Shown piece after piece: positions 1-64,000 of a DNA stretch of 64,000 nucleotides. Each line of letters starts with the position of its first letter. Within the stretch, counting starts at the first letter, position 1. Position numbers and translations under genes: made by a program. The notes below the pieces were generated by a model. The model searched no databases. It had not been told where the DNA came from and saw only the letters and a program-made list of their open reading frames with translations. The stretch is from a virus (taxonomy: Duplodnaviria > Caudoviricetes), in IMG/VR virus record IMGVR_UViG_2890910346_000001, one strand, 5' to 3'.

Positions 1-142
1 TCTGAAAAATATGGATTAATATCTTCTTTCTCAATTTGATTTAAAAAGCTTTGAATTGCTTCATCTTCCGTGGTATATAAATGCGCATTTTTTTTCATGA
101 ATTGATCTAATCTTTTAAAAATATCCATTTTATATCAACCTT

Positions 143-1138
<996 letters not shown>

Positions 1139-1203
1139 TTATAATCTCCTAAAACTTGGAATATTCTTTTATTATACGAGAAAATATAGTGTAATACAAA
1201 CAA

Positions 1204-2316
1204 TTATATATCTAAAACAATTCTTTCAATTTTCTTTTGTTCCAAACCACTGACAGAAACGCCAATCAATCGAATGTTTTTATCCAAATCTCCATATTCT
1301 TCCCATAATTCTATTGCTTTTTGAAATAAAAAGTCCTCATTTTCTACCATTTTATCTAATTTTTGTTGACGTGTAATGGTTTCAAAATCTGTATACCGAA
1401 TTTTAAGTGTTACAATGTTTCCACGTAAGTCTTTTACTTGTAGTTGCTTACTAACAGACTTGGCTAGTTTGCGAATAGCTATTTGGACTTCATTTTCTGT
1501 TGAAATTTCTGGATAAAAAGTGTTCTCTCTACCTAATGATTTACGCTTTCTATTTGATTTAACGGGACTATTATCGATACCATTTGCACGTTGCAATAAT
1601 GAAAATCCTGATTTCCCAAATTGCTGTAATAAACGTGTAGCATCTATTTCTAAAATATCTTTTCCTTTAAAAATACCTTGTTCATGCAGTTTTTCAACAG
1701 ATTTTTTTCCAACACCATAAAATTTTTCAATGGGTAACTCATTTAAAAAACTTTGTGCTTCCTCAGGTGTAATGGTTGTTAACCCTGACGGTTTTTGATA
1801 GTCACTAGCAATTTTTGCTAAAAATTTGTTATACGAAACACCTGCTGAACAAGTCAAATGTAATTCTTCCCATATATCTTTTTGAATACACTTAGCAATA
1901 TATATCGCACTTTTATACCCTTTTTTATTCTCTGTTACGTCTAAAAACGCCTCATCAAGAGAAAGCGGTTCTATTTTGTCGGTATATCGTTTAAAAATCT
2001 CTCGAATTTGTTGAGAAACAGAGGCATATAATGTCATATTCCCTTTAATAAAAACAGCGTTTGGACATAATTCATAAGCTTTTTGAGAAGACATGGCGGA
2101 ATGAATACCATATTGTCTAGCGATATAATTACACGTGGAAACAATCCCTCTACCATTTGTTTCTTTTGGATGCTGAGCAATAACAACAGGTTTATTTTTT
2201 AAACTAGGATTTTCTCGAATCTCAACAGACGCATAAAATGCATCCATATCAATATGAATAATTTTTCTTGATACATCATGATGAAAATGATTAAAAGATA
2301 AAACACCAATTTGCAT
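1204..2316 (-). CDS. dinB: DNA polymerase IV (Y family)
   Basis: IIHIDMDAFYASVE, STCNYIAR and SLDEAFLD motifs. Confidence 0.96.
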   Translation of the reverse strand: MQIGVLSFNHFHHDVSRKIIHIDMDAFYASVEIRENPSLKNKPVVIAQHPKETNGRGIVSTCNYIARQYGIHSAMSSQKAYELCPNAVFIKGNMTLYASVSQQIREIFKRYTDKIEPLSLDEAFLDVTENKKGYKSAIYIAKCIQKDIWEELHLTCSAGVSYNKFLAKIASDYQKPSGLTTITPEEAQSFLNELPIEKFYGVGKKSVEKLHEQGIFKGKDILEIDATRLLQQFGKSGFSLLQRANGIDNSPVKSNRKRKSLGRENTFYPEISTENEVQIAIRKLAKSVSKQLQVKDLRGNIVTLKIRYTDFETITRQQKLDKMVENEDFLFQKAIELWEEYGDLDKNIRLIGVSVSGLEQKKIERIVLDI

Positions 2317-2370
2317 AATGTCACCTCACTAACATCATACATTAAAAGTTTACTTTTTGTCAACTTTTAA

Positions 2371-3045
2371 TTATGGTATTATCCATTTTTTAACGACCTT
2401 TTTTTGATATTTTGCTGTTGTTTCAACCTCTTTTTCAACTATTTTATCTTCCATAGATTTTGGAATGTGATATTTGATGAAAAAAATACTAGATTGATTG
2501 ATAAAGCCGATATTTTCAAAATTTTTATCCGTCAACGTGTATTGTATCCCCTCACGTTTTGCCTCTTGTATATTATCATCTATGGCACCATAATGATGCG
2601 TCACAGAGAGTTGTTGTCCAGCTATATCAAAATAATAAAATAGATCATCTTTTCCTAAATACTCAACAACTTCTTCTACTGTATTCGCATCATACAAGCC
2701 AATATTTTCGAATGTATCTTTCATATATTCTTGTGAAGCTTGTTTTAATTCTGGATAACTATATGCTTCTCCAGAAAAAAGCAATAATTTGTATTCACGC
2801 ACAGCTGCGTTAACATATTTTTCTTTTTTAGAAATCTCTTCGTATGTTTTGAAACCTGTATAAATATACACACTTGTTCCAATTAAAAACAATAAAGTAA
2901 CAAGATTTAAATACTTAGCCCACCGCTTTTCTCTAATATATATTAAACATGGTATCCATATCAATAGTACAGCAGACATGATACAAATGAGAAATGGCAT
3001 TGTTTCGTACATAAATGTTTCCATTTTCACAAAATGTTCAAACAT
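2371..3045 (-). CDS. Hypothetical membrane protein with two N-terminal TM segments
   Basis: 224-aa ORF, aggagg RBS upstream, two hydrophobic stretches near the N-terminus; family not recognised. Confidence 0.7.
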   Translation of the reverse strand: MFEHFVKMETFMYETMPFLICIMSAVLLIWIPCLIYIREKRWAKYLNLVTLLFLIGTSVYIYTGFKTYEEISKKEKYVNAAVREYKLLLFSGEAYSYPELKQASQEYMKDTFENIGLYDANTVEEVVEYLGKDDLFYYFDIAGQQLSVTHHYGAIDDNIQEAKREGIQYTLTDKNFENIGFINQSSIFFIKYHIPKSMEDKIVEKEVETTAKYQKKVVKKWIIP

Positions 3046-3113
3046 AGTATTTCCTCCTTTTTTCTAAATTCTAATCCTTTTTTCATTAAAAGTAAATATA
3101 AACATATTCACTA

Positions 3114-3163
3114 GCTCTTCGTTCAATCGTGTTGGTGGGAGTAAGCCATCAACACGATTGAAC
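3114..3163. repeat. Palindromic element resembling an ISL3 terminal repeat
   Basis: gttcaatcgtgttg...caacacgattgaac inverted repeat; near-identical core aatcgtgttggtggga...caacacgatt at 63859-63895. Confidence 0.6.
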
Positions 3164-3171
3164 AGACAATC

Positions 3172-3220
3172 AAAAAAGCTTTAAATCAACTTGTTAGGCA
3201 TGTTGATTTAAAGCTTTTTT
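3172..3220 (-). terminator. Intrinsic terminator after cshA
   Basis: 19-bp perfect inverted repeat aaaaaagctttaaatcaac / gttgatttaaagctttttt. Confidence 0.85.
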
Positions 3221-3242
3221 AACTTTATTTTTATAGACTTAT

Positions 3243-4769
3243 TTATTTTTTACGAATTGTAAATCCTTTGTCGCGTCTGCCGTCTTTTGATTTTCTGTCG
3301 TAGCGGTCTGTTCTATCTTGTTTACGATCATTGTATCGACTGCCACCTTTATCATCACGTCTATCACGGTAACGTCTATTTCCACCTTTTTCATGGTTTC
3401 TATCATTGTAACGGCGGTTTCCACCGTCACGTCTTGTTTGACGTTTACGCATTGGTAATGGTTTTTCAGGTGTAATATTAACAGGAATTTCTTCTTTATC
3501 GCGTGCTAATGTTTTCATTAAAACTGTTGCCAATTCTGTTGGTGTATATTTACTCAACAATACATTCACAGCAGATTCAAAATCAGATAATTCAACATCA
3601 GAAATCATTTGATCAACTTGGTCTAACGCAACACGTAGTTGTCCCTCGAACGCTTCTTGACTAGTTGGTGGACGTAAAGGTGTCATACGTTTTCTTGTTA
3701 AGTCCTCAATCGTTCTTAAATAATCCATTTCATGTGGTGTTACAAGTGTTACAGACATACCTTCTTTACCGGCACGTCCTGTTCTTCCAATACGGTGTAC
3801 ATAGCTTTCTGGATCTTGTGGTACATCATAATTATACACATGTGTGACACCTGAAATATCTAGTCCACGCGCTGCAACGTCTGTGGCTACTAAAATATCT
3901 AATTTACCACTCTTGAATGCACGTAAAACACTCATACGTTTTTGTTGAGATAAATCTCCATGAATCCCTTCAGCTTTATATCCTCTAGCCTCTAGTCCAC
4001 TAGCTAACTCATCAACACGGCGTTTTGTACGACCAAAAATAATGGTTAATTCTGGAGATTGTACATCAAATAAACGTGTCATAATATCAAATTTTTCATT
4101 TTCTTTACATTTCACAAAATATTGATCAATTAAATTAGCTGTCATTTCTTTTGTTTTAATGCGTACATGTTCTGGAGACTTCATGAAAGTCACACCAATA
4201 CGTTTAATTGCTTCTGGCATTGTTGCAGAAAATAATAGTGTTTGTCTAGTTTCTGGTGTTAATTGAATAATGCTTTCAATATCTTCCAAAAATCCCATGT
4301 TCAACATTTCATCTGCTTCGTCTAAAACCAATGTTTCGATATGACTTAATGAAATGGTTTTGCGTTTAATGTGGTCTAATAAACGTCCAGGTGTTCCAAC
4401 TAAAATATGCGGCACATCTTTTAACTGCTTAATCTGACGACCAATATCACTGCCTCCGTATACAACATTCACTCTAACACGTTTGTCTTTACTTAAACGG
4501 AATAACTCTTCTTGTGTTTGAATAGCTAATTCACGTGTTGGGGCAATGACTAATCCTTGAATGACACGATGAGAAGTGTCAATTTTTTCAAGCATTGGTA
4601 ACCCAAATGATGCTGTTTTTCCTGTTCCTGTTTGTGCTTGGCCAATAACATCAGCACCAGATAATGCCAACGGAATCGTTTGTTCTTGGATAGGAGTAGC
4701 CTCCTCAAATCCCATATTTTTAATGGATTTTAAAAGGATATCACTTAATCCTAATTCTGAAAATTTCAT
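3243..4769 (-). CDS. cshA: DEAD-box RNA helicase CshA
   Basis: [21 protein letters not shown] and HRIGRTGR motifs; R/D-rich C-terminal tail. Confidence 0.95.
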
Positions 4770-4951
4770 ATATTACCTCTCTCTTTTTTAAATAGAGAGT
4801 TTTTCTTGTTTGAAACGCTCTTCACGTAAAAAAATGGCTCGGTACAGACCAAGCCTTTATCTAAAAACTTAAAACTCTCTTTTGTTCCTATAACAGTATA
4901 ACACAAATCACCTAATAAGCAACTAATATGTTTTCAAACATTTTCTGAAAA

Positions 4952-5836
4952 TCAATATTTTCCGTACCAGGTCGGCGTTGTTTGTGTAAATCCTTTGAAA
5001 TAATCATAAATTGTTTCGGCTAGTTGATACATCATTGTCATATCTTCTTTTTTCCCAAAATGATATGCCCAATACAAATTACCAATACAAGATTCAGCAG
5101 CATACACACTTAAAATCGGAAAAAAATCATCAGGAATTCGACCATGAAAATACCCATCAATAATACCTGTTTGAAAAGCAGCACTTTTTTCCACATTAAA
5201 CGCAAACGGTTTAAACTCATCATAAGGATCTCCATACTCACTTCTGTCCCAATCAATGACATGAATATGTTGACCGTCATATATCATATTTCCCACATGA
5301 AAATCACCATGTTCAATTTTGATGGGCCGTTGCTTCATCAAAAATATATTCGATTGAAGATGATCAACAAACGTATCAAAATGGTTTACTTTTATATCAA
5401 TGCTATTCGCATTTTTTAGTTTATTATCTACTTTTTGTTGATAATAGTCCAAAAAATGACATTGAACATCGACAGATATACCGTGTATTTCTGTCAAATA
5501 TTGTCCGCACTCTATCCCTAATGCATATTGCTGTTTTATAGGTAGTGAATGTATGACATTTCTTAAAATAACACCTTGTTTCCATTCAAAGAGTAAAAAA
5601 TCAGTTGTATCTGTTAAAGAACCATAATCAACTAAATGAGAAATATAGGGATTTTTTATAGCCTTTATTTTTTCTAACAAAGGCATTTGATTAGATACTT
5701 TATCGGTAGAGACAAGGCGCAAAAGAAATTCTTTCCCGTCTTTATCTTTGATATAAAATTTTTTGTCTACCGAATACCCTTTCTGAATTGGTGTTATTGC
5801 TTGAATAGAAGCATAAAACGGTAGCCTATCAAACAT
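4952..5836 (-). CDS. Aminoglycoside phosphotransferase / choline-kinase-like family protein
   Basis: HGDFHVGN and IDWD kinase motifs; start chosen at MFDRL (5836) after aggagg RBS. Confidence 0.8.
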   Translation of the reverse strand: MFDRLPFYASIQAITPIQKGYSVDKKFYIKDKDGKEFLLRLVSTDKVSNQMPLLEKIKAIKNPYISHLVDYGSLTDTTDFLLFEWKQGVILRNVIHSLPIKQQYALGIECGQYLTEIHGISVDVQCHFLDYYQQKVDNKLKNANSIDIKVNHFDTFVDHLQSNIFLMKQRPIKIEHGDFHVGNMIYDGQHIHVIDWDRSEYGDPYDEFKPFAFNVEKSAAFQTGIIDGYFHGRIPDDFFPILSVYAAESCIGNLYWAYHFGKKEDMTMMYQLAETIYDYFKGFTQTTPTWYGKY

Positions 5837-5837
5837 T

Positions 5838-6659
5838 TTATACCTCCTGTTCCAAAGCGTATAGCTCAATCGCTTTGGCAACGCCGTCTTGTTCATTTGT
5901 ATCTGTAATATGTGTAGCAATTGCTTTAACATTTTCTGTAGCATTTCCCATAGCAACACTCACTCCTGCATATGCAAGCATTTCTAAATCATTATTTGCA
6001 TCTCCAATTGCCATAATCTCTTCTCGTTTAATATTTAAACTATTGGCTAATTTCTCTAACGCCGTGGCTTTTGTTGCTCCTTTTGGCATTGTTTCAAAAA
6101 TATAAGATTGACTTCGTACAACACTAAAATGTTCTGATAACTCTTTTTCATATTTTTCTTGGAATATATCTAGTCTTTCGGGGGCAGCGAGAAACATGCC
6201 TTGGAACATCGTATATTCGCCACTAATTGCTTCATCAATAGATAAAAATTGAGGTTCTAAAAAGACAAGTGAGGCATCTTTTTTCACTTGTTCTTGAGGC
6301 TCTTCATCAACACAAAAATAATGTTCCTCATCAAATAGTGTAAATTGTACATCTTTATTTTCATGATTGATACGATTTAAATACAACATATCATTTTTTG
6401 TTAATTGGTGCCAACTCACCAATGACCAATCTGATGTATGATGTGTGGAACAACCATTGTTTAATATGGCATACTCATCTTGTTTCAATCCTATTTTTTC
6501 ATAAATCGGCTTTACTCCAGACAATGCTCGTCCTGTACAAATTACAATTTTTATACCTTTTTCAACGGCTTTATGAAGCATTTCAATTTGTGGTTTAGTC
6601 ACTTCTTTTGCTTCATTCAAAAGTGTGCCGTCCATATCTATTGCTATTAGTTTTATCAT
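5838..6659 (-). CDS. Cof-type HAD-IIB hydrolase; its 5' end is the integration target
   Basis: IAIDMDGTLL, CTGR, KATAL and IGDANND motifs. Confidence 0.93.
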   Translation of the reverse strand: MIKLIAIDMDGTLLNEAKEVTKPQIEMLHKAVEKGIKIVICTGRALSGVKPIYEKIGLKQDEYAILNNGCSTHHTSDWSLVSWHQLTKNDMLYLNRINHENKDVQFTLFDEEHYFCVDEEPQEQVKKDASLVFLEPQFLSIDEAISGEYTMFQGMFLAAPERLDIFQEKYEKELSEHFSVVRSQSYIFETMPKGATKATALEKLANSLNIKREEIMAIGDANNDLEMLAYAGVSVAMGNATENVKAIATHITDTNEQDGVAKAIELYALEQEV

Positions 6660-6674
6660 ACAATTTCTCCTTTT
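6637..6674. repeat. Left att junction (38-bp direct repeat)
   Basis: tctattgctattagttttatcatacaatttctcctttt is identical to 61077-61114; covers Cof RBS and first codons. Confidence 0.9.
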
Positions 6675-6680
6675 TTCATG

Positions 6681-6735
6681 CTAGGGGTGTGCAACCGCCC
6701 AAAAGGGTGTGCAAATGGCTCTAGGGGTGTGCAAC
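6681..6735. repeat. Three GGGTGTGCAA copies in the Cof leader
   Basis: ctaggggtgtgcaac at 6681 and 6721, aagggtgtgcaaa at 6703. Confidence 0.85.
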
Positions 6736-6795
6736 TTTTAACGATTTGATTTTTCCATATTATTATAACATTTTTTATTGGTTTTCTTCCAATAA
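6736..6795 (-). promoter_or_regulatory. Probable Cof promoter region, duplicated at 61261-61319
   Basis: About 59-bp near-identical block (1 substitution, 1 indel) containing TATAAT on the minus strand. Confidence 0.7.
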
Positions 6796-6823
6796 AAAAA
6801 TACCCTACCTCCATGGCAGGGTG
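6794..6823 (-). terminator. Terminator of the recombinase operon
   Basis: accctgcc/ggtagggt stem followed by a T-run on the minus strand. Confidence 0.75.
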
Positions 6824-6852
6824 AATCATTATTCGCGAGTCATGTCATTTTC

Positions 6853-8418
6853 TCATCGATACAAAATTTTTCCATCAGTAAAGTGAATGGTGATTCTCTT
6901 GTCTGTTTCGATAACGATTTTCTCTATTAGTATATTAAACAGTGTTGGATTGAACTCCCTAATTAGGGTGTCCTGTTTTCCAATAATGTCAATACACGAT
7001 TTTAAGTTTTGAATACGAATATGATAGTTGACCAACTCTTCCTTTTTCTCTTCAAGTAACAATTCTAGTTTTTCATATGTTTTAACCAATTTATCGTATA
7101 TCTTTTGATAATTACTTTGGTCTTGTGCTAATTTTGAATTGGTGTAAACTAAATTTTCAACTTCGTCTTGTACAACAGTCAATTTATTGTTCAAAGTATT
7201 GATTTCATCTTTTAATGTCATATTACTCTCCAATTGATGAACTAAAATACCTAAATTATCAATAATCTCTTCTTTATTCGCAATTTGCTGATTTAAAGCA
7301 TCAACAATCCATTCTTGAATGTCTTCATCTGTTACATGTGGTGTTTGACATTTATTCTTATCTTTATACTTATGGCTACATCTATAAATGTGTCTTTTAT
7401 ACTTACTATTAGAATGCCATATATATCGACAATACTTATTTCCACAACAACCACACTCTATTTTTGAAAAATAATTCTTTTCTGTTGCCCACTTTGTGTT
7501 ATGTCTTAGTTGTACTTGCACCATATCAAAGATTTCTTTATCAATAATGGCTTCATGACTATTCTCAACATAATATTGTGGCAACTCTCCTTCATTTTTC
7601 TTCTGCTGCTTATTTAGAAAATCAACGCTATAGTATTTTTGAAGAAGTGCATCACCTTTATATTTTTCATTTTGTAAAATACTTTTCACGCTGCCATACG
7701 ACCATTTCTCTTTACCAGCTGGAGTCTTTATATTTTTTTCAGTTAATTCTCTTGCGATTTGATTGGGATTTTTCCCTTTTAAAAATAAACTGAAGATGTA
7801 TTCTACAATTCTAGCTTCATCCTTATCGACTTCAAACCCACCATCTTCACTTTGTTTAAAACCTAAAACCGTTGAATAAGAAAATGTCACTTTTCCTTCT
7901 GCTGCATTTTTACGTTTTGCCCACTTGACGTTTTCTGAAATACTTCTACTTTCTTCTTGGGCAATAGAAGACATAATGGTAATCAGTAGTTCGCCCTTTG
8001 AATCAAATGTCCATATATTTTCTTTTTCAAAATAAATTTCTACACCCTTGTCTTTCAATTGACGAACTGTCGATAACGAATCAACGGTATTTCTTGCAAA
8101 TCGTGAAACTGATTTCGTAATGATTAAATCAATTTTACCATCCATTGCGTCAGATACCATTTCTTGAAATCCTAATCGTTTTTTAGTAGTTGTTCCGCTA
8201 ATCCCTTCATCCGAATACATCTTCACAAATTCCCAATCTGACCGACTGTTGATATACGATTCATAATAATTCATTTGTGTTTCGTAAGACGATGCTTGGT
8301 CTTCTAAGTCCGTTGATACCCTCGCATAACCAGCAACTTTTCGTTTATGAACACTCGGTAATTTAGACTGATTGCTTAATCGTTTATCTGCTTCAATGGT
8401 AATAATTTTTTTAGTCAT
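6853..8418 (-). CDS. Large serine recombinase, full length with Zn ribbon and coiled coil
   Basis: YARVST, SRFARN catalytic motifs; recombinase domain; CGCCG...CSHK...C Zn ribbon. Confidence 0.95.
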   Translation of the reverse strand: MTKKIITIEADKRLSNQSKLPSVHKRKVAGYARVSTDLEDQASSYETQMNYYESYINSRSDWEFVKMYSDEGISGTTTKKRLGFQEMVSDAMDGKIDLIITKSVSRFARNTVDSLSTVRQLKDKGVEIYFEKENIWTFDSKGELLITIMSSIAQEESRSISENVKWAKRKNAAEGKVTFSYSTVLGFKQSEDGGFEVDKDEARIVEYIFSLFLKGKNPNQIARELTEKNIKTPAGKEKWSYGSVKSILQNEKYKGDALLQKYYSVDFLNKQQKKNEGELPQYYVENSHEAIIDKEIFDMVQVQLRHNTKWATEKNYFSKIECGCCGNKYCRYIWHSNSKYKRHIYRCSHKYKDKNKCQTPHVTDEDIQEWIVDALNQQIANKEEIIDNLGILVHQLESNMTLKDEINTLNNKLTVVQDEVENLVYTNSKLAQDQSNYQKIYDKLVKTYEKLELLLEEKKEELVNYHIRIQNLKSCIDIIGKQDTLIREFNPTLFNILIEKIVIETDKRITIHFTDGKILYR

Positions 8419-9313
8419 TCTTTTTTCCTTTCCTTAGATTGTTTTTCTGTTTTAATTCTTGTACCTTTTCAAAAATAGATTTGGCAACAATTGGTTCGTG
8501 TGCAGCTTCAACAATATATTTATTTAAAGCTCCTTCATTTGGTATAGATCGGCTTTTACCTCTCCGTCTATACGTCTTTTGTAAAATGAGAATACCTGTA
8601 TAAGCTTCTTGATTTAATATGTTATGGATGATGGATCGTGTGAATGAGTTTCCTTTTCGTGTTGTAAAACCATCTTCATTTAATCGATTGGCTATTTTTG
8701 ATGGCGTTATCCCTGAAATATAATCATCATATATTTTTCTAACTAACATTGCCTCGGATTCGTATATGTCATAGTGATCGTCTTTCCATCTATAACCTAG
8801 AATAGGTTGCGGATTATGGGGTATTCCTTGTTCAAATTTCTTTCTAACTTTCCATCTGATATTACTACTAATTTGATTTGACTCTTCTTCTGCTAAAGTT
8901 GCCAATAATGTAATCAGTAATTCGCCATCTGTCGTTAAGGTATCAATACTTTCTTTTTCAAATCGAACACTAATACCTAGTTGCTTTAATTCCCTTATAG
9001 TTTCTAATAGTTCGATAGTGTTTCGTCCAAACCTTGAAATAGATTTTGTGAGGATCATATCAACTTTTCCATGCCGACAATCATCGAGTAACTTTAAATA
9101 ATTTTTTCGATTTTTTATTTGTTTGCCACTAACCACATCATCAGAGTAAACACCTACATACTCCCAATCAGGATGATTTTGAATCAATTGATTGTAATAA
9201 GATACTTGATTGGAGAGTGAATTTAGTAAATGATGATGAGATACTCGTGTATACGCTGCAACTTTTAACTTTTCTCGTTTTGGTAGTGCAGATAATTGCT
9301 TAATAACTTTCAT
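8411..9313 (-). CDS. Second serine recombinase, lacking the Zn-ribbon/coiled-coil region
   Basis: AYTRVS, SRFGRN motifs plus recombinase domain; start at MKVIK after aggagg. Confidence 0.9.
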   Translation of the reverse strand: MKVIKQLSALPKREKLKVAAYTRVSHHHLLNSLSNQVSYYNQLIQNHPDWEYVGVYSDDVVSGKQIKNRKNYLKLLDDCRHGKVDMILTKSISRFGRNTIELLETIRELKQLGISVRFEKESIDTLTTDGELLITLLATLAEEESNQISSNIRWKVRKKFEQGIPHNPQPILGYRWKDDHYDIYESEAMLVRKIYDDYISGITPSKIANRLNEDGFTTRKGNSFTRSIIHNILNQEAYTGILILQKTYRRRGKSRSIPNEGALNKYIVEAAHEPIVAKSIFEKVQELKQKNNLRKGKKND

Positions 9314-9336
9314 TGTATCCTCCTTTTTGTTATGAC

Positions 9337-9369
9337 TATATATCACTCTGAAACGTTTATTTATCAAGT
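9337..9369 (-). promoter_or_regulatory. Repeated phage promoter motif, copy 1 of 4
   Basis: acTTGATAaataaacgtttcaGAGTGATATATAGT; matches 28535, 28986 and 29478. Confidence 0.75.
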
Positions 9370-9524
9370 ATTAGGATCAATAATTTACCTAGTTTTGGCT
9401 CATATTTTTTAATCATTTTTTCTTTAAAAAGCTCATATTCTTCCGCTGTAATAAGATTATTTTTAATTAAATTATCAACAAGGGTCATTGTGATTTGAAA
9501 GGTTAATTCATTGTTTTTATTCAT
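9357..9524 (-). CDS. Small SHOCT-like protein (55 aa), not in the ORF track
   Basis: Manual translation MNKNNELTFQITMTLVDNLIKNNLITAEEYELFKEKMIKKYEPKLG...; overlaps the upstream stop. Confidence 0.75.
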   Translation of the reverse strand: MNKNNELTFQITMTLVDNLIKNNLITAEEYELFKEKMIKKYEPKLGKLLILILDK

Positions 9525-9906
9525 TATGTCCTCCAAATCTATCGTTTATGTAGCACTGATGTGAACAATACACTCTTTTTTTATTGGCGTAAGATTTAAA
9601 TGATTCACCACATTTTTTACAGGTATGCGTAGTGTATGATTTCCGATTCACTTTATCTAAGTTCTTATTCCACCACTTCATACGACACGTATCACTACAA
9701 AACTGTTTCACTTTTTTGCCTTGTTTTTGAATAAGTGCTTCACCACAACCTTTACATCTATGACCATCATTTACCTTAACTTTCTCAATCCCTTCACGTC
9801 TACATACTGATTTAACCGTATTGACAGATATAGCTAGTAAACTCGCAATCTTTTTATAACCTAATCCATTTCTTCTTAATCGTATAATGTCATCTTTGTG
9901 AGTCAT
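9517..9906 (-). CDS. HTH plus Cys-rich Zn-finger protein of the recombinase module
   Basis: GLGYKKIASLLAISVNTVKS HTH; CKGC..FCSDTC and CKKC..YCSHQC; RBS ggaggt. Confidence 0.8.
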   Translation of the reverse strand: MTHKDDIIRLRRNGLGYKKIASLLAISVNTVKSVCRREGIEKVKVNDGHRCKGCGEALIQKQGKKVKQFCSDTCRMKWWNKNLDKVNRKSYTTHTCKKCGESFKSYANKKRVYCSHQCYINDRFGGHNE

Positions 9907-9929
9907 TTTCTCTACCTCCAGTAGATAAA

Positions 9930-9955
9930 GGACAAAAAGCGAGGTTCTAAGTACC
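9930..9955 (-). promoter_or_regulatory. GTACTT-N15-GTCC motif, putative phage sigma-factor promoter
   Basis: Same motif and spacing at 39804-39828 and 44131-44155. Confidence 0.7.
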
Positions 9956-10020
9956 AAAATTTATCCTGTCTACATCTCAGGCAACAAAAATAAATAAAAA
10001 ATTAACCTTTAAAATAAAAA

Positions 10021-10058
10021 AAAGACCTACCTAAGCATCACTACTTAGATAGGCTTTC
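10021..10058 (-). terminator. Terminator after the lysin gene
   Basis: cctacctaag...cttagatagg hairpin next to an A-run (T-run on the minus strand). Confidence 0.7.
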
Positions 10059-10060
10059 TA

Positions 10061-11047
10061 CTATAATAGTTCATTTACTTTTTGTTGGACTTGATGATAA
10101 TCGTATCCAGCTTGCGTTAAACGATTCTTTCTCTCTTGTCCGTTGCCCCATTGACCGTTAATGACTTCTCTAGCTACTTCATCAATAGATTTTAGTTTTG
10201 GGGTTGGTTGTCCACTTAACAATTCATTCACTTTTGCTTGTACTTGATTATAGTCATACCCCGCATTAGTCAATGTCGTTTTGCGACTAGCACCATTCCC
10301 CCACTTACCGTTCAATACTTCTGTTGCCACTTCATCGATTGATTTCAATGTAGGCTTAGATGTTGATGGTTTGCCCAACAAGACATTCACTCGTTCTTGG
10401 ACTTGCAAAGGATCATATCCAGAAGCACGTAACTTTTGTTTGCGTTCCTCTCCATTTCCAAAACGTCCGTTAATGACTTGTCGTGCCACATCATCAAGAT
10501 TCGTATAGGTTTGTTGAACAGGTGTCGATAACTGCCCACTTAATCGCTTATTCACTTCAGTCGCAATATAGGGGAACTTGCTACCAAGATAAGGTCCTGG
10601 ACAGTTCGTATTCGCAAACCATTCATGCTTCGTCAAATTACCACTTGTATCACCTGTATAATTGAGTGACGGAATGCCGTTACGCTGACAAATATCCACA
10701 CATAATTGAATAGTTTTTTCTAAAGCCACATCACTCACATGCCAGTTACCACCATACTCATCATTGGCCACTTCAATCGTAATCGCTCGGTTGTCATTGG
10801 CTGCACTTGACGAGCACCACGAACGATTATGTTCCTCAACATACATACCGACTCTACCACTGGAATCGACCCCATAATTCGAACTTGCTTGTCTTGACAC
10901 TGGCGCAAATACATTCCCACACGTTTCAACCGATAGATTACCTGCCATGTGATGAATGGTAATCGTATCAATGGTATGATTGCGTTGCCCACTATGATTT
11001 GGGCTTAATTTGACATAATTGACTAATGGACTATTACTCATGTTCAT
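10061..11047 (-). CDS. Endolysin: Amidase_2 domain plus three Cpl-7 (CW_7) repeats
   Basis: ITIHHMAG, AITIEVAN, HEWFANTNCPG; three xDxVAxxVINGxWGNG...GYD repeats. Confidence 0.92.
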   Translation of the reverse strand: MNMSNSPLVNYVKLSPNHSGQRNHTIDTITIHHMAGNLSVETCGNVFAPVSRQASSNYGVDSSGRVGMYVEEHNRSWCSSSAANDNRAITIEVANDEYGGNWHVSDVALEKTIQLCVDICQRNGIPSLNYTGDTSGNLTKHEWFANTNCPGPYLGSKFPYIATEVNKRLSGQLSTPVQQTYTNLDDVARQVINGRFGNGEERKQKLRASGYDPLQVQERVNVLLGKPSTSKPTLKSIDEVATEVLNGKWGNGASRKTTLTNAGYDYNQVQAKVNELLSGQPTPKLKSIDEVAREVINGQWGNGQERKNRLTQAGYDYHQVQQKVNELL

Positions 11048-11444
11048 TCCCTCTTTCTTTTAATTGTTGTAAAATAGATTTTAATTTTTCTGGAATTGGC
11101 AAACCTAAGTGGGCGGCATTTTCAATAATCGATATCCCTTCATTTGATACATAAAAGAAGATAACCATTGCGCGTAAAACACCTACATGCCCCAAAATCT
11201 GCACATCCAGTAAGTGGGCAATCCCCACTAATGCAAAAATAATGATTTTTCGTGCGATACCATTAAACCCAACGTCACTGGATAAACGTTTATCCGCAAT
11301 CGCACACAAAACACCTGTTACATAATCTGTAACCACAAATACCAATAATGTGTATAACATGCCGTCTAATCCTCCTAAAAAATAACCAAGTGTGCCTCCA
11401 ATAACTGAAAACACCACTTGGCATGTTGACCATAATTCTTTCAT
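11034..11444 (-). CDS. Phage holin (Phage_holin_4_1 type)
   Basis: DYVTGV...SxxGFxGIARK...NEGISIIENAAHLGLPIP motif; directly upstream of the lysin. Confidence 0.9.
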   Translation of the reverse strand: MKELWSTCQVVFSVIGGTLGYFLGGLDGMLYTLLVFVVTDYVTGVLCAIADKRLSSDVGFNGIARKIIIFALVGIAHLLDVQILGHVGVLRAMVIFFYVSNEGISIIENAAHLGLPIPEKLKSILQQLKERGNEHE

Positions 11445-11461
11445 AGTGTATCCTCCATTCT

Positions 11462-13210
11462 TTACTTCCATTTGCCAACCACATTATAATTAAATATATA
11501 ATTGGCATTCGATGCTTCTAAGCCTCTGACAACTTCAAAGACGCCTGTTTTAGATATAGAACCTACCTGTCCTGATCCAGCCATCACCATCCCTGCCCAT
11601 GTAATAGGCGATAAAGTCACAATGACGGTCGGTAACTCTTTAAAAACAAAAGGGTATGCTAAATCCGTTGCTGCAATCGGTCCAGAAGTAAATAAACTTC
11701 CCCATCTATTTTTCACATCAACTGTTACCGACTTTCTCGTACTCAATTCCATCACACCACTATACCATTTACGGTAAATCCAGTTATTCTTCATGCCTTG
11801 TTCCATCACAAAATCACTCATCACGGCATTTTTATATTTAAAATCCCAGTTAGGTGATACATCAAGTGTGTTTTGTAATTCTGCAACCTTACCAACACCG
11901 ATACCTTTTCCAGAACTGTGAAAATCGAGTAACACAAAGGCTGTTCCAACGCTCACTACAACTTGACTCGTATTAAAAGCATCTCTTAGTGTCACCGTCA
12001 CTTCCCAAGAACTCTCCCCACTGGCAGGAAAGATGACACTCCCTGTTTTACTATACGTTTCCATTGGTATACTCTGCGTAGTCGATTGACTTTGGTTTTG
12101 CCGTTTGTAACTGTAACTGAGTACCTTTTGATTTTTATTGTTCACTGGGGCAACAGCACACGCATACTCCAATTTAATATACGCTCCAGACTCATCCAGT
12201 GTCCCATTGGCTTGGCAACGATTGGCTTTTGCCATCGTAATTCTAGGTTCATACCAATCATACACAACAGGGGTCACGACTTTTGTACCTGTCATTCCCC
12301 TAGAATCCACAACTCTAGCTTCTACTCGTTGTGACGTTGACGTAATCACTTCAGATGTTTGATCACTACTTTGATACGTTATCCCATTTAAAACTAAACT
12401 GCGTGTTGTCACAACGGCTTGTTCATACAGCCTTTCTGTTACGGTTGCTTTGATTCTAGACTTTCCTCTGACAAAACCACCATAGGTGTTATAAAAATTG
12501 TTCACATCCGTTAAGGTGATGTTGACAACAGGTGCCATATCAGTAGTGGCTATGACGGTCACAGGAGGTGTATCCTTACTGCCAATCAGTTGACTTCCTG
12601 AGTAAGTAAGCACCCTAAATAGTAATTTATCCGTTGAATGCGTTAAATAGCGTCCCCACCATTTGGGTAACGTCCATGTATCACTTGTTGCGACATTCGA
12701 TGCGATGGTTGTCCAACTTAATTTTCCCTCCACACCTGCTTGAATAGTATGTGTAAAGGTGCTTGTTGCTCTTGGGGTATAAATGGTAATCGTATCCCCA
12801 AAAGACATACTTGTCTTATTCAAGGTCGGTTGTGTGGCTCTGGCAATAGTTGGCAAATCCCATGATCCACTCCCTCTAGCATTCACCGCAAAATAGTAAA
12901 TGCCAGCTTCCACACTGGCACTAAAGGTTTTATGCCCATCTGAGTCATGTGAAATGGTAAATTGCCCACTCGCAACACTGGCAGTCCCGGTTAATTGAAT
13001 ACGACTGGCTGATTGGTAAACAGTAGACCCTTCAATGACCACCTTAAAGTTTCCCGACATATACCAAGTGTTTGGATTTGCACCATTTCCTCTTAAGCTC
13101 CAATTGATGGTTGTTTGATTAGTGGATACATTTTGATTGGCAACATGCCACTCAAACGTTAAATACCTAACGTCATACGCATTCGTGTGAAAAGAACCAC
13201 TGCTTGCCAT
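11462..13210 (-). CDS. Minor tail / baseplate protein (DUF859-like)
   Basis: WDLPTIARATQP motif; beta-rich; position between Tal and holin. Confidence 0.75.
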   Translation of the reverse strand: MASSGSFHTNAYDVRYLTFEWHVANQNVSTNQTTINWSLRGNGANPNTWYMSGNFKVVIEGSTVYQSASRIQLTGTASVASGQFTISHDSDGHKTFSASVEAGIYYFAVNARGSGSWDLPTIARATQPTLNKTSMSFGDTITIYTPRATSTFTHTIQAGVEGKLSWTTIASNVATSDTWTLPKWWGRYLTHSTDKLLFRVLTYSGSQLIGSKDTPPVTVIATTDMAPVVNITLTDVNNFYNTYGGFVRGKSRIKATVTERLYEQAVVTTRSLVLNGITYQSSDQTSEVITSTSQRVEARVVDSRGMTGTKVVTPVVYDWYEPRITMAKANRCQANGTLDESGAYIKLEYACAVAPVNNKNQKVLSYSYKRQNQSQSTTQSIPMETYSKTGSVIFPASGESSWEVTVTLRDAFNTSQVVVSVGTAFVLLDFHSSGKGIGVGKVAELQNTLDVSPNWDFKYKNAVMSDFVMEQGMKNNWIYRKWYSGVMELSTRKSVTVDVKNRWGSLFTSGPIAATDLAYPFVFKELPTVIVTLSPITWAGMVMAGSGQVGSISKTGVFEVVRGLEASNANYIFNYNVVGKWK

Positions 13211-13211
13211 C

Positions 13212-14831
13212 TTAATTCACCACCTTTGTAAAACTTAAATTACCTGTTGATCTTGGCATAAAAGCAAACTTACCCAATTTTAAACTTTGCAGATACTCTC
13301 CATCTACCGCATAGAATTTTCGATTATGCCAATAGGCACTCTCCACACCACCTTGTAAAAAGACAATGCGCTCATTCTCAATGCGAAGCACAATGGGACT
13401 ATTTTGTTCACCTAAAATAATGTGCCCATTTTCAAAGCGAATATAACGGCTGAGTTCTGTAAATTGTCTCGCATTAGCACCGTATAAGGTCTCTTGTAAC
13501 TGTTGATACTGATAAAACTGAAAAGAAATGGCATCTGATGTTTGTGTCATCATCGTTTGAACCGCACTCAACAGTTCATCTGCTTTTTCTTTGTTGTAGT
13601 ATTTCTCGGATACGTCCAGTTTGATTTCATTGGCTGATTGTTGAATATACGAATTGGCTTCACGAATGGCTCGAACAATCGCTGCTGTATTCAACTCTTT
13701 CATATGTTCTTGTAAATTCTGATAAATCGTTTCAATTGAATGCTCCGTATGGAACTGTGTCACGGTCAGCGTTTTTTCTTCAATCCCAATGGACAAAGTA
13801 CTACTTTCTGGATGAAGTAAATCAAGGGATAGTTGACTGACAAGCATCCGCTCATCAATGTTAAGACTTGGAATCTTTACTTTTAGCTTTTGCCCTAAGC
13901 CAAAGGCATCAACTGCCTCTCCTGCTTTAGACAAATCAGCAGCCGTTAATGTTATCTTACTAATCAATAGAACAGAATCCGCTAAGTCTTTACGTCCTGC
14001 ACTAAGCAAATTCGTTGGATCTGTGATGTAGTCATGATGGGTCACTTTAGTAATCTCTCCGTAAAGTGCTATCGCATGCTCATCTCGAAGCGCCTTATCG
14101 CCATGATTAACCGATTCAATCGTCACATAGCGTTCCGTATCCGTATCGTCATCTGTTATCTTACTGCCTAAAGGAATCACAATCGTAGCGAGTTCGTCAC
14201 TAAACCATTCTCGTTTGGCATCCAATAAATTGATGGTTTGTTCTATGGTTTGATGATTCACATCATTCAAATCATTGACATAATCCAAGTACACACCATC
14301 TACTTGATAGCGGACATAAAAATAGCCACCCAGTTCTTTTAACAGTTTATCCCTTAAAAAAGACCAAGTGGATGTGTAATCACTAGATGAACGGACGATG
14401 TTCCCCTTTGCGGTATCATTGGTGACCGTCACATATCCTAATTTAAATTGTTTATCTGAACTAACTTGTGCATTATGACTGAGTAACACGTCCTGTAACA
14501 CATCTTCAACACGTCTATTTCTAAAATCATACGGTTCAAGCACACTGTCATTGAAGAAGGCTAAGTCACTCTCACATTCAACGGTTTCTGTTTGAAAAAG
14601 ATCAACACTAGGTGAGAAAACACGTCCCCTAAAAAGCAACCGATCATCGTCATATAACGTAATGATGGATTTCATATACTGGATTTGACCATAAGACGGA
14701 TTGCTTTTAGGTATCGTAAAGGTCAATGTCCCGACCGTATTTAACGAACTGTTCAATCTCCCTTCAATAATGGTATACTCTGGAATGAGGGGATTATAGA
14801 TTAAATCATTATCGGCATAAATGCGATACAT
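13212..14831 (-). CDS. Tail-associated (Tal-like) protein
   Basis: Follows Dit; LFRGRV, LDYV and GQKLKV prophage-tail motifs. Confidence 0.75.
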   Translation of the reverse strand: MYRIYADNDLIYNPLIPEYTIIEGRLNSSLNTVGTLTFTIPKSNPSYGQIQYMKSIITLYDDDRLLFRGRVFSPSVDLFQTETVECESDLAFFNDSVLEPYDFRNRRVEDVLQDVLLSHNAQVSSDKQFKLGYVTVTNDTAKGNIVRSSSDYTSTWSFLRDKLLKELGGYFYVRYQVDGVYLDYVNDLNDVNHQTIEQTINLLDAKREWFSDELATIVIPLGSKITDDDTDTERYVTIESVNHGDKALRDEHAIALYGEITKVTHHDYITDPTNLLSAGRKDLADSVLLISKITLTAADLSKAGEAVDAFGLGQKLKVKIPSLNIDERMLVSQLSLDLLHPESSTLSIGIEEKTLTVTQFHTEHSIETIYQNLQEHMKELNTAAIVRAIREANSYIQQSANEIKLDVSEKYYNKEKADELLSAVQTMMTQTSDAISFQFYQYQQLQETLYGANARQFTELSRYIRFENGHIILGEQNSPIVLRIENERIVFLQGGVESAYWHNRKFYAVDGEYLQSLKLGKFAFMPRSTGNLSFTKVVN

Positions 14832-15466
14832 TATAACACCTCCCTGATGTACTGAGTCGTTAACGTGCCATTGCCTGACACCCTTAACGTATTATTCCCC
14901 ATTTCAAGGAGAATCCCTAATTGATGCTCACCCTTTTGCACCGTATATCGTTTCCCTTTGTATTCAATCGTCGCCATGCCAGTTGTCACAATACTTAATG
15001 GCGTTGGCATCCCTGCATACCCAATGGTGATGTACTGAAATGCACTTGTCAGTGTCGTACTCGATACCACTTCATCACCAATCAATCGAAATGGATAACA
15101 GTCTACCGTGGCTTTGATGGTCGATTTAGCTGGTGTTCGCTCATAAGAATGAAACGTCATCGTACCCACAAAATAACCCTCTAAATGTGAAAACCGAATA
15201 TGCACCTGTTTATTATACACATGCACAAACAATAATGACCGAAGCCTTTCTCGCTCTTCTTCTGAACCGGTCATGCCTAAAACCAGACTGATGGTTCGAT
15301 TTGAAAAATGTGTATAACCTGTTAAAGCTCTACTCATATCAAGGTCACCATTTCTGCCCGGAACAGATACTTTGTGTACTTTCATCTCAGGAATACCAAT
15401 ATCAAATTCTTCTAAAATAATTCCTTGCTTATATAAGTCTGTGTCATCAATAAACAGTGTAATCAT
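14831..15466 (-). CDS. Distal tail protein (Dit)
   Basis: VPGRNGDLD motif; immediately follows the tape measure gene. Confidence 0.8.
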   Translation of the reverse strand: MITLFIDDTDLYKQGIILEEFDIGIPEMKVHKVSVPGRNGDLDMSRALTGYTHFSNRTISLVLGMTGSEEERERLRSLLFVHVYNKQVHIRFSHLEGYFVGTMTFHSYERTPAKSTIKATVDCYPFRLIGDEVVSSTTLTSAFQYITIGYAGMPTPLSIVTTGMATIEYKGKRYTVQKGEHQLGILLEMGNNTLRVSGNGTLTTQYIREVL

Positions 15467-18270
15467 CCTCTAGCCCTCCTTACTGCCATTTTTCCCAGTC
15501 CACTATCAATACTTGGGAGTAATCGTCCAACCAATGTCCCATCATCTAAGTAGATGGCTTGTGTACTATTTTCTGCGATAATCGCTAAGTATTTTTCAAT
15601 CATCTCATTGCCTCCCATTTTCTCTTGAAACAGTTTATCCAAGTGATAATAAAATCCTTTTAACGGAAGAATCGCTTCATGCCCTGCTTCGCCTCCTGCC
15701 ATTAAGGAAGTGCCATTCATACCAAACAATGTTGGTCGTGTCATAATCCCACCTTCTTTATACCAATCAATGGATAAGCTCGGTACAGATGGAGGGAGGA
15801 TTGAAAAACTTCCCTTAATACTAAAATGTGGCAGTTTTATCTTTGGAAAACTAATCTTCATTCCAGCAAAGAATCCCACCACTGCATCAATAGCTTTTTT
15901 GACAGTATTCTTGGCAGCTTCAATCGGTGTGGTAATGGCTGATTTGATGCCATTCCATACATTTGTTGCCGTTGTTTTAATGCCATTAAAAATACTGCCT
16001 ACTGTGCTAGAAACAGAATGAAATACCGTTGAAACAGCGGTTTTTATACCATCAAGAGCAGTGCCAACAGTAGACTTGATGCCATTCCATACCGTACTGG
16101 TGACACCTTTAATCGTTTGAAACACAGTTGACACCACATTTTGAATCATTGATAAGACCGTTGAAATTGTTGTGCTGATGGATTGCCATATCGAAGATAG
16201 AATCTCTTGGATAACACTCATAACACTACTGATTACACTAGATACGGCTTGAATACCACTATCAACAATTCCTTTAATGCCCTCCCATACCGATAGAATC
16301 ACCTCTTTACAGTTTTCCCAAATAAACTGAAAAGGTAAAGTGATAAGGGCAAAGGCACCTTGTATTAAAGACACTAAAAATTGTAAGCCAACATCTAAAA
16401 TAGCCTTAATCGTTTCCCAAGTGGTCGTAAAGAAAGAGACAATACCGTTCCAAGCCGTCATAAAGTAGGTGGACATATTCTGCACAACTGTTGTAACCGT
16501 TTGTGTGATGGTTCCCCATACATCCTTAAACCATTCCGTAATCGCTCCCCAGTTTTTAATCACTAAAATAATACCAGCGATGGCTGCGACAATACCTGCA
16601 ATAATACCAATAATGGGTAATAAAGAAAGATGTAATGCACCAAATCCAGTTGCTGCTCCACCAGCTGCAACCCCAGCTGCCGTTGTTCCTGCCGCACTGG
16701 CTCCTCCTGCAACCCCAACAGCTGCAGTAGCAGCACTGGTTCCAGTTAATAAACCAATCAATGGACTAAGAACACCTGTAATCGTTCCGATGGCTGTGAT
16801 TATTTTACCCGCTACGACAAGGATTGGTCCTACTGTTGCGACAATCACACCAAAGGTTGTAATCGCTTCTTTCATACCAGGAGATAAACTATCCCATCCA
16901 GATTTGATATTTTTAAACACTGTCGCTAATTTTTCAAGCATGGGTTTTAGAATCGTCATTAACGTATTACCGACATCGGCACCGACAATTTTTAATTGGT
17001 TCATCGTTGTTTGAAAACTATCAATTGGATCAATGGTGTTTTCGAAGGTCGTTTCAACTGAACCCATATTATCTTGTAAAGACGTCCCTAATTCACTAAA
17101 GTTCAGTGACCCATTTTTACAAGCTTGATAAATCGCCCCTCCTGCTCGTTTACCAAACAATTCATACGCCACTTGTAGCCCTTCCGTATCACTTTTGGCA
17201 TGGACCATCCTATTTTGAATATCCGATAAGGCATCGTTTAGTGGCTTACCTTCTGCAGTAGCGTTTGTTAATGCCTTGGTTAATCCGGTCATCACTTGTG
17301 ACGTATCAGCTCCGGACATTTCCACATTCCCTAGAAAGTTGGCAGCGTCACTGGCTGAAAAGCCGAGTTGTTGGAGCGAGGCGGCATTGGTAACCATGAC
17401 ACTGGATAAAGTGTCCATACTGATGCCTGTTCTCTGACCGACTGCATTCATCGTATCCAATAATGCCCCTGTATCTTCAGTCGTTAAACCAAAGGCTGCA
17501 ATCACTTTTTGTGTGTTGTCGATTGCGGTAGATACGTCTACATTATTCAGTTGTGCAAACTTGATAAACTGAGTAGATAGTTCTTCTAGTTGTTTACCTG
17601 TTACACCAAAACGCGTATTGACTTCACCAATGGCGGCACCAGCTGTCTCAAAGTCTGTCGGAATACTGGTGGCGATACGTTCCATAATCCCTTGCATGTC
17701 TTCAAGTGCTTCACCACTTGCGCCAGTTTTAGTCACAATCGTATCGAGTCCAGCATCTACTTCATTAAAAGCACTAATAGACGCCGCACCAATGCCAACA
17801 AGTGGTAAAGTTAAGTGAGTAGATAACTTTGTGCCAATTTCTTGTGTTTTATCACCAATATTTTTCAGTTTATCCCCTACTTCTTTTACCGATAATGCCA
17901 CCACATTCGGCACTTTCTTAAACTCTTCTTGTAACTTAGATAAAGACTGCTCGGTTTCAATGATTTCTCGTTGCAGAGCATCGTACTTATCTTGCCCTAG
18001 TTCGCCATTTGCCAGTTGCGTTTTGGCTTGTTTGTCTGCTTCTTTTAATGCATTTAATTTGATGCTCGTTTCATGAATAGCTTGTTGGAGGAGTTTTTGT
18101 TTTTGCGCCAGTAACTCCGTATTCTTTGGATCAATTTTTAATAGCCGATTTACATCCTTTAATGCAGACTGCGTATTTTTAATAGTACTATTTACAGACT
18201 TAAGTGACTTATCCAACCCTGTTGTATCCCCACCAATTTCAACAGTTATCCCTTTGATACGATTTGCCAT
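15463..18270 (-). CDS. Tail tape measure protein
   Basis: MANRIKGITVEIGGDTTGL start; Trp/Phe-periodic repeats; WYKEGG near the C-terminus. Confidence 0.93.
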   Translation of the reverse strand: MANRIKGITVEIGGDTTGLDKSLKSVNSTIKNTQSALKDVNRLLKIDPKNTELLAQKQKLLQQAIHETSIKLNALKEADKQAKTQLANGELGQDKYDALQREIIETEQSLSKLQEEFKKVPNVVALSVKEVGDKLKNIGDKTQEIGTKLSTHLTLPLVGIGAASISAFNEVDAGLDTIVTKTGASGEALEDMQGIMERIATSIPTDFETAGAAIGEVNTRFGVTGKQLEELSTQFIKFAQLNNVDVSTAIDNTQKVIAAFGLTTEDTGALLDTMNAVGQRTGISMDTLSSVMVTNAASLQQLGFSASDAANFLGNVEMSGADTSQVMTGLTKALTNATAEGKPLNDALSDIQNRMVHAKSDTEGLQVAYELFGKRAGGAIYQACKNGSLNFSELGTSLQDNMGSVETTFENTIDPIDSFQTTMNQLKIVGADVGNTLMTILKPMLEKLATVFKNIKSGWDSLSPGMKEAITTFGVIVATVGPILVVAGKIITAIGTITGVLSPLIGLLTGTSAATAAVGVAGGASAAGTTAAGVAAGGAATGFGALHLSLLPIIGIIAGIVAAIAGIILVIKNWGAITEWFKDVWGTITQTVTTVVQNMSTYFMTAWNGIVSFFTTTWETIKAILDVGLQFLVSLIQGAFALITLPFQFIWENCKEVILSVWEGIKGIVDSGIQAVSSVISSVMSVIQEILSSIWQSISTTISTVLSMIQNVVSTVFQTIKGVTSTVWNGIKSTVGTALDGIKTAVSTVFHSVSSTVGSIFNGIKTTATNVWNGIKSAITTPIEAAKNTVKKAIDAVVGFFAGMKISFPKIKLPHFSIKGSFSILPPSVPSLSIDWYKEGGIMTRPTLFGMNGTSLMAGGEAGHEAILPLKGFYYHLDKLFQEKMGGNEMIEKYLAIIAENSTQAIYLDDGTLVGRLLPSIDSGLGKMAVRRARG

Positions 18271-18300
18271 GTGATTACCTCCTTTCCTAAAAATTGACAT

Positions 18301-18330
18301 GAAAAAAGCACCTACTATTTAGTAAGTGCT
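18301..18330 (-). terminator. Terminator between the TA cassette and the tape measure gene
   Basis: agcacctact/agtaagtgct stem followed by TTTTT on the minus strand. Confidence 0.75.
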
Positions 18331-18356
18331 ACAAATACTTATCACTAATTAATTTA

Positions 18357-18770
18357 TTAGTAAATCAATCTATTTAAGTTCTTTAGTTCTATTTCATTTA
18401 TATTTATCTTAGAATATCCATCTTTCAATAATTTTACTTGGACAGACCAAAATAAATCTTCACATACATCTGGACGATTGGATGTTTTTAATCGATCGTC
18501 GTAATGTACTGTAGCTGTCAGAAATAACTTATCACAATCTATTCTAGTTGGTCGCGTAAATGGATTCCTAGATATGTCTGGCTGCTCATCATGATAATGG
18601 ACCATTGGATTATTAATAAGCATATAAGGTTTTAGTGTTTGACATTTAATGTACTCATAATCTGTACCCAAATGTTTGTGACAAATATACATATGTGAAG
18701 CCACGGCCATTCCATCCGATATAGACGGATAAGGTACTTTCATTCTCACAACATCTCTTTCGTTAATCAA
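18357..18770 (-). CDS. Putative MazF/PemK-like toxin
   Basis: DVVRMKVPYP N-terminus and NPFTRPTRIDCDKLF resemble the PemK fold; start overlaps the upstream stop. Confidence 0.5.
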   Translation of the reverse strand: MINERDVVRMKVPYPSISDGMAVASHMYICHKHLGTDYEYIKCQTLKPYMLINNPMVHYHDEQPDISRNPFTRPTRIDCDKLFLTATVHYDDRLKTSNRPDVCEDLFWSVQVKLLKDGYSKININEIELKNLNRLIY

Positions 18771-19419
18771 TTAGAAGCCTCCCTTCTTCGTCAATATCGA
18801 CGAATACCGGGTTATGGAGTTCTTCATTTTCCGCAAGAGTAAGCAACATATCGAAATGTTTCTCTGTAAGTGATTCCGAATCAGATTTTGAAAATACAAA
18901 ATATTTTTTATCTAAATTTATAATTGTTGAGTTTTCTATCATATTTGTTGAATACATTGCATCTAATGTGTCAATCAGCTTCTCATCATTATAGTTGAAA
19001 TCCGATTCATCTAAATCCACTTGATACTCACCAGACATAATGCGAGTTTCTTTGGATTTCCAAAGATTCATCTGATGTGTAAGATCCGATAATTCCTTTT
19101 CTGTCATAGTACCAACTATAAAAGCACATTTTTCAGCTCTTTTACCATTAATAGATTCAACATTTTTATCATACGCACTCTGAGCCGCCATATTAAAGCT
19201 TGCTCTTTCCTTAGTATAATCTCCCCAAACATTACTGAATACCGGACCTTTTTTATACCCTCTTAAATGACTAAAATCAGGGGTCTCTCCAGATACTTTC
19301 GTCAATGCTTCATAAAACAACAAAAATTTTTGCAACTTTAAAGGGGTCTCATATGATGTATTATTGTGTTTCTTTAGCCAACCACTTAAAGATAATTTTC
19401 TTTCATTTGAATAAATCAT
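18763..19419 (-). CDS. Panacea (DUF4065/SocA-like) domain protein, putative antitoxin
   Basis: TPLKLQKFLLF, GPVFSNVW and ELSDLTH..W motifs; extra C-terminal region. Confidence 0.7.
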   Translation of the reverse strand: MIYSNERKLSLSGWLKKHNNTSYETPLKLQKFLLFYEALTKVSGETPDFSHLRGYKKGPVFSNVWGDYTKERASFNMAAQSAYDKNVESINGKRAEKCAFIVGTMTEKELSDLTHQMNLWKSKETRIMSGEYQVDLDESDFNYNDEKLIDTLDAMYSTNMIENSTIINLDKKYFVFSKSDSESLTEKHFDMLLTLAENEELHNPVFVDIDEEGRLLID

Positions 19420-19545
19420 ATTAATCCTCCTCTCATAAGTTATATCATTTTACATTAATCTGATATTAATGTAAATATATTTTTTCCGTTTTTTTGCTTG
19501 TTTGATTACTTTTTTTATTATACCATAAATACTCAAATCTTTAAA

Positions 19546-19710
19546 TCAAAACTTATCAAACTCTTTTTGTCCTGCAACTCTGTTATACTTTACACTGTCA
19601 TTCGCTTTCTCTGTCCAAATATCGAGCACTAAACCAATGGTTAAAAGGTCGAGATCTCTTATCGCAATCCCAACCTCCACACATCGAAGTAAAAATAAGG
19701 CTGTCGTCAT
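19546..19710 (-). CDS. Tail assembly chaperone T segment (54 aa), not in the ORF track
   Basis: Manual translation MTTALFLLRCVEVGIAIRDLDLLTIGLVLDIWTEKAND...; lies in the -1 frame of the upstream chaperone. Confidence 0.8.
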   Translation of the reverse strand: MTTALFLLRCVEVGIAIRDLDLLTIGLVLDIWTEKANDSVKYNRVAGQKEFDKF

Positions 19711-20072
19711 TTCCCGACTACTTGATGTAACTTTTTTCTGTTTTCCACATCCGTTTGAAGATTACTCCCCCATAGTTCTAATATTTCAGGCAAAATTTCA
19801 TAAATAGAAAACATCTCAAATTGGTCTAACCATTCTTCAATGGTTGATGGAATACTATTATCGGCATGATAAGCCATAATATACGCCACATTCTCAAAAA
19901 TCTCCAAGTCATCTATCTCGAAACTGCTCCCATTACCTTGATAAGACTTCTCAAGTTTCGCTAAGTCTTTAAAGATGTCACGCTTAAATGTCAAACGGTA
20001 TAAACGCGGAATGGTAGCCGATGACTTAAACGTAACGGTTTGATTTTGAATCGTGATTATCTTTTGTATCAT
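19707..20072 (-). CDS. Tail assembly chaperone (gpG-like)
   Basis: Between major tail and tape measure genes; A_AAA_AAG slippery site at 19731-19737. Confidence 0.85.
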   Translation of the reverse strand: MIQKIITIQNQTVTFKSSATIPRLYRLTFKRDIFKDLAKLEKSYQGNGSSFEIDDLEIFENVAYIMAYHADNSIPSTIEEWLDQFEMFSIYEILPEILELWGSNLQTDVENRKKLHQVVGK

Positions 20073-20081
20073 ATAAACCTC

Positions 20082-20666
20082 CTATCGTGATGGACTACTT
20101 ACTGTTTGAGCTGTTGGTACATAAACTGCTTTGTACCAATTTTGATAGGCTGTATCCTGTGTGGTATCTCCAGTGCGTGATTTCACTAACCCATCTTCTC
20201 TAGGATCTGCTGTTAAGGTTAACTTTTCCGTCCCTGGACTAATCGACTCTTCTTTTGTTTCTGATTCAATCGATGGGCGAGAGGTTGAACAATTATATAA
20301 AACGTGACGAATCGCTTTTTCATCCCCATCAAATTCAAATAACAGGGCAAATTTCTCGGTTTCTTTTACCGTTGCTTTTTCAACCAAAACACCATTTTTA
20401 TCCAATTCTTCATTCAAGATTTCTGTTCTAAACCACTCAGGTATTAAGGCAATTTCCAAATCCCCACTATATCCATTGTTGGATGTCGACCTAAAGTAAA
20501 CAATCCCATCGGCATAAAATGGACTGGATTCGCCTTCTGCTTCTAAACTAATACTAACAGCCCCTAAAATGGGCTTAGGTGTGCCATAAGTAAATGTCCC
20601 TTCAGGGCTTTTCGTGAGTTTTGCGGCATGAACATTCTTTAAATTGTATTTGACTTTGTTTCCCAT
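20082..20666 (-). CDS. Major tail protein (phi13-like)
   Basis: NKVKYNLKNVH, FYADGIVY and FALLFEFDGD motifs. Confidence 0.9.
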   Translation of the reverse strand: MGNKVKYNLKNVHAAKLTKSPEGTFTYGTPKPILGAVSISLEAEGESSPFYADGIVYFRSTSNNGYSGDLEIALIPEWFRTEILNEELDKNGVLVEKATVKETEKFALLFEFDGDEKAIRHVLYNCSTSRPSIESETKEESISPGTEKLTLTADPREDGLVKSRTGDTTQDTAYQNWYKAVYVPTAQTVSSPSR

Positions 20667-20989
20667 ATTTTTTCTTCCTCCATTTCAAATGTATATAAAA
20701 CTTCATAGAGTTTTTCACTCTCTATCCATACTTCGCTTTTACGATAAACAATCTCTGCTTGATCCAAGACGAATTCAATCTTTCGCTCGGATACCACATC
20801 TTTTTTATCCGTGTACAACTCCAAATGCACGACCACAATTTTATGATGAATTCTCCCATCCGCTTTAAAATGATTGGTGCTAGGTAACACATAAAGCATA
20901 AACGGTGGGTTTGGTACGTTACTTTCTGCGAAATGATGGTAAGCAAACGGCAAGTCGATTTGTTTCATCAGTGCTATGACACTAACCAT
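20639..20989 (-). CDS. Tail terminator / tail completion protein
   Basis: Synteny; LPFAYHHF and VELYTDKK-like motif. Confidence 0.7.
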   Translation of the reverse strand: MVSVIALMKQIDLPFAYHHFAESNVPNPPFMLYVLPSTNHFKADGRIHHKIVVVHLELYTDKKDVVSERKIEFVLDQAEIVYRKSEVWIESEKLYEVLYTFEMEEEKIWETKSNTI

Positions 20990-21359
20990 TTTCTAAAATC
21001 TCCTTTACTTTATTTTCAAAAGACGTGACTGCTTCTTGTTCTGCTTGTGCAATATGGGGTATCGCTGTCGTTCGCCCCCCATTTCGTTTGGCATGACCAA
21101 ATTCTAATAAGTGTGTGAGTTGATACTGATTTCTTGAATGCACCACAACATTCATGCTGTTACGATTTTCTTTTGTGGTGGTTACTACCCAACTGTTACG
21201 ATACCGACCACTTCTTTTAGGGGCAGTAGATTGCATACGTGCTTTTGTTTCTTGACCAACTTCTTTAACCGTTACTTTAATCTGCTCATTGGTTAGCTTT
21301 TGATACTGCTCGAGTTCTTTTTGAATCACTTGAGCTAAATCATCTAACTTTACTTTCAT
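20982..21359 (-). CDS. HK97 gp10-like tail component
   Basis: APKRSGRY and THLLEFGHAKRNGGR motifs. Confidence 0.85.
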   Translation of the reverse strand: MKVKLDDLAQVIQKELEQYQKLTNEQIKVTVKEVGQETKARMQSTAPKRSGRYRNSWVVTTTKENRNSMNVVVHSRNQYQLTHLLEFGHAKRNGGRTTAIPHIAQAEQEAVTSFENKVKEILENG

Positions 21360-21688
21360 CTCTCCACCCGTTGACAATGCAGTTTGATGGCTTTTTTCTT
21401 GTGATTCATGTGGTCTACCCCTTTAATGTTATAAAGATGATGATCAAAAACAACTCGGAAATGGGTACTGTCTAACTGTGCCACTTCAGAGGCATACCGA
21501 ATCGTAAAATCAAGTTTAGTATGATCCCATACAGCACCTGTTGCCGTTTGTTCCAGTGGACTTTCACTACTGACGGTCGCATAACACGAATACAGCTCTT
21601 TCCATACCTCTGTTTGATTGCCAATATCATCTGTTTCAATAGTTGTTACTTGTATGGTGATTCTAGTATTCAATAAACTCACCTTCAT
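21356..21688 (-). CDS. Head-tail adaptor / head closure protein
   Basis: LNTRITIQ, FTIRY and YNIKGVD motifs; synteny. Confidence 0.85.
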   Translation of the reverse strand: MKVSLLNTRITIQVTTIETDDIGNQTEVWKELYSCYATVSSESPLEQTATGAVWDHTKLDFTIRYASEVAQLDSTHFRVVFDHHLYNIKGVDHMNHKKKAIKLHCQRVER

Positions 21689-21966
21689 TAAAAGTCCACC
21701 TTTCTAAGCCCAAACAATAAACTTCTTAATGTCAAGGTTAAGTCCTTATGGTTGGCTTCTTCTCGGTGTTCATATAAATAGGCAATGGCATAAAGCATGG
21801 CTGTATGAACTTCTTCTGACAATAAAAGAGTAGACGACAAATCATCCACTCTCAAAATGTGCATACATAAATGTTTAGCAGTTGCCATCAAAGATTCAAG
21901 CAGTGAGTCATCATCGCTCGAATCAATTCTTAAGTACTGTTTGACGTCATCTAATGTTAAACCCAC
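21688..21966 (-). CDS. Head-tail connector (gp6-like)
   Basis: TLDDVKQYLRID and LYEHRE motifs. Confidence 0.88.
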   Translation of the reverse strand: MGLTLDDVKQYLRIDSSDDDSLLESLMATAKHLCMHILRVDDLSSTLLLSEEVHTAMLYAIAYLYEHREEANHKDLTLTLRSLLFGLRKVDF

Positions 21967-21981
21967 TGCTTAAACCTCCTG

Positions 21982-23148
21982 TTACCCTTGTGTACTTAAA
22001 ATCTGAACAGCTTCTTTGACAATCAACTTACCATCTACACGTTCTTTTGCCACATAACCAATCATCCCATTCCCTGCGAATAACTCCGTTAAGGCTTTAA
22101 AGGAACGAGCACCACGATCTCCAATGTTGTAATAACTAAAGTCCCCAAAGGCGATTGCATTTTCTGGTGCAAAAGCAGAGGTGTAAATCGGATACCCTAA
22201 CAATCTGTCCGGTTCCCCTTGTTGATAGCTTGGTTGCCAAATGTAGGCGCCGTTACTATCCTTGAACTTACGAATTTGAGCGATGGTCTTATCGTTTGTG
22301 ATGAACACCGCATTTTTACGATATGGACGTTTCAAGGCATGAATCAAATTAATCACATCATCGGCTTTAATTGCTGTCACTTTATCTAGGAACGTACCAC
22401 CATTGCTTTCATGGAAAATACCTGTTGGCTTGTTGTTCCCATCACCATTTAAAAAGGCATCTTCTTCTGCATTAGCCAGTGCTTTACCAAATTGTTCAGT
22501 GATATAACTTTCCAAGTTAAAGGCGCTATCATACAGTAATTCTTCTGTCACTTTAATGGCCACATGCAGTTTGTGGGCATCTAATAACATCTGACTAAAC
22601 GTCGCCTCTCCAAAGGATAATGCTGCTCCTTCGTCAATCCAAGCCGCTGCTGGACTTGAACCGGCGATGTTTATTTTATGATTGCCTGCTGTTGTAATGA
22701 CTGTGGCTAAAGAACGAACAATATTTTCATCCTCTAACACTTGAATTAAGCGACTATCATACTCTTCTGGTACTAAATACCCACCATCGGCATCCACACC
22801 TTCTTGTAGGACATTCGATACTTGTTTAAAGTTGGAACGTAAGGCTTGAAGCATACTCGTTTTGTATTCTTGACTAGCACGTCCTGTTTTTTCTTCGATA
22901 GCTTCTTGTCTTGGTTTTTCTTTAATCGGTGTATTGATGGGTTTTTCCATCAATTTATCCAATTGTTCTTCACGTTGCAGACGGTCAATTTCTTTACTGA
23001 AGTTCATTACTCTTTGTTCCATTTCTTGGTACTGTTTGGTCTGTTCTTCGGTAAGTAACCCGTCTTTATCTTTGTTTGCTTCCACAAAGGCTTTCGCACC
23101 TTCCCATGCAATATTTCTTTTTTCAATCATGTCTAATAACTTGCTCAT
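21982..23148 (-). CDS. HK97-fold major capsid protein
   Basis: DGGYLVPEEY, ELLYDSAFNLES and FGDFSYY motifs; N-terminal coiled-coil delta domain. Confidence 0.95.
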   Translation of the reverse strand: MSKLLDMIEKRNIAWEGAKAFVEANKDKDGLLTEEQTKQYQEMEQRVMNFSKEIDRLQREEQLDKLMEKPINTPIKEKPRQEAIEEKTGRASQEYKTSMLQALRSNFKQVSNVLQEGVDADGGYLVPEEYDSRLIQVLEDENIVRSLATVITTAGNHKINIAGSSPAAAWIDEGAALSFGEATFSQMLLDAHKLHVAIKVTEELLYDSAFNLESYITEQFGKALANAEEDAFLNGDGNNKPTGIFHESNGGTFLDKVTAIKADDVINLIHALKRPYRKNAVFITNDKTIAQIRKFKDSNGAYIWQPSYQQGEPDRLLGYPIYTSAFAPENAIAFGDFSYYNIGDRGARSFKALTELFAGNGMIGYVAKERVDGKLIVKEAVQILSTQG

Positions 23149-23153
23149 ATGTA

Positions 23154-23870
23154 TTACCTCCAATTTTTGATTAAGTTAAGTCTGTCTAGTAAATCTTGCG
23201 ACTGTGCTGTGTTGATTTTTGGCTGAATGTGACATTTTTCAACCAATTTTTCTTTGAGTGAATTTTCAACCACCATTTTTGAATATGCGTTTGATACGAC
23301 AACTACCTCAATTGTTTCATTGCCCTCTCGCTCGAGTAACCCATCACAAAATCCCAATTCAATGGCTTTATGAACATTCATCCACGTTTCACCATCCATC
23401 ATATTGGATAGTTTTTGACGATTTAAACCTGTTTTGATTTCATAGGCATTCATAATGGATTCTTTTACCTCATCCAACATAGAAATGGCTTGTTTCATAT
23501 GCTCTTTGTCTCCAAAAGCAATCGTCATAGGATTATGAATCATCATCATGGAAACGGGGCTCATCAACACCTTTGTCCCTGCCATGGCAATCACCGATGC
23601 GGCACTTGCGGCAATCCCATCAATTTTGATGACTACTTCTCCTTTATGGTTCATTAACATGTTGTAAATTTGAGCAGCCGCGATACAATCCCCACCTGGC
23701 GAATTAATCCACACGGTAATATCTCCCTGATGCTTGTCTAATTCCGATTTAAAAAGTCTTGGCGTGACGTCATCATCAAACCAAGACTCCTCTGCAATCG
23801 TGCCATTTAAAAACAATAGATGTTCATCCTTATTGTTTGTTTTCCAATTCCAAAACTTCCTCACTGGCAT
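23154..23870 (-). CDS. ClpP-like head maturation protease
   Basis: WINSPGGD, IDGIAASAAS and MIHNP motifs. Confidence 0.93.
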   Translation of the reverse strand: MPVRKFWNWKTNNKDEHLLFLNGTIAEESWFDDDVTPRLFKSELDKHQGDITVWINSPGGDCIAAAQIYNMLMNHKGEVVIKIDGIAASAASVIAMAGTKVLMSPVSMMMIHNPMTIAFGDKEHMKQAISMLDEVKESIMNAYEIKTGLNRQKLSNMMDGETWMNVHKAIELGFCDGLLEREGNETIEVVVVSNAYSKMVVENSLKEKLVEKCHIQPKINTAQSQDLLDRLNLIKNWR

Positions 23871-25086
23871 TTTCCTCCTTATTCAAATTTGCGAATGCTC
23901 CTGCGTGTTTTAGTGGTAACATATTCCCATTCACTAAATATAAGTCACCACCTTCTTCAGTAGGTATTCTATCTAGGTTTTCTAGTAGACGAATATCATT
24001 CGCACTCATCCACCCATTTTGACGACCTACCGCATAGCCATTCATACGTGACTGATAATCGCCACGAAGCAGACCATCCACATTAAACTTCACATAAAAC
24101 TGTGCTTTTTCTTTATCTTTTAGTAATCTGCGATTAAAGGCTTGTTCAAACCGAATCACCCATGGATCTAAGGTGTATTTCACAAATTCAAGTGACTGTT
24201 GTTCGATATTAGAAAAGCTCGACTTTTCAAGATCTCCTACCATATGGGGTGGAATCCTAAAAATGCGAGCGATCTCGTTTAGTTGAAATTTACGTGTTTC
24301 TAAAAACTGTGCTTCATTAGGCGATATAGAAATGGGCGTGTACTTCATGCCTTCTTCTAAAATCGCCACCTTATGCGAGTTATTCCCTGAAAAGCCCCTT
24401 GTCCAACTTTCCCTTAGACTTTCTGCATTTTTAACCGTCCCTGGATGTTCTAAAATACCCGATGGTGTTGCCCCATTAGAAAAGAACTTTGCCCCATATT
24501 CTTCTGCGGCAATCGACATGCCAATCGCATTTTTTGCCATCGCAATCGGTGAGTAACCAACCAAACCATCAAAACCTAAACCTGGTATGTGTAGCACATC
24601 TTGATAGGATAATCTCACTCGTTCCCCATTAGTACTTAGATATTCATAATAAATCGTATGGTTGTCATCTCTATCCACCGTCATTTTATCTGGCATAAGT
24701 GGGTATAACCCCACCACATCCCCTTTGCCATTACGGATGATTTGTGCATAAGCATTCCCCCACAAGAGTAAGTGTGTCATCAAGGTTTCTCGAAAGATAA
24801 AACTCGTCATTTCACTATTTGGTTCATTGTGCAGGAGGTTATATAAACTATGATTCGTTGCTTTTTGACTCCCCACATCTGTTATCTCATACACATGAAG
24901 GGGTAAACTTGCCAATGTCTCCGATAAAATACGGACACACGAATACACCGCACTCATGGTCATCGCCGTTCGTTCATTGACTCGTTTCCCACTAGATGAT
25001 TGCCCAATGAAAAAGGAATAACTATTATTGCTGAGTTTGTTTTCTGGTTTATCTCTTGAACGAAATAGCCCACTAAATAATTTCAT
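23830..25086 (-). CDS. HK97-type portal protein
   Basis: LLLWGNAY, DVLHIPG, GYSPI and IARIFRIPP motifs. Confidence 0.95.
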   Translation of the reverse strand: MKLFSGLFRSRDKPENKLSNNSYSFFIGQSSSGKRVNERTAMTMSAVYSCVRILSETLASLPLHVYEITDVGSQKATNHSLYNLLHNEPNSEMTSFIFRETLMTHLLLWGNAYAQIIRNGKGDVVGLYPLMPDKMTVDRDDNHTIYYEYLSTNGERVRLSYQDVLHIPGLGFDGLVGYSPIAMAKNAIGMSIAAEEYGAKFFSNGATPSGILEHPGTVKNAESLRESWTRGFSGNNSHKVAILEEGMKYTPISISPNEAQFLETRKFQLNEIARIFRIPPHMVGDLEKSSFSNIEQQSLEFVKYTLDPWVIRFEQAFNRRLLKDKEKAQFYVKFNVDGLLRGDYQSRMNGYAVGRQNGWMSANDIRLLENLDRIPTEEGGDLYLVNGNMLPLKHAGAFANLNKEENASEEVLELENKQ

Positions 25087-25191
25087 TGTTGCCTCCCAAT
25101 TTTAAGTATAATAAAAGCACCTACTTTTCAGTAGATACTTTCCCTTAATTATGATATTCCCCTTAAAAAAAGACCATTTTAAGTTTTTGTC

Positions 25192-26025
25192 TTACATGGA
25201 CAATTCAACTAAATCATTTAAACACTTAACGATTTCATTAAATTCAATATCTTTAGCATATGGATTTTTCTTTTGATATCTTATCCATCTTTCTTTAACT
25301 AAAGAATCATTATTAATATTGTCAATAATTTGTTTCGCTTCATCTTTTGTAATTTCTGTCTTTCTATATTTAAATGTCATGAGAACGGCTATTTTAAGCT
25401 GTTCTGTATCTACCATTTCTAATTTATTATTCAAAATAGCATAAATATCATAGAAATCTTTACTTCTACTATTATTTTCTGCTCTTGCCAATACTGTCTG
25501 TAGTTTCTCTGATAACACAGATTCCAATGGATATATTTTTAATTCAATATTATCGCCTAAAATTGTAGTATAGTTCTCTATTTTTGGATACGGAAAGATT
25601 GGGTCACCTGTTGCAACATCAATAGAAAAAGGAATTCTAATATTTGATAAATGCCCAATTACATGAAACTTCAATCCACCATATTCATCTTCTACTCGAA
25701 TTTCTTGCACATCACTAATCAATTCAAACCATATATCCGATTGATTCGTTTTTCCTAAAATATCTTCTAAAACTTTTTTTATTTCTGTAGCATTCAATTT
25801 TATTCCTTTTACTAAAAAATCAATGTCTTGAGTAGATCTATTTTGAATGCCTAATGCATACGTTAAAAGCATTCCTCCCTTGAGCATAAAATTTTCTTTA
25901 TGATTGCTGTTTGCTAGTAATTTCAAAAATTCATCAAAGAAAAATTTACTTAATACTGTATTGTAATTTAATTCTAGTTCTTTAGCCTTGTTTCTTAATT
26001 TTTGCGTAATACTATCTTTATTCAT
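25192..26025 (-). CDS. AbiEii-family nucleotidyltransferase toxin
   Basis: LKGG, RSTQDIDF, SEKLQT and RSKDFYDI motifs. Confidence 0.9.
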   Translation of the reverse strand: MNKDSITQKLRNKAKELELNYNTVLSKFFFDEFLKLLANSNHKENFMLKGGMLLTYALGIQNRSTQDIDFLVKGIKLNATEIKKVLEDILGKTNQSDIWFELISDVQEIRVEDEYGGLKFHVIGHLSNIRIPFSIDVATGDPIFPYPKIENYTTILGDNIELKIYPLESVLSEKLQTVLARAENNSRSKDFYDIYAILNNKLEMVDTEQLKIAVLMTFKYRKTEITKDEAKQIIDNINNDSLVKERWIRYQKKNPYAKDIEFNEIVKCLNDLVELSM

Positions 26026-26617
26026 GAACAATTACCTCCAGTATTTCCTCTATCTGCTGTGATATATTAAATGCCTTAGCATACTCTCTAAGTTTCCATA
26101 TGTCTCTGGAACCTTTCTTTAGATAAAAATTCCAAGCTTTTGAAAATATTTCTACATCTTGGTTTTTTCTATCTCTTACCAAATCACAAAGAGTTCTTTC
26201 CATATCATAAGCATATACAAGATTTCCCATCTCTGTCATAACTTTAGTCAATCCTATCTCATACCATTCTTTTTTTATTTGATGAACAAAGACTGTTTCT
26301 TTGATACGCCATGCATTATATCCTTGTTTCACAGTGACTTCATTAATAAAGGGGATTCTATCGGTCAAACCATAAAGATATAGTGCCGTTTGGTAGGAAT
26401 AAATGCATGCTTTGTTTTTAAGTTGAAAAATATAAAGTTCATCGTAATTATCATAATTAGAATCAAAATAAATACCTCTTGCAACTCTTTCGAGCTTTCC
26501 TTTTTTTACCATATTCGTAAGGTACCATGATTCTACTTCACTCTCTGATACTTCTTTAGCTGTTATGATACCATTATTTTTTTCTATCATTTTTCTTATC
26601 TTATCTTCATTCATCAT
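26018..26617 (-). CDS. AbiEi-family antitoxin (type IV TA)
   Basis: GIITAKE, LERVARGIY, SYQTALY and YDMERTLCD motifs; overlaps the toxin start. Confidence 0.9.
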   Translation of the reverse strand: MMNEDKIRKMIEKNNGIITAKEVSESEVESWYLTNMVKKGKLERVARGIYFDSNYDNYDELYIFQLKNKACIYSYQTALYLYGLTDRIPFINEVTVKQGYNAWRIKETVFVHQIKKEWYEIGLTKVMTEMGNLVYAYDMERTLCDLVRDRKNQDVEIFSKAWNFYLKKGSRDIWKLREYAKAFNISQQIEEILEVIVHE

Positions 26618-26628
26618 TTCGCACTTCC

Positions 26629-26669
26629 TTTTGTGCTTTATTATAAAATAAATAACGCACAAATGCAAG
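26629..26669 (-). promoter_or_regulatory. abiE promoter with inverted-repeat operator
   Basis: TTGCAT-N17-TATAAT on the minus strand; tttgtgc(t)tta...taa(c)gcacaaa inverted repeat overlaps it. Confidence 0.7.
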
Positions 26670-26676
26670 CTTAAGG

Positions 26677-28266
26677 TTACATAAACAAAATTCCGCGCCC
26701 ATCATACACACTTTCCGTATTGACATTCCCACAACGAATAGCTCTATCTAATGCCATAATAGTCGCAATGGCACCGTCAATCTTTTCTGTTGATTTTTCT
26801 TTATCTGCTTTGATATTTCCTGCTGGGTCTGTTCGAATAAAAATGTTATCCATATTCCATCTTAAAACAGGATGCCCCCCATGTGCGATTTTCTTCTCTA
26901 GGGTTAATTTCATAAGTTCCTTAGTTGGTGGGCTCATATCTTTAAATCCTTGACCAAATGGCACCACTGTAAAGCCCATGCCTTCTAAATTTTGAACCAT
27001 TTGAACGGCTCCCCAACGGTCAAAGGCAATTTCTTTAATGTTAAATATTTGACCTAATCGTTCAATAAATTTTTCAATATGACCGTAATGCACAACATTT
27101 CCTTCTGTCGTTTCAACATGCCCTTGCTTCTCCCATAAATCATACGGCACATGGTCACGTCTAACTCTTAATGGAATGGTATCTTCTGGCAACCAAAAGT
27201 ATGGTAGTATCACATATTTATCGTCTTCATCTTCTGGTGGAAAGACTAATACAAACGCAGTCAAGTCAGTTGTAGAAGATAAGTCTAAGCCTCCATAACA
27301 CACACGACCTTCTAGGTCTTCTTCATTCACACTAAACGCACACGCATCCCATTTCTCCATTGGCATCCAACGAATGGCTTGTTTAACCCATTGATTGAGT
27401 CGCAGTTGCCTAAAGGCATTTTCTTCTCCTGGATTTTGTTTAGCCGATTCACATGCCATTTCCACCTTTTCAATCGGTACGGTCACACCAAGTGACGGAT
27501 TGGCTTTATGCCACACCTTTGGATCGGTCCAATCATCATTTTCATCCGCACCGTATATGACGGGATAAAAAGTAGGGTCGACTTTCCGTCCGTCTAAGAT
27601 GTCCTTTGCTTTTTGGTGCGTTTCAAAACAAATCGAATGGGTATCTGTACCAGCCGTTGTGATTAAAAAATAAAGGGGCTGTGTGCGTGCATCTCCACTC
27701 CCTTTGGTCATAACGTCAAAGAGCTTTCTGTTGGGCTGTGTATGCAATTCATCAAACACCACACCGTGAATATTAAAACCATGCTTGGAGTAAGCCTCAG
27801 CTGATAAGACTTGATAAAAACTGTTGGTTGGTAAATACACAAGCCGTTTTTGAGAAGCTAGAATCTTAACTCGCTTATTTAATGCAGGACACATTCTTAC
27901 CATATCTGCTGCTACTTCAAAGACAATACTCGCTTGTTGTCGGTCTGCTGCACAACCATAGACTTCAGCACGTTCTTCAAAATCTCCGCAACAAAGCAAT
28001 AATGCAACAGCAGCCGCTAACTCACTCTTACCCATCTTTTTAGGGATTTCAATGTATGCCGTATTAAACTGTCGATACCCATCTGGCTTGACTATCCCAA
28101 ATAAATCTCTGATGATTTGTTCTTGCCATTGAAGAAGTTTGAATGGCTTCCCTGCCCATGTGCCTTTAGTATGCGATAGGCATTCAATAAAATTGACGGC
28201 ATAGTCAGCGAACTCTTTATTATAGGTTGATGTCTTTAATTTAAACGGACTTGGTTTATAGGTCAT
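26677..28266 (-). CDS. Terminase large subunit
   Basis: EIPKKMGKS Walker A, FDELH Walker B, GGLDLSSTTD nuclease motif, KIDGAIA. Confidence 0.95.
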   Translation of the reverse strand: MTYKPSPFKLKTSTYNKEFADYAVNFIECLSHTKGTWAGKPFKLLQWQEQIIRDLFGIVKPDGYRQFNTAYIEIPKKMGKSELAAAVALLLCCGDFEERAEVYGCAADRQQASIVFEVAADMVRMCPALNKRVKILASQKRLVYLPTNSFYQVLSAEAYSKHGFNIHGVVFDELHTQPNRKLFDVMTKGSGDARTQPLYFLITTAGTDTHSICFETHQKAKDILDGRKVDPTFYPVIYGADENDDWTDPKVWHKANPSLGVTVPIEKVEMACESAKQNPGEENAFRQLRLNQWVKQAIRWMPMEKWDACAFSVNEEDLEGRVCYGGLDLSSTTDLTAFVLVFPPEDEDDKYVILPYFWLPEDTIPLRVRRDHVPYDLWEKQGHVETTEGNVVHYGHIEKFIERLGQIFNIKEIAFDRWGAVQMVQNLEGMGFTVVPFGQGFKDMSPPTKELMKLTLEKKIAHGGHPVLRWNMDNIFIRTDPAGNIKADKEKSTEKIDGAIATIMALDRAIRCGNVNTESVYDGRGILFM

Positions 28267-28282
28267 GTTCTGTCCTCCCAAC

Positions 28283-28304
28283 AAAAAAAGGAGCCAATGC
28301 TCCT
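28283..28304 (-). terminator. Terminator immediately upstream of terL
   Basis: aggagc-attg-gctcct hairpin followed by a T-run on the minus strand. Confidence 0.75.
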
Positions 28305-28509
28305 AAATCAATGCATCTAAAAATTGATATTCTTTTTCTAGCTGTTCTAATTCTTGTGTGATACATTGCCATCTAAATCCATTTTTACAACAGTCTCGTT
28401 TGTTTTTTAAACGATTCAGTTCCTGTTGTCTTTCTTCTAAAATCTCTCTTGCTGAAAATGGATCAACTTGTATCATGTTAAAATGTTTTTCAAATCTTGT
28501 CATGTTCAT
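28303..28509 (-). CDS. Small hypothetical protein with its own promoter
   Basis: 68 aa; preceded by the repeated promoter motif at 28535-28566. Confidence 0.65.
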   Translation of the reverse strand: MNMTRFEKHFNMIQVDPFSAREILEERQQELNRLKNKRDCCKNGFRWQCITQELEQLEKEYQFLDALI

Positions 28510-28534
28510 TGCCTCGCTTTCATGTTGTTACACG

Positions 28535-28566
28535 ATATATCACTCTAAAACGACTATTTATCAAGT
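28535..28566 (-). promoter_or_regulatory. Repeated phage promoter motif, copy 2 of 4
   Basis: acTTGATAaatagtcgttttaGAGTGATATAT. Confidence 0.75.
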
Positions 28567-28662
28567 GTTTTTTCACTATTTAGAATGATTTTACGACATT
28601 CTTTTTTATCTTCTTCAATGAACGTGACAAACTTGTATAAACCCCTATCCAATCCATTTTTC

Positions 28663-28956
28663 TTAAAATCTTGCTTGTTGAATGGCTTTATGTGCCTTGT
28701 GTATCACTTGACTTAGGGTTTCTGCTTCGCAAAAACGATCAAATGCGTCATCACTTAGTTGCCCTTTTGATAAATCCCATAAGGCTTCATGTGCTTGGTT
28801 GGCACACGTCCTTGCCGTTTGGGCAATCTCTAAAAATTGAATCGCATTGCCTACGTTTCCTTTTTGTGCTTGTTGAGTAGCTAAATCTACATATTTTTTG
28901 CAGGCTTTTATTTCTGTTTTTAATCCGTTGAGTGCTTCTTGTGTATGTCTGTACAT
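28663..28956 (-). CDS. Small helical hypothetical protein with its own promoter
   Basis: 97 aa; aaggag RBS; promoter motif at 28986-29017. Confidence 0.7.
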   Translation of the reverse strand: MYRHTQEALNGLKTEIKACKKYVDLATQQAQKGNVGNAIQFLEIAQTARTCANQAHEALWDLSKGQLSDDAFDRFCEAETLSQVIHKAHKAIQQARF

Positions 28957-28985
28957 GGTGTTTTCTCCTTTTGTTTCGTTACACT

Positions 28986-29017
28986 ATATATCACTCTAAA
29001 CACTATAAATATCAAGT
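28986..29017 (-). promoter_or_regulatory. Repeated phage promoter motif, copy 3 of 4
   Basis: acTTGATAtttatagtgtttaGAGTGATATATAGTGT. Confidence 0.75.
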
Positions 29018-29052
29018 CTTTTTTAATTATTTCTCATGATGATTCAATTTTT

Positions 29053-29292
29053 TTAATCATCAAGTTTCATACAACAATCTTCACCCAATACGACACTCAA
29101 TCGACTACCATTATCCCAAGAAACCATAATAGAGCCAATGTCATCTACTCCTAACACAGTCCCTTTTGTGCCAATAGGTGGCGCTTGTTTGTCATCCATT
29201 TTAACAAGTTTCACTCGAGTACCGTTTTGGTACTCCAATCTTAATTTCTCAATGTTATTTTTCATTTTTTCCATCTGCTTTTCCCAACTCAT
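29053..29292 (-). CDS. DUF4314-like protein
   Basis: GTRVKLVKMDD..APPIGTKGTV..VDDIGSIMVSWDNGS.L motif. Confidence 0.8.
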   Translation of the reverse strand: MSWEKQMEKMKNNIEKLRLEYQNGTRVKLVKMDDKQAPPIGTKGTVLGVDDIGSIMVSWDNGSRLSVVLGEDCCMKLDD

Positions 29293-29446
29293 AGACTTCT
29301 TTTAAAAGTTTCTCTAAACTCATCACATAAACATCCAAAAAATCATCGTTATCTCGCATTCTAGGTACTAAATCGCCTCTACCTTCTAAAGAAAAAATAT
29401 GCTTTTCTGCAACCTCGTATAATTTTTCGTTTAATGCTTGTGTCAT
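29255..29446 (-). CDS. Small DUF6900-like protein
   Basis: IA.KH..LE.R..D..DF.DV.V..L...L...YE.G pattern. Confidence 0.65.
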   Translation of the reverse strand: MTQALNEKLYEVAEKHIFSLEGRGDLVPRMRDNDDFLDVYVMSLEKLLKEVYELGKADGKNEK

Positions 29447-29477
29447 CAGAATTAACCTCCTGTATTTTCGTTACACT

Positions 29478-29509
29478 ATATATCACTCTAAACCGATTAT
29501 TTATCAAGT
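29478..29509 (-). promoter_or_regulatory. Repeated phage promoter motif, copy 4 of 4
   Basis: acTTGATAaataatcggtttaGAGTGATATATAGTGT. Confidence 0.75.
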
Positions 29510-30957
29510 CATTTGTTCGCTATTTCGAAGATTTTTTTCATCAGATAAATGACACAAGGTAGTGCGACACCGTTACCCCACATCTTATATTCTGCAGTAT
29601 CTGAATATGGATTAGATAACCACTTTACTAATTGTTTGTCAGATTTCGCTTTCTTCTGTCCGTTGATGATTCGATGCTCTTCAAAAACATTTTTCCAAAA
29701 TATCAAATCTTCCTCACTTGGTGCTAAAACCGCTAAATCCTTACACCAATCATCTGGAAAGCCTTGTAATCGACCACACTCTAATGGTGTTAATCTACGC
29801 ACCTTTAAGTTTCTTTCCATGACGGTTGGTGGATCTTTATAATCACTTGCCACAAGCGTCCCAACTTCATTCACATTAGCGATTGTATGGTGTGAGTTTT
29901 TACTGGTGGAATACACCACAGCTAATCCACCTTGATTTCTGTCTGGATTGTTTCCACCAGTATCAATCGTTCTTGAGGTATCTGTTTCGTAAACATTCGC
30001 CCTGACATTGCGTGTGTTTTCGCTTGTCAAACGAATGTCGTAAGTTTTGGCATCCACTACCAATGGTTGATTATTGCCCCCTAAACCAAGGTTTGCCCCC
30101 AATGTTGGGGATACGTCAAGCGGTCCATTAAATCGACTGTCTTGTCCGTGATTGTCAAACACATACGGGGCTCGATTCCCTTTGGCACGAAGTGTGGCTG
30201 TGAAATCTTCTGTCACGTCCATACGCTCTCCACCTTGGTCATTTAGGCATAACGTAGGGCTTGTTCTAGTATTGTTGGTAGTGTCTTGTTTCGTAGTGCT
30301 GCTCGTTTCAATATCCCTTGGCACGCTTTTTTCGTCAAATAATATTTCACTGGCACATCTGCCATTAAAATCTGCGACAAGAAAGATTCTTTTGCGTCTT
30401 TGGGGGACTCCAAAATACCGAGCGTCCAACACTCGCCATGCAAGAGAGAATGTTCCACCCACGATGTTGCCACTATTTGCCCATTTTGAAGGTCTAGGGA
30501 TAGATGTCTGTATGTCTTTGATGTGGCAGATGGCTTCAAGGACACATCTGAAATCTTCTCCTTTGTTGCTTGAGAAGGCACCTGGGACATTTTCCCAGAT
30601 GATAAATCGTGGATAGTTGCCATTTGTTGCCTCCCTCATTTCTTTAATTACTCGAATAGCTTCATAAAAAAGGTTAGACTTTTTACCGTCCAACCCTTGT
30701 CTTTTGCCTGCTATAGATAAATCTTGACAAGGACTACCAAAAGTAATGATATCTACTGGTGGTATTCTTTTGCCGTTGATATGTTGAATATTGCCTAATT
30801 GTTTGACTTCTGGGAAATTCTTCCTAGTGACAAGCACAGGAAACGGTTCGACTTCTGAATTCCAAATCGGTGTAATACCAGACAATTTTGAAGCGAGTTC
30901 AAAACCTCCTGACCCTGAAAATAAACTTCCCATTGTTAACTTACGCATTTTCATCAC
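29509..30957 (-). CDS. C5-cytosine DNA methyltransferase
   Basis: SLFSGSGG (I), GSPCQD (IV), ENVPG (VI), PQRRKRIF (VIII), RRLTPLECGRLQGF (IX), YKMWGNGV (X). Confidence 0.95.
   Translation of the reverse strand: MMKMRKLTMGSLFSGSGGFELASKLSGITPIWNSEVEPFPVLVTRKNFPEVKQLGNIQHINGKRIPPVDIITFGSPCQDLSIAGKRQGLDGKKSNLFYEAIRVIKEMREATNGNYPRFIIWENVPGAFSSNKGEDFRCVLEAICHIKDIQTSIPRPSKWANSGNIVGGTFSLAWRVLDARYFGVPQRRKRIFLVADFNGRCASEILFDEKSVPRDIETSSTTKQDTTNNTRTSPTLCLNDQGGERMDVTEDFTATLRAKGNRAPYVFDNHGQDSRFNGPLDVSPTLGANLGLGGNNQPLVVDAKTYDIRLTSENTRNVRANVYETDTSRTIDTGGNNPDRNQGGLAVVYSTSKNSHHTIANVNEVGTLVASDYKDPPTVMERNLKVRRLTPLECGRLQGFPDDWCKDLAVLAPSEEDLIFWKNVFEEHRIINGQKKAKSDKQLVKWLSNPYSDTAEYKMWGNGVALPCVIYLMKKIFEIANK
30243..30623 (-). 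CDS. Nested +1-frame ORF, putative methyltransferase beta subunit (126 aa)
   Basis: GAGGGAGG Shine-Dalgarno 6 nt before the ATG; C-terminus LSQIL..VP.KYYLT.KACQGILKRA..R.K.LP. Confidence 0.65.
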   Translation of the reverse strand: MATIHDLSSGKMSQVPSQATKEKISDVSLKPSATSKTYRHLSLDLQNGQIVATSWVEHSLLHGECWTLGILESPKDAKESFLSQILMADVPVKYYLTKKACQGILKRAALRNKTLPTILEQALRYA

Positions 30958-32182
30958 CTACTAAGTCATCGTATGGTATTTTCTTATCATCACGAATGAC
31001 ATACACACTATCTGTTTTCCCTACTTGTTCAATGTAGCGCTTAACAATCACATCACAAAACTTTTCGTCCAGTTCAATGGTGTAACATATGCGATCTAAT
31101 TGGTCACTCGCCAATAAAGTAGACCCACTACCACCAAACATATCGAATACAACACTATTGGTCATACTTGAATTTTTAATCGGATAAGCCATCAACTCGA
31201 GGGGTTTCATCGTTGGATGGTCTGCATTTTTCTTTGGTTTATCAAACTCCCAAATCGTCGATTCTTTTCTACCGGTATACCATTGATGTTTACCTTTTTG
31301 TTTCCAACCAAACAAAATGGGTTCATGTTGCCACTGATAAGGGCTTCTCCCCAAAACAAGTGACTGTTTTTTCCAAATACACGTCCCTGATAAATAAAAT
31401 CCTGCATCTTTAAATGCTTTTCTAAAGTTATAACCTTCCGTATCTGCATGGAAGACATAGATACTTGCATCTTGCGCCATGACCTTTTCAGCTTGCGTAA
31501 AAGCATCACACAAGAACTGATAAAACACTCCATCTTCCATATCATCGTTTTTAATTTTTCCTGCACTACCTTCATAGTTCACATTATAAGGTGGATCAGT
31601 TACCACTAGATTCACTTTTGTATCATCCAGTAACGCTTTGTAGGTTTCTTCTTTCGTAGAATCACCACAAATTAACATATGTTTGCCTAAATGCCAAATG
31701 TCACCGACTTGTGTCATCGCTGGTTTCGTTAACTCGTCATTGACATCAAAGTCATCTTCTTGAATATCTTTTTCGTCATCAAACAGTTTGGATAATTCTT
31801 TATCATCAAATCCAAGCAAGTCTAAATCAAAGTCTAACCCTTGTAATTCAGATAACTCAATGGTTAATAGGTCATTATCCCACCCAGCGTTAAGTGCTAG
31901 TTTATTATCTGCGATAATATATGCTTTCTTTTGTGCTTCCGTTAGATGTTCCTCTTTGATACAGGGTATCTTTTCCAAACCTAACTTTTGTGCGGCATAA
32001 TAACGACCGTGTCCACAGAGAATTGTGTGATCACGTGATACAATAATTGGATTAAGAAACCCAAACTCTTTTATGCTGGAAGCAATTTGTGCAATTTGAG
32101 TATCTGAATGCGTCCTTGCATTGTTCGCATAAGGGATAAGGTCATGAATATTAGCTAAATAATAGGTTGCTTCTTTGTTCAT
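30941..32182 (-). CDS. ParB-N domain fused to an N6/N4 DNA methyltransferase
   Basis: LIPYANNARTH/GHGR ParB motifs; DPPYN, HPTMKP and DMFGGSGST. Confidence 0.92.
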   Translation of the reverse strand: MNKEATYYLANIHDLIPYANNARTHSDTQIAQIASSIKEFGFLNPIIVSRDHTILCGHGRYYAAQKLGLEKIPCIKEEHLTEAQKKAYIIADNKLALNAGWDNDLLTIELSELQGLDFDLDLLGFDDKELSKLFDDEKDIQEDDFDVNDELTKPAMTQVGDIWHLGKHMLICGDSTKEETYKALLDDTKVNLVVTDPPYNVNYEGSAGKIKNDDMEDGVFYQFLCDAFTQAEKVMAQDASIYVFHADTEGYNFRKAFKDAGFYLSGTCIWKKQSLVLGRSPYQWQHEPILFGWKQKGKHQWYTGRKESTIWEFDKPKKNADHPTMKPLELMAYPIKNSSMTNSVVFDMFGGSGSTLLASDQLDRICYTIELDEKFCDVIVKRYIEQVGKTDSVYVIRDDKKIPYDDLVGDENA

Positions 32183-32191
32183 CTCACACCT

Positions 32192-32974
32192 CTAAAAAAG
32201 ACCCCATTCGGCTAGTTTTTCAAAACCACCGATGGCGTCTACATATTCTTTTGCGATGTTGACAATATCCTCATACGGTATACCGTCAATTGTTTCATCG
32301 CCAATAGCACATGAGAAAAACACAGGTTCATTTACCTGTTGTGCTCTTAAAAAGGCATAAATATTGACCGATACATCTGCTTTCGATAAATCTTTACCAT
32401 GTAAACCACCACCTGTTACTGAATCTGCCATGTCACTGCCTAGCTTACGGTTAGTAGCACCAGTGTCTACATCCGTCCCACCTGTCCAATCACCTAACGG
32501 ATTAATGATGGCATTGGGAAATTGACTTTGTAAAAACTGCGTATAAGCATTACTTTGACAAATAATCAGTTTTTCACCGTCTAAAATGTATTTACCATCA
32601 AAGGGGTATTGTCTATAAATATTTCGTGCAATATCTGATAGTCGTTTCTGTTCATCTGTGAGTGGAACCCCCTTAAAGATACCATTATCACCACATCGCA
32701 TTTTTTCTTTTTGATTATTTGCCAAATGTTCATCTTGTTTTTCAATAGTGATATCACACGCTATCTGACCAGCAATGCGTTCAATAATTGGGATAATCTC
32801 TTTTTTCTTTAAAGTGACTGTGGTTTCAATAATGACATGACACTTACCATGTCCAATCAATACCTCAACCGCAATCTTTGGTTTATCTTCCTTTGTATAG
32901 GCTAAGTCCACAATGGCCCCTGCAATGCGATCAGCAATCTTGTCTGGGTGTTGTGGGTTTACTTTTTCAATCAT
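32192..32974 (-). CDS. Compact S-adenosylmethionine synthetase-like protein
   Basis: HPDKIADRI, GDNG, INP.G, GATNRK and GKDLSKAD match MetK motifs; only 260 aa. Confidence 0.8.
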   Translation of the reverse strand: MIEKVNPQHPDKIADRIAGAIVDLAYTKEDKPKIAVEVLIGHGKCHVIIETTVTLKKKEIIPIIERIAGQIACDITIEKQDEHLANNQKEKMRCGDNGIFKGVPLTDEQKRLSDIARNIYRQYPFDGKYILDGEKLIICQSNAYTQFLQSQFPNAIINPLGDWTGGTDVDTGATNRKLGSDMADSVTGGGLHGKDLSKADVSVNIYAFLRAQQVNEPVFFSCAIGDETIDGIPYEDIVNIAKEYVDAIGGFEKLAEWGLF

Positions 32975-32976
32975 AT

Positions 32977-33555
32977 TTATAATCCTTTCCTAGAACGTAG
33001 TAAACGCTCCATCATATCGCTTCCTGTATCTTCAAATACTTCTGTACAATTTTGTTTGACGATATCATAAATTTCATACCATAATAAGTTGGCTTGTTTT
33101 TGAAATTGAATCGACATCTGCACAAAGGGAGATGTCACCACTGCACCAGTAGTGGGATGTTTACCAAGCAACCCATAACTGCTCATAGCTTCTTCACATT
33201 GGATATGTCTTGCCAATGCTTGTGCATAGGATTCAATCAACCGTTTATTCACTAGCTTGTCACAGTTGCGTTCTTTAAGCCATAACCAAATTTCAGCATA
33301 AATCACATCAGCACCAAGTGGTAAACCGTTCTTCTGATTCGCTGATAAATACTCACTCGGCTTGGGCATTGTGTTACCTTCAAGTAAGACTCCTTCTGGT
33401 AAATCAACTGCATCCAATTCATGGACATCAAGTTCTAGAATATCGTTTGGCATCACTTTGACCATTTGTCCTTTTTGAATTTTATCTATGGCTGTTTGTG
33501 GTTTTGGACCAGTATTTCTACGTCTACCACCACGATTTGTACCATCTCTTGCCAT
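32977..33555 (-). CDS. Terminase small subunit (P27-like)
   Basis: MARDGTNRGG start; LGKHPTTG...SPFV motif; follows HNH. Confidence 0.8.
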   Translation of the reverse strand: MARDGTNRGGRRRNTGPKPQTAIDKIQKGQMVKVMPNDILELDVHELDAVDLPEGVLLEGNTMPKPSEYLSANQKNGLPLGADVIYAEIWLWLKERNCDKLVNKRLIESYAQALARHIQCEEAMSSYGLLGKHPTTGAVVTSPFVQMSIQFQKQANLLWYEIYDIVKQNCTEVFEDTGSDMMERLLRSRKGL

Positions 33556-33659
33556 ATGTTCCTCCTTCAGTTTTATATACCCTGTTTGAATAGGCGTTTT
33601 TGTGCGTGACGGGAGGCACCCGTTATCCTTTGGGATCAATCGTAGAGATTTTCATCCCC

Positions 33660-34028
33660 CTACCCCTTAATGTTTTTATGCCATCGACTCCCATCTTTGG
33701 CATGAATGCGTGCATGACAAGACTGACATAAAGAAATTAAATTTTCCTTGTTATGCGTTCCTCCTTCAGATAAAGGGGTGATGTGATGAACTTCTTCTAC
33801 CTGTTTCATATAACCTTCTTTAAAACATAATTCACAGTACGGATGAGCTTTAACATATCTTGCACGTATCTTTCGCCACTGTCCGTTATATCTTTTGCGT
33901 AAGATTGGATTGCGGTCGTACTTCTCGTAGCGTTTATTTTCTTGTCTTTGGTGCTCCTGACAAAATTGTCCGTGTGTTAAGCTTGGACACATTGGATACG
34001 AACACGGTCGTTTTGGTTTTGTTGGCAT
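33660..34028 (-). CDS. HNH endonuclease (packaging associated)
   Basis: CELC...EVHHITPLSEGGTH..ENL..LC..CH motif. Confidence 0.92.
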   Translation of the reverse strand: MPTKPKRPCSYPMCPSLTHGQFCQEHQRQENKRYEKYDRNPILRKRYNGQWRKIRARYVKAHPYCELCFKEGYMKQVEEVHHITPLSEGGTHNKENLISLCQSCHARIHAKDGSRWHKNIKG

Positions 34029-34043
34029 CTTATTTCCTCCCAT

Positions 34044-34079
34044 AAGAAAAGACCCAGTAGTATAAAACTACCGAGTCTT
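34044..34079 (-). terminator. Terminator upstream of HNH/terS
   Basis: 13-bp stem with two G-U pairs and a 5-nt loop, followed by T-rich sequence. Confidence 0.65.
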
Positions 34080-34301
34080 ATTGAATTCTGATATCTTACC
34101 AAAATATAAATTTTCCATTGGAATTTTATAGAGCGCAACCATTTTATGAACGAGAGAGATTGGAATATCAGTCGAATCTCGTTCAAGTCGACATAAAGTA
34201 TCTTTATTGATATTTAATTGATTAGATGCCTCAATCAACGTTAGATTAGCATTCACTCTGGCTGCTTTCAAACTAATGATTATCATTAAGCTTTCCTCCA
34301 T
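34068..34301 (-). CDS. Cro/XRE-family HTH protein
   Basis: SLKAARVNANLT..EA...L.I...TL..LE motif. Confidence 0.75.
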   Translation of the reverse strand: MEESLMIIISLKAARVNANLTLIEASNQLNINKDTLCRLERDSTDIPISLVHKMVALYKIPMENLYFGKISEFNKTR

Positions 34302-34382
34302 GTAACTGCTTTACATTTTATAAAATTATTGCTTGTATGACAATCTCTATATTTTTTGCTGATTATATAATACCACAACATA

Positions 34383-34422
34383 AGAACTGAATACTACTGA
34401 ACTAACATGAACTCAACTGAAC
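34383..34422 (-). repeat. 10-bp-period (a/c)TGAAct repeats at the putative late promoter
   Basis: aactgaata ctactgaact aacatgaact caactgaact cgactgaac; overlaps the end of the ArpU-like gene. Confidence 0.7.
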
Positions 34423-34833
34423 TCGACTGAACAATTCATCAAGTTGTTTCAATGCAGTGCCATGCATCTTATAAATCCATCGCTCTGTGTAATACATACT
34501 CGCTGCAATTTCTCCCCATGATTTCTTTTCAAAGTACCTTTTAATCAATACGATTTGATGGTCCTTTTCCAGTTTAGAAATCAAATCAATCACATCTGCT
34601 CTCTTTTGAGTCAATTCATATTCTAGCGCTTTTATTTCTTCTTCAATCTCTACTGCCTTTATTAACGCTTCAGCCATTGGTTCTAGTTGACGATTCGGAC
34701 TCTTTGGCATGTCAGAGTAAACAGGAGACCTTACACCTTCAGCTAACGTACGATAGGTTTGTGCCATATACCGTTTTGATTCAATTTGGTTTTCAAGTTG
34801 TTTGATTGTTTTAAAAAAATCTTTTGCTTTCAT
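34402..34833 (-). CDS. ArpU/RinA-like late transcriptional regulator
   Basis: VLIKRYFEKKSWGEIA..M.Y..RWIY..HG.AL sigma-4-like C-terminus; lies just before the packaging module. Confidence 0.8.
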   Translation of the reverse strand: MKAKDFFKTIKQLENQIESKRYMAQTYRTLAEGVRSPVYSDMPKSPNRQLEPMAEALIKAVEIEEEIKALEYELTQKRADVIDLISKLEKDHQIVLIKRYFEKKSWGEIAASMYYTERWIYKMHGTALKQLDELFSRVQLSSC

Positions 34834-34875
34834 GCTTACCTCCCATGTTACTGAGGTAAGTTCTCCATAGAACTC

Positions 34876-36219
34876 CTACTCAAGATTTGCTTTAACTGCA
34901 TGCATCAGTGCCGTTTGTATTTTATCTTTTTGTTTCAATGCTTTCATCACATCAAAGTCAATTGTCCCTTTTGTCAATATGTGATGAATAATGACTGTAT
35001 CTTGTTGCCCTTGGCGATAAAGCCGTGCATTCGTTTGTTGGTACAACTCCAATGACCAAGTGAGTGAATACCAAATCAATGTCGACCCACCTTGCTGTAA
35101 ATTAAGTCCATGTCCTGCACTTGCTGGATGAATTAAAGCAACAGCTATTTTACCGTCATTCCAATCCGTAATGTCTTGGCTAGTTTTAATTTCTCGCACA
35201 TCCAAGCGTTTCATGATTCTATCACGATCACTTTGAAACCAATAAGACACTAACACAGGTTTACCATTGGCCGATTCAATTAAATCTTCTAATGCATCCA
35301 ACTTCTTATCGTGAATGGTATGTGTGACTTTATTCTCGTCATACACCGTACCATTTGCCATTTGTAACAGTTTGTTGGATAAACTGGCTGCATTGATAGC
35401 GTCAATTTCAACATCTTTTACGGTCGTAATCATTTCTTGTTTTAAGGTGTTGTATATCTTTTGTTCTCTATCGCCAAGACTTACCACCACTTCATTCATC
35501 ACACATTCTGGCATTTCAAGATAATCTTTAGCTTTCATCGAAATGGTAATATCACTAATCGCTTGATAAATTCTATCTTCAGCATTGGCTTGTGGTTTGT
35601 AAGAATAGACAATTGCACCATTACGTTTATCTGGTACGAAGTAAGTATTGCGATAATGACTGATGTATCGCCCCAGTCTTTGACCAAAATCTAAAATACG
35701 AAACTGAGCCCATAAATCCATTAACCCATTACTGCTTGGTGTGCCCGTCAAACCAACAATACGTTTAATATACGGACGTACCTTGAGTAGACTTTTCACT
35801 CGTTTGCTTTGGTAAGACTTAAAAGAACTCATTTCGTCAATCACAACCATATCAAAGTCAAATTTATACCCACTCTTATTGATCAACCAATCCACATTCT
35901 CTCGATTGATTAAATAAATATGGGCTTTTTGCTTTAATGCCTGTTGTCGTTCTTTCTCACTCCCAACAACGATTGAATACGTTAAATGCTTTAAGTGTGA
36001 CCATTTATTGATTTCACTTGGCCAAGTCGCACTGGCTACTCGAAGTGGTGCAATGACCAATACTTTTGATACGTCAAAATAATCAAGCATTAACTCATCA
36101 ATAACTGTCAAAGTGATGATACTTTTCCCAAGTCCGCAATCCAATAATAACGCTGATGCATCATGCTTTAAAATAAACTCACTGGCGTACCGTTGATACT
36201 TATGTGGCTTGTATTGCAT
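34876..36219 (-). CDS. SNF2-like helicase
   Basis: LLDCGLGKS, VIDEMS, LTGTP, GHGLNLQ and ARLYRQGQ motifs. Confidence 0.92.
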   Translation of the reverse strand: MQYKPHKYQRYASEFILKHDASALLLDCGLGKSIITLTVIDELMLDYFDVSKVLVIAPLRVASATWPSEINKWSHLKHLTYSIVVGSEKERQQALKQKAHIYLINRENVDWLINKSGYKFDFDMVVIDEMSSFKSYQSKRVKSLLKVRPYIKRIVGLTGTPSSNGLMDLWAQFRILDFGQRLGRYISHYRNTYFVPDKRNGAIVYSYKPQANAEDRIYQAISDITISMKAKDYLEMPECVMNEVVVSLGDREQKIYNTLKQEMITTVKDVEIDAINAASLSNKLLQMANGTVYDENKVTHTIHDKKLDALEDLIESANGKPVLVSYWFQSDRDRIMKRLDVREIKTSQDITDWNDGKIAVALIHPASAGHGLNLQQGGSTLIWYSLTWSLELYQQTNARLYRQGQQDTVIIHHILTKGTIDFDVMKALKQKDKIQTALMHAVKANLE

Positions 36220-36493
36220 GGATAATCCCTCCAATCTGTACCACGTCATCAAGGACAAAGCACTGAACCCCTAGACTGCTCAGTTGTGTTATCCGCTTGA
36301 CTTGAATGGCTCTTGGTTTCTTGCCTTTTTGCTTTACTTCCACAAACCCTATCTTCCCATTAGGCAGTAATACCATTCGATCGGGGATACCTACCATCCC
36401 CACTAGCTTGATACACAACCCATCAGCTTTTTTCACTTCAGCTACTAATTTTTGTTCAATGTATTTTTCTTTCACTGTGCTAATGCCTCCCAA
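36200..36493 (-). CDS. VRR-NUC nuclease
   Basis: EKYIE..L, GIPDR and FVEVK.....PR.IQ motifs. Confidence 0.9.
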   Translation of the reverse strand: MGGISTVKEKYIEQKLVAEVKKADGLCIKLVGMVGIPDRMVLLPNGKIGFVEVKQKGKKPRAIQVKRITQLSSLGVQCFVLDDVVQIGGIIHAIQAT

Positions 36494-36727
36494 ATTTTCT
36501 CTATATAGTTTATATACGTGTATTTACTGTATCTATCTCTCTATTTCTTATATATTTATATTATTTATAATAATAAGAACATAAGAACACGACTCAGTAA
36601 AAAGCTTGATAGAATAACTTTTTACTGATGTGCCTATGGAATGTTCCTACCATTAAAACTTAGGTACGATACGTTTTCAAACTGTGTACCTAACATTTCC
36701 AAAACACTGATTTCCCTTGGAACACTC

Positions 36728-39103
36728 TCAAGAACACGACTTAGGTACGTAAAAATATTGCGGTCCGTAAATCGAGAAACGCTTCTTCTGATGTTCACGA
36801 ATCCAACCTAGTTTTATTAAAATAGAAATGATGTCGTTTGAGTCGGTACGTTTAATGTTGGCGCGCTCTTTTCCAAAACACTCACACCAAATTTCCAAAG
36901 TACAAACAGAATCACGCACGACAATACCTTTATGGTTCACATCACCAAATTCAGATTCTCCATTAATGTAATTTCTACGCTCGTACAGACTCATTGTATG
37001 CCAATTTTCAGGTAGCAATAAATCAAGATAATCCTTCACTAACCCTTCACGTTCGTCTGCTTCCATGGCTTCACGCTGTTCTTCTTTGGCCAGTAACACT
37101 TGCTTTTCATCAAGATAAAGTTTTTCACCGGCATCAACATACTGTTTAACCTCTGCCCAAATTTGCGACACATCCTCACTCGTTAATGCCCACGATTGTT
37201 TATTGCCATTACCGTTCACTTGAACAGGCCAAAAACGTCGATTGCCTGTGGTATCTCGCAAATACCCAGTTTCTGCATTCGTTGTCCCAATAAAAATACA
37301 CTGCCGCGGATGTTGTGTGGCACGTCTGCCAAAGGCTGCACGGTAGACATCATTTTGTCTAGATAAAAATGAACGTAATGTCTCTACTTCTGCTTTTCGA
37401 AGTCCTGCCAACTCACCGATTTCTAATATCCAATACCCTTGTAATTTCTCCGCAGCAGTTTTATCCTTAGTATCCGACAAATGTAAACTATCAGAAAACC
37501 ACTCACCGGCTAATTTGGAAATTAAGGTTGATTTACCTACTCCTTGTGGACCATTTAACACAAGCATCGTATCAAATTTGCATCCGGGTTGTTGAACTCG
37601 TTTCACAGCAGCGCACAACATTTTTCGTGTTATAGCTCTTACATATTCATTATCTGGTGCTCCAAGATAGTCAATTAATAAGGTATCCACTCGTTCAATT
37701 TTATCCCACTCAGGCAAGGCTTCCAGATAGTCACGAATGGGATGATAACTACGGTCATCTGTGATTTTTGTTACGGCAATGTCGTAGTTACGACTAGAAA
37801 AAGTCCCATACGTTAAATCAATATAAGAAATCAATTGTGCATCATCGGCATCCCGCCAATATTTAGACGGGTGTTTCCATGGCACACTTCCTTTAATCTC
37901 CATGCCATCAAGTAATTGATTGAAAACGAGCGATTTTAGGTTGTCATCATTCTCTAATATCAACATCAAGTTTCGCAGTGTATTTTCAATAACACCTGTT
38001 TTTTGATGGTAGGTTAGCTTTTTCATCCAATCGTCATCACTTGAAAAATCAAGAATGGCTTGTTGCTTTCGCTCTTCTAACAGTGTGCGTTTAACGGCAT
38101 CATCTTGACTGGCAAACACCCACATGTCCTTTTTATCGTCATCTCCAAACTTATGAACACGCACTAAATCAAAAGCGTTTAGTAATTTACCACCTGCTGG
38201 GTCACTCGCATGATGGCTATACACAAACTTATCATCATACACCACCACACCTGCACTTGACTCTGAGCCGACATGATCATAGCGATTCGGTATAGTAGTC
38301 GATTGGTAGATATCGGATAGAAATGTGTCAATCGTTTCAGTGATACTATACGTACGACAAAAAGCACCCACTATTCCTTCTTTTTCAAGTGGGTCTTTTT
38401 GTGTCTTATCATTCGTCTTAATGACTTGTGATTCTTTTGACGATACTGGCCATGTTGTTATATCCGTCCAATCATCGTATTTCGTAAGAACATCATCAGG
38501 ATTGAGTAACGGCCCCTCTTGTACGTCAAATAGATAATCACCATCTTTAGACACAGATGGCCAATACATCAAACGTTCCACATCATAAGTTGTCACATCA
38601 AACAAATCGATGCCTATCTCTTTAGCCAGCATACGAGCCACTGCACCGTATTCTTCCGGACTCACATCACGGCTTAACGGAATAATGAAACGGTAACGAG
38701 GGTTATCTTTACGATGACTATGGGTTGAATACAATAAACAGCGATATGGAAAGAGCAAGGTTAACTCTTCCCAAATATCAACTGTCCCAAAATCCATATC
38801 TAATGTAACCATCGAACGACTCAATACATGTCCCTTCTTACGTCTCCCTTGCTTTAAATGCCCTGCGACAAAACCACCAACATCTTTAATATCTGCTTGT
38901 TGGCTCTTAGGCATTTTTTGATACTCTGAAACACTTTCAGTGGTTATGATGGGTGTTTTTAATCGGTCACAAAACTCATCCCAAGTTATTTCACTATTTT
39001 TCCATAATTTATCTGTTCGCTTATTCCCATACGCTATCTTCATCAACTGATTCACACTCCTCATTGAAATATCTAATCGGTTGTCGTCTACGTTTTGCGA
39101 CAA
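36728..39103 (-). CDS. Primase-helicase (VapE/VirE family); likely start MKIAYG at 39043
   Basis: STHSH primase-like motif; LNGPQGVGKST Walker A; TTGNRRFWP. Confidence 0.9.
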   Translation of the reverse strand: MSQNVDDNRLDISMRSVNQLMKIAYGNKRTDKLWKNSEITWDEFCDRLKTPIITTESVSEYQKMPKSQQADIKDVGGFVAGHLKQGRRKKGHVLSRSMVTLDMDFGTVDIWEELTLLFPYRCLLYSTHSHRKDNPRYRFIIPLSRDVSPEEYGAVARMLAKEIGIDLFDVTTYDVERLMYWPSVSKDGDYLFDVQEGPLLNPDDVLTKYDDWTDITTWPVSSKESQVIKTNDKTQKDPLEKEGIVGAFCRTYSITETIDTFLSDIYQSTTIPNRYDHVGSESSAGVVVYDDKFVYSHHASDPAGGKLLNAFDLVRVHKFGDDDKKDMWVFASQDDAVKRTLLEERKQQAILDFSSDDDWMKKLTYHQKTGVIENTLRNLMLILENDDNLKSLVFNQLLDGMEIKGSVPWKHPSKYWRDADDAQLISYIDLTYGTFSSRNYDIAVTKITDDRSYHPIRDYLEALPEWDKIERVDTLLIDYLGAPDNEYVRAITRKMLCAAVKRVQQPGCKFDTMLVLNGPQGVGKSTLISKLAGEWFSDSLHLSDTKDKTAAEKLQGYWILEIGELAGLRKAEVETLRSFLSRQNDVYRAAFGRRATQHPRQCIFIGTTNAETGYLRDTTGNRRFWPVQVNGNGNKQSWALTSEDVSQIWAEVKQYVDAGEKLYLDEKQVLLAKEEQREAMEADEREGLVKDYLDLLLPENWHTMSLYERRNYINGESEFGDVNHKGIVVRDSVCTLEIWCECFGKERANIKRTDSNDIISILIKLGWIREHQKKRFSIYGPQYFYVPKSCS

Positions 39104-39401
39104 TTAACTCTTCTTTCATGCCGTCAGTTATACGATTGCCAAACACCCATACTTCCTGACACTTGCCAAGCATGATAATATCCATTGCCATCGCATCTTC
39201 CCGATGTTTCTCCTCGTCAAGAAATGGGAAGAGTACATGTGGTGTAATCGGTAAGTTCCCTTTTTGATAAGCAAAATTGGCATACCGTATGGCATTGTGA
39301 ATGTGTTTTTCTGTATCACCTCGATACGGTGCACAGATATAGACAAGCGGCTTAAAGGCTTGTTGCTTTTCTGCCATGATGCGTTTAGTTGATTTTCCCA
39401 T
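39021..39401 (-). CDS. DUF4406 / nucleoside 2-deoxyribosyltransferase-like protein
   Basis: VYICAPYRG, P.TPH and L.KC.EVWVFG..IT.GM..E motifs. Confidence 0.7.
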   Translation of the reverse strand: MGKSTKRIMAEKQQAFKPLVYICAPYRGDTEKHIHNAIRYANFAYQKGNLPITPHVLFPFLDEEKHREDAMAMDIIMLGKCQEVWVFGNRITDGMKEELIVAKRRRQPIRYFNEECESVDEDSVWE

Positions 39402-39550
39402 ATTCTTCCTCCCATTTCACTTTGTACCATTCTAGGTGCTTTTTACAATCTTCATCATTTGGAAAGGCAACTAGTAAACCTACCTCCACCTTTTGTAGCA
39501 CTTCAGTTTTATCAGCAAAAATACCGAATTCATTTTTTGTTTTCATGGTC

Positions 39551-39748
39551 TTACCCCCTTAGCTTTTTAGTACAGGCAGTACATACCACAGCAGTAGAAA
39601 ATAAATCACTATCTTTTTCTGATAAGACTTCCGCCAAATCTACACTAAACTCGACACCACAATATGGACACCTTGTAAACACATTTTCGTCATGAATGTC
39701 TATGGTTAGTTCTAAGTCATTGCCAACTTTTTGCTTAATATAAAACAT
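39551..39748 (-). CDS. Small Zn-ribbon protein
   Basis: CPYCG...C..C; RBS aaggag; follows a GTACTT-N15-GTCC motif. Confidence 0.7.
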   Translation of the reverse strand: MFYIKQKVGNDLELTIDIHDENVFTRCPYCGVEFSVDLAEVLSEKDSDLFSTAVVCTACTKKLRG

Positions 39749-39803
39749 ATCGTTTCTCCTTTATCATGTTGTATTTGAAGAAGTGATTCCTTCACTAGAT
39801 AAA

Positions 39804-39828
39804 GGACAAAAACAAATTGTTTAAGTAC
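39804..39828 (-). promoter_or_regulatory. GTACTT-N15-GTCC motif
   Basis: gGTACTTaaacaatttgtttttGTCC, directly after the pol terminator (39839-39870). Confidence 0.7.
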
Positions 39829-39857
39829 CAAATATCAAAAAAAGTGAGAAATGATTC

Positions 39858-41777
39858 TCACTCTTTTTTATAAAATTCACAAGTATAGCCATCTGCATCT
39901 AAAATCAACCCAGTTGCCCACGGTGGTACTTGACTCATGATGCAACAGATGTCATCTAAAGAAGCGTTTGTTGCTTCAATAATGACTTCATCATGGACAT
40001 GCGCAACAATTTGATAGTCTTTTAAGTTCATCATGGCATACATCAAAATATCTCGTGCAATCGCTTGAACAATATTTTCAACAAACTTTGGTCCGTAGCT
40101 TTCAATACGCTCCCATTTTTTAGTTGCACCTACACCATCATAGGTGACAGACTCTCCACCGAATGTATTCTCACCAATACGTGGTTTTATATAGGTTAGT
40201 TTCCGTCCACTTGGCAGATGAATGAAAAGCATACCACTTTGGTAACTGAACGTTATCCCATGCGTTCGAGTGATCCTTCTTTCTTTAACCGTTTCTTTGA
40301 CACACTTATCAACTGCCCACCATAACTGCACGATATTTGGATTAGATCCTCGCCACGCATTCACAAGTGGTTGAAGTTCTTCTGGTTTAAGCCCCGTTTC
40401 AAGAGCACCCATCGCAGTTAAAGCTCCAACTGAACCACCGTAACCACAGGCTAATTCGGCAATCTTCCCTTTCTGCCTTAATTCACTGTTCACTCCGTGT
40501 TTTTCAACAGGTACACCAAACATCTGACTTGCCGACATACAATAAATGTCTCCACCTTGTTTAAATAGATCCTCTCGCCACGTTTCTTTGGCTAACCATG
40601 CGATAACGCGCGCTTCAATCGCTGAGAAGTCTACGACATAAAACAACCCATTCGGGATAAACGCTGTCCGAATCAATTCGGATAAAACGTTAGACGTATC
40701 ATCATAAAGGATACTCAACGCTTCCATGTTGCCTTGTTTGACAAGTGCTCTTGCTTCTTTTAAATCGGATATGTGGTTCTGAGGAAGATTTTGTAGTTGT
40801 ACCAATCTGCCACTAAATCGCCCAGTACAATTCGCACCTAGAAACTGAAACATGCCTCGACAACGATTATCCTTACAAGCCACATCTTGCATGGCTTGAT
40901 ATTTTTTAACAGATGGTTTGGCGAGTTGTTGTCTTAGTTGCAATACTCTATTGACTGTACCGGTCGTGGTTTCAAGCAATGTATTGACTGCCTTTTTATC
41001 TAAACTGCTAACGTCTAATCCCTGGTCGTTTAACCACTGTGATAATTGTATGACTGAATTGGGATTATCTAAATGGGTAAGGCGTTGTTGTTCTGCTAAT
41101 AACAAACATCGATTTTGTTCATCTATTTGAATAGCTTGTTGGACAAAATCACGATCAATTTGAATACCACGGTCATTAATGCTTTGATCTAATACATACT
41201 CATCCCATATAAAGTCTGGTACTTGAAACTTGTTTAGTTTGTTGGCTATCGCCATTTCAACTGCCACATCACGTTTATTATAGGCTTTAAATTGTATCCA
41301 TTTATCCTCATCATGATAAAAGAAGTTTCGTGTTCTGTGTCCATTTGTCTTTGTTGGTTGGCATGGTACACAAAAATATCGGATGAACTCTTTGCCTGTT
41401 TTTAGCTTTTGTTCGTCTAATCCTAAAACTGCTCCCACTCCTTCAAGAGATAAAGGTAACCCCATGTAAGCAGACCACACCATCGTACATCGCCAAGCAG
41501 ATGGATTTAAATAAACACCTAAATACCGAGATAAACATACCCGTTCAAACTGTGCATTAAATGCCCATTTCAAAACCGTATCATCTTTTATGGCGTCTAT
41601 AATCTCTTGTGGGATTGTTTCACCTCTTGCCAAATCAACCACTTGCACATCCCCGTCATCTACTGCATAGGCAAAAAGGAGGACGTCAAAGTCCTCACTC
41701 TCTGCGTATTTGTAAACACCTGATTTCGTCAAGTTCACACTAGAAAACGACTCAATATCAATGTTTAGCTTTCTCAT
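39858..41777 (-). CDS. Phage family-A DNA polymerase
   Basis: N-terminal exonuclease IDIE; motif A DFSAIEAR, motif B RQKGK..ELACGYG, motif C HVHDE. Confidence 0.95.
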   Translation of the reverse strand: MRKLNIDIESFSSVNLTKSGVYKYAESEDFDVLLFAYAVDDGDVQVVDLARGETIPQEIIDAIKDDTVLKWAFNAQFERVCLSRYLGVYLNPSAWRCTMVWSAYMGLPLSLEGVGAVLGLDEQKLKTGKEFIRYFCVPCQPTKTNGHRTRNFFYHDEDKWIQFKAYNKRDVAVEMAIANKLNKFQVPDFIWDEYVLDQSINDRGIQIDRDFVQQAIQIDEQNRCLLLAEQQRLTHLDNPNSVIQLSQWLNDQGLDVSSLDKKAVNTLLETTTGTVNRVLQLRQQLAKPSVKKYQAMQDVACKDNRCRGMFQFLGANCTGRFSGRLVQLQNLPQNHISDLKEARALVKQGNMEALSILYDDTSNVLSELIRTAFIPNGLFYVVDFSAIEARVIAWLAKETWREDLFKQGGDIYCMSASQMFGVPVEKHGVNSELRQKGKIAELACGYGGSVGALTAMGALETGLKPEELQPLVNAWRGSNPNIVQLWWAVDKCVKETVKERRITRTHGITFSYQSGMLFIHLPSGRKLTYIKPRIGENTFGGESVTYDGVGATKKWERIESYGPKFVENIVQAIARDILMYAMMNLKDYQIVAHVHDEVIIEATNASLDDICCIMSQVPPWATGLILDADGYTCEFYKKE

Positions 41778-41880
41778 TTAATTGTTCCTTTACATACAAA
41801 TACAAATCTAATAATCGTTTGACCACAAACTCCACAACTAAAACACCCACTGCCACCAAGATAAAGTTTTCCATGCTCAT
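41758..41880 (-). CDS. Small single-TM peptide (40 aa), not in the ORF track
   Basis: Manual translation MSMENFILVAVGVLVVEFVVKRLLDLYLYVKEQLNEKAKH; ATGA-coupled to the upstream peptide. Confidence 0.5.
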   Translation of the reverse strand: MSMENFILVAVGVLVVEFVVKRLLDLYLYVKEQLNEKAKH

Positions 41881-42002
41881 TTTCTTTTTCTCCCTTTCCA
41901 CTTGTCAATCCAGTCACACATAATATGTATCCACGATGCGATAACAATAGCCACCGCCACACCAAAACACATCATGAGCATAAATCTATCCATCTCTGTC
42001 AT
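41877..42002 (-). CDS. Small single-TM peptide (41 aa), not in the ORF track
   Basis: Manual translation MTEMDRFMLMMCFGVAVAIVIASWIHIMCDWIDKWKGRKRK; ggagg RBS. Confidence 0.6.
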   Translation of the reverse strand: MTEMDRFMLMMCFGVAVAIVIASWIHIMCDWIDKWKGRKRK

Positions 42003-42015
42003 GTCACATTCCTCC

Positions 42016-42555
42016 CTAAGCTAAGAAATCATCATCTGTAATAGTGGTGAAATCATCACTCGCACTACTACGTCCACCTAAGGGTTCACCGTCTTTTACT
42101 TTTTGGATGTTTCCTAAACCACAAGCAATTCCTTTGTTGCCGTTAGAATTAAATGCATAGAATGATAATGACACACGCGCGTAACATCCAGAATATACGT
42201 CATGACGATCCAAAATTGGCTGTACATTCATATCCACGATTTGTGGTTTGGTTAGTGAGTTCGCATTAATAAAGTAATGCCCTTTATACGCTTCATCGTC
42301 ACGTTCGATATCTCCATCACGAAGGGGCGTTTTAATGGCTGCTTTATTCGGTTTCTTACCACCAAACTTCGCAATCCCCTCTTCAATAGCTGCATCGATG
42401 GCTTGTTCGATTTTCTGTAAAGTAGCTAAGTCATCTTTAGGAATTAATACGGACACTGAATATTTTTCAGCACCACCATTAATCGACTTAGGTTCCCACC
42501 CATTAAAATAAGATAATCTTGTATTTAATCCTGTGATTACTTTTGTTTGTTTCAT
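42016..42555 (-). CDS. DUF2815 ssDNA-binding protein
   Basis: RLSY..WEPKS, KYSVSVLIPK, YSGCY.R and GLGNIQK motifs; acidic DDDFLA tail. Confidence 0.88.
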   Translation of the reverse strand: MKQTKVITGLNTRLSYFNGWEPKSINGGAEKYSVSVLIPKDDLATLQKIEQAIDAAIEEGIAKFGGKKPNKAAIKTPLRDGDIERDDEAYKGHYFINANSLTKPQIVDMNVQPILDRHDVYSGCYARVSLSFYAFNSNGNKGIACGLGNIQKVKDGEPLGGRSSASDDFTTITDDDFLA

Positions 42556-42556
42556 A

Positions 42557-43681
42557 TTATTTTTCCTCCGTAAATTCATCTTTTGCTTGTGTTAGATTGA
42601 TTGCTCTACGCTTATCACTTTCTGGTACTAATACAGGTGTTCCAGCAGGTTTGACAATCAGTGTTTTAAATAGTTCTTCAAATGTTGTTTTACCCATTAA
42701 CTTTTGTAAATCGGTCATAGACAATAGGGATTGTTTATAAATATTATCATACCCATTTGCTTTTGCGATTTGTGCGACTTTTTCTTCATCCGTAAATTTG
42801 CGAACCGTTCGACCTGCCACTAATTTGAAACCGTCCCATGCCTTGCCACTTTTAATCGCTACTTCAGTTGCATACGCTTTAACTTCAGTTGCCCACTTAG
42901 CTAAATCATCCACATGATGAAGGACTTCTTCCACTTCGGCATCGGTTAATAAATGTGGCGACTTCAATTCAAAACGGTCTAACTTTTTATGGTGGTCATA
43001 CCTGGCACGCAGTACGACACCACAATTTGAAAACTGACACCAAGGTCCATACTCAATGACACCTTTGCCTTCAAATGCCAATTCAGCTTTTTCTTTCAGT
43101 TCTGTTTCTGCCCATTCCATCAATTTTTTGGTTGACATCGTATCTGTTGATACATTATATTTTCTCGGTTGAAAGATGGTCATCACCACTTCTTCCATGT
43201 CATATAAGGCGTCATATAATTTTAATGCCCCTAGTGCATACAGTTTCATCTGTGGATTATCAACTGCCGATACGTCAACACCACGTCCATACTTAAAGTC
43301 AATAATGTGTATTTTTTTATCCGACACGATGACACAATCCCCCGTACCAAATCCTTCTGGCACATAGTCTGAAAAGTCCAGACGTTGTTCAATGAGTACA
43401 ATCGGATCTTTGGTTGATTGTTTGATGATGTCAAGTTGTTCTAAAATGTAAGTCACATAGTCATCAGTATATTCATCCAGTTCTTTATCTGTCACTTGAA
43501 TGGTTTTGTGCGACATTCCTAGTGATTTTCTAAGTTTATTTTCTGCCACAGCATGTGCTAGTGTCCCCTCATGTGCTGCTTCACTGGTTTTGTTTTCAAA
43601 ATACGACTCTAGCCTAGGCAATGGTGGACATGTTAACCAACGATGACTGCTTGATGCCGATAATAAAGCGTGGTTATTCAT
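42557..43681 (-). CDS. DUF2800 PD-(D/E)XK exonuclease
   Basis: HALLSASSSHRW..CPP, FGTGDC, IIDFKYG and NPQMKLYALGA motifs. Confidence 0.88.
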   Translation of the reverse strand: MNNHALLSASSSHRWLTCPPLPRLESYFENKTSEAAHEGTLAHAVAENKLRKSLGMSHKTIQVTDKELDEYTDDYVTYILEQLDIIKQSTKDPIVLIEQRLDFSDYVPEGFGTGDCVIVSDKKIHIIDFKYGRGVDVSAVDNPQMKLYALGALKLYDALYDMEEVVMTIFQPRKYNVSTDTMSTKKLMEWAETELKEKAELAFEGKGVIEYGPWCQFSNCGVVLRARYDHHKKLDRFELKSPHLLTDAEVEEVLHHVDDLAKWATEVKAYATEVAIKSGKAWDGFKLVAGRTVRKFTDEEKVAQIAKANGYDNIYKQSLLSMTDLQKLMGKTTFEELFKTLIVKPAGTPVLVPESDKRRAINLTQAKDEFTEEK

Positions 43682-43967
43682 GACCTAATCCCTCCGCTTT
43701 CTTTAAAAGTGTAGGGTAATCTTGAGGTTTTACGTCACTTAACTTAGTCGCACCACATGCCGTGATGATCGCTTTGATTTCTTTGGTAAATCCTAATCGA
43801 CTCTTATCCGCTAGTACCGCTCGGACATCTTCTAGTTTAATCTCTTGAACCGATGACTCCTTTGTTTGTGTCAATAAAGATGCCAAGTCAGCCTTAATAA
43901 CCATCAGTTGGTTAATGTGTTGGTCTAAGTCCAAGATGATTTGATCCAGTTGTTTTGTTTTTGCCAT
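43674..43967 (-). CDS. Conserved phage early protein
   Basis: LEDVRAVLADKSR.G..EIK..I..CGA.KLS pattern; synteny. Confidence 0.7.
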   Translation of the reverse strand: MAKTKQLDQIILDLDQHINQLMVIKADLASLLTQTKESSVQEIKLEDVRAVLADKSRLGFTKEIKAIITACGATKLSDVKPQDYPTLLKKAEGLGHE

Positions 43968-44085
43968 TGACGTGTTCTCCTTTCTTAACTAACATACCAT
44001 TTACTCTTTTAGTAATACGTTGATTGACTTCGTGAATTGACATCAACACTTCTGTTATGTCATCGTTAATCGTTTTTCCCATCAT
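43912..44085 (-). CDS. Small hypothetical protein (57 aa), not in the ORF track
   Basis: Manual translation MMGKTINDDITEVLMSIHEVNQRITKR...; aaggagg RBS. Confidence 0.5.
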   Translation of the reverse strand: MMGKTINDDITEVLMSIHEVNQRITKRVNGMLVKKGEHVNGKNKTTGSNHLGLRPTH

Positions 44086-44130
44086 GAAGGTTCCTCCTTT
44101 CTAAGAAGCACTTGCCTCTCGAAAGTAATC

Positions 44131-44155
44131 GGACACTTCTGATGAGTTTAAGTAC
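44131..44155 (-). promoter_or_regulatory. GTACTT-N15-GTCC motif overlapping the sigma-gene stop codon
   Basis: aGTACTTaaactcatcagaagtGTCC. Confidence 0.7.
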
Positions 44156-44673
44156 TAGTTTTCTAAAAAATGTAATTTTAATGTTTTAATGGCATTCGTT
44201 TTTCGTTTATTCACGCCTTTTTGGCTCATGCCAACTTCTTTGCCTATAGCCGATTCCGAATATCCTTGACTAAAAAGCAACATAATCTTCTGGTCGAGTT
44301 CACTCAGTTTTTCTAATTGTGCTTTCAATTCAGATAGCAATTCTTTTTTCATAATATCGTCTTCTACACGAGATGGGTCTATAATGTCTAAGTCATACGC
44401 TTCTTTAACATACTCAACAGATACTTGTGTCATACCACGTTCTTCAAAATAGGCTTTTTTACGTTCTTCTTGTTTCAATTCGCGCCAAATCGGACGCATG
44501 TATGCGTCATATTCTTCTTTTGTACACGGAATAAGAATCACTCTCTTGGTAATATTCCCTATTTTCCACCATCTGACATCTTCTAATGTATAGCCTTTAG
44601 CCTTAATGAACCGTTTATCTTCTTCTGGATTTACTTCCATTGGGATATAGTGTTGTTTCTTTAAATTTTCCAT
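44155..44673 (-). CDS. Sigma-70 region-4 (ECF-like) transcription factor
   Basis: LSELDQKIMLL.F.QGYSE..IG..VGMSQ.GVNKR HTH. Confidence 0.85.
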   Translation of the reverse strand: MENLKKQHYIPMEVNPEEDKRFIKAKGYTLEDVRWWKIGNITKRVILIPCTKEEYDAYMRPIWRELKQEERKKAYFEERGMTQVSVEYVKEAYDLDIIDPSRVEDDIMKKELLSELKAQLEKLSELDQKIMLLFSQGYSESAIGKEVGMSQKGVNKRKTNAIKTLKLHFLEN

Positions 44674-44682
44674 TAAAATTTC

Positions 44683-44754
44683 TCCTTTGAGTTGGGATTC
44701 ATCTCAAAGGACGAGAAACAAAAAGAACCATAGTATTCAACGCACTAGGGTTCT
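44683..44754 (-). promoter_or_regulatory. Leader of the sigma gene: terminator-like hairpin plus RBS-sequestering hairpin
   Basis: 10/11-bp stem 44724-44754 followed by a T-run; perfect 9-bp stem 44683-44711 covering the aaggag RBS. Confidence 0.6.
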
Positions 44755-45074
44755 GTAACTGCACCAAATAGGCACGACAAAAACACGGAAGTGAGTTGAA
44801 TTTTTTAAGATTCTAATAAACTTTTATTGTTTATTTATCTTTTAAAATTCTTTTTACTCTCGTCCGTTCTTGTAGGCCTACTTGAACTTTTATGAGATTT
44901 TTTGTGAATTATGTGTTTACTTTCGCAAATAGTATCTTTGACCCAAGATAAATATTCGTGATATACTTTACACATAATCTTTAAGTCATAATCATTATAA
45001 TAAAAATACAAAAATAAAAACGGATAAAATAAGATACTTTCGTATCCCATGTCATCCGTTAGTAAGGAGAAAGT

Positions 45075-46049
45075 ATGGAATTTAGTAAATTTTCTCAAAA
45101 ATTTTATAAAGTGGTAACGTTTGGGCTAAGTAAAGGTCACTTTACAAAAAAATTAATTGAAGAAATTGTGAATCTACCTGAATCTAAATTACATTTACTT
45201 GACTTACAATTTGACACGTATCGAAGATATATGTCTGGTAAATCAAAAATTGACGGGTTATCAAAAAGTATAAATACATATATAGAATCAACTAGTTTTA
45301 CTAATTTCATTTTGGATTTAGATGAATCTGTTATCCTAAATTTAGCAAAAGAGTTCAAAAATGATATACCTGATATGAATATTGATGATGTCGATGATAT
45401 TGCAGATAAGATAACCGAATTATTTACTTCTATCTTGCTTAACAGAGAATACACAGTTGAAAATTCAAATAAGCCGTATTCTATAATTCAAAAACAAAAA
45501 TTATTAGAAAACCATATAGAAACTTTACATATAGGTGAAGTAAATATTCGTAAAATTAGCAACCATACACCTAACACACAAGAAAAACTAATCCCTGCTG
45601 AATTTTATAACCTAATTGTAGGTTTTCAAAATGCTACTTTTCGTGAAGGTAGTAACACAATTGGATCATTAATATTATCAAAAGATCGCGTACTCAACAG
45701 GTGGTGTGATGAAATTGTTTATCCTTTAAGTAAATTAAATATTGAATCCCGTCAATTTTTAACTTCATTAAATACTATATTTGCAAAGGATCAAGGTCCA
45801 ATAGGAGATACTGAAGGAGATTTAGCATATTTAGGTGATATTAAGAAAATTGATGTATTAGGATCTAATGTAAAAATAACATTTGAATTAAGATCATCAT
45901 TTTTACAACACGAATTATATAAAAATAATTTTGAATTAGGTATTGAAGATTTTGAACTTTACAATACGCATTGGGCTGTTAAAAATAGAGATCTTAGATA
46001 TGAGTATGAACAACTTAGGTTTGATTTAATCCCCCTAAATGAGAATTAA
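45075..46049 (+). CDS. Divergent repressor-position protein with a C-terminal CTD7-like domain
   Basis: Only plus-strand gene of the element; FYNLIV...KDR...ELYNTHWAVKNRDL resembles ABC-3C CTD7. Confidence 0.65.
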   Translation: MEFSKFSQKFYKVVTFGLSKGHFTKKLIEEIVNLPESKLHLLDLQFDTYRRYMSGKSKIDGLSKSINTYIESTSFTNFILDLDESVILNLAKEFKNDIPDMNIDDVDDIADKITELFTSILLNREYTVENSNKPYSIIQKQKLLENHIETLHIGEVNIRKISNHTPNTQEKLIPAEFYNLIVGFQNATFREGSNTIGSLILSKDRVLNRWCDEIVYPLSKLNIESRQFLTSLNTIFAKDQGPIGDTEGDLAYLGDIKKIDVLGSNVKITFELRSSFLQHELYKNNFELGIEDFELYNTHWAVKNRDLRYEYEQLRFDLIPLNEN

Positions 46050-46209
46050 CAGAGGGAAAACAACAAAAATGAGAATCAACTATAACAAACTATGGAAATT
46101 ACTGATTGATACGGATTGAAACAAGTCAAAACTACGTGAAGAAACGGAATGGATAAGTTACACTTATTAGAACCATATTATAGAACCCAAATTATACAGT
46201 CTAAAATGA

Positions 46210-46247
46210 AAAGGTAGTGACTTAACATCTGTTAAATCACTACCTTT
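46210..46247. terminator. Bidirectional terminator between convergent genes
   Basis: aaaggtagtgacttaac...gttaaatcactaccttt inverted repeat. Confidence 0.75.
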
Positions 46248-46249
46248 AT

Positions 46250-46278
46250 GAGCCATCAACCCTATTTGACATAGAGCC
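46250..46278 (-). repeat. Solo ISL3-like terminal repeat
   Basis: Reverse complement ggctctatgtcaaatagggttgatgg resembles 63848 ggctctataataaatcgtgttggtgg. Confidence 0.5.
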
Positions 46279-46300
46279 AATATTTATTGTTAAATACTTA

Positions 46301-48259
46301 CTATTTTAACTCCCTTTTTTCTTTTCGACGACTTTTGATAAACGTTAATAATCCAAAACTAATAGCTGTTATACCATGCATCATACCACCGCTTTTTGAT
46401 TCTCCTGTTTGCGGTAAAACTTTAGCTGGCGCATCAGTAGGAATATCATTTTGAACATCATTTTTCTCTTGTTGACTATCTAAAACATCATTACCTGGCG
46501 AGACGCTTCCTTCAGTTTTTTCAGTTTCTGTATTTTTTGTCACATCTTCATTAGATACTACTTCCGTTACTTTAACTGTTACTTCCACTACATCTGTTGA
46601 ATTATCTGGATACGTCACGCGTACTAATACAGCCTCTTTATCTCCTGCTGTATCAGTTTCTGGAATTTTTCCAATTACTTCTAGAGTACCATTTGAACCT
46701 TCTGGAATAGTTACTTTTTCGAAAATATCTTTTTCTGTAATCATCGTACCTTTGGGAACAATTATCCCCCCACCTTCAGGAGTGTATTTATCGCTATCTT
46801 TTTTTACAACTTCATCAGATATTACTTCCGTTACTTTAACTGTTACTTCCACTACATCTGTTGAATTATCTGGATACGTCACGCGTACTAATACAGCCTC
46901 TTTATCTCCTGCTGTATCAGTTTCTGGAATTTTTCCAATTACTTCTAGAATACCATTTGAACCTTCTGGAATAGTTACTTTTTCGAAAATATCTTTTTCT
47001 GTAATCATCGTACCTTTAGGAACAATTATCCCCCCACCTTCAGGAGTATATTTATCGCTATCTTTAACAGCTAATCGATAAACGTGTACTCTATCGCCAT
47101 TTTCAAGCTTTTTAGTTTCTAAAAGTTCATATCCATCAAACATAGTCGCTTCTTTTAATCCATATGCTTTAGAACTTAACTCTACACCATCTACTGTTTC
47201 AAAATGTGTATAGTCTATTCCAACTCGAATTTTACGCGGTTGAGTTAAATAATACTCATCGTGTACAATTGGGTCTGATTCATCATCTACATATTCAATC
47301 GAATTATTTTCATAAGCTGGTTCCTCTGTACTTGTATATGAAATAGTTCCCCAATCAAACTCAGAATTGAATTCCCCATTATGAAGTTTCTCTACTCCAT
47401 CTTTTTCAAGGCTGGCATTAATATCCTCGTATATTTTAGCTTCTGTAAATTTTTTATAATTTTCTTTTGTTACTTTGTCTATAAAATCTAACTTAGGTGT
47501 ATAACTAAATAGAAAAGCTCCCTTTTTCCCCTCTTCATCTACTAGTATTTCACCACTTTTTAAAGATTCATCTATTGAGACAATGGTATCATATGTTATA
47601 TCCCAAGCTAAGTTTGTAACTGGCATACTCCAATATTCACTATACCCATTAAAAAACATAAACCGGTCTAAATCCAAATAGTCAACCTTAGATATTGGTA
47701 AATCGGCGATATATCTATCCCTACTTATATATAGTTCACCCTCAACCAAACCAATACTAACATTATTTACTTCTTCTTCTGAAAAATCATCTTGATAGAC
47801 TAATGTCCCACGTTTGAAAAAATAGTAGTCCTCTCCTCTGAATTGATAACGATACACTGTTATTGTATCCACATCTTTGATTTTTGCTTTACGGTAGTCG
47901 AAAGTACCAGTATATACACGATAAACTTGATCAGCTGATAATTTAATTTTCTCCATACTTTTTTGCACAAATGACTCATAATTTGTTGCATCACTAAGTA
48001 ATTGTCCATGATCCGTTTTACTTTTTAGCACATACTCGCTAGCAAAAATAGTTTTTGATGCTCCATTTTCTGGTTTCGTCTCTAAGAAAGCATTAATTTT
48101 CTCTATTTCAACATCCGATACGCCACTTTCAGCATATACTGATGATACATTAGATAAAAGTACTGTACATAGCAATAATGACGATACAATAGATTTGGAA
48201 CTCAGCGAACGTTGCGAACCTTTATGTCCACTCGTCATTTTTTTGTTTTTAGACGTCAT
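46301..48259 (-). CDS. LPXTG surface protein with two Rib/alpha-like repeats
   Basis: Signal-peptide-like N-terminus; two 264-bp (88-aa) DKYTP...VTYPDNSTD repeats; LPQTG, TM helix and basic tail. Confidence 0.88.
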   Translation of the reverse strand: MTSKNKKMTSGHKGSQRSLSSKSIVSSLLLCTVLLSNVSSVYAESGVSDVEIEKINAFLETKPENGASKTIFASEYVLKSKTDHGQLLSDATNYESFVQKSMEKIKLSADQVYRVYTGTFDYRKAKIKDVDTITVYRYQFRGEDYYFFKRGTLVYQDDFSEEEVNNVSIGLVEGELYISRDRYIADLPISKVDYLDLDRFMFFNGYSEYWSMPVTNLAWDITYDTIVSIDESLKSGEILVDEEGKKGAFLFSYTPKLDFIDKVTKENYKKFTEAKIYEDINASLEKDGVEKLHNGEFNSEFDWGTISYTSTEEPAYENNSIEYVDDESDPIVHDEYYLTQPRKIRVGIDYTHFETVDGVELSSKAYGLKEATMFDGYELLETKKLENGDRVHVYRLAVKDSDKYTPEGGGIIVPKGTMITEKDIFEKVTIPEGSNGILEVIGKIPETDTAGDKEAVLVRVTYPDNSTDVVEVTVKVTEVISDEVVKKDSDKYTPEGGGIIVPKGTMITEKDIFEKVTIPEGSNGTLEVIGKIPETDTAGDKEAVLVRVTYPDNSTDVVEVTVKVTEVVSNEDVTKNTETEKTEGSVSPGNDVLDSQQEKNDVQNDIPTDAPAKVLPQTGESKSGGMMHGITAISFGLLTFIKSRRKEKRELK

Positions 48260-48289
48260 AAAATTTGTCTCCTTAATTGTAATTATTTT

Positions 48290-49273
48290 TCAAATATTAA
48301 AACCCTTTATTCCGTATTTATAAAAGTCAATCATTTCTGATTTTATACTTGGTGGAACGTTCAATTGTTGTACGACGTAATAGTAACCAACTAACTTATT
48401 ATTAATCACTTGATAGATTCTCTTCATATAGTTAATGCCTGCTTTCGTTCGTGGTACATACTGTATATTAGATGTCCAGAAAGATTGAACAAACAAACAT
48501 GTCACTAATAAATTAACTTCTCTATCTAGTTCTTCAGTAATATGCGATAGTATAAAATCAAAAACTTTATCAAGCACTAAATGCCGCTCGTCTTTTATCG
48601 ACATTATAGAATTTACATTCGTTTGATTATAATAATATAGTGGCTCATCAATATAGTAGACACCGTTTGCCCTAGCAACTAAAATTGGCCACAAAGACAA
48701 ATCTTCATAATATGAAAATTCTAAATAGCGTAATTCAGAAAATAATGCCCTCGCATACAAACCCGTATGACGAAAAGGCAATAACCACGTTGCCTCTCTA
48801 ATAGAGACATAACGACTATATTGATTTTGATAAGCTTTATGATTTCTACGGCCGTCATACATAATACAATTGGACCGACACATCTTATACCCTTTTTGAA
48901 TGCCTCCCATTAAACTAGAAATATATTCAGGCATCACCCAATCGTCAACGTCTACAAATGCAATGTACTCCCCTTTAGAAGCATCGAGTGCTATATTTGA
49001 AGCGTTACCTAAATCTGCAATATCACTCACAATCAGCCTCACTCTTGAATCTTTTTCTTTCCATTCATTAATTTTAAGAACAGAAGAATCTGTCGAACCA
49101 TTTACAACACAAATGATTTCAAGATTGGGATACGTTTGACTGGTAACAGATGCTAAACATTTATCTATAAACGTTTCGCCATTGTAAATAGGGATAATAA
49201 CAGTAATAAGTGGCTGACCCATCATTTTTTCCATCTTGTAACGAATCACTCCTAACATCTTAACCGACAACAT
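48290..49273 (-). CDS. GT2-family glycosyltransferase
   Basis: ITVIIPIYNG, CLASV..QTY.NLEII and YIAFVDVDD motifs; true start may be MEKMMG. Confidence 0.9.
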   Translation of the reverse strand: MLSVKMLGVIRYKMEKMMGQPLITVIIPIYNGETFIDKCLASVTSQTYPNLEIICVVNGSTDSSVLKINEWKEKDSRVRLIVSDIADLGNASNIALDASKGEYIAFVDVDDWVMPEYISSLMGGIQKGYKMCRSNCIMYDGRRNHKAYQNQYSRYVSIREATWLLPFRHTGLYARALFSELRYLEFSYYEDLSLWPILVARANGVYYIDEPLYYYNQTNVNSIMSIKDERHLVLDKVFDFILSHITEELDREVNLLVTCLFVQSFWTSNIQYVPRTKAGINYMKRIYQVINNKLVGYYYVVQQLNVPPSIKSEMIDFYKYGIKGFNI

Positions 49274-49300
49274 TTTTCCTTAATATAAATAATCAGTTAT

Positions 49301-49358
49301 TAGGTTATATATGTTGTTGACTGTGTCAACAACATACTATATGCGTAGTATATAGTAT
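49301..49358 (-). promoter_or_regulatory. GT2-Rib promoter with two palindromes
   Basis: TTGACA (49324-49329) inside a 12-bp-arm palindrome 49310-49336; second 9-bp-arm palindrome 49334-49358. Confidence 0.65.
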
Positions 49359-49679
49359 TGAAAACGTTTTCTTTTTTTGAAAAACTTCTTCGATATTGTC
49401 CTGGATACGAAAAAAGCGAACAAAGGATCGCTTATCTATCTTTTCAATTCAAATTACCTAACTATATTCCTTTTTCGCCTAATTCAGGCATTTTATTAGG
49501 CAATTTAATTAGTGTTTCGACAAATAACTTTAAATCATAAGCGGTTTTTTTAATACAATAAAAAAAGTGTTGATAGCTTCCTTGCGGAAGCCACCAACAC
49601 CAAATATTATAGAACCTAAAATACAGGGTTTCTTAATATACTAAAAACAAATCAGCAATTAAATTACCATGATTAAATT

Positions 49680-52600
49680 TTATGCTTCTTCATCTTTTTT
49701 TCGACGAGCTACTACCAAACCTAAACTAATTAGAAGTGAAAGTGTTGCGGTATTCCAACTAGTCATTGAGTTAGATTCACCTGTAGTTGGTAATTTTTTA
49801 TCAGAAATTGATTTTGCTGTATTATTTTGACTATCAGCGTCACCGACATTATTTTTATCAACTTTGGTTTCACTGTTAGCTTGATTATCACTTACTGGAT
49901 AGCTATTCGCATCAAGTGGATTTGTACCTTTCTTAACTTCAGTACCATCATCGACACCATCACCATCAGTATCTTTATTAAATGAGTCTGTTCCAAGTTG
50001 TAATTCTTCAAGATTAGTTAACCCATCATTATCATCGTCCGCATTGAGTTTCAAGATTGGTTTATCATTAAAATCAGCCAATCCAAGCTCATGTCTACCT
50101 TGAACTACCAAATCAGTAATTGGGATTTCAAAATTATCAGCAAATATTTTACCATTTTCACCAACAGTAATTGTCGCATTAGGATTAAAACGAGTTAATT
50201 CTTTAACAAGTCTTTCTTGCTCAGCCGTTGTTAACTGATTAATGTTTGCTACTGGAAGTTTTTCAATTGGCAACACCACAAGACTTGTAGAACCTAAAAT
50301 TTCCTTAACTTCTGTTTCAGTTGTTGCTGCTTCCACTTTTTCTTTCGCTGCTGTTACAGCATCATCAACTTGTTTGTTGGCTGCGGCTTTTTCTGCCTCT
50401 GATAAAGTGTTATTATTCGCAATTTCTTCTTTCTTAGCTTTCGCTGCTTCATCGATTGCTGCTTTCGCTTCGTCTTTACCAACTGGTTTCACTGATTCAA
50501 TTGCATCTTTACCACCGTTTACTGCAGCTGTTACTTCTTCTGGAGTTGTTGCTGCTTCCACTTTTTCTTTTGCTGCTGTTACAGCATCGTCAACTTGTTT
50601 GTTGGCTGCGGCTTTTTCTGCCTCTGATAAAGTGTTATTATTCGTAATTTCTTCTTTCTTAGCTTTCGCTGCTTCATCGATTGCTGCTTTCGCTTCATCT
50701 TTACCAACTGGTTTCACTGATTCAATTGCGTCTTTACCTTCATTTGCTGCAGCTGTTACTTCTTCTGGAGTTGTTGCTTCGTCCACTTTTTCTTTCGCAG
50801 CTTCTGCAGCATCATCAACTTGTTTGTTTGCTGTGGCTTTTTCTGCCTCTGATAAAGTGTTATTATTCGCAATTTCTTCTTTCTTAGCTTTCGCTGCTTC
50901 ATCAATTGCTGCTTTCGATGCGTCTTTACCAACTGGTTTCACTGATTCAATTGCGTCTTTACCTTCATTTGCTGCAGCTGTTACTTCTTCTGGAGTTGTT
51001 GCTGCTTCCACTTTTGCTTTCGCTGCTACTACAGCATCATCAACTTGTTTGTTTGCTGTGGCTTTTTCTGCCTCTGATAAAGTGTTATTATTCGCAATTT
51101 CTTCTTTCTTAGCTTTCGCTGCTTCATCGATTGCTACTTTCGATGCATCTTTTGCGACTGGGTTGATCGCCTCGATTTCAGCTTTACCATTGTTCGCTGC
51201 TGTATTGACAGCTTCATCTGTCTCTGCAGCATTAATCGCTTCTTTGGCTTTATTGGCTGCTGTATCAACATCTTCTACTGCAGATAATTTTTCATCTGCT
51301 GAAAGATCATCTTTCGCCTTGATTTCAGCTTTTTTCGCTTTTGCAGCTTCATCAATCGCTTTTCTAGCTTGATCTTTCACTGTTGCTGTGACTGGCACGT
51401 CTTTAATCGCTGTCACACCCTCAGCTTTTGCTGTATCCACGACTGCATTCGTAGTAGCTGTATCAATGCTTTCTTTTGCTGCTGTTACAGCTTCATCGAC
51501 TTTCGCTTTCGCTGCTTCTTTTTCTTCAGTTGTCAAAGCAGTGTTAGCATCAATTGCTGCTTTCTTCACGTCTGCAACGGCATCAAGGGTATCTTTAGCA
51601 GCTTGTTTTTTCGCTGCTGTTGGTTGAACGTCGTTTACTGCAGTTTCACCATCTGTTTTCGCTGTATCAACACCGTCTTTGTCAGTTGCGGCATCAATTG
51701 CTACTTTGGCTTTTGTTGCTGCAGCTTCAACGGCTGCTTTCGCCACTACTTTTTCTTCATCTGTCAAGGCTGTATCTGCATCGATTTCTTTGTCTTTTGC
51801 TTCTTTCGCCTTGTCAATTGCGGCTTTAGCATCTGCTTTTGCAGTCGTGTCAGGTGTCACTGAGTCAATCGCATTGATTCCTGCTGCTTTTGCATCAATT
51901 ACAGCTTGATTAGTTGCTGCGGCATCAATTGCATCTTTCGCTTTTGTGACTTCTGCATCCACTTTGGCTTTTTCTGCTTCTTTTTCTTCAGTTGTCAAGA
52001 TAGGGTTTGCTTCAATGCGAGCTTTCTTCACATCTGCGGCTGCGTCAATCGCGGCTTTAGCATCGTCTTTTGAAACAGCACTTGGTGATACTTCGTCAAT
52101 TGCCTTGATAGCTTTAGTTTTTTCATCTGCAACTGCTTTATCCGTTGTCGCTGCCTCAATCGCTGCTTTCGCGTCGCCTGCTGCTTTTGCTACTTCTTTC
52201 TTCGCTTCCGCTTTTTCTTCATCTGTCAAGGCTGTATTTGCATCGATTTCTTTGTCTTTTGCTTCTTTTGCCTTGTCAATCGCGGCTTTAGCATCTCGCT
52301 TCGTTGAAGCTGTTCCAGTAACAGCTTCAATTGCTTTTTCACCGGCTGCTTTCGCTTGGTCTACAGCCGCTTTGTCAGTTGCTTTGTCAATCTCTGCTTT
52401 GGCTGCATTTGCAGCTGCATCTACTTCGGCTTGAGCAGCTTGTTTTTCTTCAGCTGTTAAGTTGTTATCGCCTTCGATTGCATTTTTCTTCTCAACTGCT
52501 TTTGCATCAATCGCATCTTTTTCTTTGTCTTTTGCGATTGGAGCAATACCATCGATAGCTGTTTTACCATCATCTTTCGCTGTATCTACAGCAGCTTGAT

Positions 52601-55600
52601 CTGTAGCTGCATCGATTGCTTTGTTCGCTTCTTCTGCTTTTTCTGCAATTTCGGCTTTAGCAGCTGCTTTTTCTGCTTCGCTTAAATCATTATTTTGATC
52701 AATAGATTCAGCGGCTTCTTTCGCTTTTTCTGCAATAGCTGCTTTCGCGTCGTCTTTAGCAGTTGCGGTTGGTTGAAGTTTTTCAATCTTATCTTCTGCT
52801 TCAGCACGAACGTTGGCTACATCTTCGTTTGTAGCAGCTTCGTCCACTTTCGCTTTGGCTTCGTCTGCAGCTTTTTGTGCTTCTTCTTTTGCTTTCGCTT
52901 TTTCTTCCTCTGTCAAAGCTTTATTCGCATCGATTTCTTTGTCTTTTGCTTCTTTTGCCTTGTCAATTACGTCTTTAGCGGCTTGTTTTTTCGCTGCTGC
53001 TGGTTGAACACCAGTTACTGCAGTTTCACCCTCTGTTTTCGCTGTATCAACACCATCATTGTCCATCGCGTCGTCGATTGCTTTTTTCGCATCAGCTACG
53101 GCTTTTTCAACGTCTGCTTTCGCTTTCGCTTTTTCTTCCTCTGTCAAGGCTTTATCCGCATCGATTTCTTTGTCTTTTGCTTCTTTTGCCTTGTCAATGG
53201 CATCTTTAGCCTTGTCTTTGCCAATTGGAGCAATGTCATCGATAGCTGTTTTACCAGATTCTACTGCTTGGTCTGCTTCTTCTGGTGTTGTTGCTGCGTT
53301 TGCTTTTTCTTTTGCTTCTTTTGCAGCGTCATCTACTTGTTTTTTCGCTGCTTCTTTTTCTGCGTCTGATAAAGCATCGTTATTCGCAATTTCGTCTTTC
53401 TTCGCGTCTGCTGCTTTGTTGATTTCAGTTTCCGCTTTCGCTAGCGCTGCTTCTACGGCATCAGCAGTTGCATGAGAAACTTCAACATCTTTGATTTTTT
53501 GTTTTCCATCAGTAACGGCTTCAGTAACTTGATCAGCTGCATCTGCATCCTCAATCGCTTGTAAAGCTTCCTTCTTAGCATCGTTCACTGCTTTGATAGC
53601 TGCTTCTTTTTCTTCTTGCGTTGCTTTGTCGTCCGCATTGATAACAGCAATCTTATCAGCAGCTGCTTTCTCAATTTCAGCTTTCTGCTTATCTTTTGCG
53701 ACTGTATCAGCATTGATTGCTTTCACACCATTGGCTGTTTCAGTGTCAACGGTCGTATTTGTCTCTGCTTCGTCGATCGCTTCTTTTGCTGCTTTTGCTG
53801 CTTCATCAACTTTTTGAATGGCAGCCAATTTTTCTTCTGTGCTAAGATCTGGGTTCGCTACAAGTTCCGCTTTCTTCGTTTCTGCTGCTTTATCAATCGC
53901 TTTTTTTGCCGCTTCTTTAGCTTTTGGTGCTACATCCACGCCGTTGATTGCTACGATACCATCATCTTTTTTAGCAATGACATTTGCATTTGTAGTCGCT
54001 GCATCGATTGCTTGCTTCGCTTTTGTCGCTTCTTCTTGAACTTTTTGTTTAGCAGCTACTTTTTCCTCATCTGTCGCTTGAGTATTTTTGTCAATAGCTG
54101 CTTCCTTCGCTTTTGCAACTTCTTCCACTTTCGCTTTGGCAGCTTCTTTTTGAACTGGTTTCGGCGCAAAATTATTGTAATACGGCAGATTTTCATTCAA
54201 TGCATCGCCAACAGCATCATTCGTTGTAGCAGCGTCAATTGCATTTTTTGCTTCTTGAGCTTTGTTAGCAAGTTCCGCTTTAGCTGCGGCTTTTTCCTCA
54301 TCCGTTAAGTCTGAACGCATGTCAACTTCTTGCTCTTTTTGTAATTTGGCATTATCAATACTATTTTTAGCAGTTGCCTTAATTTCTGAAGTTTGAGGGA
54401 CATCATTCAACGCATTTAGACCATTAGTTTTCGCATTTGTAACAGCATCATTTGTCGTTGCATCTGCGATAGCTTGTTTTGCTTCGTCTGCTGCTTGTTG
54501 AACTTTCTCTTTGGCTGCTTGTTTTTCTTCATCGGTCAAATCTTTATTGCCGTCGATTTCTTGATCTTTAGCAGCTTTTGCCTCATCGATAGCTTTCGTC
54601 GCTTCTGGTTTTGTCACAGCATTTGGGCTTACTTTTTCAATTTCACCCGTACCGTTTGTTTTCGCTTTATCAACAGCTGCATCTGTTGTCGCTGCATCAA
54701 TTGCTTCTTTAGCTTCTTTTGCTAATTTCTTAGCTTCTTCTTTTGCAGCTGTTTTCTCATCTTCAGTCAAACCAGTTGCATCATTGATAAGATTTTCTTT
54801 TTCTTTAAGCTTTTCATCAATTGCTGCTTTTGCGTCTTTTTTCTTCGCTGGAGTGACTTCTACGTCATTGACTGCTTTTACCCCTGCTGCTTGAGCTGCT
54901 GTTACTGCATCTTGAGTTATCGCATCGTTAACCTTTTGCTTCTCGTCCTTAGCCGCTTGTGAAACAGCTTCTTTCGCTTTCGCTTTTTCTTCAGCTGTTA
55001 GATCAGCATTGTCATTAATAGCTTTTTCTTTTTCTGCTGCAGCGTCATCAATAGCTTTGAGAGCATTTTCTTTACCAACTATTTGAATGTCATTTACTGC
55101 GGCTTCACCGTCTGTTTTAGCTTTATCAACCTCAGCATTGTTAGTTGCAGCATCAATTGCGTCTTTAGCTTTGTTTGCTTCAGCCTCTACTTCGGCTTTT
55201 TTAGCGTCTTTTTCAGCTTGTGATAAGTTTTGATTTTGGTCAATGGCATCTTTAGCTTCCGTTGCCTTAGCCTCAATCGCTTGTTTAGCGTCTTTTTTCT
55301 TATCAGCAGTTGGTGCTACGCCTGCTAAAGCTGCTTCTCCATCTGTTTTCGCTGTGTCTACGCCAGTTTTGTTAGTTGCGTTATCAATAGCTTGTTTGGC
55401 TTCGTCTGCTTTTTGTTTAGTCTGCTCTTTAGCTGCTTGTTTTTCTTCAGCCGTCAAGTCCTTGTTGTCATCGATTTCTTTATCTTTCGCTTTTTTAGCG
55501 GCATCAATCGCTGCTTTGGCTTGGTCTTTTCCGACTTTATCGACTGCCTTCACAACATTTTCACCTGCAGTTTTCGCCGCTTCTACACCTGCGTCATTAG

Positions 55601-58600
55601 TCGCTTGGTCAACTTTTTCTTTTTCTGCTGTAGCTGCCGCTTCTACATCTGCAAGCACTGCCTCTTTTTCTTCCGGCGACAAGTTCGTTCTAAGCGCCAA
55701 CTCAAGCTTACGATCTGCAGCTACCTTGTCAATAGCTGCTTTGGCTTCTGCTTTTTTGGCTGCTGTTTCTGGCACATCTCGTACGGCTTTTTCTCCAGCT
55801 GTTTGAGCAGTTGCTACATCTTGATTAGACGTTGCCGCATCAATCACTTTATTAGCTTTATCAGCTTCTGCTGCAACTTTTTCTTTGGCAGCTTGTTTTT
55901 CTTCGGCCGTCAAGTGATTGTTGTTGTCGATGGCTTGCTCTTTTATGCGTTTTGCTTCTTCAACTTTAGCTTTAGCTGCGTCTTTCTTGACTGGAACTGG
56001 AGTTATAGCATTAATAGTATTTACCCCAGTGTCTTTTGCAGTATTAATTTCATTTTGATTACGCCCGCGATTAATTGCTGTTTTTGCTGCTGTTACAGCA
56101 GCGTCAACTTTCGCTTTCTCAGCATTCTTTTCCTCAGTTGTCAAAGCTGGGTTAGCATCAATCGCTGCTTTTTTAATTGCTGCCGCATCATCAATCGCTT
56201 TTCTTGCCTTATCTCTGCCTACACTACCTATATCTTCAATACGAGCTTCCGCATCAGAACCTGCATCCGTTGCAGCATCTTGATTTTGAGTTGCATCAAT
56301 CGCTTTGTTTCCTTCTTCAACCACTTTATTTACATTATTGATGGCTCTAACTTTTTCTTCAGGTGATAGGATGTCACTTGCCGTAATTTCTTTGATTTTT
56401 TTATCCGCTTCTGCTTTTAGGTGCTGTTTCGCAGTTTCTTTAGCAGCTTCTAGTGGATCTTTTTGAGCAGCTGGTGCTACTGCTGCCTCTACCGCTTCAA
56501 TCGCTGTTTTCCCTGCATCTTTCGCTGCGTTCACAGCATCTGGTGTAGTGGCTGCTGTAATTGCTGCTTTGGCTTTTTCTACTGCTGCATCTACTTTTTT
56601 GATTGCAGCCTCTTTGTCTGCTTGTGTTGCATTTGGAGTGGCGTTGATTGCTGTTTTTCGAGTTGCTGCTGCTACATCAATTTCTTGATTAGCCTTATCT
56701 TTGGCTAACAGTGGCACAGCTTCAATCGCATCGAGTCCTTTTTGTTTTTCAGTACCGACAGCGGTAAAGTCTACTGAATCTGAAGTTAAGGCTGCATTTT
56801 TATCGACTTCTGCTTTTTTATCCAAGGCTTTAATTGCATCGTTAGCTGCTTTTTCTACTGCTTGCTTAGCCGTAGTTTTTTCGGTTTGCGTCATGTCCTG
56901 ATTAGCATCAATCGCTTGGTTTTTCTTTACTTTAGCAGCTTCAATCTCTGCTTTAGCGGCTGTGATTTGATCATTTGCTTTGACTTTGTCTGGTGTTGAC
57001 GAATTCCCCGCTTCATCTTTTACGATTGCCGTTACTGTTTGGTTATTCGTGCTTGGAACTAATAATTTCCCATTTGCAGTCGCATAACCTGTTGGTACAC
57101 CTTGACCATTCGCTAGACTCCAATTACCTTGATTATCTTTCACAAATTCTACCGGTGTGCCGTCAGCAACTGTGACCACCAAGCGTTTGGCATCCTCTGG
57201 TGTGCTAATAACAACACTTCCGTCTGGTTGTGGTCTTAGTGATGGTTCAGCTGGGGGAACGGTGTCTACCACGTTAACTTTTAGATTAATCGTTTGACTC
57301 GTACCATTTGGGTAGGTAACTGTTACGACTCCAGATTGCTCGCCTAAACTATTTGTACTAGGTTTTGTCGCCCACACAAAAGTTGTTCCTGTTGGTAATT
57401 CATTTGGATTAGAAACGATTAAATCACGAAGTTTATCACTTTCTGTCGGCAATTCTGAAAATTGTTGAACCTCACGCGTTGACTCTACTTGTGGCACTTG
57501 ATTTACAACTAATTTGAGATGACCTGTAGATGGACGTCCATCATCTCCTGTACCATCGTCATTTGCACTTGCACGGTAACGAACAGCAGTATTCGCACCG
57601 TATCCTAGTGACCAAAAGCGTCCTGCCAAATTACTATTATCCGGCCACATATTAGGTTGTTGGATAATTTTGATTTCTTCTCCATTTGCTACTGCTGCTC
57701 TAATAGCTGCAATATCTGCACTTGTCAAAATATCACGATTAACCCACGTTCCTTTTGAATCATTAAAGTCATCGCGTCCTGCACCAACATTATCTCCAGA
57801 AGCAAATTCAGCATTAAACATTGAAGCTGTTCCTTCTTCTTTAAGAGACCAATTCCCACTTCCATCCACAATAGCATATTTCGGTTTATCTACTCCTGGA
57901 ATGATAATTCGAATCGTTTGATTAGCCATCCCTGTACCAGAAAGCGTCTTATCTGTAGCTGCATTAAATGGATTAACAGAAGTTGGAGCGGCAATCCGCG
58001 GAGCTGTCGTGATATCATATTTTGGTCCTGTAACGACGATATCCCCGTCTGCTTGTTTCATCGTTACACGAGCATAAAACTTACCAGAAAGCGGCAAAGG
58101 TTTTTTAAATTCTAGTTTTGGTCCCCAACCATAAGAAATATTACCCGGACCTGCATCTGCATTAATTCCATTTGTTCCTGGTGTGTTTGCAACATTGTCA
58201 GGAAATTGGGGAGCTGGCTTTCCATCCATCGTTTTCCCGTTTTGCCCTTCAGCGACAACTTCTTCTTTTCCATCAGGAGTTTGGACTATGTATTCAATCT
58301 TAGCATTTCTAGCTATATGGGCTATTTGTACGCCCCCAGGATTCAAACCTCCATTTCGAGTAAAGTCTGCGTTTTTAATTGTTTTTTTATCATACCCATT
58401 CAAATACTTTAGTACTTCTGGATGTGCATCGTTAGCACCAATTACAGGTTTAGGGTAATCTACTTTGTATCTAAATTCATGCTGAGTGCCCCCAGATGAA
58501 TAGGTAGCCGTTACATAACCTGCTAGAATCGGTTTAGCTGGGTCTGTATTAGAATAACTCCAATTCGCAACTCCGTTTTGATTCGCAGTAACTTCTGGTC

Positions 58601-59420
58601 CCTCTATCAATGTTCTACCATCAATAGCTGAAATCAAATTAAACTTAACTTTTGTATTCGCCGGTATACCAGTAGCTTGGAAACTACCCACATAAGCACC
58701 TGCTTGATTACGAACAGTATCAATCTGAGCTTCTGTTCTACCAGTTATAATACTTGTACCTGCAACAACAAATTGATTATTCGTTGACTTTCTCAAATCG
58801 CCTTCATTTCCTACCGCTGTAAAACCAGCTGGAACGGCATTTGAATCCGCACGGAAACCTGTTCCTTCTGGCATTTCTCCTCTTGAACGATTATAACGTT
58901 GATAAGCACGGCTACTTGTCAATGCCTTCGTTAGTTCTAAAGATAGTCCTGCAACGTCTTCATCACTAAGATTTAATTGACGGAAGTGTTCCTCTGTCAA
59001 CAATTTAACTTCTGCAACTGATAGTTTTTTGAAGACTTCTAAAGTCAACTTATCCACTGAAATAGTTTCTTCAACTTTCTCACCTAGTTGTTCAGACGAA
59101 CGGTTAACTTCCTCAGTTATTGGATTTACTTCAGTGACGGCTGATTCTTCTTGATTCGTTACTTTTTCAGATCCATCTTCTTTCAATTCAGCTGTCGATA
59201 GACTAGCTTCTTCAACCACAGTTGTATTCTCAGAAACAGTTACTTTTTCTACTGATGACAACTCAAAATCCACTACGCTTGACTTAGGTACAGACTCAAT
59301 AACTTCACTTGCTTCTGCAAAAACTTGTGGTCCAACTATCAAGAAAGAGCCTAAGAAAACTGACCCTACCCCTACTTTAAATTTTCGTATTGAAAAACGA
59401 TCTTTCTTTTTATTAAACAT
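49680..59420 (-). CDS. Giant YSIRK-signal LPXTG surface protein (3246 aa) with DUF1542-like helical repeats
   Basis: FSIRKFKVGVGS signal; Ig-like and Rib-like domains; many ~75-aa Ala/Lys repeats; DxDxDG Ca-binding repeat; LPTTG, TM helix and RRKK. Confidence 0.93.
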   Translation of the reverse strand: MFNKKKDRFSIRKFKVGVGSVFLGSFLIVGPQVFAEASEVIESVPKSSVVDFELSSVEKVTVSENTTVVEEASLSTAELKEDGSEKVTNQEESAVTEVNPITEEVNRSSEQLGEKVEETISVDKLTLEVFKKLSVAEVKLLTEEHFRQLNLSDEDVAGLSLELTKALTSSRAYQRYNRSRGEMPEGTGFRADSNAVPAGFTAVGNEGDLRKSTNNQFVVAGTSIITGRTEAQIDTVRNQAGAYVGSFQATGIPANTKVKFNLISAIDGRTLIEGPEVTANQNGVANWSYSNTDPAKPILAGYVTATYSSGGTQHEFRYKVDYPKPVIGANDAHPEVLKYLNGYDKKTIKNADFTRNGGLNPGGVQIAHIARNAKIEYIVQTPDGKEEVVAEGQNGKTMDGKPAPQFPDNVANTPGTNGINADAGPGNISYGWGPKLEFKKPLPLSGKFYARVTMKQADGDIVVTGPKYDITTAPRIAAPTSVNPFNAATDKTLSGTGMANQTIRIIIPGVDKPKYAIVDGSGNWSLKEEGTASMFNAEFASGDNVGAGRDDFNDSKGTWVNRDILTSADIAAIRAAVANGEEIKIIQQPNMWPDNSNLAGRFWSLGYGANTAVRYRASANDDGTGDDGRPSTGHLKLVVNQVPQVESTREVQQFSELPTESDKLRDLIVSNPNELPTGTTFVWATKPSTNSLGEQSGVVTVTYPNGTSQTINLKVNVVDTVPPAEPSLRPQPDGSVVISTPEDAKRLVVTVADGTPVEFVKDNQGNWSLANGQGVPTGYATANGKLLVPSTNNQTVTAIVKDEAGNSSTPDKVKANDQITAAKAEIEAAKVKKNQAIDANQDMTQTEKTTAKQAVEKAANDAIKALDKKAEVDKNAALTSDSVDFTAVGTEKQKGLDAIEAVPLLAKDKANQEIDVAAATRKTAINATPNATQADKEAAIKKVDAAVEKAKAAITAATTPDAVNAAKDAGKTAIEAVEAAVAPAAQKDPLEAAKETAKQHLKAEADKKIKEITASDILSPEEKVRAINNVNKVVEEGNKAIDATQNQDAATDAGSDAEARIEDIGSVGRDKARKAIDDAAAIKKAAIDANPALTTEEKNAEKAKVDAAVTAAKTAINRGRNQNEINTAKDTGVNTINAITPVPVKKDAAKAKVEEAKRIKEQAIDNNNHLTAEEKQAAKEKVAAEADKANKVIDAATSNQDVATAQTAGEKAVRDVPETAAKKAEAKAAIDKVAADRKLELALRTNLSPEEKEAVLADVEAAATAEKEKVDQATNDAGVEAAKTAGENVVKAVDKVGKDQAKAAIDAAKKAKDKEIDDNKDLTAEEKQAAKEQTKQKADEAKQAIDNATNKTGVDTAKTDGEAALAGVAPTADKKKDAKQAIEAKATEAKDAIDQNQNLSQAEKDAKKAEVEAEANKAKDAIDAATNNAEVDKAKTDGEAAVNDIQIVGKENALKAIDDAAAEKEKAINDNADLTAEEKAKAKEAVSQAAKDEKQKVNDAITQDAVTAAQAAGVKAVNDVEVTPAKKKDAKAAIDEKLKEKENLINDATGLTEDEKTAAKEEAKKLAKEAKEAIDAATTDAAVDKAKTNGTGEIEKVSPNAVTKPEATKAIDEAKAAKDQEIDGNKDLTDEEKQAAKEKVQQAADEAKQAIADATTNDAVTNAKTNGLNALNDVPQTSEIKATAKNSIDNAKLQKEQEVDMRSDLTDEEKAAAKAELANKAQEAKNAIDAATTNDAVGDALNENLPYYNNFAPKPVQKEAAKAKVEEVAKAKEAAIDKNTQATDEEKVAAKQKVQEEATKAKQAIDAATTNANVIAKKDDGIVAINGVDVAPKAKEAAKKAIDKAAETKKAELVANPDLSTEEKLAAIQKVDEAAKAAKEAIDEAETNTTVDTETANGVKAINADTVAKDKQKAEIEKAAADKIAVINADDKATQEEKEAAIKAVNDAKKEALQAIEDADAADQVTEAVTDGKQKIKDVEVSHATADAVEAALAKAETEINKAADAKKDEIANNDALSDAEKEAAKKQVDDAAKEAKEKANAATTPEEADQAVESGKTAIDDIAPIGKDKAKDAIDKAKEAKDKEIDADKALTEEEKAKAKADVEKAVADAKKAIDDAMDNDGVDTAKTEGETAVTGVQPAAAKKQAAKDVIDKAKEAKDKEIDANKALTEEEKAKAKEEAQKAADEAKAKVDEAATNEDVANVRAEAEDKIEKLQPTATAKDDAKAAIAEKAKEAAESIDQNNDLSEAEKAAAKAEIAEKAEEANKAIDAATDQAAVDTAKDDGKTAIDGIAPIAKDKEKDAIDAKAVEKKNAIEGDNNLTAEEKQAAQAEVDAAANAAKAEIDKATDKAAVDQAKAAGEKAIEAVTGTASTKRDAKAAIDKAKEAKDKEIDANTALTDEEKAEAKKEVAKAAGDAKAAIEAATTDKAVADEKTKAIKAIDEVSPSAVSKDDAKAAIDAAADVKKARIEANPILTTEEKEAEKAKVDAEVTKAKDAIDAAATNQAVIDAKAAGINAIDSVTPDTTAKADAKAAIDKAKEAKDKEIDADTALTDEEKVVAKAAVEAAATKAKVAIDAATDKDGVDTAKTDGETAVNDVQPTAAKKQAAKDTLDAVADVKKAAIDANTALTTEEKEAAKAKVDEAVTAAKESIDTATTNAVVDTAKAEGVTAIKDVPVTATVKDQARKAIDEAAKAKKAEIKAKDDLSADEKLSAVEDVDTAANKAKEAINAAETDEAVNTAANNGKAEIEAINPVAKDASKVAIDEAAKAKKEEIANNNTLSEAEKATANKQVDDAVVAAKAKVEAATTPEEVTAAANEGKDAIESVKPVGKDASKAAIDEAAKAKKEEIANNNTLSEAEKATANKQVDDAAEAAKEKVDEATTPEEVTAAANEGKDAIESVKPVGKDEAKAAIDEAAKAKKEEITNNNTLSEAEKAAANKQVDDAVTAAKEKVEAATTPEEVTAAVNGGKDAIESVKPVGKDEAKAAIDEAAKAKKEEIANNNTLSEAEKAAANKQVDDAVTAAKEKVEAATTETEVKEILGSTSLVVLPIEKLPVANINQLTTAEQERLVKELTRFNPNATITVGENGKIFADNFEIPITDLVVQGRHELGLADFNDKPILKLNADDDNDGLTNLEELQLGTDSFNKDTDGDGVDDGTEVKKGTNPLDANSYPVSDNQANSETKVDKNNVGDADSQNNTAKSISDKKLPTTGESNSMTSWNTATLSLLISLGLVVARRKKDEEA

Positions 59421-59464
59421 CGATTTTCCTCCTTATATTTTTTGATTTCATTTGATTTTAAATC

Positions 59465-59490
59465 ATTCAAAAAATCAGGGATTTTTGAAT
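59465..59490. repeat. 26-bp recombination-like site A (central AG)
   Basis: attcaaaaaatcAGggatttttgaat; 10/12 self-symmetric pairs; inverted relative to site B. Confidence 0.75.
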
Positions 59491-59613
59491 CGCTATTCCT
59501 ATTGAAATTTAAGACACTAACTAATTTATTCAATGTTCAAAATATGGACTAAAAACGCCTTTTTTCTTGCCTTTTTTAAAATCAAAATATATCACAGTAA
59601 TGATAGCACATTT

Positions 59614-59639
59614 ATTCAAAAATCCCTAGTATTTAGAAC
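59614..59639. repeat. 26-bp recombination-like site B, inverted, overlapping the recombinase stop codon
   Basis: Reverse complement gttctaaatactAGggatttttgaat; 21/26 identical to site A, inner 14 bp perfect. Confidence 0.75.
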
Positions 59640-60242
59640 TATTTTTTGATTTTTTCTGGCTATTAACCAGTTATAACACGTTGTTTTGGCAACATCTAGA
59701 ACATCGGCTGCTTCTTGGATATTTAATTGCTGTAATTCCCATTGTTGATAGACTTCTTCAAAGTTAGGTGGTATTTCTTTTTTTGGTCGCCCAAATCGAA
59801 CACCTTTTTTCTTTGCTTCTCTAATCCCCTCTCTTTGTCGTTGTAACATATTCTCTCGTTCTACCTGTGCCACATAAGAAAGAACTTGTAAAACTAAATC
59901 CGAAATAAATCTTCCCGTAATATTATTGTCAAAAGATGATTTTGTGTTCAATAAATCAAGATCTAATACTTTAATATCAACTTCTTGTTCTCTTACTAGA
60001 TACCGCCATTGTTCAAGAATTTCATCATAATTTCTACCTAAGCGATCAATTGATTTAATTACAACTTCATCACCTTTTTTGAGACGCTTTATCATACGCT
60101 TGTAAGCTATACGATTAAAATCTTTTCCAGACATCTTATCAATATAAAGCTGTTTATCTGCAATTCCCTCTTGATACATTGCAGTTAGTTGACGCTCAAC
60201 ATTTTGTTCCTTAGTTGACACACGAATATAGCCATATTTCAT
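59616..60242 (-). CDS. Small serine recombinase (resolvase/invertase family)
   Basis: YGYIRVST..Q, SIDRLGRN, GVRFGRP and C-terminal HTH. Confidence 0.93.
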   Translation of the reverse strand: MKYGYIRVSTKEQNVERQLTAMYQEGIADKQLYIDKMSGKDFNRIAYKRMIKRLKKGDEVVIKSIDRLGRNYDEILEQWRYLVREQEVDIKVLDLDLLNTKSSFDNNITGRFISDLVLQVLSYVAQVERENMLQRQREGIREAKKKGVRFGRPKKEIPPNFEEVYQQWELQQLNIQEAADVLDVAKTTCYNWLIARKNQKIVLNTRDF

Positions 60243-61051
60243 TTTTTATCCTCCTTTACTATTATCTCAATAATGCTTTAAATAAACCCTATAAACAACT
60301 TCAACTTGAAAAGATAAACAGCGCATTGTTTACTTCATATCATAAAAAATATACCTTCCTATCTCAAAATAATTAATAAATCAAAAAAAGTCCGAACAAA
60401 AGTCCAGACTCTCTTATTAGAATTCATAAAAACAGTAATATTCAATAACATAAATAAGGTAAATAAGTAATTAACCTTGTAACTAAATAGATAACTTTTT
60501 AAAACCACTATTTATTTAAATCTAAACCAAACCATTAATTCAAACGTAAAATAACAAATATATATACACTTCATGCTTTTTATAATTTTAAATTCTATCT
60601 CACCTCCAACAATCTTCGAGTATTATTCTAAAATAAAAAGTATTTGTAAATCCGTTACTTATATAAAAATCCTGTTGATACCCCCTAGAAAAATTCCACA
60701 CCCCTATTATTTTTTTGACATCCCTAAAAATTATACAGCCAAAATTAAGAGCACAATAAAAAAACTTCAATTCATTTTAAAACGCGGACTAGCAACAAAG
60801 GCTATATTTCAAGCTATTTTCTATTTAGTTTTGTATCAAAATCGGTATCTTCTTCTCAACACCCATACTCAATATCAACTAATAACAATTTAACGATTAC
60901 TTACTTTTTAACGATAATAAATTATTTAACGATTTCAATATTATAGATAAAATTTTAAAAGTTCAAAAAATCATCTCTTCATATGATTCTTAACCTTTCA
61001 AACTTAAAAACTACCTAAAGCCCTTATATCGGCACCATTTATTTCGTTATG

Positions 61052-61114
61052 TTGTATCCATGAATTGGTAGTTATTTCTATTGCTATTAGTTTTATCATA
61101 CAATTTCTCCTTTT
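61052..61114. repeat. Right att junction; 52-bp imperfect palindrome centred on TC at 61077-61078
   Basis: ttgtat...atacaa outer arms, 14/25 symmetric pairs; the centre coincides with the start of the 38-bp identity with 6637-6674. Confidence 0.85.
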
Positions 61115-61319
61115 AATTATTTAGGGGGATGCAACACATTGCTTAATAAGGCAAATAAAGTTGCTCTTATTAAGATGCTTGTCGCTATTTGGCGAACAAG
61201 CTATATGTCTTACTATGTTTTTAAGCCAACCTTTCGTCTTGCACTTAAAAACTGTCGCTTTTTTAACAATTTGATTTTCCATATTATTATAACATTTTTT
61301 ATTGGTTTTCTTCCAATAA
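61077..61319 (-). pseudogene. Orphaned promoter, leader and first codons (MIKLIAI) of the Cof gene
   Basis: Same RBS, start codons and promoter block as 6637-6795; frame diverges after the att core. Confidence 0.75.
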
Positions 61320-61589
61320 TTAAAAGGTATTATGAATAATAAAATGAACTACATTCGAAAAGTTAAACAAAATATCTAACGCTCGAAAATACAGTTCAAA
61401 TAAATACAGACATTTTTTTATTTTAGATTGTGTGTATCATACAACATCTTTCTATGCGACAGAAAAAGAATCTGAAAAAGGCAGTGAATGGCTGATGTCA
61501 TTCACTACCAATATACTCACTATTTCTCTCCACCAACACGATTTAACGAAGAGTCGTAAATTGAGGTTTTAAACTTGAATAATTAAAAT

Positions 61590-62111
61590 TTATTTTTCTA
61601 TCAAAACTTGAGTTCCAGCGATTAAATCTCCTAAATGTCTTTTATCATTTCTTATGGTTCCCATTAAAAATAAAACTAACATGAGTCCAACTGATAATAC
61701 CTCTAAAACTATACTAATAGTATCGAAGCCAGTATACATCCCCCTGATAGTTCTCATATGCCCTAATTGCCAAGGTAAAAACTTTATTATATTTCGAACT
61801 AAAGCAGAACCATAGTTTTTATTTTTATAAGCCAACTTTAGTCCCATCTTTCTTTTTCCAATACTTCCACCATTATAATCAAGATAAGTAAAAAATAGAA
61901 TTATCGGAATAACGGACGAAACAAAAGCGATGATCTGAGACTGCATATACGTAAATGCGGGAATTTCTTTTAATACCCATTTGTAAAATAAAATACAAAC
62001 GATAAATAAACATACCAGATATGCACATATGACCAACCAGTCTATAAAAAGTTCTTTCACTCTAGTCGAGAAACTTATTTTATTATTTTCTTTATACATT
62101 CTGTCCCTCAC
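61590..62111 (-). CDS. RDD-family membrane protein (moron of the remnant prophage)
   Basis: RVKELFIDWLVI, GSIGKRKMGL, ALVRNIIK and RHLGDLIAGT.V motifs. Confidence 0.85.
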   Translation of the reverse strand: MRDRMYKENNKISFSTRVKELFIDWLVICAYLVCLFIVCILFYKWVLKEIPAFTYMQSQIIAFVSSVIPIILFFTYLDYNGGSIGKRKMGLKLAYKNKNYGSALVRNIIKFLPWQLGHMRTIRGMYTGFDTISIVLEVLSVGLMLVLFLMGTIRNDKRHLGDLIAGTQVLIEK

Positions 62112-62169
62112 AAATTCTAATTTATCTTTTATTTACTGCTCCTATTATACCAAAAAAAGTTAAGGTGTT

Positions 62170-62380
62170 ATATTAGAACGTATCAAACTCACTTTGTCAT
62201 GAAACCTTGCTATATGTCACGTCATCATTTGTTTTTTCACTCCAAATATCAAGTACTAACCCAATTGTTAGTAAGTCGAGTTCTTGTATAACTATACCAA
62301 TTTCAACACAACGCAAGAGAAATAAACCTGTTGTCATTTCCCGATTACTTGTTGTGACTTTTTCTGTTTTTCACATCGAT
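62170..62380 (-). pseudogene. Decayed tail assembly chaperone G/T junction of a second prophage
   Basis: MTTGLFLLRCVEIGIVIQELDLLTIGLVLDIW matches 19546-19710; TGA where the intact copy has GGA; one A fewer in the slippery run. Confidence 0.85.
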
Positions 62381-62384
62381 TATC

Positions 62385-62579
62385 TCATAGACATAGATTT
62401 GTAGACTTGACAATATTTCCGATAATATTCGAACATACGAATAGACAACCGGCTATAACCGGTTGTTTATTCACACCTTTACCACTAGAGGAGTGCCCAA
62501 TGAAAAAGGAGTAACTATTATTGTTGAGTTTGTTTTCTGGTTTATCTCTTGATTTAAAAAGTCCACTAAATAGTTTCAT
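62385..62579 (-). pseudogene. 5' fragment of a portal gene
   Basis: MKLFSGLFKSRDKPENKLNNNSYSFFIG nearly identical to the start of 23830-25086, then diverges. Confidence 0.9.
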
Positions 62580-62629
62580 ACATTCCTCCTAATTTTAGAT
62601 ATTAAAAAACACCTCTATATGTGATACTT

Positions 62630-63421
62630 TTATCTTTCTATTACCTCTAAAATTTCTTTTCCATAATTAGCTTTTACCAATTTTTCAATTTTTAATGATG
62701 GCTTTTGTGGATTAGTAGTAACAAAGACTTTATCATAATCGGAAAGTCCCTCTACAGCATCCATCCACTTACTAACAGCTCTATATATTATTATAACCAC
62801 ATCTTTTTTCTTTAATCTTTCAGAAATTATTTCAAATACAAATTTTTGTGTTGGTAAATATCCCTTTTCTTTTATAACTTTATTTACTAACGGTTCTAAT
62901 CCCTCCTTATTATTATATGCTTCTGAATGATAAGGAAAAAACTCAACCACTGCAATATTTTTATTAAAAAAACCATCTATTTTTGAAGTATCTAATGAAT
63001 TTTTCATAAATTCTATTTTCTGAGCATATTCTTCTGGAAATAATGTTCGTAATTTCTTCCAATACCCTTGTTTATCTTTATAAGAATCAAACTCAAAAAA
63101 ACGAGGTTCAGAAAAGTCTAAATTCCTTTTTATTTTTTTTTGATAAGACTCGTCAAATGTATTATAAAATTCAATATATTCATCATTAACACCAGGATTC
63201 AAGCCTAAAACTAGTATTTTAGCTTTTTTAATATCACCAATATAATGTAGGGGATAAACATTGAGATTCAATTTATACTTGTCATTCAATTTTTCATATT
63301 CTTCCCTAGACCTTAAATTATCTAAAAAAGTTTTATCGTCAGCAGCAAATATTTGCTTATTACCTGAATCATTAATTTCTTCAACAATATCTTTCCATGG
63401 ATTTTTTAACATATACATCAC
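62630..63421 (-). CDS. Putative uracil-DNA-glycosylase-fold protein (moron of the remnant prophage)
   Basis: P.HYIGD...AKILVLGLNPG, VEFFPYHS and LPTQ motifs; intact ORF between terL and portal stubs. Confidence 0.55.
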   Translation of the reverse strand: MMYMLKNPWKDIVEEINDSGNKQIFAADDKTFLDNLRSREEYEKLNDKYKLNLNVYPLHYIGDIKKAKILVLGLNPGVNDEYIEFYNTFDESYQKKIKRNLDFSEPRFFEFDSYKDKQGYWKKLRTLFPEEYAQKIEFMKNSLDTSKIDGFFNKNIAVVEFFPYHSEAYNNKEGLEPLVNKVIKEKGYLPTQKFVFEIISERLKKKDVVIIIYRAVSKWMDAVEGLSDYDKVFVTTNPQKPSLKIEKLVKANYGKEILEVIER

Positions 63422-63494
63422 CTCTACTAAAATAATACATTTATTATATCATCATATAGATAAAAATCTACGATTGTCATAAACTTCTGATTGC

Positions 63495-63840
63495 CACAAC
63501 GAATCGCTCTATCAAGTGCTATAATAGTCGCAATCGCACCGTCAATTTTTCTGTTGTTTTTTCTTTGTTTGCTTTGATATTTCCTAACGGATTTATTCGA
63601 ATAAAAATATTATCCATATTCCACCTTAAAACAGGATGTCCATCTTGAGCTATTTTCTGTTTTGGTCATGATGTCAAATAGTTTTCGATTAGGTTATGTA
63701 TGCAATTCATCAAACACCACACCACAAATATTAAAACCATGTTTGAAATAGGCTTCAACAGAGATCACTCGATAAAAACTATCGATTGGCAAATAAACAA
63801 TTTGTTTTTATGACGCTAGAATTTTAACTCGATTATTTAA
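63495..63840 (-). pseudogene. Terminase large subunit remnant with a large internal deletion
   Basis: 63495-63660 aligns by eye to 26725-26895; 63697-63840 aligns to 27740-27882. Confidence 0.88.
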
Positions 63841-63847
63841 TTTTATA

Positions 63848-64000
63848 GGCTCTATAATAAATCGTGTTGGTGGGAATAATCCACCAACACGATTTTGTAT
63901 ATAAAAGTGGACAAAAAAAGAGAAATACCTGTATGATTAAATCACCACAATTAAACAAGGAGGTATTTCTCATGGATTATTATACAAAAAAATTATTGAC
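63848..64000 (+). mobile_element. Probable left end of an ISL3-family IS; ORF MDYYTKKLL starts at 63972 and runs off the window
   Basis: Starts GGCTCTATAAT...GTGGG like ISL3 terminal repeats; hairpin 63859-63895; aggagg RBS. Confidence 0.55.

Follow-up and report, generated by a model that had tools for sequence, protein, structure and literature searches.

A probable promoter inversion switch between a small serine recombinase gene and a giant cell-wall-anchored adhesin gene

Short inverted repeats lying between a recombinase gene and the start of a surface protein gene raise the question of whether the DNA which they enclose carries a promoter that can be turned around, switching the surface protein on and off. 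Such an arrangement is found near the end of the window, i.e. the whole stretch of 64,000 nucleotides analysed here (IMG/VR virus record IMGVR_UViG_2890910346_000001), where a preliminary description had proposed ON/OFF phase variation of an adhesin through the adjoining recombinase, captured in the ON state. Comparative evidence supports this proposal, namely the architecture of the locus, flipped segments in the Streptococcus mitis group and flipped interiors among paralogues, and the segment at 59479-59625 is probably a promoter inversion switch (inverton) for the adhesin. The features involved are listed below in the coordinates of the window.

49680-59420, minus strand: gene of a cell-wall-anchored surface protein of 3246 aa
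59465-59490: site A, the gene-proximal 26-bp site, an imperfect palindrome with core AG at 59477-59478
59479-59625: putative invertible segment between the two cores, 147 bp
59549-59571: conserved central element, resembling a third, half-site-like recombinase-binding sequence
59586-59608, minus strand: tandem pair of promoter-like extended -10 elements, directed toward the adhesin
59614-59639: site B, the recombinase-proximal 26-bp site, with plus-strand core CT at 59626-59627
59616-60242, minus strand: gene of a small serine recombinase of 208 aa, in which a catalytic domain is followed by a C-terminal helix-turn-helix
60367-60339, minus strand: promoter-like site of the recombinase's own (TTGAGA-17 nt-TATGAT), consensus match only
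60415-60384, minus strand: terminator-like hairpin preceding that promoter-like site, consensus match only

The candidate target encodes, as had been proposed, a surface protein of 3246 aa, which features a YSIRK signal, 28 DUF1542 repeats, TSP3 repeats and an LPTTG sorting signal at its end. Its Shine-Dalgarno sequence (AAGGAGG) is located at 59434-59428, and the 44 nt between site A and the ATG at 59420 include this ribosome-binding site. On the other side of the repeats, the 208-aa protein is a small serine recombinase of the resolvase/invertase superfamily: residues 3-148 match Pfam PF00239 (Resolvase) at 1.2e-28, Ser9, Arg7, Asp65, Arg66 and Arg69 align with the catalytic residues of gamma-delta resolvase, and this alignment extends to residue 191, spanning the helix-turn-helix. 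Among solved structures, the recombinase matches Sin/bin3 (2r0q; 1.1e-26, 96.9 bits), gamma-delta resolvase (4.2e-23, 85.3 bits) and Gin (7.9e-20, 74.6 bits), and by these PDB search scores it does not cluster with Hin/Gin rather than with the resolvases. The earlier assignment to the Hin/Gin family agrees with the 26-bp inverted sites and their AG core but is not supported for the enzyme, which scores higher against Sin and gamma-delta than against Gin. Nor is it a member of the Mpi family, since it reaches 53.1 bits with the NCBIfam Mpi model NF009949 against a cut-off of 272. The clade to which it belongs in Firmicutes is apparently undescribed.

Sites A and B are inverted 26-bp sites with 12-bp half-sites around an asymmetric 2-bp core, as in Hin, Gin, Cin and Pin; the central dinucleotide reads AG or CT according to the strand. 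Read directly, site A matches the reverse complement of site B at 21 of 26 positions, with an identical inner 14 bp, and an inverted-repeat search recovered the pair with arms of 31 nt (59460-59490 and 59614-59644) which are 81% complementary and 123 nt apart. Site B covers the end of the recombinase gene, last codons and stop included, and a site in this position is found in all close homologues; because the inner halves of A and B are identical, the C-terminal R-D-F-stop of the recombinase would be unchanged after inversion. In all these respects, i.e. coordinates, degree of identity, perfect inner 14 bp, asymmetric AG, overlap with the recombinase gene and survival of its C-terminus, the preliminary description proved accurate. 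The 26-bp sequence of site A had no exact match among metagenome contigs.

The segment measures 147 bp between the cores, and 57 bp separate the core of site A from the ATG, in agreement with the enclosed segment of about 147 bp, starting about 60 bp upstream of the gene, that had been reported. Of the minus-strand elements reported with it, TGcTATCAT is present at 59608-59600, separated by 5 nt from the inner half-site of site B, and TGaTATATT at 59594-59586. A -10 element placed 4-7 nt from one inner half-site is kept in seven further independent loci. A consensus promoter scan listed nothing inside the segment, and it is silent on these -10 elements because it demands a -35 hexamer; a promoter on the segment is predicted from the conserved extended -10, without a good -35, and both promoter activity and the transcription start of the adhesin are expected within the segment, the start being predicted near 59593 or 59579 on the minus strand. 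With inverted repeats bounding a short segment that carries a predicted promoter beside the regulated gene, the putative switch belongs to a known kind, the invertons.

According to the mechanism proposed here, the recombinase would bind as dimers to the imperfect palindromes A and B, pair them, cut at AG/CT, rotate the half-sites by 180 degrees and religate them, so that the 147 bp between the cores would be flipped. Inverted sites with an asymmetric core would yield an inversion and not a deletion. In the ON state, which is the orientation found here, the extended -10 end would lie beside site B and transcription would proceed through site A into the adhesin gene; in the OFF state, transcription from this promoter would enter the recombinase gene at its 3' end, leaving the adhesin without a promoter.

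Relatives in Aerococcaceae and Streptococcus whose recombinases are 83-86% identical (a paralogue at 449 kb of the same genome, the Aerococcaceae zg-ZUI334 and zg-ZJ1578, Streptococcus sp. ZJ93 and zg-86) share the layout of the window, with a site on the recombinase stop codon, 145-150 bp, a second site with the opposite AG/CT core, and a surface-protein gene; the core-to-core length falls within 145-150 bp in six related loci. At a greater distance, a matrix scan of 76 loci detected 51 in which the recombinase gene is followed by a pair of sites, with a spacing of 124-135 bp, and further loci from Clostridia, below the score thresholds of the scan, have pairs about 114-116 bp apart. The switch family reaches Streptococcus, Gemella and Clostridia. 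Natural inversion is recorded in the S. mitis group, where the recombinase is about 57% identical and the segment is flipped in four of 50 assemblies (L021, L022, L053 and L069) relative to the 46 others. At the flip junctions, half-sites are exchanged exactly at the predicted AG core, and assemblies L022 and L024 are 97.8% identical over 5.6 kb, inversion aside. As far as assembled genomes record it, homologous S. mitis switches have undergone inversion, the crossover falling at the AG core, and both orientations occur in public assemblies of S. mitis and S. pseudopneumoniae.

Furthermore, the locus is one of several. The preliminary description missed both the wider family and the presence of about seven such switches in this Aerococcaceae genome, in which a genome-wide scan recovered six further homologous site pairs:

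417428/417577, 449049/449200, 463547/463695 and 1536263/1536387: further site pairs, spanning 417428-417602, 449049-449225, 463547-463720 and 1536263-1536412
546 kb and 730 kb: weaker site pairs, spanning 546028-546180 and 730262-730446

Genes with a YSIRK signal are found downstream of 4-5 of these six pairs, which with the window makes at least five of about seven, and the pair at 1536 kb precedes the gene of a secreted 355-aa protein. The pairs at 417 kb and 463 kb lie directly upstream of surface-protein genes without a recombinase gene, and since these two switches keep none, the recombinases probably also act in trans. At these same two loci, as in the window, the gap between the gene-proximal site and the ATG is only about 35-50 nt long and contains the ribosome-binding site, which leaves no other position for a promoter. 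The 449 kb module has the layout of the window, and a third recombinase paralogue, at 252 kb and 66% identical, has no recognisable adjoining site pair. Single intragenic sites at 1110302 and 1007302 are without a partner and were treated as chance or unexplained.

The paralogues also bear on orientation. Once the palindromic half-sites were stripped and the closer paralogues used, the interior of the window's segment had to be flipped to align with those at 417 kb and 463 kb (z of 7.0 and 5.8, against 0.8 and 0.7), the orientation signal being ambiguous for some pairs in alignments which retained the half-sites. At the level of sequence, this comparison shows that inversion happened in evolution and says nothing on its present rate. 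In the window and at 730 kb, the conserved -10 element points toward the gene, and in the five other loci of the genome, in close relatives and in the S. mitis majority it points away from it. Moreover, the central element at 59549-59571 aligns with the central elements of the 417 kb, 463 kb and Streptococcus sp. ZJ93 segments, and in ZJ93 it forms with the first site a perfect 15-bp inverted repeat; an accessory role might be imagined for it, as a matter of speculation.

Within the species, no flipped copy of the locus was found among three assemblies (that of the window, L097 and L098), all of which are ON, so that the search for flipped alleles suggested earlier succeeded in four of 50 S. 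mitis-group assemblies and in none of the three conspecific ones. A shared ON orientation would suit a fossil or locked switch, in which the inverton architecture is inherited, no meaningful flipping occurs in the species and the adhesin is constitutive. The same may be said of the single orientation of each locus of the 83-86% clade across its 2-3 assemblies, and of the recombinase tail in this strain, where a 1-nt difference in a run of A changes the last residues from ...NCSKY to ...IVLNTRDF. However, uniformity among three assemblies is weak evidence, because assemblies report the majority orientation only. All three strains preserve the two 26-bp sites together with the perfect 14-bp inner repeat, the recombinase reading frame and its catalytic residues are intact, and the L098 contig stops exactly at the inner edge of site A, an end of the kind that mixed-orientation reads can cause. 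A locked switch is consequently judged unlikely, and we infer that the locus may well be switching at the present day.

The similarity of the recombinase to resolvases calls for another reading, that of a res-type resolution site, in which the outer and central sites would be crossover and accessory subsites for a Sin-/Tn3-like resolvase acting on multimers or cointegrates of a mobile element, and no inversion would take place. The best scores against Sin and gamma-delta resolvase, the third, central site-like element and the location of the 449 kb paralogue near mobilisation genes (NikA/MobC) would all fit it. Against this stand the opposite AG/CT cores of the outer sites, the occurrence of homologous S. 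mitis loci in both orientations with exchange exactly between the outer sites, and the interior of the window's segment, flipped relative to its paralogues. Site pairs, moreover, persist without a recombinase gene directly upstream of surface-protein genes, and the module in the window has neither transposase nor plasmid backbone. A resolution site is, on this evidence, very improbable.

That the inverted repeat arose by chance, or serves as an operator for a transcription factor or as a terminator, without any recombination, might be expected in AT-rich DNA, whose intergenic regions often contain short inverted repeats, but it is effectively refuted: the inner 14-mer AGGGATTTTTGAAT occurs in the 1,910,740-bp genome in two copies only, inverted, which are sites A and B; perfect inverted repeats of at least 14 bp spaced 50-300 bp apart number 20 genome-wide, 11 of them copies of one element, leaving about 10 distinct repeats comparable to the pair; with a half-site matrix, sites A and B score 23.8 and 21.5 against a shuffled-genome maximum of 13.8; and in many genera homologous recombinases are accompanied by this architecture.

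Salmonella, the phages Mu and P1 and Bacteroides provide well-studied cases of promoter inversion by serine recombinases. Hin/hix of Salmonella and Gin, Cin and Pin of Mu, P1 and e14 share with the present system a small serine recombinase with a C-terminal helix-turn-helix and two inverted 26-bp imperfect palindromes with an asymmetric 2-bp core, and the half-sites are here A-tract rich like hix and gix; in Hin, as here, a promoter on the invertible segment turns a surface structure ON or OFF. In contrast to Hin and Gin, the segment does not contain the recombinase gene, the stop codon of which falls within a crossover site, and it has a conserved central site-like element. Its length is 147 bp, as against about 1 kb in Hin and about 3 kb in Gin. 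A loop of 147 bp is short for synapsis, an observation which counts against the inverton reading. To our knowledge, Fis is confined to Proteobacteria, and neither Fis nor an enhancer is known or expected in Firmicutes. The Sin/beta resolvases of Gram-positive plasmids and Tn552, the best-scoring solved relatives of the enzyme (2r0q), likewise have several recombinase-binding sites packed into about 150 bp, of which one may be accessory, but they resolve directly repeated res sites, whereas the outer sites are here inverted and natural inversion products are found in homologues.

Mpi of Bacteroides fragilis offers a parallel in organisation, with a serine recombinase, short promoter segments (about 150-230 bp) and several surface-structure loci, some of them far from the recombinase gene, as the orphan pairs at 417 kb and 463 kb imply here. 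Mpi belongs to another phylum and controls polysaccharide operons instead of genes of cell-wall-anchored or secreted proteins, and at least two cognate recombinases, each encoded in cis, are present here. We put forward, tentatively and as a possibility somewhat short of an even chance for its parts taken jointly, an Mpi-like network in Lactobacillales. Its enzymes would form an undescribed clade of small serine invertases with a crossover site on their own stop codon; its targets would be cis and orphan (trans) invertons before about seven surface or secreted-protein genes, two of them ON; and in its segments of about 14 helical turns the central element could replace Fis and the enhancer, in the manner of a Sin-like accessory site. 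The same network would also operate in human commensal streptococci of the S. mitis group.

As far as we know, the characterised promoter or leader switches of Firmicutes use the tyrosine recombinase RecV, and our literature search brought up no account of cell-wall-anchored adhesins in Lactobacillales being switched by a serine invertase. In Clostridioides difficile, the cwpV and flagellar switches are, like the present one, cases of Firmicute phase variation by a short upstream inversion, but RecV is encoded elsewhere, whereas the recombinase is here a serine enzyme and adjoins the segment. Phase variation of cwpV, the gene of a large cell-wall protein, depends on inversion of an upstream segment of about 150-200 bp and works via a leader-RNA terminator, not by moving a promoter (PMC2784873).

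Together with enzymes acting in trans, such a repertoire could generate combinatorial surface variation. About seven switches would let a clonal population show differing combinations of very large surface proteins, which bears on colonisation, immune evasion and the masking of phage receptors. The short, length-conserved segment with its central site-like element may also reveal how a serine invertase achieves directionality without Fis, and the S. mitis and S. pseudopneumoniae homologues bring the family within direct reach of experiment in tractable human commensals.

As to the replicon that carries the switch, the block of adhesin and recombinase lies within a direct-repeat pair that also brackets the prophage, and the adhesin may be prophage-borne, as had been claimed. 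In another strain, however, the module is found beside ABC-transporter genes, synteny breaking at 60543, and no phage genes are among the immediate neighbours of the paralogous modules at 449 kb, 417 kb and 463 kb. Exact matches of the GT2 protein and of the 324-aa ORF were not found in the contigs of other strains. A scan of viral contigs with the recombinase returned relatives at most 62% identical, and as such gives no sign of the clade travelling on phages, with no proof either way. In a blastn search, the early region of the prophage itself has relatives among Javan-type phages of Streptococcus.

The two 26-bp inverted sites lie where the preliminary description had placed them, site A at 59465-59490 and site B at 59614-59639. 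Direct reading of the sequence also bears out the proposed similarity, as A and reverse-complemented B agree at 21 of 26 positions, with a perfect inner 14 bp and the central AG common to both. A repeat search recovered the pair as 31-nt arms, 81% complementary and with 123 nt between them. The inner 14-mer has two copies in the 1,910,740-bp Aerococcaceae genome, both at A/B and inverted relative to each other. Only 20 perfect inverted repeats that are 14 bp or longer and spaced by 50-300 bp exist genome-wide, 11 of which belong to one repeat element; the pair is therefore no chance feature. The locus comprises:

49680-59420, minus strand: surface protein ORF, 3246 aa, with YSIRK signal peptide, 28 DUF1542 repeats, TSP3 repeats and LPTTG wall anchor
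59479-59625: segment between the cores, 147 bp
59616-60242, minus strand: small serine recombinase, 208 aa (Pfam Resolvase, 1.2e-28)

Only 44 nt, containing the ribosome-binding site, separate site A from the adhesin ATG. Site B covers the last codons of the recombinase gene, as had been proposed, and inversion would leave the protein unchanged because the inner halves of A and B are identical. Midway along the segment, a conserved central element (59549-59571) looks like a third recombinase site and has equivalents in the homologous locus L012 and in the segments at 417 kb and 463 kb of the host genome; its counterpart in Streptococcus sp. ZJ93 and the first site there make up a 15-bp inverted repeat without mismatches. 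This element could be an accessory or bending site.

Among solved structures, the relatives of the recombinase are Sin/bin3 (1.1e-26), gamma-delta resolvase (4.2e-23) and Gin (7.9e-20); the nucleophilic Ser aligns with these, as do the Arg/Asp/Arg residues, and the alignment reaches the C-terminal helix-turn-helix. The sites are laid out as in Hin/hix, but sequence comparison gives no support for placing the protein in the Hin/Gin family: its scores against Sin and resolvases exceed that against Gin. Consensus matches indicate a promoter-like site of the gene's own and a terminator-like hairpin upstream. An A run just outside site B (59640-59655, compared with 3590-3610 of L097, another assembly of the species) differs in length by 1 nt between strains, and because of this the recombinase ends in ...IVLNTRDF in the window strain and in ...NCSKY or ...CTKY, its stop codon falling on the core, in L097, a further assembly of the species (L098) and the rest of the clade. 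A search of viral contigs with the recombinase returned no close relative.

Direct evidence for inversion in this recombinase family is provided by the S. mitis group, where the interior is flipped in 4 of 50 loci (L021, L022, L053 and L069) relative to the other 46. At the junctions of all four the inner half-sites are swapped and the outer ones kept, exactly as exchange at the AG core predicts. Between L022 and L024, which share 97.8% identity over 5.6 kb, the inversion is the sole structural difference.

Once the half-sites had been stripped, the window interior matched those at 417 kb and 463 kb only when reverse-complemented (z 7.0 and 5.8, versus 0.8 and 0.7 without reversal). In all compared loci, one inner half-site has a -10 element at a distance of 4-7 nt, in many cases with an extended TG; the promoter on the segment is a prediction. 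In the window, the predicted element adjoins the site nearer the recombinase gene and points into the adhesin gene, which puts the locus in the ON state, in line with the likely-ON state suggested beforehand. L097 and L098 are also ON, and at 730 kb and in the four flipped S. mitis assemblies the element likewise points into the gene. It stands by the gene-proximal site and reads away from the gene at 449 kb, 417 kb, 463 kb, 546 kb and 1536 kb and in zg-ZUI334, zg-ZJ1578, ZJ93, zg-86 and the S. mitis majority. From the comparisons, we infer that the window locus probably still switches at present; an exact 26-bp search for site A in the metagenome collection gave no match. The L098 contig (GCA_018362825.1, JAGYXZ010000008.1) breaks off precisely where site A has its inner edge, a break-point that fits a read population of both orientations, as a hint only.

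A half-site matrix, built from the window's sites and refined on homologous loci, identified 12 genomic sites scoring above the shuffled-genome best. Ten of these, together with two weaker partners below that threshold (546155 and 730421), form seven inverted pairs:

Inverted site pairs in the host genome (G000:C1 coordinates; distances centre to centre)
953224/953373: 149 bp, the window's pair
417428/417577: 149 bp, orphan, without recombinase gene
449049/449200: 151 bp, adjoins a paralogous recombinase
463547/463695: 148 bp, orphan, without recombinase gene
1536263/1536387: 124 bp, adjoins a recombinase remnant
546028/546155: 127 bp, weaker pair
730262/730421: 159 bp, weaker pair

All except the 1536 kb pair (6/7) are upstream of genes for YSIRK-signal proteins. 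At the orphan pairs (417428-417602 and 463547-463720) only the last codons of a recombinase gene remain; both invertons are OFF and lie about 40-50 nt upstream of YSIRK surface-protein genes (417640 and 463769). Lacking a recombinase gene, they would need to be served in trans if active, which implies that the recombinases at 449 kb and/or 953 kb would act on them from a distance. The segment at 1536263-1536412 represents a second inverton type with S. mitis-like sites, directly upstream of the gene for a secreted 355-aa protein (1535160-1536227, minus strand); its neighbour is a remnant of a recombinase 3' end only, and its promoter element points away from the gene. A third recombinase paralogue (G000:C1:252113-252697; L109:8114-8734), 66% identical and 206 aa long, is located between azlCD-like genes and an RpiR regulator. 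No site pair was found near it, and it could be a trans-acting enzyme for S. mitis-type sites.

The adhesin block had been described as prophage-borne. An intact prophage occupies about 6.8-45 kb of the window, with replication genes extending to about 44.7 kb and the following features:

6853-9367: large serine integrases
10061-11047: lysin
26677-28284: terminase

Direct repeats of 38 bp (6637-6674/61077-61114) and 45 bp (6751-6795/61275-61319) lie on either side of the prophage plus adhesin block, which fits att-like boundaries around the block. Three points argue against firm carriage: the right-hand repeat is followed by a second, decayed (sister) prophage; in another strain of the species the same recombinase-adhesin module adjoins ABC-transporter genes absent from the window's genome, synteny ending at 60543; and no phage genes are present among the immediate neighbours of the modules at 449 kb, 417 kb and 463 kb. 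Mobilisation genes and a group II intron lie close to the 449 kb module. Of the gene at 5838-6659, the direct repeats include the first 22 nt as well as the region upstream.

The system resembles Hin/hix in its serine recombinase, 26-bp inverted sites, asymmetric core and promoter on the segment, and Mpi of Bacteroides in that several surface loci carry short promoter segments, some of them presumably served in trans. The recombinase scores far under the cut-off of the NCBIfam Mpi model. Among Firmicutes, cwpV is the known switch for a big wall protein; it employs a tyrosine recombinase together with a terminator in the leader (PMC2784873). A search of the available literature found no description of the window's recombinase clade, nor of a serine-invertase switch for wall-anchored adhesins in Lactobacillales; genome-wide inverton catalogues exist (PMC11602134) and may already list some of these loci. 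The points of interest are the multi-locus repertoire, the orphan switches and the conserved central element, along with the occurrence of the recombinase family in streptococci that are human commensals, where natural flips are seen.

The closest recombinases (83-86% identical) are the 449 kb paralogue and those of Aerococcaceae bacterium zg-ZUI334 and relatives, zg-ZJ1578, Streptococcus sp. ZJ93 and zg-86. Five two-site loci have a common order of recombinase gene end, AG-core 26-bp site, 145-150 bp segment, second site with the opposite core and surface-protein gene. The first site overlaps the recombinase stop codon in four of them and is about 90 bp downstream in zg-86, where two small genes stand before the giant surface-protein gene; a YSIRK signal is carried by the following protein in 4/5. 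In Gemella sp. zg-1178 (L105; recombinase 82% identical), one recognisable site at the stop codon is followed by a DNA methyltransferase gene (N6_N4_Mtase) and no adhesin gene, and the contig ends soon after, before any partner site is visible.

In about 50 loci of the S. mitis/S. pseudopneumoniae group (recombinase about 57% identical), two such sites are present and their cores lie 123 bp apart; in Gemella sanguinis and many Lachnospiraceae and Erysipelotrichaceae loci they are about 114-125 bp apart, centre to centre. The matrix scan detected a site pair in 51 of 76 more distant loci. Multi-copy inverton sets of this family seem, from such site predictions, to occur in gut Clostridia too. 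Extibacter muris DSM 28560 (Lachnospiraceae) has five recombinase copies, 57-59% identical (L013, L016, L019, L036 and L074), and downstream of four of these genes there are paired sites 94-125 bp apart; the one nearer the recombinase gene has a low score with the matrix, which was built from Lactobacillales sites.
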